Program-made: the position numbers and the translations under genes
Shown: positions 1 to 64,000 of the stretch, in pieces
How positions within the stretch are numbered: position 1 is the first letter of the stretch
Layout of the letters: the number at the start of each line of letters is the position of its first letter
Notes under the pieces: model-generated
Databases searched by the model: none
Seen by the model: only the letters and a program-made list of their open reading frames with translations
What the model was told of the DNA's origin: nothing
From: Pecten maximus
Lineage: Eukaryota
Length of the DNA: 64,000 nucleotides
Assembly (NCBI RefSeq): GCF_902652985.1
Contig: NC_047022.1
Span: forward strand, 34,844,001-34,908,000
Reading direction: 5' to 3'

Positions 1-420
1 CCGCAGGGGCTAATGGGCGGGGCTAAAAAGGGTCAAATTGACTGAAATTTCAAAAATCTTCTTCTCTACTCTCAGATTTGATGGAATCAAATACTCTAAA
101 TAAATGGAAGGGTCTTAAGGTATTTTACCAAAATTGTGAATTTCATGACCCTTGGGTCTCACGTTTGCCCCTGGGGAGGGGGTAAAATTTACTAGAGTTT
201 ATATAGGGAAATCACATTTTTGACTCTAATTTATTTGATTTCGATTGGAATTCTTTCTAACTTGGTTAACATTATCAGCATGGGATGACAGTTTGATGAC
301 ATGCACATATTGGCCCTGACTGACCCCTAGGGGCTGATGGGTGGGGCCAAAAAGGGTCAATTAAATAAACTGAAATATTTCAAATCTCAGGTGACCGTTA
401 AGGCCCATGGGCCTCTTGTT
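1..420 (+). mobile_element. 3' part of a HINE/Helentron-like non-autonomous element
   Basis: Ends in caggtga...aggcccatgggcctcttgtt (short palindrome plus TT), like other HINE ends in the window. A related fragment lies at ~24790-24970. Confidence 0.7.
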
Positions 421-569
421 AGGGATGCCACATAACGCGATGTGGTTGCCATGGTAACAAAATGGAGGCCTCTGATTGGTCAAAATTAGGAAATTGTCAG
501 ATTAAAGTGAAAATTGATAAAGATAGGTTATGAGGGATACCGAACACAATGGTATGACTGTGGGGAGGT

Positions 570-1065
570 TTGGGGACATCTGTAATGGTTTTGGGTCCCA
601 CCCTCTGTTCCCAGGGGTCGCACCAGCCTCATTTATATAAAATAGGATTGCCCTCCCCAATGATGTTTCGCCACAAATTGGGGTGTAATCCACCCAAGTG
701 TAAAGGAGGAGTTTGGGAGTTGGGTTTTAAAGCAAAATTTCAGCAAAGTTCTCCTTTTGGGGCCCTGCAACTCAAGCCCCAGGGGTCGCACCAGCCTCAT
801 TTATATAAAATATGATTGCCCTCCCCCAATAATGTTTCGCATCAAATTTGGATGAAGTCCACCCAACGGTTATAAGGAGGAGCGGGGTTTTAAATTAAAA
901 AAAAAAATCAACAGCCCCCTTTTTGGGCCCCAGTGGTCAGACCAGCCTCATTTATATGAAATATAATTGCCCTCCCCCAATAATGTTTCATACCAAATTT
1001 GGATGTAATCCACCCAACGGAGTAGGGTTTTAAAGCAAAATAACCATCAAAGTTCCCCTTTTGAT
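570..1065. repeat. Diverged tandem units of the satellite family also found at 58100-59340
   Basis: Repeated ccagcctcatttatataaaatatgattgccctcccc. Confidence 0.75.
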
Positions 1066-2734
1066 GCCCCTGTACGTTGAAAATTGACCCCCGTATCGTC
1101 AAGATGTTTTCACTAGCCAACGAGGGTAATTTTGAATGTCGTATAGATCGACATTCAACATTCAAATGTTATCCATGGCCAACGAGGTTACTTTAGAATG
1201 AATGCCATGCAGCTCGACATACGACATTCAATATTCAGAAATGAATATTGTGTATCGCGACGTAACGGTATATAAAACTGAAGGAATGGAACATAATTAT
1301 ATCATGGTTTAGGGACATGGATACAAATAATCTGTTCTGTGACATTGAGAATATTGCAGCGAAAGCATCTAGAACTCGTCAAATACCTGTACATGGGCAA
1401 CAGTCACAAAACACCCATTCAAATCGACACGCTAAGGTAGTCTTATTGAATAGTAAAGGATTGCTGAGTTAAACCATGTATTTATTTATTTGTTGAGATA
1501 CAATATTAGAGGTTGATTAAATGACCCCGTATAGCATACATCCGTAGTAACCAGCTGACCAGAGCGCATGAGTAATAAAAGTTTAATCAATTTAATGTAA
1601 ATGCATGTATCTTGGGGATCGAACCCTAGATCTCTGGCTTGCTGATCTAACACTCAACCGAACGATTCTCTAATTGAGTGGTATATTGCGGCTATTATTT
1701 ACCAGGCTTAGATGCGGATGACTGGACAATGTACATTGTTCCATGTACATAAAGTATGATCACGTGTCGCATAATAATGTATAAAAATGATCTAGCCTAA
1801 AATTTGAACAACGGAATGCATTTAAGAAATCTATAAATTTTGAGGGTCAAAAAAACCAAGAAGGCAAACTAATTTACACAACATGTAGTCGAATAACTGA
1901 TCATTTGATTTGAGTAAACCTGTACGGTATATACATCTCCAAGTAGTTCACATCGACCTATAGTCGCCAAGTAAATCATGGATATTACTCATTAATCAAT
2001 GTTGAAAACAGATACCTACATGTATGTTTAAATGGGTATAGCTCTACATCTCTGTTCCATATTTCCAATGTTGTTCCCGGTTTCAGGATAGACCAACGTA
2101 TATGCATTGCCGTTTTCTGATATCAAAAATCGATTTTCTGATATCAAGAAATCAAAATGAATTATTGATTTCTGCTGTTAAGAAATTGGAAATTGTTGAT
2201 ATCAGAAGAAAAAAAATATTACTAAGTATCAATGTGAAAATAACGAATGGACAATAAGAGATTGCAAATGGCATGTCAGGACACGAATGTGTGACATTCG
2301 AATATTGTTGACGTATAGGCCTACAGTTGGAAGTCCGAGGACCTATTATATGGCTCCAAGGTTATCAATAACGGGAGTTTACTGCAAACAATACGGGAGC
2401 TTCGAGATAGTGAAAATGACGTAATATTACGTGGTTAGAATAGCATTTCCCGATTGTCCCACCATCCGGTGATTGTGACGTCATGTTTTTGTGGGATCAT
2501 TGTACTCGCATCACGTAATTTTACGTCATTTTCTCTATCTCAAAACTCCCGTATAAATCAACCAAGCCCGAATGAACAATATCAAAAGTATCCGCCGGAA
2601 CAAAATATGTGGAGGAACGGACAAGTCATTACTATAGGACGATGAATTGGGAGCCTATATCTACTCAGAAGAGGGCGCTTACAGAGAAGGGAGAGGGTTG
2701 ATCAAACTTGAACCCATATATATATATATATATA

Positions 2735-4116
2735 TATGTGACATTATATCTGATGCACAATTCGGGTTTCGTCCTGGAATGAGTACAAGTGATGCTATTT
2801 TTGCATTACATTCAATAATTGCAGTCTTTTAACAATGTTTAGTTGATTTTAAAAAAAGCGTTTGACCGCGTTTGATCGTATAAGTTTGTGGTACAAATTA
2901 TCAAAATTAGGAATACGAGGAAAACTTTAATTTGATCAAAACTTTATATGGACACGTAAAATCGTGTGTAAGGTTGCATCTCTTGATTTCTTCGATAATA
3001 AGATCGGCTTCCTCCATAAGGGGAAAGTCTTTCCCCGGATACATTTTTTCTTTCTTTATATCGCATTGTAATTCACAACACGATTTTTAAGACCTTGGTT
3101 TATTTCTCATGCTTTACGCTAACGATATGGTACTTTTTTCGGAGACTGTCAAGGGTTTGCAAGATCTACTCGGTAATTTAGAAAGGTAATTCAAACCAAT
3201 GGAAACCGAGTTTAAGTATAGAAAAAAAAACTTCAGTTGTTTTTCAAAAGGGTTGAGTAGTGCAATGCAATGAGAAATGGACATATCAGGGTAGTGATCT
3301 TGCTTGTGTAAATGATTTCACATATATTTAGGATTAAGTCTGGAATTTAATAATAAATTCAACAATATTCAAATACAGCTATCAAATAAGGGGCGGAAAG
3401 CAATGTTTGCACTTTTTACAAAATGTTATCGCATGAAATTGAAACTATGCTTCATCTTTTCGATACATATGTTGGAAGTATTTTAAGCTGTGATTGCGAG
3501 ATATGGGGTAGCCAAAGGCAATTGACATTGAAAAAGTCCACACACATTTCTACAAAAAAATAAAAATCGACCTCAAATGCGATGGTTTATTGTGAACTAG
3601 GTCGTTTTCCACTTCAATATTACAGGAAACTCGGGATAAGTACTGGTTTAAGTTAGTTACTACACACAGTTGTATTTTAAATCCTGCATATGGATTTTTG
3701 AGAAATTGTAATAAAAGAAATTGTTTCAACTAGGTAACTTTTGTTAAAAATGAACTTTTTCGCTTGGTTTTGGATATGTTTGGGAAAACCAGCAAATGTA
3801 TGCAAGCTATATCGACAATATTTTGCCAGCCATAAAGCAGATATTTTTTGACCATCAACACCTATAACATTTATTAGAGTCATCCTCAATATGTCATATA
3901 TATTATAAACATCTTATGGACATCGTCACACTACCTTTTTATCTTACTAAATATATTCCTAAAAGATTTAGAATTTGTCTTACTAAGATACGTCTATCTG
4001 CGCATTGTTTAGCCATTGAAGCTGGTAGAAATAATAATACTCCAGGATTAAGACGATTTTGTTATATGCCCAATACCAGACAACAAAATGAAGATGAATA
4101 TGATTTTATTCAGTAA
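2735..4116 (+). mobile_element. Degenerate non-LTR retrotransposon (RT and C-terminal region, RTE-X/CR1-like)
   Basis: Frameshifted fragments QFGFRPGMSTSDAIFAL, VDFKKAFD, LYANDMVL, YLGL, IRLSAHCLAIEAGR...EDEYDF. Confidence 0.85.
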
Positions 4117-5270
4117 CAGGGCGATTCAGTGATCTCTGCGTGTTAATTGCTTTAAAAACAGGCGAAACCACCCACGGAAATTCATACAATCGTTTTTATG
4201 AATTGTTTGAACATCATGCATATACAACTTAACTGTGCTTTTAAAACCTTGGAGGTATGGACGAGACAAGCAAGTGCAATCCCCCCTAAGCTCATGTCAA
4301 TTGACTTATCAAATCTGTAAATAATTGTCAAAACTATAAGACAGCGTGTTTTTAGAACCTATTTGTAGTGCCAATAATATTCAGTACATTGCGCAACAAG
4401 ATGGAAGTCGTGTATCGCCACAAGGTCAATGCAAAACCCAAGTTACATCACATAAGTCATTACGACTTAATTCTATGTCGACCAATGACTACATAGGGAT
4501 CTTGGTGCCCATCGTTGACTTATCTTTATTGGTTCCGTCAGACTGCTTTTCTCTCTCTACTTCTCCTCTTAACAATCTGATAACAAGAATTAGTGGAACC
4601 TACATGTCATCCCTCCTAAAATTTCTCAAAATCCAAGACAGCTGCTGATCAGCAATTTTCTTTTCCAGAACTTTAAATGGCACACGCAACTAGTTATAAA
4701 AAAGAAACCTTACACGAAAGTTTTAAGGATACCCCTCCAGTACTTTTCAGGAAATAGCAATAACAATCTTCAATGCCCAAAATCGAAGATGGTTGTCAGC
4801 CATTTTGTTTTTCTGATCAATTATCAAATAAAAGTTTCTTTACGTCACATGTTACAAATATGTAATGTTTCTCTAGATATTCTCTTGACCTGTGCTGCAT
4901 AATCGGTGTATAATGGATATTGGGAATATTATCAAACAATTTGATTCTAAAACCGAATTTCAAAAAATATTCCACCATCTGTATAAGGCCTGACATAGGT
5001 GAAGATAAAGGTCACAACTGCAGGTTAAGATTTTACATTCCCTTGCCCGAATGGCTTGTCTAGATACTACGTAATTCAGACTTACTTTCCAATAACATGC
5101 AATTCCTGATTTGTAATAACCGATCCGACCTACAAACACTTGTTTGCAGGTTGCTTTATAACCAATGTGTAAGTAACATCAAATATTCTAATTTACTCCA
5201 CCTTCATTCAAGACAACAGCCACTCATGGGCCTTTAAAGAAAACAAAACAACTATTTCCATAAAATACTC

Positions 5271-5276
5271 TTTATT
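5271..5276 (-). other. Candidate distal polyadenylation signal (AATAAA) of SRSF1
   Basis: tttatt on the + strand at the boundary between the TE-free region and repeat-derived sequence. Other AATAAA hexamers lie closer to the stop codon. Confidence 0.35.
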
Positions 5277-6481
5277 TTATACAGCATGAAGCTAATGATA
5301 AAACAACGAATTTCATGACAGATGATTTATGGACATTGTCAAACAATTACATTTAAAAGATGCATGAAAATGACTTTATATTAAAAATGCACAACATTTT
5401 CTCACAATGGTGGATGTAATAACAAGCCATGCATTTCTTTAAGAAATAAAACTGAAATAAAAAAAAAAATACATTGGATGAATGCTGTGACTCCAGAATT
5501 TCTCCATAATTCATCTTTATTCCATCCATGAATCCTGCATACACACAGTCTGTTTTATCGTACCGTAGCATTATCTGTATCTGGTAAAGCCATTCTTCAG
5601 AGAAAAGTAGAAACTTTTACCAGGCTTTCCATGGTTGTCTCATCTTATCCTGGCCATTTTAACATCTCTCAAAAATAACTATGAAGTAGGATGTCACTAA
5701 AAAATAACTCAATATGAATATTAAAACATTTTCAAGGATAAAACACCTTTTTAGTATCAAATAAGTCCAAAGTTTAGTGAAAATTAAAGCAGCAAACTAT
5801 TAAAGTAATATTAATATATATCAGACATCATTGCATAGTAAAGAAGAAAAAAAAGCTAAAAAGGGAATGGGTTACAAGGGGCAGAAGTGAACATCAAAAT
5901 TTTACAAAAAGGAGAAAATAATCCTGTCTGATATATACATGTGATCGTATAGCTTCCCTCTAAACAATAAAAAAACAACCTTGTTTGCCCCATTTCAACT
6001 AGATAAGAAAAATAAAATGATACCTTATAATTTCATGGTCACGGGGGGGGGGGGGGGAGAGAGTAGGGAGTGAGGGGGTGTAGGAATACACCCGTTTTTT
6101 TTGTTTTTTTTTTATAAATACACCCGTGTACACACAAAGTGTGCAGTACGTTCCCGGGGCGTCGGGTCATGGCCTCTGAATTGCCCACAAAGTATCTGTA
6201 TCTAGACTTCCCTCCCAAAACATTCGCTTTATGCCTTAACCTCTATTTTTCTGATTTAAATGGAAAAACTTTTTCTAATAAACCTAAATATTGTCTCATG
6301 CTAAACACAATTTGGAATCCACATTTTCAATTTTTACAATATTTCTCTATCCCTATGGCAGCAATCAGTATATAAAACCCAGCAAATAATTCCTCCAATC
6401 TTCTTTCCATCTGAACTTCTTTTTACATATAAAATATCAACATAAATATAGCTCAACTTATATGTTCAATTTTTCAATGTC

Positions 6482-7040
6482 CTCCATTCGGTCCATTTAT
6501 CCATGTCTTTCCAATATTCTCAAAAAAAAACAACATTTCCTCCAAACTCCATTCGGTCCAAATCCATATTTTCCATACCTTTTTTTTCAGAACATAAAAG
6601 TTGTTTAAAATAATTTTCTCCAATCTCCATTCGGTCCCTCCCAAATCCATTTACTTTCAATTTTTTGAAACTTTATCCAATACTTGAGAAATAAATCTCA
6701 AATAATTCCTCAAACCTCCATTCAGTCCAAAATCCATTTATTTGAACTTTACCAATCATCCTATATCATTTCCTCCAATCTCCATTCGGTCCTATTATAT
6801 CCATATAATTCCCATCTTTCCAAATTAGGGAGAAAAATCCTTTAATTTTCCTCCATCGCCATTCGGTCCTAAATCCAAACAAATTCCAAATCCTTACTTA
6901 TTTTCATCCTTAATTACTTTCCAATATCTCCATTCGGTCCTATGGGCATATCCATTAAATTTCCAATCTTTCCAAATTATTTCCAAATTTTCAAGGGGAA
7001 AAATCTTATAACTTATTTTCCTCCCATCTCCATTCGGTCC
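6482..7040 (-). repeat. Eight interspaced copies of the 13-mer GGACCGAAUGGAG in a GGA-rich block downstream of the SRSF1 stop
   Basis: ctccattcggtcc at 6482, 6547, 6625, 6716 (1 mismatch), 6780, 6857 (1 mismatch), 6928 and 7028, with non-identical spacers rich in tcc/tcca. Confidence 0.9.
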
Positions 7041-8778
7041 AAAATCCATCTTTTATCCAACTTCCCTATCCTAAATCCATCCAATCCAATATTTATCCCA
7101 TTCCTTCCAACTTCAAAACCTTAAGTGTTGAAAAATACAAAGAGACACATTTTAACAATGCTACAAAATGTATGACAGAGCGAGCATTGGAATTATAATA
7201 TGCAAAGATATTTGACTATGAAAATTTTAATAATTAATTTTTGTTCTACTTTTCATAAGGGAAATCGAGCATTTAATAGGGGCTCAAATGTCTGAACACT
7301 TTGAATATTTTTTTATTTTTGTCATAAATCATTCTTTCTTATTTATTCAATCTTAAATTTCTTAATATTTATATTTCCTGCAAACAATGTAGAATAACAT
7401 CACACTCAAAATTATCCTAAAAAATTGAAGATAAAGCTTTTAAGAGTTTTTGTGTGTAATAATTAACAAAACATTGATAAAGTTTCAAGCAAATAAAATC
7501 AACGTCCATCTATCGTCAAAACTATGTCCTTCAATTTCCACTATTTTCACAAATGCATGATACCATTTATACCAGTAAATAAGAAATTTATCCACCAAAG
7601 ACCACAAAGTTTACCTACTTGCTTTTTACAAAATATACAAACTTGTTAATATTGAACTGAATGGGTTAATGATAAATTCATAATTAAAGATGACTAATTC
7701 AATATTTTTGTCTGAATCATTGGACAGTCAACTATTTTCAATGGAATATTTAAAATATGATTTTATAAACGTAAAGATAGCAACTTGTATCAAGAAACAA
7801 CACAATACCAATTAATAATGCATACAAAAATCACCTCCAATAATTGAAATGGATGTCTGGAGAAAAAGGTCACTCCCTGCCTCCATCATATCCAATTGGA
7901 AGCGACCAACTCCATGATCCACATCCCTGATCGCACAGAACGGTTATGGACAACCCTTAGGCATATAATTGACAGCTGGACTGTTAACTCATAACTGTGT
8001 AAGAAATGATTAATAGTGAAATATTGTACAAGTAGCAGTCACTTGTGAAATCTTTAATTTCATAAGGCACTCCTCCTTTAAGAACACTCATGATTACGCT
8101 TATCCCCCCTCCTACATACAGTGCATTACTTTTACTTCTAATGAAATCCAAATTTGTAAATTGTTAGTTTATGCAACACTAGTACTTTTGATATTCTTCA
8201 AACTGGTCTTTTCTGACACTATCAAACAGACCACAAATTTCAGGGGTAAAAGTTTTGTTTTGTTTTTGCTTGATGTTGGATAAGAAAACAAGAAAAAACA
8301 TATTGCTCCTGTAAAACATCAAAACATAGTACTAAACAGTATTGGAGACATTTTGCTTCCAAATTTTGAGATATATATCTCTCCTTTTATTTAGATGAAT
8401 GCCCTTTGTAATGATATTTGTTACTTTTTGATGATTGCCAAATAAATAATTTGTAAAATGACTGTTTTCTGTCCTTCCTTATTTTTGGGAGCTTAAAACA
8501 CGATATATGCAGGATTCTAATTGGTATGGCCTGTTTACAGATGGATTCCCTTTCTCATCAGGTTAAATAAAAAATTACAACATATCATAAATCATCTTCA
8601 GGTTCTTGAATGCTATTGTGAACTTATTTCAGATATTAAAATGTAATGACTTGATGCCAAAGTCACCAATTAAGAAATGTTAATACATACTTTACTGACA
8701 AAAAATGGTTTTCATGAAGTTACATAATGACCACACCCTGTTAATGCAGTATGGTGACGATATGAGACAACAGACCAT

Positions 8779-8982
8779 TCAAGATCGTGACCGAGATCGT
8801 CTCCTTCGCTGTACAGAGGAGTAGTCAGGTGACCCTCTGCCTGGGGACCCTCTGCCTGGGGACCTTCTTCTGCGGGGACTGCGGCTTAAACTTCGACTGC
8901 GGCTTTTTGAATACCGACTGCGACGGCTGCTGCTGCTACTACTACTGTAATTCTCTTTCACTCTAATGTATGACACTTCACC
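8779..8982 (-). CDS. SRSF1: SRSF1 coding exon 4 (end of RRM2 and RS domain)
   Basis: Acceptor tgtttCAG; GEVSYIRVKE...RSRSLSRSPRRRRSP...RSRSRS*. The four exons total 762 nt = 253 aa plus stop, and intron positions match vertebrate SRSF1. Confidence 0.95.
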   Translation of the reverse strand, partial: GEVSYIRVKENYSSSSSSSRRSRYSKSRSRSLSRSPRRRRSPGRGSPGRGSPDYSSVQRRRRSRSRS

Positions 8983-9105
8983 CTGAAACATCAAAACACA
9001 TTGTTCTGAAATTGTATTTATATATCATAACTATTGTTAGGGTTAGATTGAACAGTTTAAGATATCAATACTACCAAACTAATCAATACATCAGATTCCA
9101 TATAC

Positions 9106-9770
9106 AACAAGGGCCCGTTGGAGAGCCACAACATCCGCCCGCAATATTTGACACTTGGAAGGGGGGTAGTTTCACAGGTTGTAATGCTTTAAAATGAAGT
9201 ATAATTAGTTCACATGTTTATATACAGAATATACAGAGCCTGGGTCGGGTAGTATTAAGTTACGGTCCGGATAAGTAAAATCATCAAAGGGCAATAACGC
9301 CGCTAATAAGGGGGTAAGGGGCATAATTTTGGCATGTGACACTCCGGCTCATCTAGATGTATATTTGTGTTAAGTATGGAGAGCTCAACACCATACGTGT
9401 CCAAGTAAAATCATCAAAAGGGAATAACTCCACAAATAAGGGGGCAAGGGGCATGATTTTGGTATGCGACACTCCGGCTCATCAATATGTATATTTGTGT
9501 CAAGTATGGAGAGCCTGGGTCGAGTAGTACTGGAGTTATGGTCCGGACAAGTAAAATCATCAAAGGGGAATAACTCCGCAAATATGGGGGTAAGGGGCAT
9601 GATTTTGGTATGCGACACTCCGGCTCATCAATATGTATATTTGTGTCAAGTATGGAGAGCCTGGGTCGAGTAGTATTGGAGTTATGGTCCGGACACCATA
9701 TGTGCCTGCCCACCCACCCGCCCGCCAACATGATAACATAATATGCCTCGTCTTTCGTCGGGCGTATAAA
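9106..9770 (-). mobile_element. HINE/DINE-1-like element with ~148 bp tandem units, in SRSF1 intron 3
   Basis: Minus-strand 5' end TTTTATACGCCCG with short inverted repeat and GGGY microsatellite, tandem units, 3' palindrome ...gggcccttgtt. Confidence 0.75.
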
Positions 9771-9869
9771 AAGAAAGCTCAATTTTACTTTTGTTTCAAA
9801 TAAAGCATCTTTTGTAGGTGAAATCAAAATCAAACAGGATTCCAGGTTGTAATAGCAATAGGCAAAAAA

Positions 9870-11548
9870 AACAAGAGGCCCATGGGGCCTGTATCGCTCA
9901 CCTGGTTGGATTTGACCAAATGTCAAAATAATGTTCATGTTCAATTCCTTTTGTTTGTCAACCTCAAACAATGCTATATTTGGTTATAGTCTGGGGATCC
10001 CAACTGCTTTTAAGAAATAATGAAGTCCAGACTCTCTAAGTTTACAACATGCATTAATAACTTAAAGCGACTATTCGGGGAAATAAACTTAGTCTAGATA
10101 CATTATTTGGTCTTCCAAAAGTTCTATCACAGCAACGCGATGGTCAAGTTCTGCTTGCATTGTCCAGTTCTGACCAATTTAATTCGGGAAAAGCCCCGTC
10201 TTAATATAACATATATCTATTTTTATAAGTCACGTGGTATTTCGAAAACGAGGCAGTGAGAAAACATCAACAGAAACATGTGAATTTTTAGAGATGTCCG
10301 ATTCATCAAGCAGTCAAAGCAGTAACACGGTACGTAAATACTTCATTAACATGTCAAATATGATGCATGTGTGGGATTTATACCTAAGGATTTTTTTCAT
10401 ATGACTTAATACATGCAATAACAACAATAAAAACTGAAATCGGTGTCAATCGGCGTCCGATGCCGAGATGGGGGCCAATGTGGGGTAATCTTTATGTCAT
10501 CGTCACCGGTGATATCGCGATCAATTCCTTTAGGCTAGAATAATAGTTGTTTAGGCATATATATATATATATTAGCGAAGCAATCATGACATAGTGTTAT
10601 TGATTTAACAGGATATGAGTAGATGAGGTGAATGCTTACAGTAATGACTTGTTTCAACTACAAATATGTTATACATGTGTACATGCATATAACGTCAACT
10701 CAAATACGGCGCTTTGTTGCCGAAGTCGTAACAGTTTTAGGCCGATATCTCTTGGCTTCGGAAGCCATGTTTCTGTCGCTTCTGTTTACGTTCTACAAAC
10801 CTAGATTCTTGCGCATGCGCCCAAAGCGGGAAATTTGCATTTTATCTCGTCATTCGACAGTGAGAGGATTCCCCTGAAAATTATTATTTTTTAATTCTAG
10901 GGGTTACATATCGCCAAAACTAAGTCGGAATTTTTCATAAGAGAGTATTTTCTTTATTAATTTGCTGTTTTTTCAACTTTGACCTATTTCTTCCCCGAAT
11001 AGTCGCTTTAATGACTAGTAGCAATTTAAAGGAATTGCCACAATTTCCCATATTGGGCCCCACCTCTCCGGCCCCTTTGGGGTCAGAGTCACCATTTATG
11101 CAAAATCTGTTCCCGTTCCCCCAAGGATGTTTCTGACCAAATTGGGATCAAATCCATTCATAACTTTATGGCTAGTAGAAATTTAAAGGCATTACCTCTA
11201 TTTCCCGTATTGGGCCCCGCCCCTTTTGCCCCTTGGGGGTCAGAGTCACCATTGATGCAAAATCTGTTCCCCTTCCCCCAAGGATGTTTCTGACCAAATT
11301 GGGTTCAAATCCATTTATAACTTGATGACTAGTAGCAATTTAAAGGAATTGCCTCAATTTCCCATATTGGGGGTCAGTCACCATTTATGCAAAATCTGAT
11401 CCCTTTCCGCCAAGGATGTTTCTGACCAAATTTGGTCAAAATCCAATATTAAAGAACTTTTCGACTAGTAGCGATTTGAAGCAAATGTTAACGGACAACG
11501 GACCATGACATAAGCTCATCACCGGACCTTCGGTCCAGGTGAGCTAAA
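9870..11548 (-). mobile_element. HINE-like element with tandem units, interrupted by a TTAA TIR element
   Basis: 5' TTTTAGCTCACCTGG, 3' CCAGGTGAGCG...ggccccatgggcctcttgtt; tandem units at 11012-11480. Confidence 0.8.
10066..11007. mobile_element. Non-autonomous Kolobok-like DNA transposon
   Basis: 17 bp perfect TIR AGCGACTATTCGGGGAA; TTAA TSD (10062-65 and 11008-11); purine (AG) termini rather than the piggyBac CCC. Confidence 0.8.
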
Positions 11549-11565
11549 AAATAAAATGATAATAC

Positions 11566-11738
11566 CTCATGGGACCTGAACTTTGAGTCATCAAGGTTTT
11601 GTACAGCATACTGCATGTCTTCCTTCCGTAGGAACTCCACCACACCAGTGCCATCTTTGTATGTGTCAGCGTAACACACATCCCCTGCCTCACGCATATG
11701 GTCCTTTAAATCTTGCCAGCTGCCAGAACCAGGAAGTC
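11566..11738 (-). CDS. SRSF1: SRSF1 coding exon 3 (pseudo-RRM2)
   Basis: Acceptor tttaAG; [25 protein letters not shown]...FRSHE with the diagnostic SWQDLKD motif; donor GAG|GTATTA at 11565. 173 nt. Confidence 0.95.
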
Positions 11739-11852
11739 CTTAAAGTAATCATTTTAATAGTTTATCATAAAATTCATGGGTTCATAGTTTAACAATTCTT
11801 CAAAGAGATACAGTAAATTGCTCTTCTTTAATTCTACCATGCCACTATATAC

Positions 11853-12067
11853 CTGAAACAAGGACACGGTACTCGGATCTTCTGGAGGGTGGACCTCGGC
11901 CACCTCCTCCTCCTCCTCCGCCACCACCACCACCACCAAACATTCCCCTGCCGCCGCCGCCTCCACCAAAACTTGGGGGACCTCTTGATCCTCGAGGGAA
12001 CTCGACCCTTAGTGTGTATCCATCATAGTTGTAGCCATCCCTCATTCTAACTGCATCTTCAGCATCC
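11853..12067 (-). CDS. SRSF1: SRSF1 coding exon 2 (end of RRM1, Gly-rich linker, start of RRM2)
   Basis: Acceptor CAG at 12070-12068; (R)[25 protein letters not shown]-Gly [18 protein letters not shown](G); donor G|GTATAT at 11852. 215 nt, in frame with exon 1. Confidence 0.95.
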
Positions 12068-12187
12068 CTGAAGGTTTATTGAAGTTGAATTTAATTTGTA
12101 TCAATGTGAACGGAGAGGAAAATTTCTAAAGAAGAGTTACTTTGTAGTTTTAACATAGAGAATAAAAAATAAGCAGAAAGTCATTGT

Positions 12188-12744
12188 TAGCGATTTAAAG
12201 GAATTACCTCTATTTCCCCTATTTGACCCCACCCCTATGGCCCCTTGGGGGTTAGAGTCATCATTTATGCAAAAGCTGTTCCCCTTCCCCTAAGAATGCT
12301 TGTGACTTAATTGGCTTCAAATCCATTCATAACTTTATGACTACAATTGACTAGTAGCGATTTAAAGAAATTACCTCTATTTTCCCTATTGGGCCCCGCC
12401 CATTTGGTCACCATTTATGCAAAATCTGTTCCCCTTCCCCAAGGATGTTTCTGACTAAATTGGGTTCAAATCCATTCATAACTTTATGACTAGTAGTGAT
12501 TTAAAGGAATTACCTCTATTTCCCCTATTTGACCTGCTCCTCTGGCCCCTTGAGGGCCATAATCACCATTAATGCAAAATCTGTTCCCCTTCTCCGAAGA
12601 ATGTTTCTGACCAAATTTGGTTAAAATCCACTAAGTATTTTATGACTAGTAGCAATTTAATGCAAATGTTGACGGACGACAGACTGACGAAGGACGCCGC
12701 GCCATGTCATAAGGTCACTGGACCTTTAATCCAGGTGAGCTAAA
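12188..12744 (-). mobile_element. 3'-truncated HINE, same family as 9870-11548
   Basis: Same 5' end (ccaggtgagctaaaaa on +) and same tandem units. Confidence 0.8.
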
Positions 12745-13089
12745 AATTGATGCAATACTTCCGGGAATGAAACATCAAGTTTCTAGGTAGGCAACGCTTC
12801 TTTCAATAAACAAACAATATAGTAAAATATTATTTACCTTGTCGTAACTTAAATCGCCATTAAGAATTATATTTCAAAATTTACTGTTTAATCGATTTTG
12901 TCTATTTTCAGTAGAAAATCCATCGCGAATCTGGGTATTCTATTGAAGTTGGCAGTTTTCCCCAAACTGATTAAAGTGATAATTTAACAAGCTGCGATAA
13001 CGTAGCTCTAGACGACGACGACGGGGGGGGGGGGCAATTTCTGACAGATGGTCATTGTCAGAGCTACGATTCCCTTCCATTGGCGATAG

Positions 13090-14313
13090 CATACTTGCCA
13101 ACTTCCCCGATTTAGTTGGCAATTTCCTGGTTTCAGACTCCCCCTGCCCCGTCTCCTGATGGTATTGATAAAACATAGGGTATGCTCCCGATTTTGGAGA
13201 ATATGTCTTGATAACCCCGTATGGAGCCCCTATTCATCTTGTTAGTGTCACTTAGGCCTATGACAGGTAACGCTTGCTGGCTGGTGAAAGACGTATGTGT
13301 GGGGCATTGGTCAATTAACTGACCTGTTCACAGACTGTAACGAAATTCTGACACTTCACTGACTGCAAGGGTGCAGTACCCCGATAAATAAACAATTAAT
13401 TAAAACCAATTAAGCTGAATGTCCTCTACTTGACAGTAAACAGACAAAGTAATATCTTGGACAGAAAAAGTGAAAACAACACTTGCAAAGATATCAACCG
13501 AGTGTCTAATGTGACATGATCACTTATTGAAATGTTAACTACATTTAAACATTGGCTGATCTTTAAATAATTAGCACAAGGAAATAAATTCACAATATTT
13601 TTTAAATGACCATATAGACCAAAGGCCTGGTTGCATTGCCGGTAGGTAATTACATGTCATTTCAATTACCGTATCATCAGCATACCTAGTGTCAATTAGC
13701 AGAGACCTATTGTGGCAGAAACTTTCCCAATTCACATTTTGAAAGACAAAAACATGTCCACAAATACTCACTTTCTTAAACTAAATACTGTCATGTTAAA
13801 ACTAAGAATTTAAGTATAAGTCCCATCCTACAAAGCACCGAGTTGAAGTGAGTACACTGCTAATAGAATACAGACTTTTTTTAATGTTTTGTATTTTTGT
13901 CTTTGTAATTTAAATCAAAAGAAACACTTGATACTTCATTCAGAAATTATATTGTACTCTATAGATATCTATTGTGACATTTTCGGTATTTTATTTTGAA
14001 GTTCACTGATCATTTGTTTGTTTTTGTTTAACATCCTATTAACAGCCAGGGTCATTTAAGGACATGCCAGGTTTTGGAGGTGGAGGAAGGCTGGAGTACC
14101 CAGAGAAAAACCACCGGCCTACGGTCATGATCGGTACCTGGCAACTGCCCCACGTAGGTTTCAAACTCACAACCCAGAGGTGGAGGGCTAGTGATTAAGT
14201 GTCGGGACACCATAACCACTTGGCTACTGTGTCGCGCGTGAAATGTGTTTTGCGGTCAAAAATGTCTCTCACGCACCCCCCCCCATGAGAATTTTAAAAA
14301 GTTGGCAAGTATG
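13090..14313. mobile_element. hAT-like MITE containing a SINE
   Basis: TIR CATACTTGCCAACTT; 6 bp flanks cgatag/cgacag. Confidence 0.65.
14013..14230 (-). mobile_element. tRNA-derived SINE
   Basis: Reverse-complement homolog of the SINE at 20541-20760. Confidence 0.85.
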
Positions 14314-14869
14314 CGACAGTGTTCACTGTTGCAAAACCATGAACCTCAAAAATGCTACAAATAACGGATGTTGTGTGACTTTGGAGTAAAATCAAGTATA
14401 ATTAAACATAAGCCTACCGTCACATCTGGAAATCTTTGATTTGTACATTCCAATATTATACTACTTAGAGTTGTCTCTGTATGTAATTATAATCTGCCAT
14501 GATACTTCTCGGATAACACTCGCGAGGATGCTAATCCAAATACGGTATGATATTTATGACCATATATGGATGAAGCTACTACGATTAAAAAAACATTATC
14601 AAAGATATTTAACCAGTTTTTTTGTAATGGTTGTGAAGAAAGTGAATCTTACTTGGTGTAATTATTCAAATTCAGATTGTTTGACCTTGCTCACCAAGGC
14701 AGTGATCACCAAGGGCTGTTTTACTATGGAGCAGCGCCATAGTAAAATGTCTACCCGCCATAGTAAAAAAAAATCTGCCCCGCGGCGCCGATCTTCGAAT
14801 TCAAAACTCTGTTAACCCGTGGTGAGCCCCAGATACTGCCGACTGTTTAGTGTTTTACTGACTGCACAG

Positions 14870-17082
14870 TAGTGCTGTAACGATACATCGATACGTATCG
14901 ATATATGTTCGTTTTGTGCCGCGATACGATACATTGATACAGTCATCCCTGTATCGTAATATCGCCGGCATGGGTGCGGGTTCATGTAACACATTTGATA
15001 CAGCGAATCGAGCGCACCAAAGCGCACCATCAGTAAAACGCTTGTAACCGGATTGTATGAAGTCGCCAATGCAGAGCGCCTTGATGATTATGAATAAATA
15101 CGGACGATGGCTAACGCTGACAGCCATGTGTAATTCCCTTTTACTTTATCTCTCTATCTATATCTATATCTTAGTACTTAACCTCATCCGACTTGTAAAT
15201 CAAAGATATTCGTTGACTTGAAACAAGTCAAGGGTCCACGGCACATGGAACTTACCTATCGAAGTAGAGTATTTAGTATTGCCGTATTCACAGAATGGGA
15301 GGCGGAGTTAACGTATTTCGGGAACACAATAACTTGAATTCGCATTAACCCTTTGCCACATGTAAGCGCCTCTGGACGCCTTTACCCCTTGCCACATGTA
15401 AGCGCTTCTCGACGCCTCTGCATTATCTCCATGTAAGCGCTTCTCGACGCCTCTACGTTATCTCAATGTAAGCGCCTCTCGACGCCATGCCGGTTCGGTA
15501 AACTTAGACATGGAAAATCCCGTGATTGAGAGCGACACCTATCTGGAAATCCCTGATACTATTTTAAGAAGATATCAATGCATCGACCAATCAGATTTGT
15601 ACACGTCATTCATACGAAAGTTTTTGAATAAATTAACCTAGAAAGTGTGAGTCATGAGTGTAGAAAAGTGTGACAACAACGAGGCGTGATGGCGGCTGTG
15701 GCTACGATTTTGCGCGACATTTTTGACGACGATGATGATAATTTAGAGTTCGATGGCTTTAGACCTGAATACATTGAGTCAGATATTGATCTTAACGATG
15801 TTCTAAATGAACTGTCAACAGATAACGAGTCCGAAAATGAGGACGAACGGCGACTAGTTGTACCGCCGCCATTAGGTAATGTTGACCGAGATTTTTCGCC
15901 GATCACAGTAAATGATTTTGTTAGGGAAACGGGGCCAGTACTTCCAGAAACTTTAGATGTTGATACTGTAAGTCCCATTGATTATTTCTACCTTTTCTTC
16001 AATGAGAATCAGTTTCCACCATAGCTCGACACACTAATAACTACGCTCGCCGGCATTTGAAAAACGAAGGTAGATTTGACCCGAAATGGTCGGATACACA
16101 TTCCTTCGTCGCGACATCGGATATAAAATATTCTAGGCTTAAGCCTGAACTGTTGAAATATTCTTGTGAAAACTTTGAAAATTCAGTTTGTTTCATTTGG
16201 GAGTTAATGTTGAATCATTTCATGTACAGGAATTCAATGAATTATAAATTACATTGTCAAAATATTTTGAAATTTTTCTGTTCTGTTTGTATACAGCTGA
16301 TTTCGTGGTTATGTGTTGTTGGTTTTATAAAGAAAATAGCACAGAATTAACATTTAAGAAATTCTGAACATAATTGTAACTTACTAAAAAAGCCTAAAAC
16401 AACTATCAAAATTAGGTTTAGAAAAATTAATCAAAACAAAGCTTAATTTCTCAAAAACTGCCATTGAGATGGTGTATGTATATTTCAGTCAGCGCAATAA
16501 TGTTGCATTGCAACAATGTATCTTTGCACTATCAGCACAGAGTGCTGAAGTGTTATAACCTGCATGTGGCAAAGGGTTAAATCGGTATCACCCTCATTTG
16601 ACAATTTTACACCACCAGCAAGACAAGTATTGAAAACCGAAAACCGTGGACAGGTTAAACACAAATAAAGCCGAAAACCACTATGTTTAAAAGCTGATAG
16701 CAAACATGCTACATGATGTATCGATAACTAGTTTATAATAAATGATCTGCGCCCTTTTTCGGCAGTGGAAATGAATGTTTCCATGAGTTGTAACTTGTTG
16801 CACGTTGTTGACCCAAGGTATAACATTCAGAGTCGACAATGTTTCAGTGACAAGTCTCAAGAGTCCTGTTTATATTTGACATTTATTTAGATCTGTTTAA
16901 TTCTACTGTTTTTGTTAAAAATGTGTTCAATGAGTGTCATTAAAACTTCAGATTGAACGTTAAATATTGTTTGATTTGTTTCAATTTATGACAATTTCAC
17001 GTATACGCTATACGTATCATATCATGATGTCTGTATCGCAATATGTATCGTATCGTGACATTGTTGCCGATACACAGCACTA
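14870..17082. mobile_element. Non-autonomous hAT element hosting a piggyBac
   Basis: TIR TAGTGCTGT, 8 bp TSD CTGCACAG (14862-69 and 17083-90), clustered CGATAC subterminal motifs. Confidence 0.85.
15349..16576 (+). mobile_element. Internally deleted piggyBac with a transposase N-terminal relic (15686 to ~16100)
   Basis: TTAA TSD, 14 bp TIR CCCTTTGCCACATG, subterminal repeats atgtaagcgcytct.gacgcc, acidic N-terminus plus GP...SPIDYFYLFF and TNNYA..W motifs typical of PGBD transposases. Confidence 0.9.
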
Positions 17083-17891
17083 CTGCACAGGTAAGAGCTT
17101 GAGGCCAGTTAATTACCTGTTCACACGCCAGGGCGACTTTTGACACTTCATTCAATGACCTGGACGTCCAATACCCCGACGAATTAACCGATGTAATTAT
17201 ATCAATCATACCAATATTAATTGATGGCTTAATTGATCAGGCCACGAACCGCGTGTTTGTGTTTTGAAAACGGTCATGTGTCGAATAAAGGCTTAAATGG
17301 CTTCGACGATTAAAGTCAACCTCATATATGACCCCGATTACTTTATAACACACGTGACATGGATGTTGCGTTTGTGAAGAAATGATGAGTTTGCAAAACG
17401 AAAGTAACATGAACTGTAGAACAAAAAGACCGATGATTATAATTTCATTCTGTAATCATGAAGCGACAACTAAAGCAGCAGTCTATTGAATCATTTTTCG
17501 AGAATTCGCCGAAACGACAGAAGGCTTAGCCCGGTCTGTTCACCGACAAAGTCAAAACACAGATCGTCATTTTTACCGACTGAATGAAGAAATATTTATG
17601 GCTAAAGTACCACGAAGATGAAGTTATTTAGGTGTCAAATGGTTACTAAAATGTATTTTGTATTATATAAATCTCTTACATGTCATAATAAAAAATATAA
17701 TTTTTAAATTATTTTTTAAAATGTTATTGGCTAGTTTGTATATGACTGATTTATAGGCCTATACATATTTAATGTAAACAAACTTAATAGTTGATACTTG
17801 ATTAAAAAATGTATTATTTCCAAATTTTACATTATTGACTAATATATAGTGACTTTGTTTAATCATAAAACCAAAAATTAAATTTTTTTTC

Positions 17892-17983
17892 TCTCTATAT
17901 TTTCAGTGATTAGGTCCAAGTATTTACCTAGAGTGCTTTCACTCTAGGTAAATACTTGGACCTAATCACTGAAAATATAGAGA
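17892..17983. repeat. Perfect 44 bp-arm inverted repeat with a 4 nt loop, in SRSF1 intron 1
   Basis: tctctatattttcagtgattaggtccaagtatttacctagagtg-cttt-reverse complement. Confidence 0.9.
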
Positions 17984-18256
17984 AAAAAAAATGGCTGGGC
18001 AGTGGGGTATGTGTTATAGTGATACATGGCATTTTAACATACTATCGCAAATATGATGATACCCACAGAATTTTACGCAATTTCATTTATACACATCAGT
18101 AATTCGTTAATCTCATAAACTTGCTGTGTTTGATTGATGCTCAATATTATCCGGCTGCCCTACTGTCAAACGACGAATTTGCTATGATTTTTGTCAAAAA
18201 TACCCAATAATCGCGATCAAAACACGATGGACAGAATTTTGGCATTTAACATTGAC

Positions 18257-18440
18257 CAGGGCATCCAGTAGACCCTAGAGAGTATGTTTTTGACTCTACA
18301 AAATCAAATTTGACTCTTGATTTTGAAGGAGCATGTCTATTTGATATAATGTTTTGACAGTTTTTGACACTTCATATTTCTGACAAATAGTGATTTGACT
18401 TTTGAAATTGCTAAAATTCAAGGGTCAACTGGATGCCCTG
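18257..18440. mobile_element. hAT-like MITE with a 6 bp TSD
   Basis: TIR CAGGGCATCCAGT.GACCCT; ATTGAC on both sides. Confidence 0.85.
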
Positions 18441-18755
18441 ATTGACTACAATAAACTATTAGTAATCAACAATTTGTTTGGATTACAGATATAAAGTACC
18501 TTAATTTGCTATTTTATAATGGCACGAAAAATTCCAAAAGGGAAAAACTCTCTCCAATATCTGATTTCGACGGGGAATTTTTCAGTACACAGGCTTTCAT
18601 TCGATTTTCATTCATATATCAACTATTTGTAATCTATATTACACATCATTTTAATTAGTCACAGAATAGCATAAATGCATGTGATGTATATGGCAAGCCA
18701 AGTTGTCATTTATTCGCGGAGCAATGTCAATCCAGTCTTTTACCAAAATAAGATA

Positions 18756-20432
18756 CGGTAAACCTCCGGTTAGTTCGAACAAAATTAAATAAATATTGAC
18801 TAACCTGTTCGAATTATTCGAAATTATGCTTCAGAAAATAAGCGCGAGTTGGAACTATCCAAGCCGATATCTGTGAAAATTATGATGATTATTGTGCTAA
18901 GCCGCTCGGGCAATGCGTAGCTATATAGGCCCCAAAACAGTACAGTACACGTTTTATTTGTGACACAAAAGTTTACCATTTGTACAGTATAATCTCTGCA
19001 TGGTTATATTTTTTATCTGAATCGGAAACTATCACTATATTATTGTAATAAATGGTCTCTTTAATACATCGAAAGCATAGTCTACATAACCTGTTGCGTT
19101 TACGAAAGCACTACTGTAAAATTAGGTCAGAACATGTCTGCTTTTAAATATGGCCATATCCGGATATGAATGCTTATCACGTCACTCAGCACGACCTGGC
19201 GGCAGGTTCTTTCAACTTCACCGCAAGCAACACCTCGCGTGGCCTGCTTACCTAGCGCGAGGTCGCAGGTTTTCAGGCAATACCTTGATTGGCAATAATT
19301 AAGAGATGTCCAGTCACAATTAAATAATCATAATGCTAAGGGCAAATTTGTTGCAAATAAACTGGTTTAGGTTTGGGTTTATGGTTTAAACCTGGTTTTC
19401 AAAACGGTTTGTAAACTAAAACTGGTTTGCTCTTGAGAAACAAATGCGAAATTCTAGTTTTCAATATGGTGTCTTTGGGAGAAAATGCTTCAGAGCAGTA
19501 TTTGAAACGTTGATACCTCCTGAACGCACAAAAATTCCCCGAATCCCAAATTATGTTGAAGACATACTTCCACAATTCAATGCAATGACAAACACAAGGG
19601 AACACTGTCATACCAATGGGAAAACAATTATTAATATTTATAATTTATATTTTATTTGTCCAGTCAAATGACACTACAAGCCATAGCTGACAAGTTTGGA
19701 GTACATAGCGCACTTCAAGAGCACATTCTGCATGTTGACAACATTCGCCATCTTGTTTTCAGAAACGAAACCTTCCAAACCACAACCGGTGGTGGTTTGA
19801 ATGGTTTAATAAACTAGTTTAGGTTTATCAGAAACAAATGAATGAACCGGTTTCAGTTTAAATGTGGTTTGAAACTGGTTTACTCAACAAATGGAGAGTT
19901 TACAGAACCGGTTCGAAACTAAAACTGGTTTTAGGAGAACAAATTCGCCCTAAGTAACACTAGTTATATTTGAAAATACATGGATGATTTCTTAGTTTGC
20001 CAAACAGCGTGAATACAAATATTGCAGGTTATTTACACATTGTTGGGGCCTAAATTTGCAATCAGCTGTCTAGTGCGTGGTGTATTTTGCAATGGAAAAA
20101 CAACTGAATTAACGCTAAAATATGAGGCATATATTAAATCAGACGCATTCTAATGATCACGCATACAAATTAATCCAATAGCCTAAACGTGCCTGTTGAT
20201 CAAATTTAAGTCTTGGGCATTTTTTCTGGGCCGGTCGTCGCGAGCTTTCAATGGAGTTTGCTGAAAAAAATCCTACTTTACGTTCCTCATTTGACAAGTT
20301 CTAACTATCCGAAATACTGTCAGTTATAAAACAACCAGAGTTCAAACTATTACTAGCTAAAAATATTGTTTTTCTAGAAAAAAAATGTGTGTTCGAACTA
20401 TCCATGTGTTTGAACTAATCTGAGGTTTACCG
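18756..20432. mobile_element. Tc1/mariner-type MITE hosting a Harbinger element
   Basis: TA TSD; TIR CGGTAAACCTC.G.TTAGTTC.AAC. Confidence 0.8.
19340..19950. mobile_element. PIF/Harbinger-like non-autonomous element
   Basis: TIR GGGCRAATTTGTT, TAA TSD, aaactggttt subterminal repeats. Confidence 0.8.
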
Positions 20433-20540
20433 TATCTTATATATATTATATAATCTTATATAAGACATCTTATATGTTTATGTTATAAGATATCTTATAT
20501 ACATGTAGGCCTAATGTTGTTTTTTTTATTCGAGAAAAAA

Positions 20541-20760
20541 GGGGCTACGGTGGCCGAGTGGTTAAGGTGTCCCGACATGTTAACACTAGCCCTCCACCTC
20601 TGGGTTGCGAGTTCAAAACCTATGTGGGGCAGTTGCCAGGTACTGACCGTAGGACGGTGGTTTTTCTCTGGGTACTAAGGCTTTCCTGCACCTCCATACC
20701 TGGCACATCCTTAAATGACCCTGGCTGTTAATAGGACGTTAAACAAAAACCAACCAAAAA
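20541..20760 (+). mobile_element. tRNA-derived SINE with a V-domain-like core and LINE-like tail
   Basis: A box TGGCCGAGTGG, B box GTTCAAAACC, AAAC-type tail, 12 bp TSD TATTCGAGAAAA (20527 and 20761). Confidence 0.9.
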
Positions 20761-21131
20761 TATTCGAGAAAATTATAATCATGTAGCTGATAGTAATATA
20801 CTGCCCGGTGTAAATCATATCGTGCTGGGGCTTGCTACAGTCGATAATGTGAGGGACTTCATACCATGCCGTACTCAAACAATGTTAGAGGTTTTACACT
20901 GCGAGATACTTTTGACAGGCGCAGTCGGCAAAATCATATCGGATAGAAAAAGAGCCGACCAGCGGCCTCTTATGTTATAGGAGTTACCCTGCCGCAGGGT
21001 ATGAATATGTTCTGACTTGATGAAATGTCTCGAGAATAAATGATAAAGTTAAACTATTTCGAGTAATTGGAAATACAAAAATTTGATACAAGGTTATATT
21101 TATTAGTAGGCCTGTGCTAGCACGTGCATAC

Positions 21132-21301
21132 CTTGAATCTTCAAACTCCACAAAGGCAAAAGGTGGGCCACGTCTGTTTTTCAACTCAATGTAACGAATG
21201 TTTCCATATTTTGTAAATAAATCTTCGATATCTTTTTGTCTTACATCGGGTGGTAAATTGCCGACATAAATTCTGGAATCAGATCCGCTTCTAGACGACA
21301 T
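21132..21301 (-). CDS. SRSF1: SRSF1 coding exon 1 (RRM1 N-terminal part)
   Basis: [56 protein letters not shown], with RNP2/RNP1 motifs. ATG at 21301, donor AG|GTATGC at 21131. 170 nt, phase 2. Confidence 0.95.
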
Positions 21302-21934
21302 ATTATAAGGAATTTGATTGCTGAATTCGTCAGATTTCCTTGATCGTGGCGTCAACGACCGGCTTGGGTCTTTCAAATGTTTGATTGCATTGCTATAATA
21401 TCAAAGCGTACAATTGACATTGCATGTTTCCGCAGAAGTGCCTTCTGGGATGATATATGCCTCAAGAGATTTATTATTACTTGAACCAATTAATGTCGTG
21501 GAATAATCCAATGAAATGTCTTGGTTCAGCGTCCTTGTGGATACGTTGCTAATGTCAGCATCATCTCCATCATACGCAGAACCAAAACCGGCAAGTTGAA
21601 AGTGACAAAACTTTTAGCTTACGATTTTTTGTGTGACGAATTTTGCTGTTGAAATCTGAAAGGACAGGTTTGTATGAACGAATTCCCCCACTAATAAGTT
21701 CTTTTTTAAATATAACAATGTGCATGTATGTATCTAAATCATAGGCTACAATACTGAGGTAGCAATGCTCAACCATTTTTTTCCTTCATATGTGTTTATA
21801 TAAACTGTATCTTATTTTGTTTATCTATGTTTTGTCTTTACAAAACAGAAAACAGATTGGAAATCGGTTAAAAAACAAATTTTCTATGCGATATTTAAAA
21901 CACGAAAATCCACTGTCCTGAAATGGCATTTTTT

Positions 21935-22470
21935 TTCGGCAGAACGATTTACCCAAAAACACCAACAAATTTCATGAAAACGTCATTAGAAAATGATATG
22001 TATGTATATATTTAAAACATATCGAATACAGTTACCTTCTTTTGTTGACTTACCGGCGAGTAGGGTTTTGACGGTGAGGGAGATAACTCTGTATTGTGAT
22101 CTTGACCGATATCTACAATTGTACATACTAAAATAATTATGAGTAACTATATATGTTTGTGCCAATTTATTGGCAATTCACCTATGTCATAATTGTTATG
22201 GCATACTATGTACTGAATAAACATGATATCAACTGGATATGTATAGTTATTTCCACGTGGTCGGTTTTATTGTATGACTGTTTGTAAGAGTTATCTCCCT
22301 CGTCGTCAAAACCCTACTCGCCGATAAGTCAACGAAAGAAGCTATCAATAGCTGTATTTGATGCGTTAATATATAGATATTAATTTCTAACAGTGTTTCC
22401 ATGTAATGTGTTGATGTTGTGAGATGTTTTTGGGTGTGTTTGGGTAGTTTTTGGGTAAATCGTTCAACCC
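21935..22470. mobile_element. Foldback/MITE-like long inverted repeat upstream of SRSF1
   Basis: 22037-22090 is inverted at 22288-22340; outer arms gaacgatttacccaaaaac / gtttttgggtaaatcgttc. Confidence 0.65.
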
Positions 22471-24433
22471 TTTTTTTCAAATATACAAAAAACGCGTACT
22501 CCATGCATCTTGATAAGTTGAATATGATTTTGTTTGTATAAATGGTGTAAGAATTGGCCAATTGTAATATTCAAGCTAAAAACAGAACATTCTTCTATTT
22601 TTATGCAAGATATTTTAGGTAAAATGTTCCATTATGACCATTCTAAGTGGAAGTTACTCCCCTTCTTAAATTTTTAACAAGTGAAACTGAAAGTATATAG
22701 ATTCAAATATCTTAACGAGGTAGTAATAACACCTCAGTGTAGCTACAACACAATTTAATTAATTGTGTTTTATATATAAACAAATGATAGTAATGTTGGT
22801 ATGTGATAAACTGCAGTTGACACAAAAAATAAGTCTGTAAATGCGTATATTCAAAACTAGGTCAAGTTGACTTCGATATGACGTTGAGTCTTCGTCAATG
22901 AAGTGGTGTGTTCATCTGTTATTGTAAACGTTTCATTTGTTTAATATTGATGCTTAAATTGATTTGATTGTTTGCTGTTTAATTCAAACTAATGGATTCC
23001 ATACAAAACTAGAGGCAAAATGTGTATGGTACTGTACCTCTGTGATCAGGGTCTCTCGGCGCTACTTTCGACCGCCATATAGGCATCTTTGATTTTACGA
23101 TGTTTTTCATTGACCCCCTTCTCGAATAAATGACATTTTCATGTGTTTCCCGGGATTGTCATGCATAATATTATATACCCAAAAAATCAGAAATGCCTAA
23201 GTAATACAGCCAGTTAAGTATGGTCACGTCGTTTGACTCGGCCGGAATCACGGTAATATTCATAATTCAGTTTTTCGAAAAATTGGCATTCCTTACCCTT
23301 TTGCCAATTTTAACATACGAAACATAGTTAAATCAATAGGATTCCTTATGGATATTTTTAGGTAATTCGTGCGTTTGTACAGAATTATAAAGACAGTTAA
23401 ATCCTCCGGATACTAAACCCTATAATTGGGGTACGTGTTTTAAAGCGTTTCTAAGATATTGATACGAGTTACCTTCCCTTTGCCTGAGCATTGCTAACTG
23501 AGGTACGTCACATGTGAAGATCACATGTGTTATCATATTTTGGTCGGGAATGTAGATCTAATTAAATCGTTTTATAGCAAAAGTCAATGATAATTAAATC
23601 ACTGGTACAGGATTCTGTTTCCTCTATGTCAGACTCGTTACATAGTACGTAATTGTTATCGCAATTCGGTAATATTTTTGTATGACTGAAAAGTCAACGT
23701 TTGTCCTAATTGATCATGACTATTCAGTTCTTTTTTGAAACATTTTGAATTATTAGCACACACAACATTTCATAGTTTGTTGTTCTACACATTAACAGTT
23801 CGTAGTAAAAAAAAAGATTCCTCAGTGAACACTGTTGAGGATATATTCTTAAAAAGCCAGTTGCATCGGGATCATATTTTCCATGAATTAGATCTACATA
23901 ATAAAGTTCGATCATATCATAACCTTGCTGTCTTGATCTTCTTGGCGCTATTTTTTTGAAAATGAAGTCACATCAGTCTATCAGGATATAGATATTTTAC
24001 TTAACGACCAGTTGTGTTGCCCTTCTTTGAACTATTTCAATTTTAAGGTTGCGTCAAAAGAGAGGCTAAGACAAAGCCTCAAAGTTTTTTTTTTGGAGGT
24101 TTTTGGGGGCCGTTAATGGACCCCATTCCCAATCGAAAAGATTGCATTTTAAGGACAAATTCCCAAAATTTGCAGTTTATTCCTGAATATTTACATTTAC
24201 ACTGCAGCCCCACTATATAACTTTACCAAGCTCACTTGGAAGTTATGAGTCCATAATTTCCAAATCTTTATTATGAAGTCATTATTATAGTGACGTCATA
24301 ATTGTCATGTTGGCGATAACGAAAGATGGCTGTTGAAAAGGCTGTTCCGTCTTTGACGATAATAAGTTGTTCATTCATTATCAGAGTAAAATTCCTGGAT
24401 ATAGTCTTTCAAATTCGCTGTCAAATGTAATTA

Positions 24434-24598
24434 TAAGCATTGAACTGCTTTCATTTGGAAGTTATATTATGGGCTGATGAATGCCAACTGAACAAAGACA
24501 AATTCAACATGAAGAGCTAGCACGCTTCATTAAATTTGCCTTTGTCCAGTTGGCATTCATCAGCACATAACTTCCAAATGAAAGCAGTTCAATGCTTA
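24434..24598. repeat. Long imperfect hairpin, probably part of an unclassified repeat
   Basis: taagcattgaactgctttcatttggaagttat...ataacttccaaatgaaagcagttcaatgctta, with inner complementary arms. Confidence 0.8.
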
Positions 24599-26142
24599 AA
24601 AAAATCCTTCACAATTCACCAATTTTCCTCCCAAAATGAGACAAAAATTAAGGCCCCATCCCAAACTAGTGAAAAATAGCCATGCCTCAAGTGACCTATT
24701 CTAGCCTCCTGACCGTCCATAAACAATTAACATTTTCGACGACCCCAATACCACTGAACAAATTACAATAAAATTTGGCAAGAAGCTTCCATGGTCAAAG
24801 GTCAACCAAAATTGTGAATTATATGGTCCCGATCCCTGTGGGGCGGGGCCAACATGGTCAAATTGACTAAAATTTCAAAAATCTCTTTAACTCTCCAATA
24901 TGGAAGAATCAAATACTCTTCACAGATGGAGAGGTCTTAGGTTTTTTACCAAAATTGCGAATTTCATTTTTCGTTTTGTTTTGTCATAAGCCTTCCTTAT
25001 ATTTCGTTATACAATCGAGAAGGGGTTTTTGCCTTTTGTTTTGATGTTGTTTTTTAAACTAGAAATACAATAAAACGCATTCCAAGTTCATTGCATACTA
25101 AAACTGACATCGATGGGGATAAAATAGTTATTTTGGGAGGAAGGCAGGCAAGAAAAAATGAGAATTTCTTGGATGTGATACTGCTGATTTAACCCATCGT
25201 ATACTTGCATGAAAGTAACATTACTTTCTACCTCCATGTTGCATCAAATTTGTAAAACCAGACCCTGTAATGAATGGTGACGCATACAACGAGCACACAA
25301 AGTGCCGCTCTTGATCTTTATCACTTCCTTCCTCGTGTTTGTTGTTGTATGGTTCCAAAAACCGCTTGCAAGCTTGAACAGACTTTGAGCCGTTTGCTTC
25401 AAACATCCGCGTGACCAGAAAACGATGATTATAAAAAATTGAACCTTGTAAAAAGTCTGGGTTTGTCAGATTCCTTGAGCGTAAAAAAGGGAGCGAGAAA
25501 TTAAATTGTATTGGTCTTAGCCAAACTCTTAAGTCAGCTGTAGAAATAAAACACCAGAAAGTTGAGCATATATCGAGTACATGCATAGATCTGCATCATT
25601 AGGTGTAGTAGGAGAAGGGGCTTATATTTTTTCTCTTTAAATGATATCAATCTTCATCAATTTTGTTTTGACCAATATTTTTCTTTACAAAGCCTGTTTA
25701 TAATTGGTCAAGTAATAAGACTTTTACAACAACAGTTAGTTTTACTACAAATCAACTTTTGGTTAATGCATGGAAAAAATGATTGTTAGTTTAATACATT
25801 TGGCCAGTGTTGGCCCAACACATGAAAATTAACAGTTGGGTTCATAATGTTCAACCAATGTCTTGGGCCAATGCAAGGCCAAACAGACTGACCAACAGAT
25901 AACATTTGGCCAAGGTATGTCTGCTATCTGGGTCATCTGTCCATCTGATGTCAACTTCTAAAAAAATCGAGAGGCATGGGGTCATGATATTGGGCCAATC
26001 ATCTAGTTATGAAGGGGCTTGGGCTATACCAAGTTCAAGATTGTAGTTTCACCTAGAATGTTAGGGAGTAAGGACTTTTTTTCGCATACTGTAGTGTATT
26101 TATTATCTTTGCAATATTACTCTTCATATATACCGTATATAA

Positions 26143-26442
<300 letters not shown>

Positions 26443-27364
26443 AAATATGGAAATCTGTTGACTTTGATTCAGAAAAAAAATCTCCCTAGTGTTTTATTCT
26501 TCAACCGACTTCTACTCAATAGATTTTTGTATGACTACACCATCTGTTATGTGTAAAGTTGACATGTTTACTTTGCTAGCCTAAAATTTAAGTTCATAAT
26601 ATATGTGAACAGCAAAACAACATTTTCTTAGTACCAGTATTCAAATTTGAGAGGATATATCCTACACTTATTAAATAATATTTGTATCCGATAAAGTTAC
26701 TACAAAGATATATGTTGACATTGACTGCTATTTGCATTATTCATTGACAGTGAAGGTTATGATATCATGATTTCAATATTCAGACTCAGCATTAGGCATG
26801 AAACAATCAACCTGTTGACCAAAATGAGTTTTTGTCAAACTTTCTGTGCACAATGTTTTATGTACCCAGCATATTTTATTTTATGATTGGGCTAGACTGA
26901 TGTATTAAATAACTGCACATCCTGATATTGTATTACAGTACAGGGGGTTTGCTTTACCTTGTGCATTTGGCTTGTATCAATTCAATTGGAATGTTAGGAC
27001 AATTATGAGTGAATTTCGTTTTATGTGAGGTTGGATGATGATTATGAGTGAATTTCTTGAATGTGAGATATCAGTTAGTTCTGTGCAGTATTAAATACAT
27101 GTAGTCTGGCCCTTAGAAGTGATACATTTGTGTGCTTTTATTTTGTAAAGTGTATTGATCAATCGTGCCAACTCGGATTAAGTTTTTGTTCTCTATTAAT
27201 TATACTAATGTGTAAATTCATCACTTGTGATTGTTATATTATTTTATTTGGTGCTTCAAAATTGAGTGTATTTTACCAGGTCTTGAATACAAGTTAGTTA
27301 CCATACATAGAGTTTGTAGTTTTATATATTTGACTATTGTTATGAATGCGATTTATTCTACAGT

Positions 27365-28748
27365 GTCAGGGCACTTATTCGATCAAAACTCGACTATGGC
27401 TCCATCGGTTATGGATCGGCTAGATCCTATCCAAAACCAAGGACTACGTCTAGTAGTACTTGGTGCTTTTTGAACAACACCTGTGCAGAGCCTTTATGTA
27501 GAGGCAAATGAACCATCCTTAAATGACAGAAGGAAAAAACTTTCTCTTCAATTGAAATCCAACCCGAAAAATCCGGCTTTTGACCTTGTTGTCAATCCGC
27601 AATACCAAAACATATTTACTCAAAACCAAAAACTCTTACCAACATTTGGCATTAGAATTTCTAACTTTCTTCAGGAACTTAACATCAGTTTAGACAACAT
27701 AGGCGAGTACACCGTAACTGATGTACCACTGTGGCTTGTCGAAACACCTGATATTAACCTTACTCTACATGAGAGGCAGTGGCGTAGGAAGCGGGGGGGC
27801 AGGGGGGGCAATTGCCCCCCACTTTTTTCAGTGGGGGGGGGGGGCAAACATATCTTTTTGCCCCCCCCACTTTTTGACATCCAAAATCTAAAAAAGGGGA
27901 AAAATACGAATTTATATATTCATTTCGATAAATATCTGTATATTTTCGAACCGATAATGTTTTCTTGAAGGCAACGATAAAAACTGTATCTTGTACATCC
28001 GGAACATTCCGACTTTTATACTAGTATATCAATCCTCAGACCTGTGTGTCGGTCGTCTGCAATAGCCTGGTAAGTCAATATTTATATCTTAATACGAAAT
28101 TTTGCTTAACTTCATCACATAGATTCAATAAGTTGATGATAATTTGTGAAGATAATTGAGTTCATAATGAGAACAAGACAGAAACACAACATAAGAATGC
28201 GCGGTTTTAACGTGAATAGAGTGATACTAATTACTGACAGGTACGAGGAAATACAAAAAAAATTCGTACCGGGCACACATATCCTACTCATTCATTCCTT
28301 CTGAAACGAGAGGATCCACCGGTGTGTTACGCATGTGATGCTCAATTCACAGTGGAGCATTTTTTAATAGAATGTTCCGATTTCAAGCACATTCGCGATA
28401 AATACTTTCGAGTCCCGGATATGAGAACCCTTTTCAGTTCCGTGGATTCGAAAACAATATTTAGCTACTTGAAAGAAATCGATCCATTTTATAGACTTTG
28501 ATGTCTTTTACGTTACTCTCCTTGACGTTCTATTTATATCACAAAGTTGACATAATCTATTCGTACATTTATATATTTTACGATTTTTAACCAACTTTTT
28601 TTATCATAATCTTAATATACAATTCGAATGCTTTTAAGAATGACAAATTTTATCTGATTTTAACGTTAAAAATAGGAAAAACGATAGTATATTTGGCCCT
28701 AAATGACCCTAGTTGTCGATGGGCCGTAAAACATAAACAAACAAACAA
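27365..28748 (+). mobile_element. 5'-truncated Nimb/I-clade-like LINE relic, interrupted near 27778 by a cagtggcgtagg-ended insertion
   Basis: RSKLDYGS, LDPIQNQGLRL..GAF..TPVQSLYVEANEP, C-terminal GHTY..H..L...PPVCYAC..FTVEHFLIEC zinc-knuckle region, (AAAC)n tail. Confidence 0.85.
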
Positions 28749-28899
28749 GTGTCAACATGTATAGGTATCTTGATAGTTGTATATATACATATAGTTTTTA
28801 TGGCATTTGACCTATAGTCCTTGTGGCAGACACAAGTGATTTTATCGCATGATACACTCCCCTAGTTCTATCCAGATGTGGTCCCGACAAAGAGTATTT

Positions 28900-30294
28900 G
28901 TCCGCAGAACAGTGAGCTTATGCCATAATGGCAGACCCCCCTGAGGGGCGAGCTCAATTTTTCAAAATTGATATATAAACAACTTCTCTGAAATTAAGCA
29001 ATGAATGTGTCTCATATTTGATTGGTAGCACTCCTATGGGGTAAGAATCCAAAATTGTACAAATGGTGGGACTGACCTCTCGGATATTAAAAGTTGTGGA
29101 TTTGGCTAAATTGATTTAAACAACTGCTTTGCTGTAAAGAAGCGATGAATATCGCTCATATTTGACTGGTAGAATCCCTAGGTGGTGGGGATTAAAAATG
29201 AATTAAGAATTCCGGCATCAACTTTTCATTTAAACGACTTCTCAATAACCAAGAGGCCCAGGGACTTGATATTGGGCCCGTGGCATGCTGGGATCAAGGG
29301 CTATGAAGTTTGTTCAAATAAATGACATTGACCTTCATTCAAGGTCACATGGGTCAAATAGGCTATAATCTTCAAACAACTTCTCAATAACCAATATGCC
29401 TAGGAACTTGATATTAGACCTGTAGCATGCTGTGATGAAGGGCTACCAAGTTTGTTCAAATAAATGACCTTGACCTTCATTCAAGGTCACATGGGCCCAA
29501 CAGGCTATAATCTTCAAACAACTTCTCCTTAATAACCAAGATGCCCAGGGACTTGATATTGGGTCTGTAGCGTGCCGGGGCGAAGGGCTACTAAGTTTGT
29601 TCAAATGAATGACCTTGACCTTCATTCAAGGTCACATGGGTGAAATAGGCTATAATCTTTGAACGACTTCTCAATAACCAAGAGGCCCAGGGACTTGATA
29701 TTGGGCCTGTAGCATGCTGGGGTAAAGGGCTATGGAGTTTGTTCAAATAAATGACCTTGACCTTCATTCAAGGTCACATGGGTCAAATAGGCTATAATAT
29801 TCAAACGACTTCTCAATAACCAAAAGGCCCAGGGACTTGATATTTGGCCTGTAGCATGCTGGGGTGAAGGGCTACCAAGTTTGTTCAAATAAATGACCTT
29901 GGCCTTCATTCAAGGTCACATGGGTCAAATAGGCTATAATCTTCAAACAACTTCTCAAACAGCAAGAGGCTCAGGTACTTGATGTTAGGCCTGTCTGTAG
30001 CATGCTAGGATGTAGGGCTACCAAGTTTGTTCAAATGAATGACATTGACCTACATTCAAGGTCACAGGTATGAAATATTTATAAATCTTGTGATAGCCAA
30101 GAGTCACCAAGACCCGATATTAGGCCAATAGTATGCTGGAATGAAGGACTAGAAAACTTATTGACATGAATAAACCTAGCTTACTCTGATATTTGAATAT
30201 ATTGGTTATCAGCATAGTATCTGTAGAAATGACCTCAATCAACTGCTTTGCTGTAGAGCCAGGTGAGCGATACAGGCCCATTGGGCCTCTTGTT
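28900..30294 (+). mobile_element. HINE-like element with about six 142 bp tandem units
   Basis: Units at ~29241, 29383, 29527, 29670, 29812 and 29954; 3' end ccaggtgagcgatacaggcccattgggcctcttgtt. The 5' boundary is uncertain. Confidence 0.8.
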
Positions 30295-31037
30295 ACGTTT
30301 GGTCAAATCCAACAAGGTGAGTGATATATAGAACCTCTGGGCCTCTTGTTTGAGATGAACTAGAGGATTTTATTTCTTGCATTACACTACTGAGTATGAC
30401 TTCTTAACAATGGACCAAACCAAATTTAAGTGGGATCAGGAAAACAAAATGACTGACAGGTAGCCATCTTGGTTTTTGATTGATTATGTTTTTACTATTT
30501 CTTGGGAACTGCTGGGCGGATATTTTAAAGCTTGAGTTTTGTTCCTAGTTGTGACTTATTTCGGGTCTGGGAAGAAAATACCTTAGGCCGATAGGCAGCC
30601 ATCTTTAATTTTTGACAGTTGATATTTCTTTTAGTCTCCCCTCGTGCCATGAACTGGGGAGGGGTTAGTTTTACTGTGCCTTCAGACGTTCCGCGCTTAC
30701 TTATCCGGACTATATCTTCTACACTACTTATCGCTTGGAACTTCAGGCATGGGATTACAATGCTTTGACATTTATAAAAACAAACAAAAAAAGTGTTTCA
30801 AGGCTCATTTTCAGTAACTTAATCACCGGAACATTATACTTTGCCATAATCAATCTAGGTGAGAGTAAATCGCTTTCATTTACTTTTAGACTGTTTACCT
30901 ACATCATAGGTTTGTTCGGTCTGGTTTGTATATTAAAAATGCATTCGATGAACTGTATACCATCGAACACTTCATGATACGTTGTAGACTATCGATTTTC
31001 AGCATATTTGTGACAAACATTACCACGTTATAATAAC

Positions 31038-31123
31038 ATTTCTACAAGAAGGTGGAGCTAGATTTAGATCAAATCGTCACAAAGTTTGCGAGCAAGAATT
31101 ACAGAAAACTTGATTTTGTTTAG
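31038..31123 (+). mobile_element. hAT transposase C-terminal relic
   Basis: HFYKKVELDLDQIVTKFASKNYRKLDFV*, resembling hAT dimerisation-domain C-termini. Confidence 0.5.
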
Positions 31124-31759
31124 TTCTGAAAACTTTCACAATTTTTCGATCTGAATTATCTTGATCTTTTTTCTGTTTTCTATGGGTTCATTTCTCACAT
31201 AGTGATTAATCTTTAGTCAATTCAACTTCATTTTCTCTTCAGCGTTAGGCGTTGATAGCACGTGTACCAAGATCGACTGACTGAGCATGCCTAAATGGAA
31301 ATTTCCGTTGAACTTCCAAAATCGAATAAGCGAAAATACGATGGCAACGTTTAACAGGGTGTATAATACTAATTCATTGAAAACCCTTCAAATTATATTT
31401 CTGAACCTAACTCGTGAATTGTCAACCTATTGAATTATTTTTTTCTCGGACTGACAGGTTAATAGAGGAAAATGTTGCGACGTTACTGGAAGAATTTACA
31501 AACATTCCGGAAAATGGCGTCTGTTTGGGAGGAGCAAGCAATAGCTTTAATTTCCATGATGCATACCTGTAGTTGCTGTTTTCCTTGATTAGTAGATCAA
31601 AACAGAACATCATCTCTGAAAGTGAAAGGCAGTTTTTTTTAATTTCTAGACAAAACGTGCATAACTTTCACAGAAAATAGTCTGCTCCTCAAAGGAACGC
31701 AGTGATACGTGAATACACGATGCAAAACCTTGCAAACGCCATCTCTGAACGATTTTGGT

Positions 31760-32630
31760 ATCTGTATTGGCTCTAGCATGACTAATGGTTCATGTCTTGT
31801 TTATTTGTATTGGTCTCTTGAATCACTGATGGGTTATTTATCGTTTATTTGTATTGGTTTCTTGAATCACTAATTGGTCATGTATTGTATATTTGTATTG
31901 GTCTCTAGAATCACTGATATGTCATGTATCGTATATTTGTATTGGTCTCTAGATCAAGTATCGTATATTTGTATTGGTCTCTAGATCAAGTATCGTATAT
32001 TTGTATTGGTCTCTAGAATCACTAATGGGTCATGTATCGTATATTTGTATTGGTCTCTAGAATCACTAATGGGTCATGTATCGTATATTTGTATTGGCCT
32101 CTAGAATCACTAATGGGTCTTTGTTTATTTGTATTGGTGTCTAGAATCACTAATGGGTCTTTGTTTATTTGTATTGGTCTCTAGAATCACTGATGGGTCA
32201 TGTATCGTATATTTGTATTGGTCTCTAGAATCACTAATGGGTCTTTGTTTATTTGTATTGGTTTCTAGAATCACTGATGGGTCATTTATTGTATATTTGT
32301 ATTGGTCTCTAGAATCATTGATGGGTCATGTATCGTATATTTGTATTGGTCTCTAGAATCACTGATGGTCATGTATCGTATACATTTTTTGTATTTGTAT
32401 TGGTCTCTAGAATCACCAAGGGGTCATTTATTGTATATTTGTATTGGTGTCTTGAATCATTGATGGGTCATGCATGGTGTATTTGAATAGGTCTCTAGAA
32501 TCGCTATTGGGCCATTTATTGTATACTTGTATTGGTCTCTAGAATCACTGATAGGTCATGTATTGTATATTTGTATTGGTCTCTAGCATCAGTGGTGTGA
32601 CCTTCATTGTATATTTGTATTGGTCTCTAG
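31760..32630. repeat. 44 bp minisatellite
   Basis: Unit gtatcgtatatttgtattggtctctagaatcactaatgggtcat with shorter variants. Confidence 0.95.
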
Positions 32631-33099
32631 CCTCGGTGATGTTGCCTGTATCTTACATTTGTTTTGATCCCTGGCATTGTTGACGGGTCCTGTATTGTAT
32701 ATTGTACTAAGCCCAAGCCACACCGATATGCCCTGGTAGGACGAAGCGTCATTTCTGTTATTTGTGTTGGACCACATAGCTGTAAAATCAATCTTATCGC
32801 GTATCTTAACCTATACCGAAAGGGAGTATTATCGTATATATTGTACGGATGATTAGTTGTATACCTCTGGTAGAATCCACTCATTAATTAACTAATCACT
32901 ACAGGCACAGATATATTTTTGTCTTCTTCCTGTAACGAAAGGTCTTGTCCCTCTCAACTAACAACTGCCATAACTTGTCACTATATTAATACGTGTTGTT
33001 CCGTGTTTGGTTACTGCATAAATAGGTTTGTCCGGTTACTATATATATATATAGAAAATGTTGAAGTTGACGAGATAAAAGTAAAATATATATAAATCT

Positions 33100-33700
33100 G
33101 ATAACTGACAAAAGAAGCCTCCGAAATTCGTATAATGGAACTAAAAACACCTAAAAAGAAAAGCGATGAAAATGTACTGCTACTTATCATGACATACAAC
33201 CTCAGCAATCCTCAAATCAAATAACCGGTTAAACAGCATATGAACATATTAGATGGCTCAGAGCTAATGAGAACATTATGAAAAACAATAAATTTATCGC
33301 AAGCTACCGCCAACCTAAAAAAAAATGAAAAAATATCTAACATCATTCTCTCAAAAACCAACTTACCAGAAGTTAGTAACTATCAGGAAAAGATGTGGAA
33401 CGTGCCAATAATATTAACAGGGCGATCCATCTAATTAAAAAGTAGAAAAGAGTAGGAGGTTAAAAGGAACATGAATAGAAAACGTTATTTACCGCATTGT
33501 CACTGAAACTGAAAACCTCCGCAAACATTCATATTGTATCGCGATCAAATATCCTACGAAGGATAGACATTTACCAATAAGCCGACCTATAGCATAATGC
33601 AATAACGGCTTTTTCATCCGAAACCAATCGGATACAAAGAAAGGCTAAATAATCTGAAATCATCAACATTTAAAAACCTGATTTAGATATAAATATGTAA
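33100..33700 (+). mobile_element. Degenerate Penelope-like element (RT C-terminus/linker before GIY-YIG)
   Basis: Fragments TYNLSNPQIK, FIASYRQPK, CGTCQ, with stops and frameshifts. Confidence 0.6.
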
Positions 33701-34858
33701 CCTTATTGTAAAATTTTGTAATAATGATTATAATAGATAACAGTTTGTGACGTCATACCATTATTTTCTATTAATTTGCAAACTGAAGATATTATACAGT
33801 GAGAGCTCTAGTGCAAAATGTCTCTTCTGAACCTCTGCTAACGTTTAAATATTCTGATCTAGAGAACAAAACTAAATTCCTCAGCACCATGCATTATGTG
33901 GTAAAATTTTATTTCGTTCATTAATCACGTTATATGATTAGTTTCATCTTGTCCCCTCTAAGGTATGTGTCCCGGGAGCCCTTTCATGCCATGATGTCAC
34001 TCTTCCATAACTAATCATGATGCTGTATTTGTGCATATATCCAGAAGGTATGCGAAGGCGTGTCTTATTACTTATAAAACACAAAACAACAAATAATATG
34101 ACAAATGAATAAAACACTAATCTAAGCTCAAATTCACACATCGACTAGACCCATTTCGACATACAATTAACCGGTAGAATTTTGACTTAAAACATTTTAA
34201 TATGATGTTACCACAAAATTACCTTTTAGTAATTATATGCATGCTTAGACTTGCTAAACGTGTTTCGTTTTAGTGACAACCTGTCATAAAATAGGGTTTA
34301 CGTGCAAGTACAACCTCGATATGTCTTTTCACATACTTTCTTACTGCCAACGCTTTCCATAGGTCTTGTGACATCTCCCTTGTTGTTTTACAACCCTCGT
34401 ATAATGCGAATTGAAGTTGGCAGATGTAGTGAACATAGTATGCTGTATGATAAAGCCATCATCAATTTTAGTCAGCTTCCATAATCCATAAATTGTTTCG
34501 AGATCTCTGTGATATTGAATATATAAATTATAGATAGACCGGTTGGGCGGGGGTGTTTACATAGATTTTACATCATCAGAAACGTTAAAGAATGCAAAAT
34601 GATAATTCTAAAAACACAAAACAACATATTTTCTTGGTGTTAATGTATATTTCAACAAGTGTCCTTATAATATTTATAATATCATAGCAATAAAATTATG
34701 ACAAAACCTGACAGCGTAATTCACCAGTAAGCACTGTTTGACCCCAAGTATTATTTGTGTTTATGACACAAAAAGTCCAAGTGTGGAATACATCCGTCAC
34801 AGAAATAAGACTTCGTCCAGCAGCTAACGTGTAGCACTTATGATATGTTTTTAAATGT

Positions 34859-35128
34859 TTATCCAGACTTAAGGAGTAGAATGGCGACTTGTCCTAGGTA
34901 GAAGTAAATGAAATGCTTGGTTTCGTGTGTTACGTAGCTTCCGAAGTTACGTCCAACAATACAATGCCAGGTTGGGTTGTACTTTTTGTCGAACTCTTTC
35001 TTGATGCAGGCGGCGATGTCCTTCTCAATGTTGTATTTCTCAAGAGCTTGTGTTGCGCAGTCTACGGAGTCATGCTGCATGTCTTCAGCCATGTCGGTAT
35101 TCTTAATGACGGCCTTTCTCTCCGACAT
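34859..35128 (-). CDS. DYNLL: Dynein light chain LC8, copy 2 (divergent: A11T, Q19H, Y41C, F86L; possibly decaying)
   Basis: Intact 89-codon ORF; acceptor atttcAG 5 nt before the ATG. Confidence 0.85.
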
Positions 35129-38100
35129 GTTTACTGAAATTTTGAAACCAATATACATATACATACGGCTGCGCGGGTCAACGCTCCGTGAGTGTTTGAG
35201 TACCAAATCACCCTCCTAGTACTGTACAGTAATAACCTGTTATATACATTAAATAACCTTACATTAATAACCTGTTATATATATTAATAACCTGTTGTAT
35301 ATATTAATAAAATGATATATACATTGATAACCTGTTAGTAAATAAACATTTACGACATATAGCACAATCATATACTAAGTATATCGAGGATTTTGTTAAC
35401 GTTATTACATCAAATGAATTTGTATAAAGTTAGTGCGCTTGGCATCGTCGGGGATTAATCATATCATATAAAGGCTTCCCCTTTACAACGGTAGGAGTTA
35501 ACTATTGTTGCCATAATAACATTTTAACGGCACATCAACAATAAAATTATCGTTAGTACCAATAAATGGTAAGTAAACATGTGTTTGAAATAAACAAAAT
35601 ATGTAAAAGAAATGAGTCGATATATTAACAATTGGAGTTGAAAACGATAAATGTAGCTATGGTCGGTCACGATTAAAATCGAATCCTCATAAGCTGATAA
35701 AAACAATATTTTTGTCTGTTTCTAGTATTATTGTCATTAAGTAAAACGCATAAATATATTCTTTACTTTGATGTTTTACTTTTCAGAGTTTATAGTCACG
35801 AAAACGGATACAATTTAAAGAAAGTGGGATAATGTCGAGATCATAACACTTGATACAGTGACGACTAGCTGATCGGCAGTGCGCGCGATTGTGTAACAAC
35901 GGATCTGTTACGGAGAAACGCTACTGAGTTGGAATGTGAAAAAAAAATTAATCGGATGATATGGCACTTTGAAATCAAAGTTTTCCCCGCCAACATTCAA
36001 AAATCGGGCAAAATGCACTAAGAAAATTTCAGCTCCTTCATTTATGCACATACAGATTTTATATTTGGCACAACAATCGCATGTAAGAGTGGCTACAAAA
36101 TAAGTTACTTTCCATTGACCTTGACCTTCATTCAAGGTCAATAATCCAAAAAAATTAAATTAAAAAAAAACAACTTTTCAATCAGGCTCTTTGTTCGTTC
36201 GTTTTTTTTTCCTTGTACAATCAGTGCATCTTGTAGTTCATAGTCGGGACTTACTTTTCTCTGTGACATGTTATCAGAAAATATGTCAAGGTCAAGGTCT
36301 AAGCACGAGGTCAAGTCAAGGTCAAAATTAAATATTCAAAATGAGTTAATGTTTTAATTGCATTGCATTCCAAATATCCACCATCGATTTTTCGCGACTA
36401 TTTTTTTTATTTATACGACTTAAATATTCCGATAAGTTATGAATGATGCAAAATATCGACTTCGGTTTATCGACATCATATCAAGTTGACTTTCTGTACC
36501 TTAATATTTTTGTTTTACGACTTAATTATTACGACAAGTTGCGATATTATCTAAAGATGTCGACGTTTAATTGACGACATTTTTAGTTAGATCTAGTCAA
36601 GTCGACATACCTTTTGTCGACAAAGTAACATTTATCACAACAAGTAGAGGTCCATATACGTTTCCGTAGTACACGTAATTGTATAGGAGTTGATATCATT
36701 ATCTAAGCTCAAGATTCCCCTGATTGAAGGTTCACGTATATATATACATGTATATATATTTAGCGGGGGATATCTCTACCATAGTAAAACGCATAATAGT
36801 TAACAAGTTAACAGAGCTTTGCATAAAATAGTAACGATACATTATGCCTGTAATAAGCGTCACCTATTATGATCTATACATGTTTATATTGTCCAACTAG
36901 AATAATGCTTGTTTTCTTCTGTCAGCATTGAATGCAGACGAGGAAAATTCCAATATGGAACAAACATAGAGGAATCAGACGTGGCAATTAAATGGTAACT
37001 TATCATCGATGAGATTAAACACGAAATCGGTTCGACTGTCAGGAGGATATCCTTCATTTTTCATTCATATCAACAAATATCTTTAAAAAAAGATCAACGT
37101 CATAGTTTTAATGCTTGTTGTTATAATGTAAAACTGCTGGTGAAATTAATTAACGAACTAATGCGTTTCAGCACGGATAACAAAATTATATCAGTTTGAA
37201 TCATTTTTGGTGATAATAGGATGCATGTGTATCAGGAATATAATTTTATTGATGTGTCATTTGAAAAGATACTTTGTTTCGTTTTTAACTGCATATCTGC
37301 ATTTTGCATTATAATTTACCGCTACATTGACCAATCACATACTTATCTTGACCAGTAACGCCACCTGTCGCGTCATATCCGGGGTCAAAAGAATATTATA
37401 CGGCTATGCCGAAAAAACAATATATATATCAGCATATTTCCTCGCTAACCAACATTTTATCAAATGAACTATATTCAACGCACACGCATTACAAAAAACA
37501 AAACAAAATATTTAGCGGATTACCTCAGAGACTTGTATATCAGGGAGACTGGTAACAGTCTATATATCTTACCAAATATCACCCATGCCCGGAAGTATCA
37601 GAGTGCCTCGTTCTGAAACCCAGGTGACACCGAATTCGCCGCCATATTGGCTGCATCGCCTCGTAGCGTTTCGAAACACACTGGGATTTAAAGCCTATTT
37701 TGTGGCGAAATAGACCGACATTAAACGCAAGTCACACGTTTGATTTCTGGTTTGGTATAATTTAACAAATCGGTGTAAAGTTTGCGTTATTTCATTGATG
37801 TTATGAGAGGTAAAGTCTTCAAATTAAGGTCGATATACAAAGATACAAAAACTCGTATTGTGCAGTGAGTCAAAATTACCAAAACGGTCCAGGATACTCC
37901 TTTTTTTCTAGTGAAGTGAACTTTAAACTGTTGAATGCTTTATTTTATTTGACATTTCATACATTGTTGTTCTTAATTTCAAATCGGTCAAACGTTTATT
38001 AAGTACTTTATTTTATATCAGAAATCGGGCACTTTCACGTGACGAGGAAGACACAAATTAGCATGTTATTCAAGCTTTGGGTCAAAATTTCCCAAAAAGT

Positions 38101-38667
38101 CCTGGATATTCCTTTTTTCTAGTGAAGTGAAATTTAATCTGTTGAATGCTTTATTTTATTTGACATTTCATACATTATTGGTTTTAATTTCAAATCGGTC
38201 AGACGTTTAGAAAAAAATCTTTAATTTATATCAGAAATCGGGCACTTTCACGTGATGAGGAAGACACAAATTAACACCCTACTAAGTGATGGACATTCTT
38301 CTTAATCTCTTAATTCTCAAAATGACCAAAACGGTCCTAAATATTGTTTTTTCTAGGGAAGTGAATTCGAAGTTGTATCTGTTAAATGATATATTTTCCT
38401 TGAGATTTCATACAAGGATGCTCTTAATTTCAAACTGATTATTACAAATACACCATTTTATATATTAAAAAATGGACACTTTTAACACAATACTTATTAA
38501 ATTACCATAAAATTGATTCATTGTGAATGTGAAAAATGCGTCTGCTTGTTGCGTCCTGTGCCACCCGGTATGTACGTTAATTGACCACCTCCAGCTAGAT
38601 GTCACCATGTTAACACCCCAAACCCCAACCCCCTCCGGGCATGGACGGTTTTACCTACAGCTTATAC

Positions 38668-40471
38668 GGTTCATTCCCACTCAGCCAACATGTTGTTTTT
38701 GCTATATAAACATTACCTGAGTTTACCTATGGAAAATGTAGGTATAGTCTGTTTCAGTATACGTATACATGGGACTCAAAGCTAAAAAATTAAAGTGACT
38801 AACAATAAAAGTGAAGAAAATGTTTAAGAATACCTTTAAAAATATACATTTATATGTACGTATTAATAACAGAATACATATACTGATAAGTATTACTTAT
38901 ATTAATAGTGATAGTACACAACATTTTAAAAATGAAATAATGGAAAAAAATCTTTCGAAATTAAAAATGCACCTTATACAGGTAACAATGATATACAGTG
39001 CACTTTCAATCATTTTTTTCTTGTTTTTCCCCTTTCAATTAGATATGATTACTATGTTATAATAAGCAACTAATTCTTACAAATTGAATTATTGTTTCAA
39101 CAAAAATAGGTGCATTTTGTTAAAATCACATAAAGAGTTAACGGCATAAACTTCAATGATATGTAGTCAAAACTGTTTACAAGAGAATGTGTATGTAACC
39201 AACACAAAAACAACCAATTGTTATTCCCTCAAAATTACAATAAACAGTATACACTTTGGTCCAATCACTTTACCAATACCATTTGTTATTTTTCTCTAAA
39301 CACTTACTGCACTTGACGTTCCTGGAAATAGATTATAGATTGCAATGACAAATGCCCAGATTAGGGTTGATTTCTTGGAGAATGGTAGAGTATCAAACTG
39401 GAGGTAAACCATGCGCAAAGAAGAGGAATATCGCCAACCGGAATCGAGACTCCAGACTCTCAAGATGACACGATGGATGTGACCGCATATGCTGATGCAG
39501 CTTCACATCTTGTCCACTTGGAGTATTAAATCCAGGATAATTACAATTATATACCCGTTTATCATATGCTTGTGCTTCCTGAACATTAACATTCAGTTTC
39601 ATAAATGGACCTAAATGATTATGATATACTTTGAGAAATTGAACTTGTGTATACTAAACATATATACAAGTGTAATTTAACATTCAATTTCATAAAGCAA
39701 CTTGAATTTGCAAGGGCTATGATTACCATATACTTGTGTTAAAGAAAGTGACAATTATATATAGACTAGTATTTCTTTGCAATAATAAGATTGAACTATT
39801 TATTACGTGAATAATTTCGTATGTGAAGACTGCATATATGGAACCGCCGATATGATTAATTGACTTTGGTGATATTGTGAACTTTATCCGTGATTTCTAA
39901 GATTATACTGATTTGTGCTTTATTATTCAATCAGTTTCATTATCATACATAGTTTGTTTTACTTAAACTATTAAAATGTCGTTAAAGTCTTTTGTTTTTT
40001 ATCGTTTTCTCTAAAGTACATTATATCAGAGACTTGTATATCAGATATAAAAGTCTCTGATGAAACAGGTAACGTTGACTCAAACTTATTGATAATGTGA
40101 CCTTTCAATATCAAGGTTAAAATTGAACAAATGTATTTTATGTTTTATTTATAGAACATAATTATTATGATAAAGTGTGAAATGAGAGATATAGAAAAAT
40201 GAAATATTTTCACTAATTAAAGAAAGTTTGAGTTATTCTATTTTAATATTTTTTAATTATATAAAAGTATTTGTGATATATATATTTAGTATACATTATC
40301 TACAAGCTGCTAACAGCATGTATCACAGGTAATACAGGTAACACAGATAACATGAGAATCAATTACTTCTCCAAAACAGGCTATAACTTACCTGTAATTA
40401 GAGCCTATTGTTCTCTATTGTTCCTACCCCCAATGTTAAAATTGGATATGTTGGCTGAGTGGGAAGACACC
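38668..40471. mobile_element. Nested TIR element with an 8 bp TSD and GG..CC ends (Merlin-like)
   Basis: TIR core TTCCCACTCAGCCAACA; TSD GCTTATAC (38660-67 and 40472-79); absent from the second host copy (empty site near 50540). Confidence 0.75.
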
Positions 40472-40480
40472 GCTTATACA

Positions 40481-41023
40481 AGTTCAAGTTCAAGTTCAAG
40501 TTTTATTTTATTTGAGTGTCACATGTCAATACAATACTTGATTAAAAAATGTACATAAGAACAATAAAATACATATTGACATCCAGCCATTATCCGTTAT
40601 TGTTAAATTATACAATGATTAAAATATATAGATTATCAATGTCACATACTTATTTTTTGGAGTTCAGAGACTAACACTAGTCTGTAATAGTTATGGTATT
40701 ATCAGGCTACACATGAGCCTTGAATTAATTAATAAATAATTGTGCTGCATATTAATGAGCAAATTGCTCATCTTAATAATTAATTAAATTTCACACTGGA
40801 TATATGAAATTTACAACTGTACCATCCTATAACGTAGAACATGGTTAGTCTCTAACCCTCATATATGCAAAATACAAGATATTACTTTCAGGAGAATTAA
40901 ACATACTATAACAATGCTGTTGGTATATATTTCCTGCATTTGTACGTGTTAAAAATGGTAGCTGCTAATATAAGCAATCAGAAATGCTATCCATTATCAT
41001 TGATATCTACAATGATTAAAATC
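40481..41023 (-). mobile_element. Truncated LINE-like 3' fragment
   Basis: (TTGAAC)n tail preceded by AATAAA on the minus strand; TATACA direct repeats flank it; absent in the second host copy. Confidence 0.6.
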
Positions 41024-41765
41024 TATACATGTATCTTCAATGCCGGTACATGTAGGACTGTGATCTAAAGTTCTCTGGCTGCAGTTCAAAGGAACCTTGC
41101 AACTTACCTGTGATAAAATTCACAACTAATTACCTGGCTGTGATCGGGTGACATGTTGACAAACGGTGATGAGTACACAAGCACATTCACACATGTTCCT
41201 AATAATTTGATAGTTGTATAATTGTCTGTTGCCAATTTCAGGAGGTATCAAACGCTATTTTCATCAGCGGTATTATCAAGCAGGGACATACATATCTTAT
41301 ATGTCCCTTTTTCAAGTAATCATTGAGGAACATAAAATGTCAAACTTTTTGGGAAAATCAAAACCAGGAATAATATGCATAGAAAAAAAATATTACGAGA
41401 AAGATCTGTGATAAGACACACTAAAAAATCCTCTAAACTTCATAGCATAGTAAAAATATTATCCGTCCGGAAACTGTTTTAACGTCTCAAACTATGACAG
41501 TCAAAACTTTGATTTTTTTTGTTTTGTTACACCCGGCGATTTTAGGTAAAATTTATCAAAACAGAAGTAATTGATATTATTTACGGTCCGTCACTGTGTC
41601 ACTGGACGATCTGAGCCTTGATCTAACACTAGGTTCAGTGTTAGGCGCGGGCGCACAGCCAAATCTCGCGACATAAAGCTTCCGCTCCAGATAACAAAAG
41701 GGACATGCGTGATGTTGCGAGATTTATTTATCCTTCGAATCTCTGGTATATACGTCTCTGATTAC

Positions 41766-42020
41766 CTGTAATTTCTCGATCAGGCAATGGATGCTATATG
41801 AATCAAAATGTTTGTCTCGGAGTGAAAGTTTATAGCAACCCCCGTAAAGCTACACCTATGGGCGCATTATTGAATGCTTTCATTGGTTCGACATCATCAT
41901 TTTATAAGTGAAGGACATAGCGTCTGGTCGGTTCGTATATCCTCCCATGATCCTTCACTATCCAAGAACAGAAACCCACATCACCACGACGACTGGTGGT
42001 ACCGTTTGAGCAGACGACAA
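41766..42020 (-). promoter_or_regulatory. Putative promoter and non-coding first exon of LC8 copy 2
   Basis: Minus-strand GTCGTCTGCT, AGTGAAGG..ATGGG.GGATATACGA, CCAAT, GCGCCCAT, GTTGCTA, then donor CAG|GTAATC at 41765. Same motif order as the other LC8 promoters. Confidence 0.7.
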
Positions 42021-42450
42021 GTTAAGTTCGACTTGGCTGTGAGCTTTCCACGAGAGTTGTTGTCTTGGCTCTACATTTATTGCATTTTTGCCAGTGAAAT
42101 ATAGAAATGTATCGCACTAATAAAACTAATATTTTCACCCCAGCGATGAGCAGTGAAAATGTAAGATTTTGCAGTGAAAATATAAGCGAAGATAGATAAA
42201 TTGGTAATTTTGCTTTTTTTCTGAAATATTCAGACTAGTTTTTGACAAAATACTCATTTGACGTCAGCTATTCATGAACAGATTCTCCGAAAACGTTGAT
42301 CAGTCCTTTCAAAATGGCGCCAAGTTGACATGGAGTAACGTAAAAAAGAGATGACGTCATGAATTGTGTAACTGATTCCCGCACTTTTTGACACTGTTTC
42401 TCGATGTTTTTAATTTTGTTTTTAAGTTTATAAAATGCAATAAAAAGAAA

Positions 42451-42627
42451 ATTGAATGTTCCCGTTTAATATAACATATATTTCACTAGTATGACAGAAT
42501 ATTTCGATATTTTTCACTTGGTCTTCCCACTCGTGAAAATATCGATATTCTCAGAGACATATATATGTCTCTGATATTCTGTCATACGAGTGAGATATAT
42601 GTTATAGTAAACGGGAAACCATTCAAT
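42451..42627. repeat. Long hairpin of an unclassified repeat, containing a P-like footprint
   Basis: attgaatgttcccgttta...taaacgggaaaccattcaat inverted arms; related fragment at ~49060-49120. Confidence 0.7.
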
Positions 42628-43487
42628 ATCCTCTATTTATTGTTGCGAAGTCAAAACAAACACGTAATACTGTCATTGTTGTTTGATGAGGCATTATAGT
42701 GATAATGCAGTGAAAGTGGAAACATATATCAAAACAATAGGAAGGCGTATCGTTACATGAAATATCAATTATAAACATATCAAATTGGAAAATACTGTAA
42801 CAGTACAGACAAAATTTATTAAACTGCATCGTATAACTGATTCCTCATTTTAGGAATCGTCAGTGATTCATTTTAATTAAAGTATAACCGTTCTTGTAAT
42901 AATCAGTAGTACACCTATTCAGCAATAATAGGCGTACATATTCAAACATTCAAACAAGTGTTGCATGCATTAATCCAAAATTATGACATGTTGATATTGC
43001 AGCCAGAATATATTTCACCTGTAATTTGATACTGATAATTACAATTTTCATTGTCTTAATAAAAATGTTAGCGGTCCATAACGAAAACAATAACGATGGC
43101 GTTTGTAACGTCGTTTTTGAGTGGCTGATACAGCGGCGTAAAAAAAAATGCAAAGAGAAAAGAGTTCATAAAAAGTTAAATTAAATACTAAATATGATGT
43201 TCCGACCCTTGTCAAGGATAATTGATATAAGTTCGGACCTTGTCTTTTTCACTCTGGGGCATAGGAAAGCGTTAAAGCCCCTGTGCGTGTACGAAAATGT
43301 ACAAGGTAGTGCATCATGTGTGACTAATTAGCGCATTTACGCATGGACATACATTTGTATAGGCAATATACAATTAAGACAATTATGACTTTAATCGACA
43401 ACACCGTTAAAATAATATTACTACTGAATATAGGAATTCAAAGTGACATTATGTACGAACAAACAAAAGACCAACTCTGGTCTCATA

Positions 43488-43945
43488 TAACGAACAAAAC
43501 ATAGCTTATGATACTTTGTAATATCACAAAGTATTATACCAATTAACATTTAACGAACAAAACATAGCTTATGATACTTTGTAATATCACAAATTATTAT
43601 ACCAATTAACATTTAACGAACAAAACATAGCTTATGATACTTTGTAATATCACAAATTATTATACCAATTAACATTTAACGAACAACACATAACTTATGA
43701 CACTTTCCAATGACAAATGATCATACAAACATTTAACAAACAAAACATAGCTTTTGATACCTTGTAATATGACAAATGATCATAAAAACATTTAACGAAA
43801 AAAACATAACTTATGATAACTTATGACTTATTAAATGTTTGTGTGATAATTTGTCACATTACAAGTAATGTGACAAATTATCACACAAACATTTAACGAA
43901 CAAAACATAACTTATGATATCCTGCAATGTGACAAATTATGATAC
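43488..43945. repeat. 63 bp minisatellite
   Basis: cgaacaaaacatagcttatgatac at 43491, 43554, 43617, then degenerate copies. Confidence 0.9.
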
Positions 43946-44319
43946 AGACTACCATCTAAGGATCTTTCGATATGAAACAATTATTAGAAGTAAAACTATA
44001 GAACTGATAACTATCAACGAGGCAATTTATATTAGAATGAACATCGCCAGCAGCATTACGTAAATATCTCTGATATATAATCAGAGCTGCTGCAATTCGG
44101 GTAAAAATATCTTTTTAAAAATCAGCGCTTATTATCATAAGCAACGCTGGTGCAACACAAAATTATATCACAATGTACATAATGGGCGCTCCTGCCATGG
44201 ATTAAACAAGCACAAGCTATTAAAAAAGTAGTATAAAGTAATATCATAATCAGCGCTGTTGCCATTTATATAACAAATTATATAACATATTTAACATTGG
44301 TGTAATTAATGACACTATT

Positions 44320-44990
44320 TAAATTATATCATAATCAGCGCTGGCGTCATTATTGAAACAAAATTTACGACATAATCAGTGCTGGTGTCCTAGCTTGTTG
44401 TAATACAATTTATGATATAGTCAGTGCTGGTGTCATTATAGTAACACAATTTATGACATAATCAGTGCTGGTGTCATTATTGTAACACAATTTATGACAA
44501 AATCAGCGATGGTGTCATTATTGTAACACAATTTATGACATAATCAGTGCTGGTGTCATTATTGTAATACAATTTATGACATAATCAGTGCTGGTGTCAT
44601 TATTGTAACACAATTTATGACAAAATCAGCGATGGTGTCATTATTGTAACACAATTTATGACATAATCAGTGCTGGTGTCATTATTGTAATACAATTTAT
44701 GATATAATCAGCGCTGGTGTCATTATTGTAACACAATTTATGACATAATCAATGCTGGTGTCATTATTGTAACACACTTTATGACATAATCAGTGCTGGT
44801 GTCATAATTGTAACACAATTTATGACATAATCAGAGCTGGTGTCATTATTGTAATACAATTTATGATATAATCATTATTATAACACAATTTATGGCATAA
44901 CAAAATTAATTACATAACCAGCGTTGGTGTCATTATTATAACAATATTAATTTCGTAACCAGCGTTGGGTTCATTAATGAAACAAATTAT
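44320..44990. repeat. 41 bp minisatellite
   Basis: Unit cataatcagtgctggtgtcattattgtaacacaatttatga. Confidence 0.95.
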
Positions 44991-45459
44991 ATTACAATAA
45001 TCGACCTTGATATATTAATGTAACAAATCTAGTTGCAAAAATAGCTTTGGTGTCATTGTGACAAATTTTATTATAACCAACAAAACATCAGCTTTGTTTT
45101 TATTGCAAATGTCAGATCATATCACAGGTCCATTCAATGTATCTCAACTGTATAAGACACAGTGTGTGAGAAGCAAAACACCTACTTAATAAATTAACAC
45201 TTAACTATAACTTGATTTCACATAAAATTACATATATTTTGTATGTAAAACAGTAAATGAAACAACAATCCTGTTGTTCAACATAGCATACATTCATTGC
45301 TTGGTGCTTCTATAATCAACAAATCTTTAAATGTACAGAAAATAAACTAGGTATCCTTATAAACCAATAAGAAGTATACATCATTGCTTTAAAACAATAT
45401 GGATCCTTATAAGCAAAAGTAAAGTATCTAAGATCCTTACAAATTCTTGCTGGTAATGT

Positions 45460-45689
45460 GTCGTCTGCTACGGATTGAGTGAAGAATTGTGGGTCGATAT
45501 ACGACTCGCATGTATGCCCGCTAACGGTACCAATGAAATAACATTCATTGTCCAATGGAAACACCGTATAATGCGTCCATGTTAATGTCCGTTGCTAGCA
45601 CATATAGATCCGTGTTTCTAATTGACATTATTCACTAACAATTTTGAGTCGAGGAAAGGTGGCTGTCTAGCAAGATCAGAAAAATAGAG
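45460..45689 (+). promoter_or_regulatory. Putative promoter and non-coding first exon of LC8 copy 3
   Basis: GTCGTCTGCTA 45460, CGATATACGACTC 45495, CCAAT 45530 and 45552, GCGTCCATG 45573, GTTGCTA 45591, donor GAG|GTAAGT at 45690. Confidence 0.75.
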
Positions 45690-46700
45690 GTAAGTTAAGT
45701 GTCGCTTGTTTATCATATTTATAATCTGTATTACTGACTATTTTCCCTGTTTTGTGTATATACTACATGTTTTATGGTCGAAGCACATGTGGCGGAATGC
45801 TGTCTGCTGTATGTTTTCTATGGCTGATATATGCCGCCAATAAACTAAACAAGAAACAAATAGACATATTCACAGTTTAGAAATATGTATAGTTTTCGGT
45901 TTACTTAATTGTTATCTTGACAGTAATTTCTTTTCAAATAAATGAAATGAATGATGTGAAAAATCTGCCGAAATATCGGCACTGTGTACAAGGAAATGAA
46001 AAGGTCATGGGTCATTAAATTCTAAAAAGGCCGATATTATGTAATGTCTTCGATACCATGATCATCATTTCGACGAACATCTGCGTAGTCATGTTTAAGT
46101 GAAATTTTACATCGTATAAACTGATGGATTTAGATGTGCTTTGTTTATTTGTAGTGTGTGTAGTGAATTTGTAGTGTTTACATTCCATACATCGGCGGGA
46201 TAAAACGCATATAATTATTCCAATTGGCGTTCATAGCTATTTTCAGTTAACGCGGTCAATTATAATACACATTAAATTAACGTAATCATGTAAAAGGAAT
46301 TCACATATGTATTGTCGTCATTAGCAACCACAAACGATAGGGGGTGTGTGTGTGTGTAATGTTTGCATACACTACCAGAAATAGCCAACTAAGTTTGTAG
46401 TTATAATAATATAAAGAATGTCGTTTCCGAAGTTTCATATCATTGAGGCATATTACTTTGCCCCGATTCCTTCCGCTGCCGCTATATAGATTAAAAGTTT
46501 TCAGTAAGATTTTTAAGGTCATTTTTTGGGGTCCAAATGAAGCGGGGAACGATATATAGATTTTAATAGTAATTGTTGTATTGTTTTTTGTTTAAAAAAA
46601 TCGCCATTCCCACTAAAAATCGAATTCCAGCATGCAAGATACAGATTTCTCCCAAGAACTATTTCTGACGGTACGATCCACCACGACATACATTGTATAG

Positions 46701-47225
<525 letters not shown>

Positions 47226-48333
47226 GCATCAGTATTGACTTTTAACACACTTCCTGACAATCAAGATGCATGGAAGAGATACACGGCCGTTAAGAGTACG
47301 TCAAACAAATTATGCCAACGACCGACTGCCACCACCGAATTGACTCCAATATCGTATATGTTGCTTGACCAAAGACTGTTTCATTATAGACTCTGTAGAA
47401 ATGGTTGCTTACTATTTATTTTACAAGAAAATATGTTTCTATTGTTTACTTGCATTTGTTAAATATACATGTTTACACAGAGAAAACGGTTGCTGATATA
47501 TGTTGTTATTATTATTATAAAATGTCTGGAACACTTTGTCCAGCTAAACAGCATTAAAATAAAGATACTGAGATGGAATCATTACCGTGTTTACTCGTGT
47601 GTATAAAACGGGGAGATTCATTTTAAGGATGAAGGGATTTACCCATGCAAGAACCTGTTCACTTTAGCTTATATTCTACCGCTAGAGTAGTACCATGTAA
47701 AAACATTGCCTCTCAGGCGACGACTCCATAGGCATATATCGCAGTGAAACCTCTACATCATGTACCTATTTAGATGGGACTCGTAGAATTTCTGGGCAAA
47801 GCTAAATTTGACTTTGTGGGACTCGTTGTTTTTGAAAATATTTTGAAATGGAAACGATCGATCTATCCCCGCCCTATTTTGCATTGTATTATAATGAGTT
47901 CAGGTTTACACATTCGTTTACATGCCGACATTCGCCGGTGTTGGGTGTGATCTTCGGTCTGGAGCATAATCGTGTAAAGAGGTCCGTTTGAAGAAGGAGC
48001 TGATGTAAGCCCGACGTTGGCGTTTGATTTCTCATATTAACATTTTGGTCAAAGCGTTGAAATGCATATTGATATTGGGTATAAGGGTCCCTGCAGGCTT
48101 ATACTATCCTCTCCTGGGATCGAACTTTTGGTTTGATTGGGAAAAACCTGCCTTTTGACATATTATGGATAGGACAAATAGTTTTTGGTGTAAGTGTTGA
48201 AAGTCATTAACACATTTCTGGACACTATTCTGGAATTAAGAGTTACAACCACATTTTCGGTGAACAAATTTTACAACCATAAAGCCTTGGGTAGCAGAAG
48301 CAAAGCTAGTGTCCATGATAATACTGAAGTGCG

Positions 48334-48473
48334 TCTCTCGGCAGCAAAAATGTCGTGGATCATAATTCATAATTATAAAGTTCCATAGGACGTCAGTTTG
48401 ATTCTCTCGGCAGCAAAAATGTCGTGGATCATAATTCATAATTATAAAGTTCCATAGGACGTCAGTTTGATTC
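48334..48473. repeat. Exact 69 bp tandem duplication
   Basis: tctctcggcagcaaaaatgtcgtgg...cagtttgat occurs twice. Confidence 0.9.
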
Positions 48474-49305
48474 GAGACGCAAGCTGTACAGAAGCCAATG
48501 CATGCTTTTCCGACTTCCTTTTACTTAGCTATTTGTTGTTATTTTCACTGACAGTACTTTTGTTTATCATTTTATTTTTATCGGCTTTAAATCCTGCTAT
48601 CATACTGGGCCGAAGTAATTATCTAGTTTCCAATATCAAAAGAAATATTACCATTTATTAGGCTCTACACAAGAAGTCCATATCTTATCCAATGCACATA
48701 TCGCCACACAAGAAGTGGCGTTTCACACCTTAACGTGGTATAGATAGATTACATTGGTCGAACAATGGATGAAGACGGGAAATTGGCTCACTTTGTCGAC
48801 ACTTTTTGTCTAGGTGATTTCACCACAATAAAATGTATAAAAGTCTCTCTTTACTTATCCAACCATCCATAATTCTGTCACTGGAAAACAAGTATCCGTA
48901 AATTAAAAAGATTCCCTTATCCAATAAAAAACGACAAAGATAATTGGTCATACTATATTTTACTATGATAATATTTTAAATCATCAGCAGATTCACAAAA
49001 CACATGTATCCTGCTAATGTATATATTTCTGTTGTGGTATGTTCATATTTTATAAATACAGGACATTGAATGATTTCCCGTTCAATATAGGCATATATTT
49101 CACGAGTGTGACAGAATATCCGAGGAATCGGCAGATTTCAATGCAATAAAAATGCAATAGATACAAAATGTAATGCCCTGCGGGTGACTAGGGCGAAAGA
49201 ATTGAACCTGTTGTCATGACCATAGCCAGAGACATATATACTGTATATATGTCTCTGCCATAGCTGTTGATAGGACGTTAAACGACACAAAATCTAACTT
49301 TATAG

Positions 49306-50224
49306 CAGAGACATATATAGAGAGATTGGCTGCTCTCTATTTGCCCCCAATGTCTACGTGTTGGCCCCTGACCTTCCCACCATCCTTTGCGGTCGCTCGG
49401 TTCAGTCTTAACCTGACGCCATATTGGAGAAAACTTGAAAACCAGACACATAATTATCGATAATTTCTATTTGAAATCATCACCCAGATCAAATGATGTG
49501 CTTTGATTTTATTAATATCAAAATGCAGAAGTGTCATCAATATGAAATATATCACAATTTGCTGTCAAAGTGTTTGAGTATAAAAGTCAAGCACACGGCA
49601 GGGAAGATCGGCGGGAATCTCCAATTTTCGAAAAGTCCCTATAGGGTTTTCGAAAATACGGACAATGACTACAATGTGCATGATAAACAAGACCATATCC
49701 CATAAGTATGATCGTTTTTGGATAATGAAGTAACTTTTGTAGTGCCCTACATAAAACGATGTGCTTTTTGTTTGCGTTTAAAATTGACGATGTTTTGGTC
49801 TGACGTAATGGCGGCTTAATTACAAAACTAGGATATGTCGAATAGGACCCAATGGATTTTCGAAAAAATACGGATTAATGACAACAATATGCATGATCAA
49901 CAAAACTTTATCCCATAAGTATGATAGTTTTTGGATAATGAAGTAACTTTTGTAGTGGCCTAAATAAAACGATGTGCTTTTTGTGTGTATTTAAAATTGA
50001 CGATGTTTTGGTCTGACGTAATGGCGGATTAGCCAGAACATGTCAAATAAGTTCCAGTACATCGATACACACATGCGCAAAGCCCGATTAACCTGTGCTC
50101 GCGTGTGTTTGATAGGGGACAGGGCGCTCTCGATAAGTGATATGCTTGAGTGGTCACGAATAAAGGGAGCCACCACTTGTACGGGAAAATAGCGATGTTT
50201 CTTATTTCTGTATATATGTCTCTG
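49306..50224. mobile_element. P-like non-autonomous element
   Basis: TIR CAGAGACATATATA...TATATATGTCTCTG; no TSD (abuts a truncated related element); internal direct duplication. Confidence 0.75.
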
Positions 50225-52498
50225 GTCAGACGTTTAGAAAATACTTTATTTTCTATTAGAAAACGGGCACTTTCACGGGATGGGGGGACACAAATTAACA
50301 CGCTACTAAGTGATGGATCACACCATTTTATATATTAGAAAAAGGACACTTTCAACACAATACTTATTAATTTGCCATAAAATTGATTCATTGTGAATGT
50401 TAAAATGCGTTTGCTTGTTGCGTCCTGTGCCACCCGGTATGTACGTTAATTGAGCACCTCCAGCTAGATGTCACCATATTAACACCCCCAACCCAAACCC
50501 AACCCCAACCCCCTCCGGCCATGGACGGTTTTACCTACAGCTTATACATATATCTTCAATGCCGCTACAGGTAGGACTGTGATCTAAAGTTCTCTGGCCG
50601 CAGTTCAAAGGAACCTTGCAACTTACCTGTGATAAAATTCACAACTTACCTGGCTGTGATCGGGTGACATGTTGACAAACAAATAATCTGTATTTGTATA
50701 ATTGTCTGTAGCCAATTTCAGCGGTATTATCAAGCAGGGACATTCATATCTGATATGTCCCTTTATCAAGTAAATATTAAGGAACATAAAATGTCAAACT
50801 TTTCAGGAAAATCAAAACCAGGAATAATATCCATAGAAAAAAATATTAGGAGAAAGATCCTATGGTCGGTTAATTTATGTACACTTTGCCATAGTAAAAA
50901 TATTATCTGTTTTAATGTCTCAAACTATGACAGTAAAAACTTAGATTTTTAGCCAACCATCATCAGATGGTGGGCTATTCAAATCGCCCTGCGTCCGTAG
51001 TCCGTAGTCCGTCCGTCCGTCCGTCCGTCCGTCCGCCCGTAAACAATTCTTGTTATCGCTATTTCTCAGAAAGTACTGAAGGGATCTTTCTCAAATTTCA
51101 TATGTTGATTTCCCTCGGTGCCTAGTTATGCATATTGTGTTTTGAGATTTTGACAATTGAAGATTGTTATTGCTATATCTCAGAAAGTACTGAAGGGATC
51201 TTTCTCAAATTTCATATGTAGGTTTCCCTTGGTACCTAGTTATGCATATTGCGTTTTGAGACTAAACGGAAAACAACATGGCCGACAGGCAGCCATCTTG
51301 GATTTTGACAATTGAAGTTTGTTATCACTATTTCTAAGAAAGTATTTAAGGGATCTTTCTCAAATTTCATATGTAAGTTTCCCTTGGTGGCTAGTTATGG
51401 ATATTGCGTTTTGAGACAAATCGGAAAACAACATGGCCGACAAGCAGCCATCTTGGATTTTGACAATTGAATTTTGTTATCACTATTTCTGAGAAAGTAT
51501 CTAAGGGATCTTTCTCAAATTTCATATGTAAGTTTCCCTTGGTGCCTAGTTATGCATATTGCATTTTGACACCAATCTGAAAATAACATGGCCGACAGGC
51601 AGCCATCTTGGATTTTGACAATTGAAGTTTGTTATCGCTATTTCTGAAAAAGTACTGAAGGGATCTTTCTCAAATTTCACATGTAGGTTCCCCTTGGTGC
51701 TTAGTTATGCATATTGCGTTTTGAGACCAATCTGAAAACAACATGGCCGACCGGCAGCCATCTTGTATTTTGACAATTGAAGTTTGTTATCACTATTTCT
51801 GAGAAAGTATTTAAGGAATCTTTCTCAAATTTCATATGTAAGTTTCCCTTGGTGGCTAGTTATGCATATTGCATTTTGAGACCAATCTGAAAATAACATG
51901 GCCGACAGGCAGCCATCTTGGATTTTGACAATTGAAGTTTGTTATCGCTATTTCTGAGAAAGTACTGAAGGGATCTTTCTCAAATTTTATATGTAGGTTC
52001 CCCTTGGTCCCCTGTATTGCTTTTTTGGACCAGTCTGTCCTGAAAACAACCTGGCAAACAAACAGCCATTATCGTTAAATATCAAATTTCTTATATAGCT
52101 TTAGGATTCCCTTGTTTGAAAAGTACTGGAGGGATGTCTCAATTTGCACAGATTAGTAAAAGGAAGGGGAAAATAGAGAGAAGATTAATCTGACATAGAA
52201 CCTATAAAGATCATTCAATGGTGGGCACCAAGATCCCTCTGGGATCTCTTGTTTGTTTTGTTACACCCGGCGATTTTAGGTAAAATTTATCTGAACAAGA
52301 CAGTAGTAATTGATATTATTTACAGTATTTACAGCCCGTCACTGTGTCACTGGACGATCTGAGCCTTGATCTAACACTAGGTTCAGTGTTAGGCGCAGGC
52401 GTACAGCCAAATCTCGCGACACAAAGCTTCCGCTCCAGATAACAAAAAGGACATGCGTGATGTAGCGAGACTTACCTATCCTTCGAATCTCTGGTATA
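50225..52498. mobile_element. Truncated second copy of the 37526-41760 element
   Basis: Matches ~38198-38667, 41029-41515 and 41520-41750; interrupted by a HINE. Confidence 0.8.
50949..52253 (+). mobile_element. Complete HINE with (GTCC)n and ~155 bp tandem units
   Basis: 5' TTAGCCAACCATC hairpin, GTCC microsatellite, about six units, 3' gatccctctgggatc palindrome plus TT; inserted in a T-run that is empty in the other host copy. Confidence 0.9.
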
Positions 52499-52847
52499 AA
52501 ACTATGCCGTTTATCTTTTTTAAAGATATTTCTTGTTATATATGAATCTTGGATGAAATATTTTATATTATTACCATTTTTCATTGTTATTATCTATAGC
52601 AGTTTTGTGCAATATGCTCGTTTTTAATGCCACTTAAAGTATAAAATAAATGGAACTATCCAATCTGTCACGGTGGTCAAACTGTTATAATAGTCTGACC
52701 AACACCTGTACATGTAAAGTGTATATAGATACTTGCGCTGTGCATTGTGTATAATGTTTGTACAAGTCCCTGTGTCGTATAATGTCCTATGTACCTGTGT
52801 ATATAGTTGTTTTGGTGACGTATGCTACCTGTGTTAAAGTGCGCATT

Positions 52848-53062
52848 GTCGTCTGCTATTGACTGAGTGAAGGCTTATGGGACGATATACGACTCTAATA
52901 CATACCTTTAATACCGCCAATCAAGTAGCATTTTCTGACCAATGATACCTTTGCGTATGGCGTCCTTAGTTCCATGTTACTACCCTTCATAAGTCTGCAT
53001 TGACTTTGTTTGAACAAAATCACACATCGAAGAAGTTGTTTGTTAGAAGAACGCACATACAG
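52848..53062 (+). promoter_or_regulatory. Putative promoter and non-coding first exon of LC8 copy 4
   Basis: GTCGTCTGCTA 52848, CGATATACGACTC 52883, CCAAT 52917 and 52939, GCGTCC 52960, GTTACTA 52976, donor CAG|GTATTT at 53063. Confidence 0.7.
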
Positions 53063-54465
53063 GTATTTATATATATATATTTTTTTATTTTTGTTTCAGC
53101 AAACTTATCATTTGCACGTCCATCACATATCATAATTTTGTGGTAATATATAATTTGTAACAGGTGTTTTCTCATTTACTTAATGTCAAATAAGATTTCG
53201 CTTAACATATAATTTTAGCATTACATATAATTAAAATTATATGTTTCTGGTTATATGTTAGCAGTATAACCATCGTAATGCTATTTTACTGACACCATGT
53301 TTAATTTGATACCGTGGTCATACATCCTTACGTACTTGGAACATCGTTGCCATTGGTGACGGAATACCATACCGTTGAGCGGAAAATTCAAAGTAGTAAC
53401 TTCATGTCAACAGGTAATTCAAATAAAAAATGATCCGAGCAAGGATTTCAATACGTCGACACAATATGTATATTTCTATAGATTTTCTTATACCGGTTTA
53501 TCGTAATACCTTTTTAGGCAATTATTTCTTTACAAATATTACATAACAATCTGGATTGGATTTTAAAACAATCCTTTGGTAGTTTTGGTATTTTAAGCAA
53601 GTGTAAAATGGTAATGTTTTCGAAACATTCATGTCCCCTCTCTTTTGCGAGGACGATCAACCCTATATAAATATTTAATTTAGTAACTAACATAACAGGG
53701 ACATACATATAATATAGTATAAATAGTACATGTATTAATAATAAAATATTTTATTTACGTGTCACATATTTCACAACATTTTTTTCACAGAACTCAACAA
53801 ACATACTTGTAAAACATGCCCAGCCTAAATTGACTTACGAGACACTTAAGCTCCGGAACATATTATTGTACATAAACATGCAAATATAGAACCTATACAC
53901 GAGGGTGGGAGACGTGCAAGAGTGGTTGGGCCAATCCCTACCGACAAATTGCACAACCCTAATCCTCGTCATCATAACATCAATTTGATAAATTATAAAA
54001 TACAATACTTTACAGAATATTTGTGACAAGTCGCCTTACCATCACCAATACATCAATCGGAACACATTAATTACAGATAAAATACATAATATGTAGCAGT
54101 TGTATCACAGTCTACAACGTCTCCTTTTCATAAAAAGGAAGATTGACCGAGCTAAAAGAGGTTGCAGCGATTCGTAATAAAAATAAATTTATCTTTGCAA
54201 TTCAAGGAAACAAATGAATCATCTAAAGTACTTGCTTTCGCAAAAAGAAAGGAACAGAATAAAAATTACATTCACATAAAAAATGGATTTCGTTTTCTAT
54301 TTTAAAATTACAAAATTTACACAACCTATTGTTTAATGGGATGATAGGACGTGTAAATCTATCCGTCTCTATTTGGAGCGATAAGCTGCCACTTCTTAAC
54401 TTAGCTAATAAGCTACGGCGTGGTCTTAGTATTAAACTAGTGACGTAAGACTCTAATCATAAATG

Positions 54466-55463
54466 TTTTATACCCCCGCAACGAAGTTAGGGGGGTATAC
54501 TGGAATCAGGTTGTCTGTCCGTCCGTCTGTCTGTAGACGCATTTTGTCCGGACAACTCCTCCTAAACCGATGGGCCAATTCCGATGAAACTTCACACAAA
54601 TATTAATGATCATGTGTAGATGTGCATGCCATTTTATTTTTCTCAAAATTATGGTTGCTATGGCAACTGGTCACTATAAACAGGGTTTCCGATAAGAACC
54701 ATAACTTTAAGTTTGTCCGGACAACTCCTCCTGAACTAAATGGCCAATTTCAATGAAACTTCACACAAATATAGAGGACCATGTGTAGATGGGCATGCCA
54801 CTTTTTTTTCAAAATTATGGTTGCTATGGCAACTGGTCACTATAAACAGGTTTTCTGATAAGAACCATAACTTTTTTTTTAAAGTTTGTCCGGACAACTA
54901 AACCGAAGGGCCGATTTCAATGAAACTTCACACAAATATAGAGGACCATGTGTAGATGTGCATGCCTATTTATTTTTCTCCAAATTATGGTTGCTATGGC
55001 AACTGGTCACTATAAACAGGTTTTCCTATAAGAACCATAACTTTTTAAGATTGTCCGGACAACTCCTTCTAAACGAAATGGCCAATTTCAATGAAACTTA
55101 ACACAAATATAGAGGACCATGTGTAAATCTGTATGCCACTTTCTTTTTTTTTTCAAAATTATGGTTGCTATGGCAACTGGTCACTATAAACAGGTTTTCT
55201 GATAAGAACCATAACTTTAAGTTTGTCCGGACAACTCCTCCTAAACCGAAGGGCCGAATTCAATGAAATTTTACACAAATATAGAGGACCGTGTATAGAT
55301 GTGCATGCCACTTCATTTTTTTTTCAAAATTATGGTTGCTATGGCAACTGGTCACTATATTAATGGGTTATCTTAGTTAGCCTCTAATTAACAGTTCCAA
55401 TTCACCATTGACTCGTGAAGATTGCGGGGGTATTAGTCAGCCATCCTGGCGACAGTTCTAGTT
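54466..55463 (+). mobile_element. Complete HINE/DINE-1-like element with ~170 bp units, in the LC8 copy 4 intron
   Basis: 5' TTTTATACCCCCGC, GTCY microsatellite, five units, 3' GCGGGGGTAT subterminal inverted repeat and hairpin. Confidence 0.88.
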
Positions 55464-55754
55464 AAAAAAATAAATAATCGGTATGTCCTTAACTTATTTC
55501 CGTTAGTGTTATCTTTATCACACCAGAGGCCGGAAAACCACACCTCTTCATCAACTTGGCGCACCTTTTGTTTGATTTTTAACATAACGGATTTGGTTGA
55601 ATTAGAAGCATCATTTATAATATTGGTGATTCAGCTTCAGGTGATACCATATTTACTAGCTAGCTTTTTAGCTCGTGAATACCATGATTTGCCTTTCCTT
55701 AAATGTATGTACATTCCTGATTTCGTAGGTGTTACAGGCCAATGCAAATTATAA

Positions 55755-56087
<333 letters not shown>

Positions 56088-56552
56088 ACATCACGAATTG
56101 ACTGTTTCATTTCCATTCGTCCTGAACCAAGAATCATTTGAACAGATGAACAAAAGTGTCCTCAAGTCATTACTTGGAATTGAAGTTGACAATTCTATAA
56201 AACGAGTCAAAAGCATTATTAAATGACCTTTGAGCCACATTGGCCAGATGTTAGTGCGACTCAAAGGACGTGTATTAAAAAACAATACGTTATACCTCAC
56301 GATGAAATTGGTGTAACAATAATTTTCTCTCTTTTTATATGTTTTGTTAATATATTTATATGCATTGTTGAATATAAAACACACGTTTACACATATTTTG
56401 TTTGTTTTTATATGAAACAAATCAGAAGACAATTCGTAGCGGTATACAATAAACCATACAGCACGACCAAAATAACAATTTATATGGAAACGCCCGGTTC
56501 TTTATGATCATGTTGAAACTACCATTCTACACTTCGCGCGAGTAACAAAATA

Positions 56553-57147
56553 CCGTATAGCCGGTTATAATTAGTTTTGCAGGTTAAATATTTCGCGATT
56601 TTTTTTACAAACGAAATGATTCAATTTTAACGAATTATAATTCCAAGATCTGGTTGTAAGACGATATATAATTTTCGCGAATATGGACCCAATGTTGAAT
56701 AACGAAGTGTTTGATACGCGAGGCTTTGTCAAAATTTCTGTTGCACTAGTAACAACTCTCATCTGTTTGGGTTTGCTATATACTTTTCAGTAGACTTTTG
56801 TTCTGAATGCATTACAGGTATGTTCAGCGAGAAGCTCGAAGATTTATGCTTATAAACCCAATCATTCTGTATAACCATGATATTCTGTTGTATCATTAAC
56901 AAATCATGTCCTGCGCAGTAAATGTTGTTTTGAACAAGTATAATTATCGATACATTCTTGGATGATTGAAATCGGCTAATGGCAGTACAATATGACGACA
57001 GTTTTAATCGAAGTGTACCTGTATATATTTCGCGAATAATATTAACCCGTGTTTTATTATTTCAAATATCAAATGTTCGCGACTTCGCCAATTGCTCATG
57101 CACGATATAGCGAGCATATCATTCCCGCGAAAATTACCGGCTATACC
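56553..57147. mobile_element. Tc1/mariner-like MITE
   Basis: ta-ccgtatagccggt ... accggctatac; ttcgcga subterminal motifs. Confidence 0.55.
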
Positions 57148-57960
57148 TTTATATTCAGACGTCAATATAAAGGTAGTTTAAAAGAGGTTATTACGTTTTA
57201 GCTTGAAACTGACATCTTTTAGTCTCCATCAGCCTATTATAAAGTCTTTTATCCATTTGAATATTAAAGTATAAATTATTGTAAAATATTATGTCCCTCT
57301 CCATAGAGATGTTTCTTTTCTTAGAAGGATTTGAGAGAGTAGATATTGAGATATGTACATGTGTATACTCAGAACTCGTGGTGATTTCATTTCAACATAT
57401 TTTATTGTATAACATTTATACAAATGGGTTAGACAGCAGGCTCGTGGTGATTAATTCAGTGTTTTTCGAACCCCTATAACGATTCCTTGTGTCGGAACCG
57501 TTTGTCGATAGTGATAGATATTTTCTTCTTTTACAAAATACTGAACTATTCCCCGATGACCAAGCTCAACGATGTCCATCTTTTTGGAACAAAATCACCT
57601 GGCAAAGAAAGTTCACTTATGTGTGAAAATAAAATAAACAGAAAAAAACAACTTACTAGTGCATAACTTACACAGACAATCCTCTCATCGAAGTATACAT
57701 TACATTGTAAACAGTCTTAAACTTGCTGAAGTGATCTTTGTGAAAATGATAGTTGCAGTCTCGATAAAGCTAATGTTCGGGGATGTAGGGAACCCAGTGA
57801 TGATTATACAGATTCCGGGACGCTGAGATATCTTGCAAATCAGCAGGAAACACATTGCGATGAGGGTTCGTTTAGTCTTAAAATATCTAAAATACCTGTT
57901 AAGGTCAGTCAGTGTAGTGGTATATGTGAGAGCAATCTATGGCAAGAATTGTAAACAAGA

Positions 57961-59340
57961 AACAAGAGGCCCATGGGCCCTAACGGTCATCTGACAAACA
58001 CTTACAGCAGGGACACATCCCTCAATCCAGCATCATTACCATAAATTATCTATATGCAGCCAGTTATGTTTCAGATCAAATTTGGTTTTTATCCATTTTG
58101 GTTTAAAGGAAGAGCAGCATCTTAAAGCAAATGTTTAGCCAAGTTCCCATTTTTGGGGCATGCCCATCTGTCCTAATGGGTCGGACAGGCTTCATTTATA
58201 TCAATTAGGATTGCTCTTCCCCAATGATGTTTCATACTAAATATGGCTGTAATCAGTTAAGGCATTAAGGAAGAGTAGCATTTTAAAGACATGTTTAACC
58301 TAAGTGCTCCTTCTTTCCCCAGGGGTTAGACCTGTCTCATTTATACAAAATATGATTGCCGTCCCCTTATGATGTTTCACATCAAATTTGGTTGTAATCC
58401 AAAGGTTAAGGAGGAGTAGGATTTTATAGCAAAAATTCACCAAAGATCCCCTTTTGGGGCCTCGGGCCCCAGGGGTCATAGTAACCTCGTTTATATAAAA
58501 TATGACCGCCCTAACCGAAGGATATTTCGCACCATATTTGGGTTAGAGAGGAGTAGGATTTTATAGCAAAATTTCATCAAAGTTCCCATTTTGGGGCCCT
58601 TCCCCTCTGGCCCTAGGGGTCAGACCAGCCTTATTTATATAAAATATGATTGTCCTCCCCCAATGATGCTTCACACCGAATTTGGTAATAATCCACTTTG
58701 GGGTTTAGGAGGAGTAGGATTTTAAAGCAAAATCTCATCAAAGTTCCCATTTTGTGGCTCTGGCCCTAGGGGTCAGACCAGCCTCATTTATATAAAATAT
58801 GATTGCCCTCCCCAAATGATGTTTCACAGCAAATTCGGTTGTAATGGACTCAAAGGTTAGGGAGGAGTAGGATTTTATAGCAAAATTCACCAAAGTTCCC
58901 CTTTTGGGGCCCCGCCCCTCAGGCCCAGGGGTCACACTAGCCTCATTTATATAAAATTTGACCGCCCTTACCCATTGATGTTTCACACCATATTTGATTG
59001 TAATCCACCCAAGGGTTAGGGAGGAGTAGGATTTTAAAGCAAAAATTCACCAAAGTTCCTCTTTTTGGCCCTAGGGGTCAGACCAGCCTCATTTATAAAA
59101 AATATGTCTGTCCTTCCCCAATGACGTTTCACACCAATTTGGTAATAATCCACTTTGGGGTTTAGGATGAGTAGGATTTTATAGCCAAAATTCACCAAAG
59201 TTCCCCTTTTGGGCCCGCCCCTCCGGCCCCAGGGGTCACACTAGCTTCATTTATATAAAATATGACCGCCCTTCCCCAATGATGCTTCAAACTAAATTTG
59301 GAAGTAATTCACTCAAGGGTTAAGGAGGAGTAGCGTTTTG
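57961..59340 (-). mobile_element. HINE-like element (3' end at 57961) with satellite units
   Basis: aacaagaggcccatgggccc end; tandem ~150 bp units shared with 570-1065. Confidence 0.8.
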
Positions 59341-59384
59341 AGTCAGATGATCTAAAAATATTAGAACCTTATTAGTGCCTTGTG

Positions 59385-60980
59385 TGTGTATACTAAAATA
59401 AGTCTACATGTGGATTTGTGTACACTGATATAAGTATATATGTGGATGTGTACACTGAAATAAGTCTACATATGGATATGTGTACACCGAAATAAGTATA
59501 CATGTGGATATGTGTACACTGAAATAAGTCTACATGTGAATGTGTACACCGAAATAAGTCTTCATGTGGATATGTGTACACCGAAATGTGTACACTGAAT
59601 TAAGTCTACATGTGGACGTGTACACCGAAATAAGTCTCTATGTGGATATGTGTACACTGAAATAAGTCTATTTGTGGATATGTGTACACTGAAATAAGTC
59701 TACATGTGGATATGTGTACACTGAAATAAGTCTACATGTGGATATGTGTACATTGAAATAAGTATCTATGTGGATATGTACACTGAAATAAGTCTACATG
59801 TGGATATGTGTACACTGAAATAAGTCTATGTGTGGATATGTGTACACTGAAATAAGTCTAAATGTGAATATGTGTACACCGAAATAAGTCTACATGTGGA
59901 TATGTGTACACTGAAATAAGTCTACATGTGGATATGTGTACACCGAAATAAGTCTACATGTTGATATGTGTACACTGAAATAAGTATCTATGTGGATATG
60001 TATACACCGAAATAAGTCTACATGTGGTTATGTGTACACTGAAATAAGTCTACATGTGGATATGTGTAAACTGAAATAAGTCCACATGTGGATATGGGTA
60101 AACTGAAATAAGTCTCTATGTGGATGTGTCCACCGAAATAAGTCTACATGTGGTTATGTGTACACTGAAATAAGTCTACATGTGGATATGTGTACATTGA
60201 AATAAGTATCTATGTGGATGTGTACACTGCAATAAGTCTACATGTGGATATGTGTACACTGAAATAAGTCTACATGTGGATATGTGTACACCGAAATAAG
60301 TCTGCATGTGGTTATGTGTACACTGAAAAAAGTCTACATGTGGATATGTGTACACCGAAATAAGTCTCTATGTGGATATGTGTACCCCGAAATAAGTCTC
60401 TATGTGGATATGTGTACACTGAAATAAGTATCTATGTGGATGTGTACACTGAAATAAGTCTACATGTGGATATGTGTACACTGAAATAAGTCTACATGTG
60501 GATATGTGTACACTGAAATAAGTCTACATGTTGATATGTATACACTGAAATAAGTATCTATGTGGATATGTATACACCGAAATAAGTCTACATGTCGTTA
60601 TGTGTACACTGAAATAAGTCTACATGTGGATATGTGTAAACTGAAATAAGTCCACATGTGGATATGGGTAAACTGAAATAAGTCTCTATGTGGATGTGTC
60701 CACCGAAATAAGTCTACATGTGGTTATGTGTACACTGAAATAAGTCTATATGTGGATATGTGTACACTGAAATAAGTATCTATGTGGATGTGTACACTGC
60801 AATAAGTCTACACGTGGATATGTGTACACTGAAATAAGTCCACATGTGGATATGTGTACACTGAAATAAGTCTACATGTGGATATGTGTACACTGAAATA
60901 AGTCTACATGTGGATATGTGTACACCGAAATAAGTCTACATGTGGTTATGTGTACACTGAAATAAGTTTATATGTTGATA
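59385..60980. repeat. 32 bp minisatellite, about 50 units
   Basis: Unit gaaataagtctacatgtggatatgtgtacact. Confidence 0.95.
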
Positions 60981-61854
60981 TATTTTTACCAGTGAAATTG
61001 ATAGCATTATCAAACTTATATCATCAAAAGATAATCACAAGTGATGACATAATTTTTTGATGAACCGTATAATATTATTTTTGTTGTGATATAATTTATT
61101 GATGAACCATATATTATTATTTTTGTTGTGATATAGTTTATTTATGAACGTTATAACATTATCATTGTGAAGATATGATTTATTTATGGGCCTTATATTA
61201 TTATCATTGTGATGATATCACAGTGATAATGGTTAGATCTAAATATAGGGAAGGAAGAATAACTGGTTAGTTTGATGCATATCTGCTATAAACACTGAAG
61301 AAGTTATGAATTCAATACTCATTTAACAGCAGTTTGAACAACAAAAAAACGCTGAAAACGCCAGGGGTTCTCCAATCAAAATGACGCTCCCCCCATCTTT
61401 CCGTTTTTAAAAAAGAAATAAATAGAAATTTAACAAGTATAGCAGACTATACCGATCTGTCATTTTTGTGAAATATTTGTGATATTCAACGGGAAATTTT
61501 GGTAATTCAATCATAGTGAAAAATATATGATCTTCATCTGTAAAACTCTCAAAATAAAAACAAAATATATGTATCTTTTTGTTTCTTCTCTAATTTATAA
61601 ATTTATAAATCTTCAATACAAATGGTTTTTCGAGGGTAATTGATAATTTTGCACGTTAGAAGACAGACACGCAATAGATTCATAGGCAGGTGATATATAT
61701 AGACACCTCGCAAGGGCAAACAAGCCAAGTCTCTAACTAATAGTTCCGATATACTCTTTGGCTTGGGAAAATTTACATCGGTTTTTCATCTTCCGTGGTA
61801 CAGCACATGTGGCACCGCATGTCGATCTAACTGCTTTCCCGCGAATTCTGCGTT

Positions 61855-62045
61855 GTCGTCTGCTAGAATTTGGTGGATTGTGGTTCGATATACGACTCTG
61901 GTGTATGCCGTTTATTTCAGCAAATCAGAGTACTGCATTTAGCCAATGAAAGAAATAGAAAGTGCGTCCATGGATGCTTGTTGCTAATGTTGCTCTCACT
62001 TCTGCCCTTTCATCATCCAGCATCGTTTAAAATCAGCGGAAAAAG
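61855..62045 (+). promoter_or_regulatory. Putative promoter and non-coding first exon of LC8 copy 5
   Basis: GTCGTCTGCTA 61855, CGATATACGACTC 61886, CCAAT 61943, GCGTCCATG 61964, GTTGCTA 61980, donor AAG|GTAATT at 62046. Confidence 0.75.
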
Positions 62046-63330
62046 GTAATTTCTTGTTTCCTGTACTCACTTTAGATATCTTCATTTGATTCTGTTGAGT
62101 TTACTCTGTAAGTATGTCCATTTTAATATCATTATAAGTACTTACATACAATCAACTATCAATACTTTTGCATATCGGACACAAACTTTAAAAAAATACT
62201 ATGCGGGATATACGTAATCACAGGCTGTTACAGCATATCCTGTCGGTCTTTATGGAAATTTATAGATCATAACTCCTTATATACTTCGCTGTTCAATACT
62301 TAAGTTCAGCGCACATGGCGATATCAGATGCAAGTGTATACACAGCTTCACTCTGTCTGGAGCTAAACTGATACCAATGATTTTAACACAGCGTCTTATC
62401 CGTTGCTTTTGCTACTGATTTTAAGATTTGGCATTAATTTGTTTGTTTAGTTATATAATAAATCAAATTAATTGGATATGTATCTTGGGCCTTGGGGAGA
62501 TGTTTGACTGTTTGTTTGATATTTATAATTATTTTGTACTTACAAATGCTCGAATACGTCAGAAAGGCCATACTGTGAACCCCGTTTCGGGCCTCCGTGT
62601 CGATGATGGGTGCTTGCCATGTCGGTTGAAAGAATGATCAGCTTAACAACAAAATACTGTAGTAACAATATCTCCGGTATATTTCGATATATAAAATGAA
62701 ATTCAAAATGAAAATTGCATAAAATATGGGATTAAATCAATCATTAAAACCAGGACACTCGTACGCTCAAAGAGTTCTAATTTTCAAAACAGGTTTGTAT
62801 TTATGTTTGGTTTAAGCTGAATCGACATATAACAACTGGGCCCAACTATTTAGATGCTTCAACAGGATATAAAATCTGTATTTAACTTGCATTGTTTTGT
62901 ATATCGGGTTTTACTCGTACTGTTAGGATTGTGCGTTGTAATGTTGCACAATTACCACTGCATGTGCCCTTCACGAACTTGACTTTGAGCAATACCACCA
63001 GGGACTGCATAGATAATTTACAAGCGTCAAAATCCTGGCTACATTATGTCGGCTACAGATGCATTATTTTCTCCGTAATTTTCCAGACAGATGTACTTGT
63101 CTTGGGCTTTAGCCTTGTCTGGGACCAGTTTCATCAGTTAACTCAAAAAAGAAAAGAAAAAACCCGCCATACCTTTAAAGTTGCCATTGAAAGCATTACA
63201 GAATATAAGGATGGTTCATTGACTTAAGATTGTTTCCTGAAACTCTGTAATGCGTTTCAATGAAAGTTAACGATTTTCCTCAAGTTGAGGCACGTTGATG
63301 AAACTGAGGCTTGGCCAGTTGATATTCTGG

Positions 63331-63410
63331 TAGCCCGAGTTTCATCTGGCCCTGACACCGTGTCTGCATGGTGTAGGACATGGTGTCAGGGCCAGATGAA
63401 ACTCGGGCTA
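63331..63410. mobile_element. 80 bp hairpin MITE (AcademH-like: TAG ends, 9 bp TSD)
   Basis: TIR TAGCCCGAGTTTCATCTGGCCCTGACACC; flanks atattctgg/acattctgg. Confidence 0.7.
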
Positions 63411-63665
63411 ACATTCTGGCTGTGTGGGTTTCTGGTATTGTGGTCGATACACGAATAGCCGTGGGAAAGGGTAAAGTGTTATGCAGTAGTAGTAAATTCA
63501 TGTCTTCCATAACCATAGATAGCTCAGTATTCAAAGGTCGATTACATGTTATAATTGTGTCATACTTAGTAATCGATCTTTGGCTGAAGAGCCTGCTAAC
63601 CACAACATCCAACTTGTGTGAGCGGTACAGATTAGATTTTTACTTAAGTACTTCAAATAAAATGA

Positions 63666-63968
<303 letters not shown>

Positions 63969-64000
63969 AAATATGAGATCCCTTCGTCATCTCGACGGAG

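Follow-up and report, generated by a model that had tools for sequence, protein, structure and literature searches.

An array of eight near-identical 13-mers in the last exon of the SRSF1 gene of the scallop Pecten maximus: a candidate platform for self-regulation

The SRSF1 gene and its optional 3'UTR intron

The stretch of Pecten maximus DNA analysed here, referred to as the window, is 64,000 nucleotides long (NC_047022.1, positions 34,844,001 to 34,908,000) and contains an SRSF1 gene. A second SRSF1 gene is found 10 kb away in convergent orientation. All features of the first gene that are described below lie on the minus (-) strand, and positions are those of the window. Coding exon 1 (21131-21289, bounds approximate) encodes the first half of RRM1 and contains PPFAFVEF. 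It was located by tblastn with exon 1 of the paralog as the query (75% identity, E 2.5e-25). Coding exon 2 (11853-12067; ORF and translation) encodes the end of RRM1 and a Gly-rich hinge with 13 G in a row, and its sequence is bounded by the acceptor cag|G and the donor G|gt. Coding exon 3 (11566-11738; translation and sequence) encodes the pseudo-RRM with SWQDLKD and follows an AAG acceptor. The exon 3 protein has 654 phmmer matches at E<=1e-10, with identity up to 91%. Some representative phmmer matches to this exon resemble vertebrate SRSF1 isoforms. The 3' end of exon 3 is spliced to about 8982 in RNA contigs (loose end 8984). This is the start of exon 4 (7835-8982; translation and RNA contigs), which comprises the RS domain (8782-8982), the stop codon TGA (8779-8781) and a proximal 3'UTR of 944 nt (7835-8778). 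Its translation, GEVSYIRVKENYSSSSSSSRRSRYSKSRSRS…RSRSRS*, is dense in RS/SR dipeptides up to the C-terminal end RRRRSRSRS*. The protein searches were done exon by exon rather than with a joined spliced model.

The encoded protein has the layout of SRSF1. A canonical N-terminal RRM with RNP motifs (PPFAFVEF in exon 1, LRVEFPRG in exon 2) is followed by the Gly-rich hinge and the SWQDLKD pseudo-RRM of exons 2 and 3. The scallop protein retains SWQDLKD, the tyrosine of RIYVGNL, the glutamate of RVEFPR that corresponds to human E87, and a long Gly linker. Recognition of GGA and C depends on these features (PMC7813835).

Transcript evidence comes from RNA contigs of four runs (X4, X1, X3, and X9) belonging to four studies. 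The contigs span the RS-domain exon and the SRSF1 stop codon and run on to 7835, from where they either continue unspliced or skip 715 nt. Single contigs cover 7833-8984 together with upstream exons in all four runs. The large coding intron of SRSF1 has essentially zero unique coverage, and the contigs therefore represent mature RNA. The skipped segment is an optional 3'UTR intron (7120-7834, 715 nt) with GT..AG ends that is both removed and retained. Its removal is seen in X4, X1, X3, and X9 as a joint from 7117 to 7833 (715 skipped, CT..AC, cut +2), and a contig covering 7092-7862 that keeps the intron is present in each of the same four runs. Hence every run contains both forms of an intron that lies 3' of the stop codon, which is the arrangement of human SRSF1. 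No other joint within 5200-8984 is backed by contigs in all four runs. The stop codon is separated from the junction after 7835 by 944 nt, more than the threshold of 50-55 nt. The spliced form accounts for 24-61% of the junction plus retained signal by unitig k-mer depth (contig depth is a poor measure). As far as such a poor measure of depth can tell, this share is more than one would expect of a transcript that NMD removes efficiently, and it does not suggest rapid decay.

A preliminary description of this DNA, made from the letters alone, had placed an acceptor at 7120 with a GGA-rich block right behind it. The junction ends exactly at 7119 in four runs from four studies. The acceptor reads ...cacttaAG|G at 7121-7120, and its pyrimidine tract is broken 9 nt ahead of the AG. 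It is of the AAG type, and the sequences of both acceptors bear out the remark that coding exon 3 uses the same type, there behind an AT-rich tract. The 7120 acceptor appears no weaker than the constitutive acceptors of SRSF1 when compared by eye. Because constitutive exon 3 itself uses AAG, an argument from the weakness of an AAG acceptor does not discriminate.

On the far side of the junction, contigs run up to 7121 from 5869 (X4), 6142 (X3), 6198 (X1), and 6061 (X9, two overlapping). The block had been predicted to be transcribed within the SRSF1 transcript, and the RNA contigs do link the exons, the stop codon and the block. The GGA-rich block belongs to SRSF1 mRNA of the king scallop, where it forms the 5' portion of the final exon. 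The rest of the distal 3'UTR (5282-6379) is covered by RNA contigs that reach down to 5282-5561, and AATAAA signals are found at 5521 and 5276. Pieces of dispersed repeats with poly-C and poly-A runs are present in it at about 5869-6171, and the stretch 5860-6200 next to the block matches more than 40 other genome loci. A further 3'UTR splice at the loose ends 5869 and 5911 was considered and rejected; the sequence joined there is foreign and absent from the window, and a dispersed repeat makes up the node.

Composition and conservation of the array

The block at the start of the distal 3'UTR exon (6380-7119), delimited by composition and RNA contigs, contains 61 GGA triplets and eight 13-mer cores. 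It had been called dense in GGA and almost free of C, and the counts agree with this. There are 82.4 GGA per kb in the block, against 10.8 in the window and 8.4 in the adjoining upstream intron. The sense-strand composition of 6380-7121 is 36.8% A, 31.0% T, 26.8% G, and 5.4% C, whereas C makes up 17.7% of the window. The step in GGA density, from 2 to 12 per 100 nt, falls exactly on the used acceptor.

The 13-mer GGACCGAAUGGAG is found in eight copies on the minus strand between 6482 and 7040. A pattern search recovered the six exact copies and the irregular spacing of 64-100 nt that had been reported, and the other two copies carry one mismatch each (one GGACTGAATGGAG, one GGACCGAATGGCG). Copy 1 (GGACCGAAUGGAG, 7028-7040) starts at exon nt 80. 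It is followed by copy 2 (6928-6940, exact), copy 3 (6857-6869, GGACCGAAUGGCG, one mismatch), copy 4 (6780-6792, exact), copy 5 (6716-6728, GGACUGAAUGGAG, CpG changed to TpG), copy 6 (6625-6637, exact), copy 7 (6547-6559, exact), and copy 8 (6482-6494, exact). The start-to-start distances are 100, 71, 77, 64, 91, 78, and 65 nt, and the eight cores occupy nt 80-638 of the exon that follows the optional acceptor. In 100 dinucleotide-preserving shuffles used as a chance control, the mean number of matches to the 13-mer was 0.61 and no shuffle had 9.

Constraint falls on the cores and not on the spacers. Pairwise identity between units in a MAFFT alignment is 96.2% in the 13-mer, 59% in the next 12 nt, and 44% in the spacers, and the spacers score 12.4 matches per best 20-nt window against 11.9 for shuffled spacers. 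The earlier definition of the conserved element as a 13-mer holds as far as the identity of the copies goes and falls short in length, since the conserved core is somewhat longer, roughly uGGAuuu-GGACCGAAUGGAG-aUuGGAGGAAA. The CpG of the core is intact in seven of the eight copies, and the single change there is CpG>TpG. The spacers are non-identical, as had been noted, and a regular satellite is rejected on their near-shuffled similarity and the 64-100 nt spacing; Tandem Repeats Finder reported no array with a period of about 75 nt in the block.

Two further identities of the block were considered and rejected. One is a structured RNA or member of a known RNA family. No stable fold was found in the block (z = 0.05), so that its single strand is accessible, and its Rfam matches are chance matches below threshold, such as snoR20a, which scored 29 bits where the gathering score is 42. 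The other is coding potential. The ORFs of the block are spurious and at most 58 aa long, and one of them gave nothing when searched against a protein collection.

The contrast between cores and spacers bears on the origin of the array. It may be a neutral relic, that is, an old 3'UTR minisatellite that arose by tandem duplication and is now decaying, with the acceptor and the GGA richness being incidental. Tandem arrays are very common in the P. maximus genome, and the spacers of units 1 and 3 keep traces of similarity that suggest an origin by duplication. The variants in four RNA samples also fit a neutral relic (none in the 740-nt array and six in the UTR on either side, over about 2.7 kb), because with only six flanking variants there is no significant deficit in the array. 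However, decay should wear core and spacer alike, yet the core is 96% identical with its CpG while the spacers are near saturation at 44%. Background arrays are regular, short in period and high in identity throughout, and the SRSF1 array is unlike these. The boundary in composition is moreover a used splice site. We consider neutral decay improbable. A tandem-duplication origin is likely for the array, as it is for the minisatellites of P. maximus, but the latter have a fixed short period and uniformly high identity, whereas the SRSF1 array is irregular, has saturated spacers and occupies a single locus.

Uniqueness in the genome and possible readers of the array

The 918 Mb genome contains eight exact copies of the 13-mer, six of which are in this block; a reversed control pattern has four. 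The 742-nt block matches only itself in the genome. A dispersed repeat or transposon origin is rejected, the block and its 13-mer array being unique to the SRSF1 locus. The two other 13-mer sites are single loci, and neither is in a convincing hairpin. A search of JGI metagenomes by DNA pattern gave 15 matches, all of them unrelated microbial repeats. They include tandem units of various kinds, among these repeats with collagen-like coding sequence, and none is C-poor or GGA-rich; the search says nothing on molluscs.

GGA richness is more widespread. In seven of 20 random 10-kb genome pieces there is a tandem array whose GGA count on one strand is 24 or more per 600 nt, so GGA richness alone is not special. 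The background sampled consists of these 200 kb, the window and L027/L028. This has to be kept in mind for the convergent paralog. Downstream of the paralog, on its sense strand, there is a separate irregular UUGGA-rich array (chromosomal positions 34838451-34840420). It has a different core and the same UUGGA enrichment, and the motifs common to both SRSF1 arrays are enriched 18-700 times over a 559 kb background. Since GGA arrays are common in the genome, the array of the paralog is by itself weak evidence.

A role in DNA is another reading. The eight copies could form a homotypic cluster of sites for a sequence-specific DNA-binding protein, and so an enhancer or insulator lying between the convergent SRSF1 paralogs; strict conservation over 13 bp with a spacing of 64-100 bp is typical of transcription-factor site clusters, and there is a CpG within the core. 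The 5% C on the transcribed strand, the start exactly at an exon boundary and the presence in mature mRNA point instead to RNA, and the core matched no known factor motif. The TEAD-like motif GGAATG occurs once, outside the cores, which read CGAATG instead. We regard a function at the level of DNA as highly improbable.

At the level of RNA, the array could be a constrained 3'UTR platform for a factor other than an SR protein. Such a factor, whether an RNA-binding protein or complex, a miRNA or a piRNA, would control stability, translation or localisation. All 13 positions are invariant in six of the eight copies, which is easier to reconcile with base pairing, or with a reader of several domains, than with a site made of GGA and C. 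The array is carried by the spliced and retained isoforms alike and is therefore able to work in the mature mRNA irrespective of the splicing outcome. Three of the cores are preceded by UA, which gives UAGGAC, an hnRNP A1-like motif. Multi-site 3'UTR designs exist elsewhere, for example the lin-4 sites in lin-14. A small RNA as the reader is disfavoured by the fact that a perfect complement of the 13-mer is found at two other single loci only, with no convincing hairpin, and none of the 7-mers in the core is known to match the seed of a conserved bilaterian miRNA. Any other factor also leaves unexplained why the GGA richness starts exactly at the acceptor and why the paralog has a different core with the same UUGGA enrichment. 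A reader of this kind is unlikely in our judgement.

A proposed platform for self-regulation of SRSF1

The reading that we favour, tentatively and with slightly less than even confidence, is that the array may be a splicing-enhancer platform for negative self-regulation of SRSF1. What binds the array, in which direction it shifts splicing and what becomes of the spliced mRNA are inferred. SR proteins would use the block as an exonic platform with many binding sites, in which the 61 GGA triplets would offer the motif of the pseudo-RRM, and the 13-mers, which carry almost all of the C, would meet the preference of RRM1. At high levels, SRSF1 would occupy the platform, alone or with partners, and the acceptor at 7120 would be used more. 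The spliced mRNA would then have an exon junction far 3' of its stop codon, and output would fall through NMD or through altered export or translation. The loop would thus be a negative feedback like that of human SRSF1. We know of no demonstration of EJC-dependent NMD in molluscs.

The fit of the 13-mer to the binding rules of SRSF1 is approximate. In the 13-mer, the C residues sit at -5/-6 and +1/+2 from GGA triplets, whereas the SELEX optima for C relative to GGA are -4 and +6 (PMC7813835). Judged by its sequence, the 13-mer matches the published spacing rule only roughly and is off the optimum by at least 1 nt. Moreover, a degenerate SR-protein site would not require every one of the 13 positions to be invariant, and this counts against SRSF1 as the reader.

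The parallel with mammalian 3'UTR autoregulation that the preliminary description had drawn holds at the level of architecture (PMC9262138). In human SRSF1, the form that retains the 3'UTR intron is the productive one and SRSF1 itself drives removal of the intron (PMC9262138). The negative autoregulation through this intron is attributed to Sun et al. (2010) (cited in PMC9262138, PMC4379411). In human and scallop alike, both isoforms encode the same protein because the intron lies downstream of the stop codon. Gene family and an optional intron past the stop are common to human and scallop, in the latter at 944 nt. Human SRSF1 differs in having several isoforms, against one supported 3'UTR intron in the scallop, and the two sources describe no discrete eight-copy 13-mer array (PMC9262138; PMC4379411).

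The array itself is closer in form to the repeats of Drosophila dsx and fru. The dsx enhancer has six 13-nt repeats (fru has three), placed inside the exon that follows a regulated 3' splice site; each dsx repeat nucleates an SR-protein complex, and the rate of splicing climbs with copy number (PMC1747189). The scallop exon likewise carries eight 13-nt cores past an optional acceptor. The motif is different, however, the dsx enhancer needs Tra and Tra2, and homology is not implied. The dsx enhancer is also in a coding or sex-specific exon of a target gene, whereas the scallop array is in the 3'UTR of SRSF1 itself. Clusters of a protein's own motif beside an optional splice that lowers output are known from poison exon 2 of TRA2B and from the 3'UTR region of TDP-43 with its 3'UTR intron. 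The scallop array resembles these in placing a motif cluster of the gene's own mRNA beside an optional splice event, with binding that is putative. They consist of degenerate GAA-rich or UG-rich runs, in contrast to the near-identical 13-mers in diverged spacers of the scallop.

A bolder version would take the 13-mers as high-affinity bipartite sites, where RRM1 contacts CC and a flanking GGA is bound by the pseudo-RRM, that SRSF1 fills cooperatively. The distal 3'UTR exon would then be an ultrasensitive sensor of free SRSF1, tuned by copy number, that switches the intron between retained and removed, and the paralog would carry an independently diverged version of the device. We find this version doubtful. 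The self-regulation platform, whose logic is known but would here be laid out with uncommon neatness, is the most likely account.

Homeostasis of SR proteins by unproductive splicing is well established in vertebrates. Long ultraconserved regions underlie it there, and the binding sites within them are difficult to tease apart. The candidate cis-element of the scallop is modular, with eight countable, near-identical 13-mers in an unstructured, C-poor setting that begin at exon nt 80. If SRSF1 binds the 13-mers, they would provide a natural and easily mutated system in which the number of sites and the RRM1/RRM2 spacing could be measured against feedback gain, and autoregulation of SRSF1 through a 3'UTR intron would be older than vertebrates. 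If another factor binds them, the array would point to a new regulator of SRSF1 in molluscs. If the paralog does carry an independently diverged device, such arrays would be a recurrent and evolvable module of SR-protein homeostasis outside vertebrates.

Transcription and splicing of the SRSF1 3'UTR

The SRSF1 gene lies on the minus strand and was assigned from exons searched one by one rather than from a joined protein. Exon 1 (~21289-21131) encodes RIYVGNLPP…PPFAFVEF, exon 2 (12067-11853) encodes …LRVEFPRG and the hinge with 13 consecutive glycines, exon 3 (11738-11566) encodes the pseudo-RRM with SWQDLKD, and exon 4 (start 8982, stop codon 8781-8779) encodes the RS domain. In scallop SRSF1 the SWQDLKD motif is conserved, as are the RIYVGNL tyrosine and the RVEFPR glutamate. 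The inter-RRM hinge of this protein (11853-12000) has 13 consecutive glycines compared with nine in human SRSF1 (PMC7813835), and this longer hinge could alter the preferred spacing of RRM1 and RRM2 sites.

Most of 6300-9000 is contained in 20 public sequencing runs, four of which are recorded as RNA-Seq and have contig sets as small as those of transcriptomes. RNA contigs of four runs from four studies (X1, X3, X4, and X9) were placed on 5200-11100. The contig spanning 7833-8984 is longer than its placed part in all four runs, and in X4 and X9 it extends past 8984 into the end of exon 3 (…CTTGATGACTCAAAGTTCAGGTCCCATG). The contigs pass from exon 4 into exon 3, and hence the 2.6-kb coding intron is removed. 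Coverage inside this intron consists of repeat-derived pieces only, with bins 10322-10912 near zero in three runs, so the RNA material is mature.

The contigs that span 7833-8984 continue unbroken through the RS exon and the stop codon as far as 7833, where each of the four runs goes on in two ways, with a retained-intron contig (7092-7862) and with a joint across which 715 nt are left out. The ends of the skipped segment read CT..AC on the plus strand; in the minus-strand direction of the gene it is a GT..AG intron (7834..7120), with donor GAG|GTGATT and acceptor cacttaAG|G. The preliminary description had predicted this acceptor and 7119 as the first exon base, and the junction matches both exactly in the RNA contigs of the four runs. 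The acceptor AAG is also used by the constitutive exon 3. The junction accounts for 61, 38, 57, and 24% of the combined junction and retained signal in the four runs, as a rough measure from unitig k-mer depth. The spliced form is abundant and does not look like efficiently degraded RNA.

The proposed inclusion of the GGA-rich block (6380-7119) in the SRSF1 transcript is borne out by the same contigs. The whole array lies within a single contig running from 7121 down to 5869 in X4, 6142 in X3, and 6198 in X1, while in X9 it is covered by two overlapping contigs (6661-7121 and 6061-6666). Further RNA contigs extend as far as 5282-5561; AATAAA signals lie close by, at 5521 and 5276. No second 3'UTR joint common to all four runs was found, and one 3'UTR intron is supported. 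X9 alone has a single-contig joint (6113->9869) that links a poly-A run to repeat-rich intron sequence. No variants were found inside the array among the four RNA samples, an absence that is not significant because the neighbouring ~2.7 kb of UTR holds only six.

Several other properties of the region were observed. In each of the four runs, unitig k-mer depth over 5200-8984 increases in steps towards the 3' end; in X4 it is 25 over the RS exon and the proximal UTR, 63 over the array, and 88-92 near 5600-5900. This rise could be due to library 3' bias or to extra RNA species with the distal UTR only. Pieces of dispersed repeats, with an A-rich run and a C15 run (6043-6057, where the plus strand reads G), occupy the 3'UTR stretch 5869-6171, and these repeats explain why contigs have loose ends at 5869 and 5911. 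The C15 run differs in length among the RNA samples, some of which lack 3 or 6 of its letters. Several unplaced scaffolds (C3351, C1658, C1520, and C3134) carry a unit that is 83-86% identical to the 77-nt piece at 6095-6171 and recurs at intervals of ~2.26 kb, and its copies there have the appearance of a satellite or a cluster of tandem genes. Repeats in the intron between exons 3 and 4 (9140-10124 and 10913-11100) are heavily represented in RNA contigs, with depth up to thousands and many loose ends, and an ORF-bearing unit is present twice in tandem within the intron, at 9385-9971. These repeats are probably expressed transposon families.

Structure and genomic distribution of the array

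The 13-mer GGACCGAATGGAG is found in eight copies on the minus strand (7040-6482), a count far above that of every dinucleotide-preserving shuffle. Six copies are exact, one carries C>T in a CpG, and one carries GGAG>GGCG. The start-to-start spacing is 100, 71, 77, 64, 91, 78, and 65 nt, and Tandem Repeats Finder did not find a regular repeat of matching period. A MAFFT alignment of the units gave pairwise identities of 96.2% for the 13-mer, 59% for the 12 nt on its 3' side (consensus aUuGGAGGAAA), and 44% for the remaining spacer, barely above shuffled spacers. The pattern count and this alignment uphold the earlier claim of eight copies with non-identical, irregular spacers. The 13-mer stands as the conserved core, but the core is slightly longer than first described. 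It is under some constraint. Units 1 and 3 have residual spacer sequence in common, so the array probably arose by tandem duplication, with the core alone retained.

The 740-nt block contains 5.4% C on the minus strand versus 17.7% for the window. With 61 GGA triplets the block has a GGA density of 82 per kb; the window as a whole has 10.8, the 715 nt directly upstream 8.4, and the sequence downstream 13.6. Its predicted fold (MFE -125.8 kcal/mol, z = 0.05) indicates no stable structure. A search of the block against Rfam matched no family, and no credible ORF was found in it.

The xPecMax1.1 assembly of Pecten maximus (918,306,378 bp in 3,983 scaffolds; PMC7191990) contains eight exact 13-mers, six in the array and two isolated singles, while a reversed control pattern occurs four times. 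The 742-nt block matches only itself in the whole genome. An origin of the block from a repeat family was rejected given this uniqueness and the near confinement of the 13-mer to the locus, as the preliminary description had held. The adjoining downstream stretch (5860-6200) matches more than 40 other genomic loci. A metagenome pattern scan for the array returned only unrelated microbial repeats. The array is a real feature, and its membership of the transcript, the junction at 7119 and its non-dispersed status are confirmed.

A second, 82% identical copy of the pseudo-RRM exon (scaffold C8:34833851-34834021, plus strand) belongs to a complete SRSF1-like paralog (exons within C8:34831373-34835333, plus strand; loci L026/L027) whose RS exon is short (GETSYVRVKEDKGGRSRSRSPRGSSPRYDRSRSRS). 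The paralog and the window gene are convergent, tail to tail, with ~14 kb between the paralog stop (~34835334) and the 3' end of the window gene (~34849280). An array on the paralog sense (plus) strand, 3.1-5.1 kb past its stop (L028:2451-4420, which is C8:34838451-34840420), is irregular and degenerate. It has 11-14 copies of a ~24-34-nt core, GGAUCUUyGGAAACAUCUAGCUUAGGAU (DNA: GGATCTTyGGAAACATCTAGCTTAGGAT-like), spaced 33-219 nt apart, with 14 occurrences of TAGGATC, a GGA density of 46 per kb, and a pyrimidine tract plus AG at its upstream edge. UUUGGA occurs 12 times per kb in the SRSF1 array, 6 in the paralog array, and 0.34 in a 559-kb background; for GGAU(y)UUUGGA the values are 2.7, 1.0, and 0.004. 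The shared motifs fit an origin of both arrays from one ancestor, or selection in both for a UUGGA-type site. The mere presence of the paralog array is weak evidence because GGA-rich minisatellites are frequent in this genome.

The array as a candidate splicing enhancer

The final 100 nt of the 3'UTR intron contain 2 GGA triplets and the initial 100 nt of the exon contain 12, and therefore the block starts at the splice site itself and not just close by. This purine-rich, unstructured, GGA-dense start of an optional exon looks like an exonic splicing enhancer. GGA richness alone is not rare in this minisatellite-rich genome. In 200 kb of random genome (20 pieces of 10 kb), 7 of 20 pieces contain an array in which one strand has 24 or more GGA per 600 nt, one of them reaching 50, and the SRSF1 block is the maximum of the comparison at 53. 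Unlike the SRSF1 array, these background arrays are regular, with high identity over their full length. Minisatellites of this regular kind, with high identity and a period of ~17-45 nt, are very frequent in P. maximus, as seen in the random samples L029, L030, L033, L039, and L041, and arrays occur in at least 7 of the 20 pieces.

The SRSF1 pseudo-RRM recognises GGA via SWQDLKD, RRM1 favours C, the glycine linker allows RRM1 to bind on either side of GGA (optimal positions -4 and +6 in SELEX), and affinity increases with more GGA motifs (PMC7813835). The C pair of the core is at +1 and +2 after one GGA and 5-6 nt ahead of the next, which is near but not equal to these optima.

In human SRSF1, productive mRNA retains a 3'UTR intron and the protein itself drives its removal to give unproductive isoforms (PMC9262138; PMC4379411). 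In the Drosophila dsx enhancer, a 13-nt repeat is present six times within the exon that follows the regulated acceptor; an SR-protein complex forms on each repeat and the splicing rate increases with repeat number (PMC1747189). A GGA+C site does not require invariance at all 13 positions, and this invariance is explained at least as well by a heteromeric protein complex, for which dsx is a precedent, by another RNA-binding protein or by a small RNA. The array is common to the spliced and retained isoforms and therefore could act on the mature mRNA.

The best explanation, which we hold tentatively and at a little less than an even chance, is that the array is an enhancer on which SR proteins would load, coupling the level of SRSF1 to removal of the 3'UTR intron. 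The spliced junction lies 944 nt beyond the stop codon, a distance that satisfies the usual rule for EJC-dependent NMD, and this pathway may act here. The functional reading of the array is plausible and the best available, and is unproven. The scallop element joins the 3'UTR intron of human SRSF1 with the multi-copy enhancer of dsx; exonic enhancers of many copies and the autoregulation of SR proteins through splicing of the 3'UTR are both known, and it is no new category. The scallop array is a clean natural system in which to test how site number sets feedback gain, and it is of moderate interest chiefly for that reason.

What the first reader, a model, noticed from the sequence alone, without database searches (positions are those of the whole stretch)
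41766..62045. Conserved multi-motif promoter module shared by LC8 copies 2-5 but not seen for copy 1
Seen: in otherwise unalignable DNA, four loci (41833-42018 minus, 45460-45597, 52848-52983, 61855-61986) keep the order GTCGTCTGCT - (C/G)GATATACGA(CTC) - CCAAT x1-2 - GCGYCC - GTTRCTA, followed by a short exon and a GT donor. Known: CCAAT binds NF-Y and GTTGCYA is an RFX X-box half-site, typical of ciliary genes. I cannot assign GTCGTCTGCT or CGATATACGACTC to a known factor. Inference: a motile-cilia or sperm regulon signature with possibly undescribed motifs, with copy 1 as the housekeeping gene.
Basis: partly seen in the sequence, partly recalled or inferred. Interest (0 to 1): 0.7.

Follow-up and report, generated by a model that had tools for sequence, protein, structure and literature searches.

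The report
Ancient LC8 promoter inherited by duplicates
Seven scallop copies of the dynein light-chain gene LC8 share one promoter layout, likely inherited from an ancestral gene pair, with a probable ZNF143 site and an unassigned flanking motif also seen in corals, so it is likely an old gene-specific control element rather than a signature of cilia genes.

Summary
The module is real, but copy 1 has it too (all but GTCGTCTGCT), as do two LC8 copies 20.8 Mb away. Genome-wide its core matches 7 places, all LC8 promoters, and neither unassigned motif appears intact upstream of 24 tektin/Tctex genes. So it looks like a promoter inherited by duplication, not a ciliary regulon signature. Copy 1 is the likely source: it lies head-to-head with SRSF1, as LC8 does in 6 of 78 other-animal loci and DYNLL1/SRSF9 does in human. 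The 18 bp before GATATA fit the Staf/ZNF143 site, and published ChIP-seq shows ZNF143 on the human and mouse orthologous promoters. Copy 1's site plus GATATA matches a coral LC8 promoter at 20 of 23 bases, with CCAAT 34 bp on in both. GATATA sits where vertebrates have ACTACA; its binder and that of GTCGTCTGCT are unknown (candidate: ASCIZ). Scallop binding and the ZNF143/ASCIZ genes are unshown. The scan had not noted this module; one octopus note reports ZNF143-like sites at another promoter.

The parts
21126..21368 (-). SRSF1-like gene, first coding exon and 5' leader (ATG 21301), divergent partner of LC8 copy 1; later exons near 11866-12070, 11570-11738, 8779-8985
   Evidence: PDB best hit SRSF1 E 1e-24; RNA contigs cover 21126 up to 21368/21349/21323/21296 in 4 of 4 runs; later exons read from sequence
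21434..21451 (-). Copy 1 Staf/ZNF143-type site (CCCR at 3-6, C at 12; 0 mismatches to CCCRRNRNRC)
   Evidence: lies between the furthest RNA-contig ends of SRSF1 (21368) and LC8 copy 1 (21455)
21452..21460 (+). Copy 1 accessory element GATATATGC abutting the ZNF143-type site; coral LC8 promoters have GATATAGGC
21486..21551 (+). Copy 1: CCAAT 21486-21490 and 21508-21512, GCGTCC 21529-21534, X half-site GTTGCTA 21545-21551
21455..21667 (+). Copy 1 non-coding exon 1 as far as one RNA contig covers it; donor after 21667
   Evidence: spliced joint 21664/26165, GT..AG at cut +3, run X7, 1 of 4 runs
26173..26442 (+). LC8 copy 1 coding sequence, 89 aa (likely ancestral locus)
34859..35128 (-). LC8 copy 2 coding sequence, 89 aa, four substitutions against copy 3
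41833..42019 (-). Copy 2 module: TGTCGTCTGCT 42009-42019, ZNF143-type site 41942-41959, GATATACG 41934-41941, CCAAT 41882-41886, GCGCCC 41860-41865, X half-site 41833-41839; donor after 41766
45459..45597 (+). Copy 3 module: TGTCGTCTGCT 45459-45469, ZNF143-type site 45478-45495, GATATACG 45496-45503, CCAAT 45530 and 45552, GCGTCC 45573, X half-site 45591-45597
45629..45689 (+). Copy 3 non-coding exon 1 (start inferred: contigs of three studies stop at 45629-45630)
   Evidence: joint 45687/46949 GT..AG in 4 of 4 runs, sides 58-59 in 3 of 4; contigs cannot show a start
46956..47225 (+). LC8 copy 3 coding sequence, 89 aa
52847..52982 (+). Copy 4 module: TGTCGTCTGCT 52847-52857, ZNF143-type site 52866-52883, GATATACG 52884-52891, CCAAT 52917 and 52939, GCGTCC 52960, GTTACTA 52976-52982; candidate donor after 53062
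55818..56087 (+). LC8 copy 4 coding sequence, 89 aa; its own 3'UTR is covered by contigs in 4 of 4 runs
61854..61986 (+). Copy 5 module: TGTCGTCTGCT 61854-61864, ZNF143-type site 61869-61886 (A at position 3), GATATACG 61887-61894, CCAAT 61943, GCGTCC 61964, X half-site 61980-61986; donor after 62045
   Evidence: joint 62043/63692 GT..AG in 1 of 4 runs
63699..63968 (+). LC8 copy 5 coding sequence, 89 aa

Best explanation
The module is the core promoter shared by seven LC8 gene copies, likely inherited by duplication from the bidirectional SRSF1/LC8 promoter at copy 1 and likely kept by selection, with a predicted ZNF143 site, predicted NF-Y CCAAT boxes and a predicted RFX half-site. Shown: the shared layout and fixed spacing; its restriction to LC8 loci; the SRSF1 link; spliced transcripts from three of the promoters; the fit to the published ZNF143 site definition; and ZNF143 ChIP peaks on the vertebrate orthologous promoters. 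Inferred mechanism: ZNF143 bound on the reverse strand drives initiation (both ways at copy 1). NF-Y binds 34 and 56 bp further on, about three and five helical turns. RFX at the start site adds output in ciliated cells. GATATA(T/G)GC (GATATACGA in the duplicates) is an accessory site in the slot that ACTACA/THAP11 fills in vertebrate SBS2 sites, bound by an unknown partner. TGTCGTCTGCT was likely gained once, in the ancestor of the six duplicates that lost the SRSF1 side, as a distance-tolerant upstream activator site. The copies likely raise LC8 dosage.
For: 7 of 7 genome-wide core matches are LC8 promoters; 4 of 4 for the CCAAT-GCGYCC-X pattern. Among four lineages (c1, c3, c5, d1), identity is 0.83-1.0 in GATATAYG/CCAAT/GCGTCC columns, 0.55-0.60 in the 18-mer and 0.37 in spacers (the columns were picked by conservation, so this is partly circular). 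UTRs and introns do not align. SRSF1 is head-to-head with LC8 in 6 of 78 metagenome loci, 28 of which have 1 kb or more upstream. L198's SRSF1 is 90% identical to a stony coral's and at most 74% to the named bilaterian hits. Site definition from PMC3082894, CCCR at 3-6 and C at 12: C12 in 7 of 7, CCCR in 6 of 7. A matrix from six human sites printed in PMC3627581 and PMC1904299 ranks this 18-mer first of 698 positions in 5 of 7 promoters. PMC3627581 Tables S4/S5 list ZNF143 peaks at human DYNLL1|SRSF9 (flagged bidirectional, 4 of 4 cell lines), the main DYNLL1 promoter and SRSF1, and at mouse Dynll1, Dynll2, Srsf1 and Srsf9. The mouse Dynll1 site has A at position 3, like copy 5. The best 23-mer match of the whole copy-1 intergenic DNA in 289 kb of other-animal loci is this site plus GATATA (20/23 in L191, 19/23 in L198), with CCAAT at +34 in all three and in L212. 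In L154 and L159 the site lies 35 bp before CCAAT.
Against: No binding data in scallop. A ZNF143 gene was not searched for in G000 (no query sequence was on hand). The minimal CCCR..C12 rule alone is uninformative (5 of 9 other-animal windows vs 4.7 by shuffle). The human matrix ranks the site only 10th in copy 3 and 35th in copy 5, and the duplicates have 2-3 mismatches to CCCRRNRNRC. No clear site in L193, L155, L157, L175 or L172, and L159's site is not significant on score alone (p 0.136). GATATA is absent in L154, L159 and L170, and in the vertebrate rows seen. The three coral loci are close relatives, so one lineage. Over all 78 loci a 20/23 match is expected 0.6 times, and about 0.01 times if only promoter windows are counted; the case rests on position and spacing. 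One copy-1 RNA contig reaches 21455, upstream of the CCAAT boxes, so some starts lie 5' of them. Vertebrate site-to-CCAAT distances differ (+49, +80, counted by hand).
Confidence: 0.75

Rival explanations
1. ASCIZ/ATMIN, the dedicated LC8 activator, binds GATATA(T/G)GC or the GTCTGC core of TGTCGTCTGCT, beside or instead of ZNF143; this would explain why these motifs mark LC8 promoters only. Not exclusive of the best explanation.
For: ASCIZ is the transcription factor for LC8 in mouse and fly, with negative feedback (PMC5963919, PMC4197704, PMC5115829, passages). GATATA extension at LC8 promoters of scallop and coral without genome-wide enrichment. GTCTGC in 5 of 9 other-animal LC8 promoter windows (shuffle p 0.0025, 0.019 over six 6-mers; real-window control 4 of 2000). 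It also overlaps site positions 1-2 in human and mouse DYNLL1 (read).
Against: No ASCIZ site sequence found to compare (two key papers not held). ASCIZ Pfam searches of G000 were blank or below cut-off (inconclusive). Copy 1 has no GTCTGC within 20900-22200. GTCTGC lies within 250 bp of the site in only 3 of 8 non-scallop sites. GATATA is missing in 3 other-animal loci and in the vertebrate rows seen. The 9 windows were my choice from 78 loci.
Confidence: 0.25
2. One reading: a motile-cilia or sperm regulon signature shared with other axonemal genes, absent from a housekeeping copy 1.
For: X half-sites at all 7 promoters (full palindrome in d1, d2). RFX motifs are the top motif of multiciliated-cell promoters from vertebrates to Nematostella (PMC5245798, passages). 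A TEKT1-like promoter (L090) has CCAAT, two X half-sites and GCGTCC. TGTCGTCTGCT is 3.9-fold over its dinucleotide-matched reversed control (2111 vs 543). GTCTGC lies near 3 of 27 strict X half-sites upstream of ciliary-family genes vs 0 of 34 in control DNA (p 0.08).
Against: Copy 1 has the module. No non-LC8 match of the core. No exact 11-mer and no strong GATATACG-block match (best 14.5 vs 18.6-27.2 at LC8) in 240 kb upstream of 24 tektin/Tctex-1 genes. GCGTCCAT plus X half-site 19 vs 20. 8 of the first 30 11-mer hits are two repeat families. Only 2 of the other 22 have a strict X half-site nearby vs 33 of 677 control windows. GTCTGC density is equal in ciliary and control DNA (39 vs 39).
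Confidence: 0.08
3. The TGGGA core is bound by RBPJ/Su(H) (Notch) or an Ikaros-like protein rather than ZNF143.
For: In human cells RBPJ and Ikaros bind the same TCCCA core of these sites (PMC3627581, PMC5006282, passages); L159 carries TTCCCAC.
Against: C at position 12 is kept in all 14 sites tabulated, and copy 1, the coral duplicates and L170 match the whole CCCRRNRNRC, beyond what RBPJ needs. No scallop site has TTCCCA.
Confidence: 0.07
4. Neutral remnant of recent duplication or gene conversion, or a repeat fragment.
For: Coding sequences of copies 2-4 are 95-96% identical, and copy 2's promoter groups with d1/d2 (77-78%) while its coding sequence groups with copies 3/4, a sign of conversion.
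Against: Spacers are at 0.37 identity and UTRs/introns are unalignable while motifs and spacing persist. No match away from LC8 genes. Flanks of TGTCGTCTGCT do not align with either repeat family that holds it (z -2.1 to 1.8). Coral match.
Confidence: 0.03

Closest known systems
Staf/ZNF143 binding site (SBS1) in bidirectional promoters (PMC3082894, PMC3627581); specifically the ZNF143-bound human DYNLL1|SRSF9, DYNLL1 and SRSF1 and mouse Dynll1/Dynll2/Srsf1/Srsf9 promoters
   Same: 18-bp site with CCCR at 3-6 and C at 12, in a short head-to-head promoter between an SRSF1-family gene and LC8, with CCAAT boxes downstream.
   Different: Found in a mollusc and corals; followed by GATATA(T/G)GC; CCAAT at +34/+56 rather than +49/+80; copied into six unidirectional duplicates; binding not shown here.
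SBS2 / M4 composite (RRACTACAN + SBS; THAP11/HCF-1), PMC3627581, PMC5006282
   Same: A conserved accessory element of about 9 bp abuts position 1 of the site.
   Different: The accessory reads GC(A/C)TATATC or TCGTATATC on the site strand, not ACTACAN; its TAYR-like core is one base further from CCCR; no binder known.
RFX X-box promoters of ciliary genes (PMC5245798, PMC5838959)
   Same: GTTRCTA half-site at or just before the inferred start in 7 of 7 copies, full palindrome in 2; also next to CCAAT at scallop tektin-family promoters.
   Different: Mostly half-sites; the rest of the module is not shared with the ciliary-family genes examined.
ASCIZ/ATMIN-DYNLL1 feedback loop (PMC5963919, PMC4197704)
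   Same: A gene-specific input on LC8 transcription conserved between mammals and flies, which predicts an LC8-specific DNA motif.
   Different: No ASCIZ recognition sequence was available to compare, and the gene was not found in G000 with two short Pfam models.

Membership tests
Staf/ZNF143 site (SBS1) | CCCR at positions 3-6 of an 18-mer | tested here: met
   6 of 7 copies; copy 5 has ACCA, as does the ChIP-positive mouse Dynll1 site
Staf/ZNF143 site (SBS1) | C at position 12 | tested here: met
   7 of 7 scallop and 7 of 7 other-animal sites tabulated; the minimal rule alone is common by chance
Staf/ZNF143 site (SBS1) | Best match in the promoter to an independent matrix | tested here: inconclusive
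   rank 1 of 698 in 5 of 7, rank 10 and 35 in copies 3 and 5; matrix from only six human sites
Staf/ZNF143 site (SBS1) | Orthologous promoter is bound by ZNF143 | tested here: met
   published ChIP-seq rows for human DYNLL1|SRSF9, DYNLL1, SRSF1 and mouse Dynll1, Dynll2, Srsf1, Srsf9; vertebrate data only
Staf/ZNF143 site (SBS1) | ZNF143 gene present in this genome | not tested
   no query sequence on hand; an unchecked scan note reports the gene in an octopus
Staf/ZNF143 site (SBS1) | Protein binds the site in scallop | not testable with these tools
   needs EMSA or ChIP
SBS2 / M4 composite | ACTACAN immediately 5' of the SBS | tested here: not met
   accessory is GCATATATC or TCGTATATC in scallop and GCCTATATC in coral
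NF-Y CCAAT box | CCAAT pentamer 20-80 bp before the start (consensus recalled) | tested here: met
   proximal box in 7 of 7, distal box exact in 3 of 7; start inferred from contigs
RFX X-box | Two inverted half-sites (full X-box; consensus recalled) | tested here: not met
   full palindrome only in d1 and d2; window copies have one half-site (2 or more mismatches to a full box)
RFX X-box | Half-site close to the transcription start | tested here: inconclusive
   GTTRCTA in 7 of 7; contigs stop 32 bp after it (copy 3) or inside it (copy 5) but run through it in copy 1
Ciliary regulon signature | Recurs at other axonemal gene promoters | tested here: not met
   0 non-LC8 matches genome-wide; 0 of 24 tektin/Tctex-1 upstream regions with the intact 11-mer; promoters of some may lie beyond 9 kb
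ASCIZ/ATMIN target site | ASCIZ gene present and its motif matched | tested here: inconclusive
   PF24757 no match, PF24759 only below cut-off; motif not found in searchable text
Interspersed repeat fragment | Copies away from genes, flanks alignable to a repeat | tested here: not met

The most novel reading that the evidence does not exclude
A 23-bp promoter element (ZNF143 site plus GATATA(T/G)GC) with a 34-bp spacing to CCAAT has survived at LC8 genes since the coral-bilaterian ancestor, and its accessory part, or the GTCTGC motif, is the DNA site of ASCIZ, the feedback regulator that sets LC8 levels across animals.
Probability: 0.25. Interest if true: 0.78.

Novelty: new variant of a known kind. 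Interest (0 to 1): 0.52.

Why it matters
It replaces a loose 'cilia signature' with a defined, old promoter. Seven paralogs give a natural footprint, and the same element is recognisable in corals and, for the ZNF143 part, in human and mouse. If right, ZNF143-type control of the SRSF/LC8 pair predates bilaterians and uses an accessory motif other than ACTACA. It also names two short candidates for the ASCIZ site, which I could not find in the searchable literature; a band-shift assay tests them directly. My one search on the SRSF/LC8 linkage and one on the motif words found no paper that describes them.

Tried and rejected
Copy 1 lacking the module: rejected.

Repeat origin: rejected for the module. 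The 3 non-LC8 hits of GTCGTCTGCT+GATATAYG are two copies of one repeat and one unrelated site.

GATATACGA as a widespread motif: 173 vs 160 in the reversed control; several of the first 30 hits are repeats.

GCGTCCAT plus X half-site as a composite: 19 vs 20.

ZNF143-type word plus CCAAT as a genome-wide fixed-spacing pair: 300 vs 82 matches, but many are repeats, the control carries a CpG, and only 12 of the first 100 fall at 34-36 bp vs 9.7 expected.

Structured RNA: no Rfam match in the window.

ASCIZ gene search: blank or inconclusive.

RNA contigs, absence only: no depth over copy 4's exon-1 bin in 4 of 4 runs (a masked repeat lies at 53055-53097), and none over 35026-35500 (5' part of copy 2's coding exon) in 4 of 4 runs at 97% likeness. 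None of this shows silence. 4 of 24 listed runs were laid, all as contigs, so no start sites or levels.

LC8 protein labels as a guide to taxon: unreliable. The coral-type loci carry a protein filed under a sea urchin, so L154/L159 (protein equal to a Bugula record), L170, L193, L155, L157, L172 and L175 stay unassigned animals.

The matrix included one wrong GATATATG from d1 among seven training sites.

Resemblance of GTCTG to a Smad element and of CGTCTGC/GCGTCC to the HINFP motif: recalled only, no motif library to test.

Supplements of PMC3082894 (10 files searched, 2 not readable) and PMC5838959 (5 files) had no DYNLL rows. PMC3270970 and PMC3914618 are not held and may give the ASCIZ site. 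The ATMIN motif of PMC10847093 is in a figure I could not see.


Full report
OBSERVATION. The window holds five LC8 genes, each 89 aa in one coding exon: copy 1 at 26173 (+), copy 2 at 35128 (-), copy 3 at 46956, copy 4 at 55818, copy 5 at 63699. Copy 1 is not an exception: 21434-21551 carries GATATATG, two CCAAT, GCGTCC and GTTGCTA at the same offsets (-77, -43, -21, 0, +16), and lacks only TGTCGTCTGCT. The genome has 12 LC8-like matches. Two further copies at C8 14.01 Mb (d1, d2) carry the full module with a palindromic X-box; a copy on C11 is a processed retrocopy of copy 3 without it. The host is a scallop: its SRSF1 is 89% identical over 138 aligned residues to a Mizuhopecten protein, and earlier scan notes say the same.

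IT IS A PROMOTER, KEPT BY SELECTION. RNA-type contigs (4 of 24 listed runs laid; one is on record as RNA) join exon 1 to the coding exon at GT..AG for copy 3 in 4 of 4 runs and for copies 1 and 5 in 1 of 4 each. Three studies' contigs stop at 45629-45630, 32 bp after copy 3's X half-site, a weak hint of the start. One copy-1 contig reaches 21455, upstream of the CCAAT boxes, so starts there may be spread. The 112-bp core aligns between all 21 pairs (z 3.7-26.8) with a single 1-bp indel, while 3'UTRs, introns and upstream DNA do not, apart from the young pair d1/d2. Across four lineages identity is 0.83-1.0 in motif columns and 0.37 in spacers (partly circular).

IT IS NOT A REGULON SIGNATURE. 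GATATAYG-N44-50-CCAAT-N14-18-GYGYCC has 7 matches in 918 Mb, and all 7 are LC8 promoters (about 1 expected by composition; reversed control 13, not inspected). The CCAAT-GCGYCC-X pattern has 4, all in the window. GGNNGATATACGA is not enriched (173 vs 160), nor is GCGTCCAT with an X half-site (19 vs 20). TGTCGTCTGCT is enriched (2111 vs 543), but 8 of the first 30 hits are two repeat families, and only 2 of the other 22 have a strict X half-site within 150 bp, against 33 of 677 control windows. I fetched 10 kb at 6 of 7 tektin-family loci and at 18 regions covering the 19 Tctex-1 matches. They held no exact 11-mer and no strong GATATACG block, like 16 random regions. What ciliary-family promoters do share is CCAAT plus an X half-site, and once GCGTCC, in line with RFX as the conserved motif of multiciliated-cell promoters (PMC5245798, passages) lying close to the start (PMC5838959, passages). 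The GTCTGC core lay near 3 of 27 strict half-sites there against 0 of 34 in control DNA (p 0.08), with equal overall density: open, not support.

COPY 1 IS LIKELY THE SOURCE. An SRSF1-like gene starts on the minus strand at 21301 (PDB best hit SRSF1, E 1e-24), and its contigs reach 21368. Of 78 LC8 loci from metagenome contigs (28 with 1 kb or more upstream), 6 have SRSF1 head-to-head with LC8. L198 and its close relative L191 are stony-coral type: L198's SRSF1 is 90% identical to Acropora's and at most 74% to the named bilaterian hits. Human DYNLL1|SRSF9 is listed as a bidirectional pair, and mouse Dynll1/Srsf9 and Dynll2/Srsf1 are divergent neighbours by their coordinates (PMC3627581 Tables S4 and S5, rows seen). 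So the pair likely predates bilaterians, and copies 2-5, d1 and d2 are duplicates that took the promoter along.

WHAT THE MOTIFS ARE. The 18 bp directly 5' of GATATA read, on the other strand, as a Staf/ZNF143 site: CCCR at 3-6 and C at 12 (definition in PMC3082894, passages). C12 holds in 7 of 7 and CCCR in 6 of 7. A matrix from six human sites printed in PMC3627581 and PMC1904299 (passages) ranks it first of 698 positions in copies 1, 2, 4, d1 and d2, 10th in copy 3 and 35th in copy 5. Copy 1 matches CCCRRNRNRC (PMC5006282, passages) fully; the duplicates have 2-3 mismatches. ZNF143 drives bidirectional transcription, and published ChIP-seq has peaks at human DYNLL1|SRSF9 and the main DYNLL1 promoter (4 of 4 cell lines), at SRSF1, and at mouse Dynll1, Dynll2, Srsf1 and Srsf9. 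The mouse Dynll1 site has A at position 3, like copy 5. In copy 1 the site lies in the 86-bp gap between the two genes' contig ends. Limits: the minimal rule is common by chance (5 of 9 windows vs 4.7); a scallop-trained matrix finds the site in L154 and L170 (p 0.003 each) but not in L193, L155, L157, L175 or L172; L159's site is picked by the human matrix at the right distance but p 0.136. The 9 windows were chosen by me, one per lineage, from the 78 loci.

DEEP CONSERVATION. Scanning all of copy 1's non-coding intergenic DNA against 289 kb of other-animal loci, the best 23-mer is the site plus GATATA: 20 of 23 with the second LC8 promoter of L191 and 19 of 23 with L198's (two unrelated 19/23 matches also occur), with CCAAT 34 bp after GATATA in scallop and coral alike; L212 repeats this. 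Such a match is expected 0.6 times over all loci and about 0.01 times in promoter windows, before counting strand and spacing. The three coral loci are one lineage. The accessory element reads GCATATATC in copy 1, GCCTATATC in coral and TCGTATATC in the duplicates. It fills the slot of ACTACAN in vertebrate SBS2/M4 sites but is not that motif. L154 and L159 have the site 35 bp before CCAAT without GATATA; L170 has it far from CCAAT. The site-plus-CCAAT spacing is not a genome-wide pair in scallop (12 of the first 100 of 300 hits at 34-36 bp vs 9.7). TGTCGTCTGCT is invariant in 6 of 6 duplicates at 11-56 bp from the site, absent from copy 1, and unrelated to the repeats that hold the word. Its GTCTGC core is in 5 of 9 other-animal LC8 promoter windows (p 0.0025; 0.019 over six 6-mers) and overlaps site positions 1-2 in human and mouse DYNLL1 (read), but lies within 250 bp of the site in only 3 of 8 non-scallop sites. 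GCGTCC is in 4 of 9 windows (p 0.016).

MECHANISM. Shown: layout, spacing, LC8 restriction, SRSF1 linkage, splicing from three promoters, motif fit, vertebrate binding. Inferred: ZNF143 opens and drives the promoter, both ways at copy 1; NF-Y binds 34 and 56 bp on (about three and five helical turns, which would explain the fixed spacing); RFX at the start adds output in ciliated cells; GATATA binds a partner of ZNF143; TGTCGTCTGCT was gained once by the duplicates as a floating upstream site. Because LC8 has a dedicated activator, ASCIZ/ATMIN, in mouse and fly (PMC5963919, PMC4197704, PMC5115829, passages), an LC8-only motif is what one would expect, and GATATA(T/G)GC or GTCTGC are candidates (0.25). 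ASCIZ was not found in G000 with two short Pfam models (inconclusive), and ZNF143 was not searched for; an unchecked scan note reports the ZNF143 gene in an octopus.

LITERATURE AND NOVELTY. Searches for the motif words, for LC8 promoters with RFX in bivalves, for the ASCIZ site, for the SRSF/LC8 linkage and for ZNF143 in invertebrates found nothing that describes this module, from listings and the passages named. Also seen as passages, without use: PMC10847093, PMC2958817, PMC3485006 and bioRxiv 10.1101/2024.03.08.583864. PMC3270970 and PMC3914618 are not held and may map the ASCIZ site. The scan's notes had nothing on this module. The parts are known kinds; new are the non-vertebrate ZNF143-type site with a different accessory element and its coral-scallop conservation.

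VERDICT. Observation partly confirmed; ciliary-regulon reading not upheld; best explanation an inherited ZNF143/NF-Y/RFX promoter of the ancient SRSF1/LC8 pair (0.75); new variant of a known kind; interest 0.52.

Noticed in passing
L004:9691-10000 and L006:1-360 (G000:C11 37.50 Mb): Processed retrocopy of copy 3: 3'UTR alignment score 329 of 335, poly(A) tail, direct repeat at both ends, 3-codon deletion, no module; implies copy 3 is expressed in the germ line.
   Followed up: partly
window 34859-35128 and 41833-42019: Copy 2's promoter groups with the distant copies d1/d2 (77-78%) but its coding sequence with copies 3/4 (95%), a sign of gene conversion; it has four amino-acid changes in a nearly invariant protein.
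   Followed up: partly
L001:9784-10000: Distant copy d1 has a one-base insertion in its coding sequence (real break or assembly error), though its module is intact.
   Followed up: no
window 54543-55359: Tandem repeat in copy 4's intron with five perfect full X-box palindromes; the same repeat family lies upstream of a tektin gene (L092), so X-box scans in this genome are inflated by repeats.
   Followed up: no
L090 about 8130-8290 (G000:C8 15.26 Mb): TEKT1-like promoter with CCAAT, two X half-sites, GCGTCCAT, a short exon and a donor; the only ciliary-family promoter seen with GCGTCC beside the X-box.
   Followed up: partly
L191, L198, L212: Coral-type loci carry their own tandem LC8 duplicate; in L191 and L198 it lies behind SRSF1 and both promoters keep site plus GATATA, a parallel to the scallop cluster.
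   Followed up: yes
L061/L062 and L068/L069 (G000:C1): Near-identical pairs 7.4-8 kb apart containing GGTCGATATACGA, ATTGG and a TATA-like box; probably long terminal repeats of a retroelement.
   Followed up: no
window 26166 and upstream: In run X19 a 426-base contig matches copy 1's coding exon from 26166 but not exon 1 at 21455-21667; possibly another leader exon.
   Followed up: no
window 41024-41750 and 50543-52498: A shared dispersed repeat (75-90% identical pieces) lies 16 bp into copy 2's first intron and upstream of copy 4.
   Followed up: no
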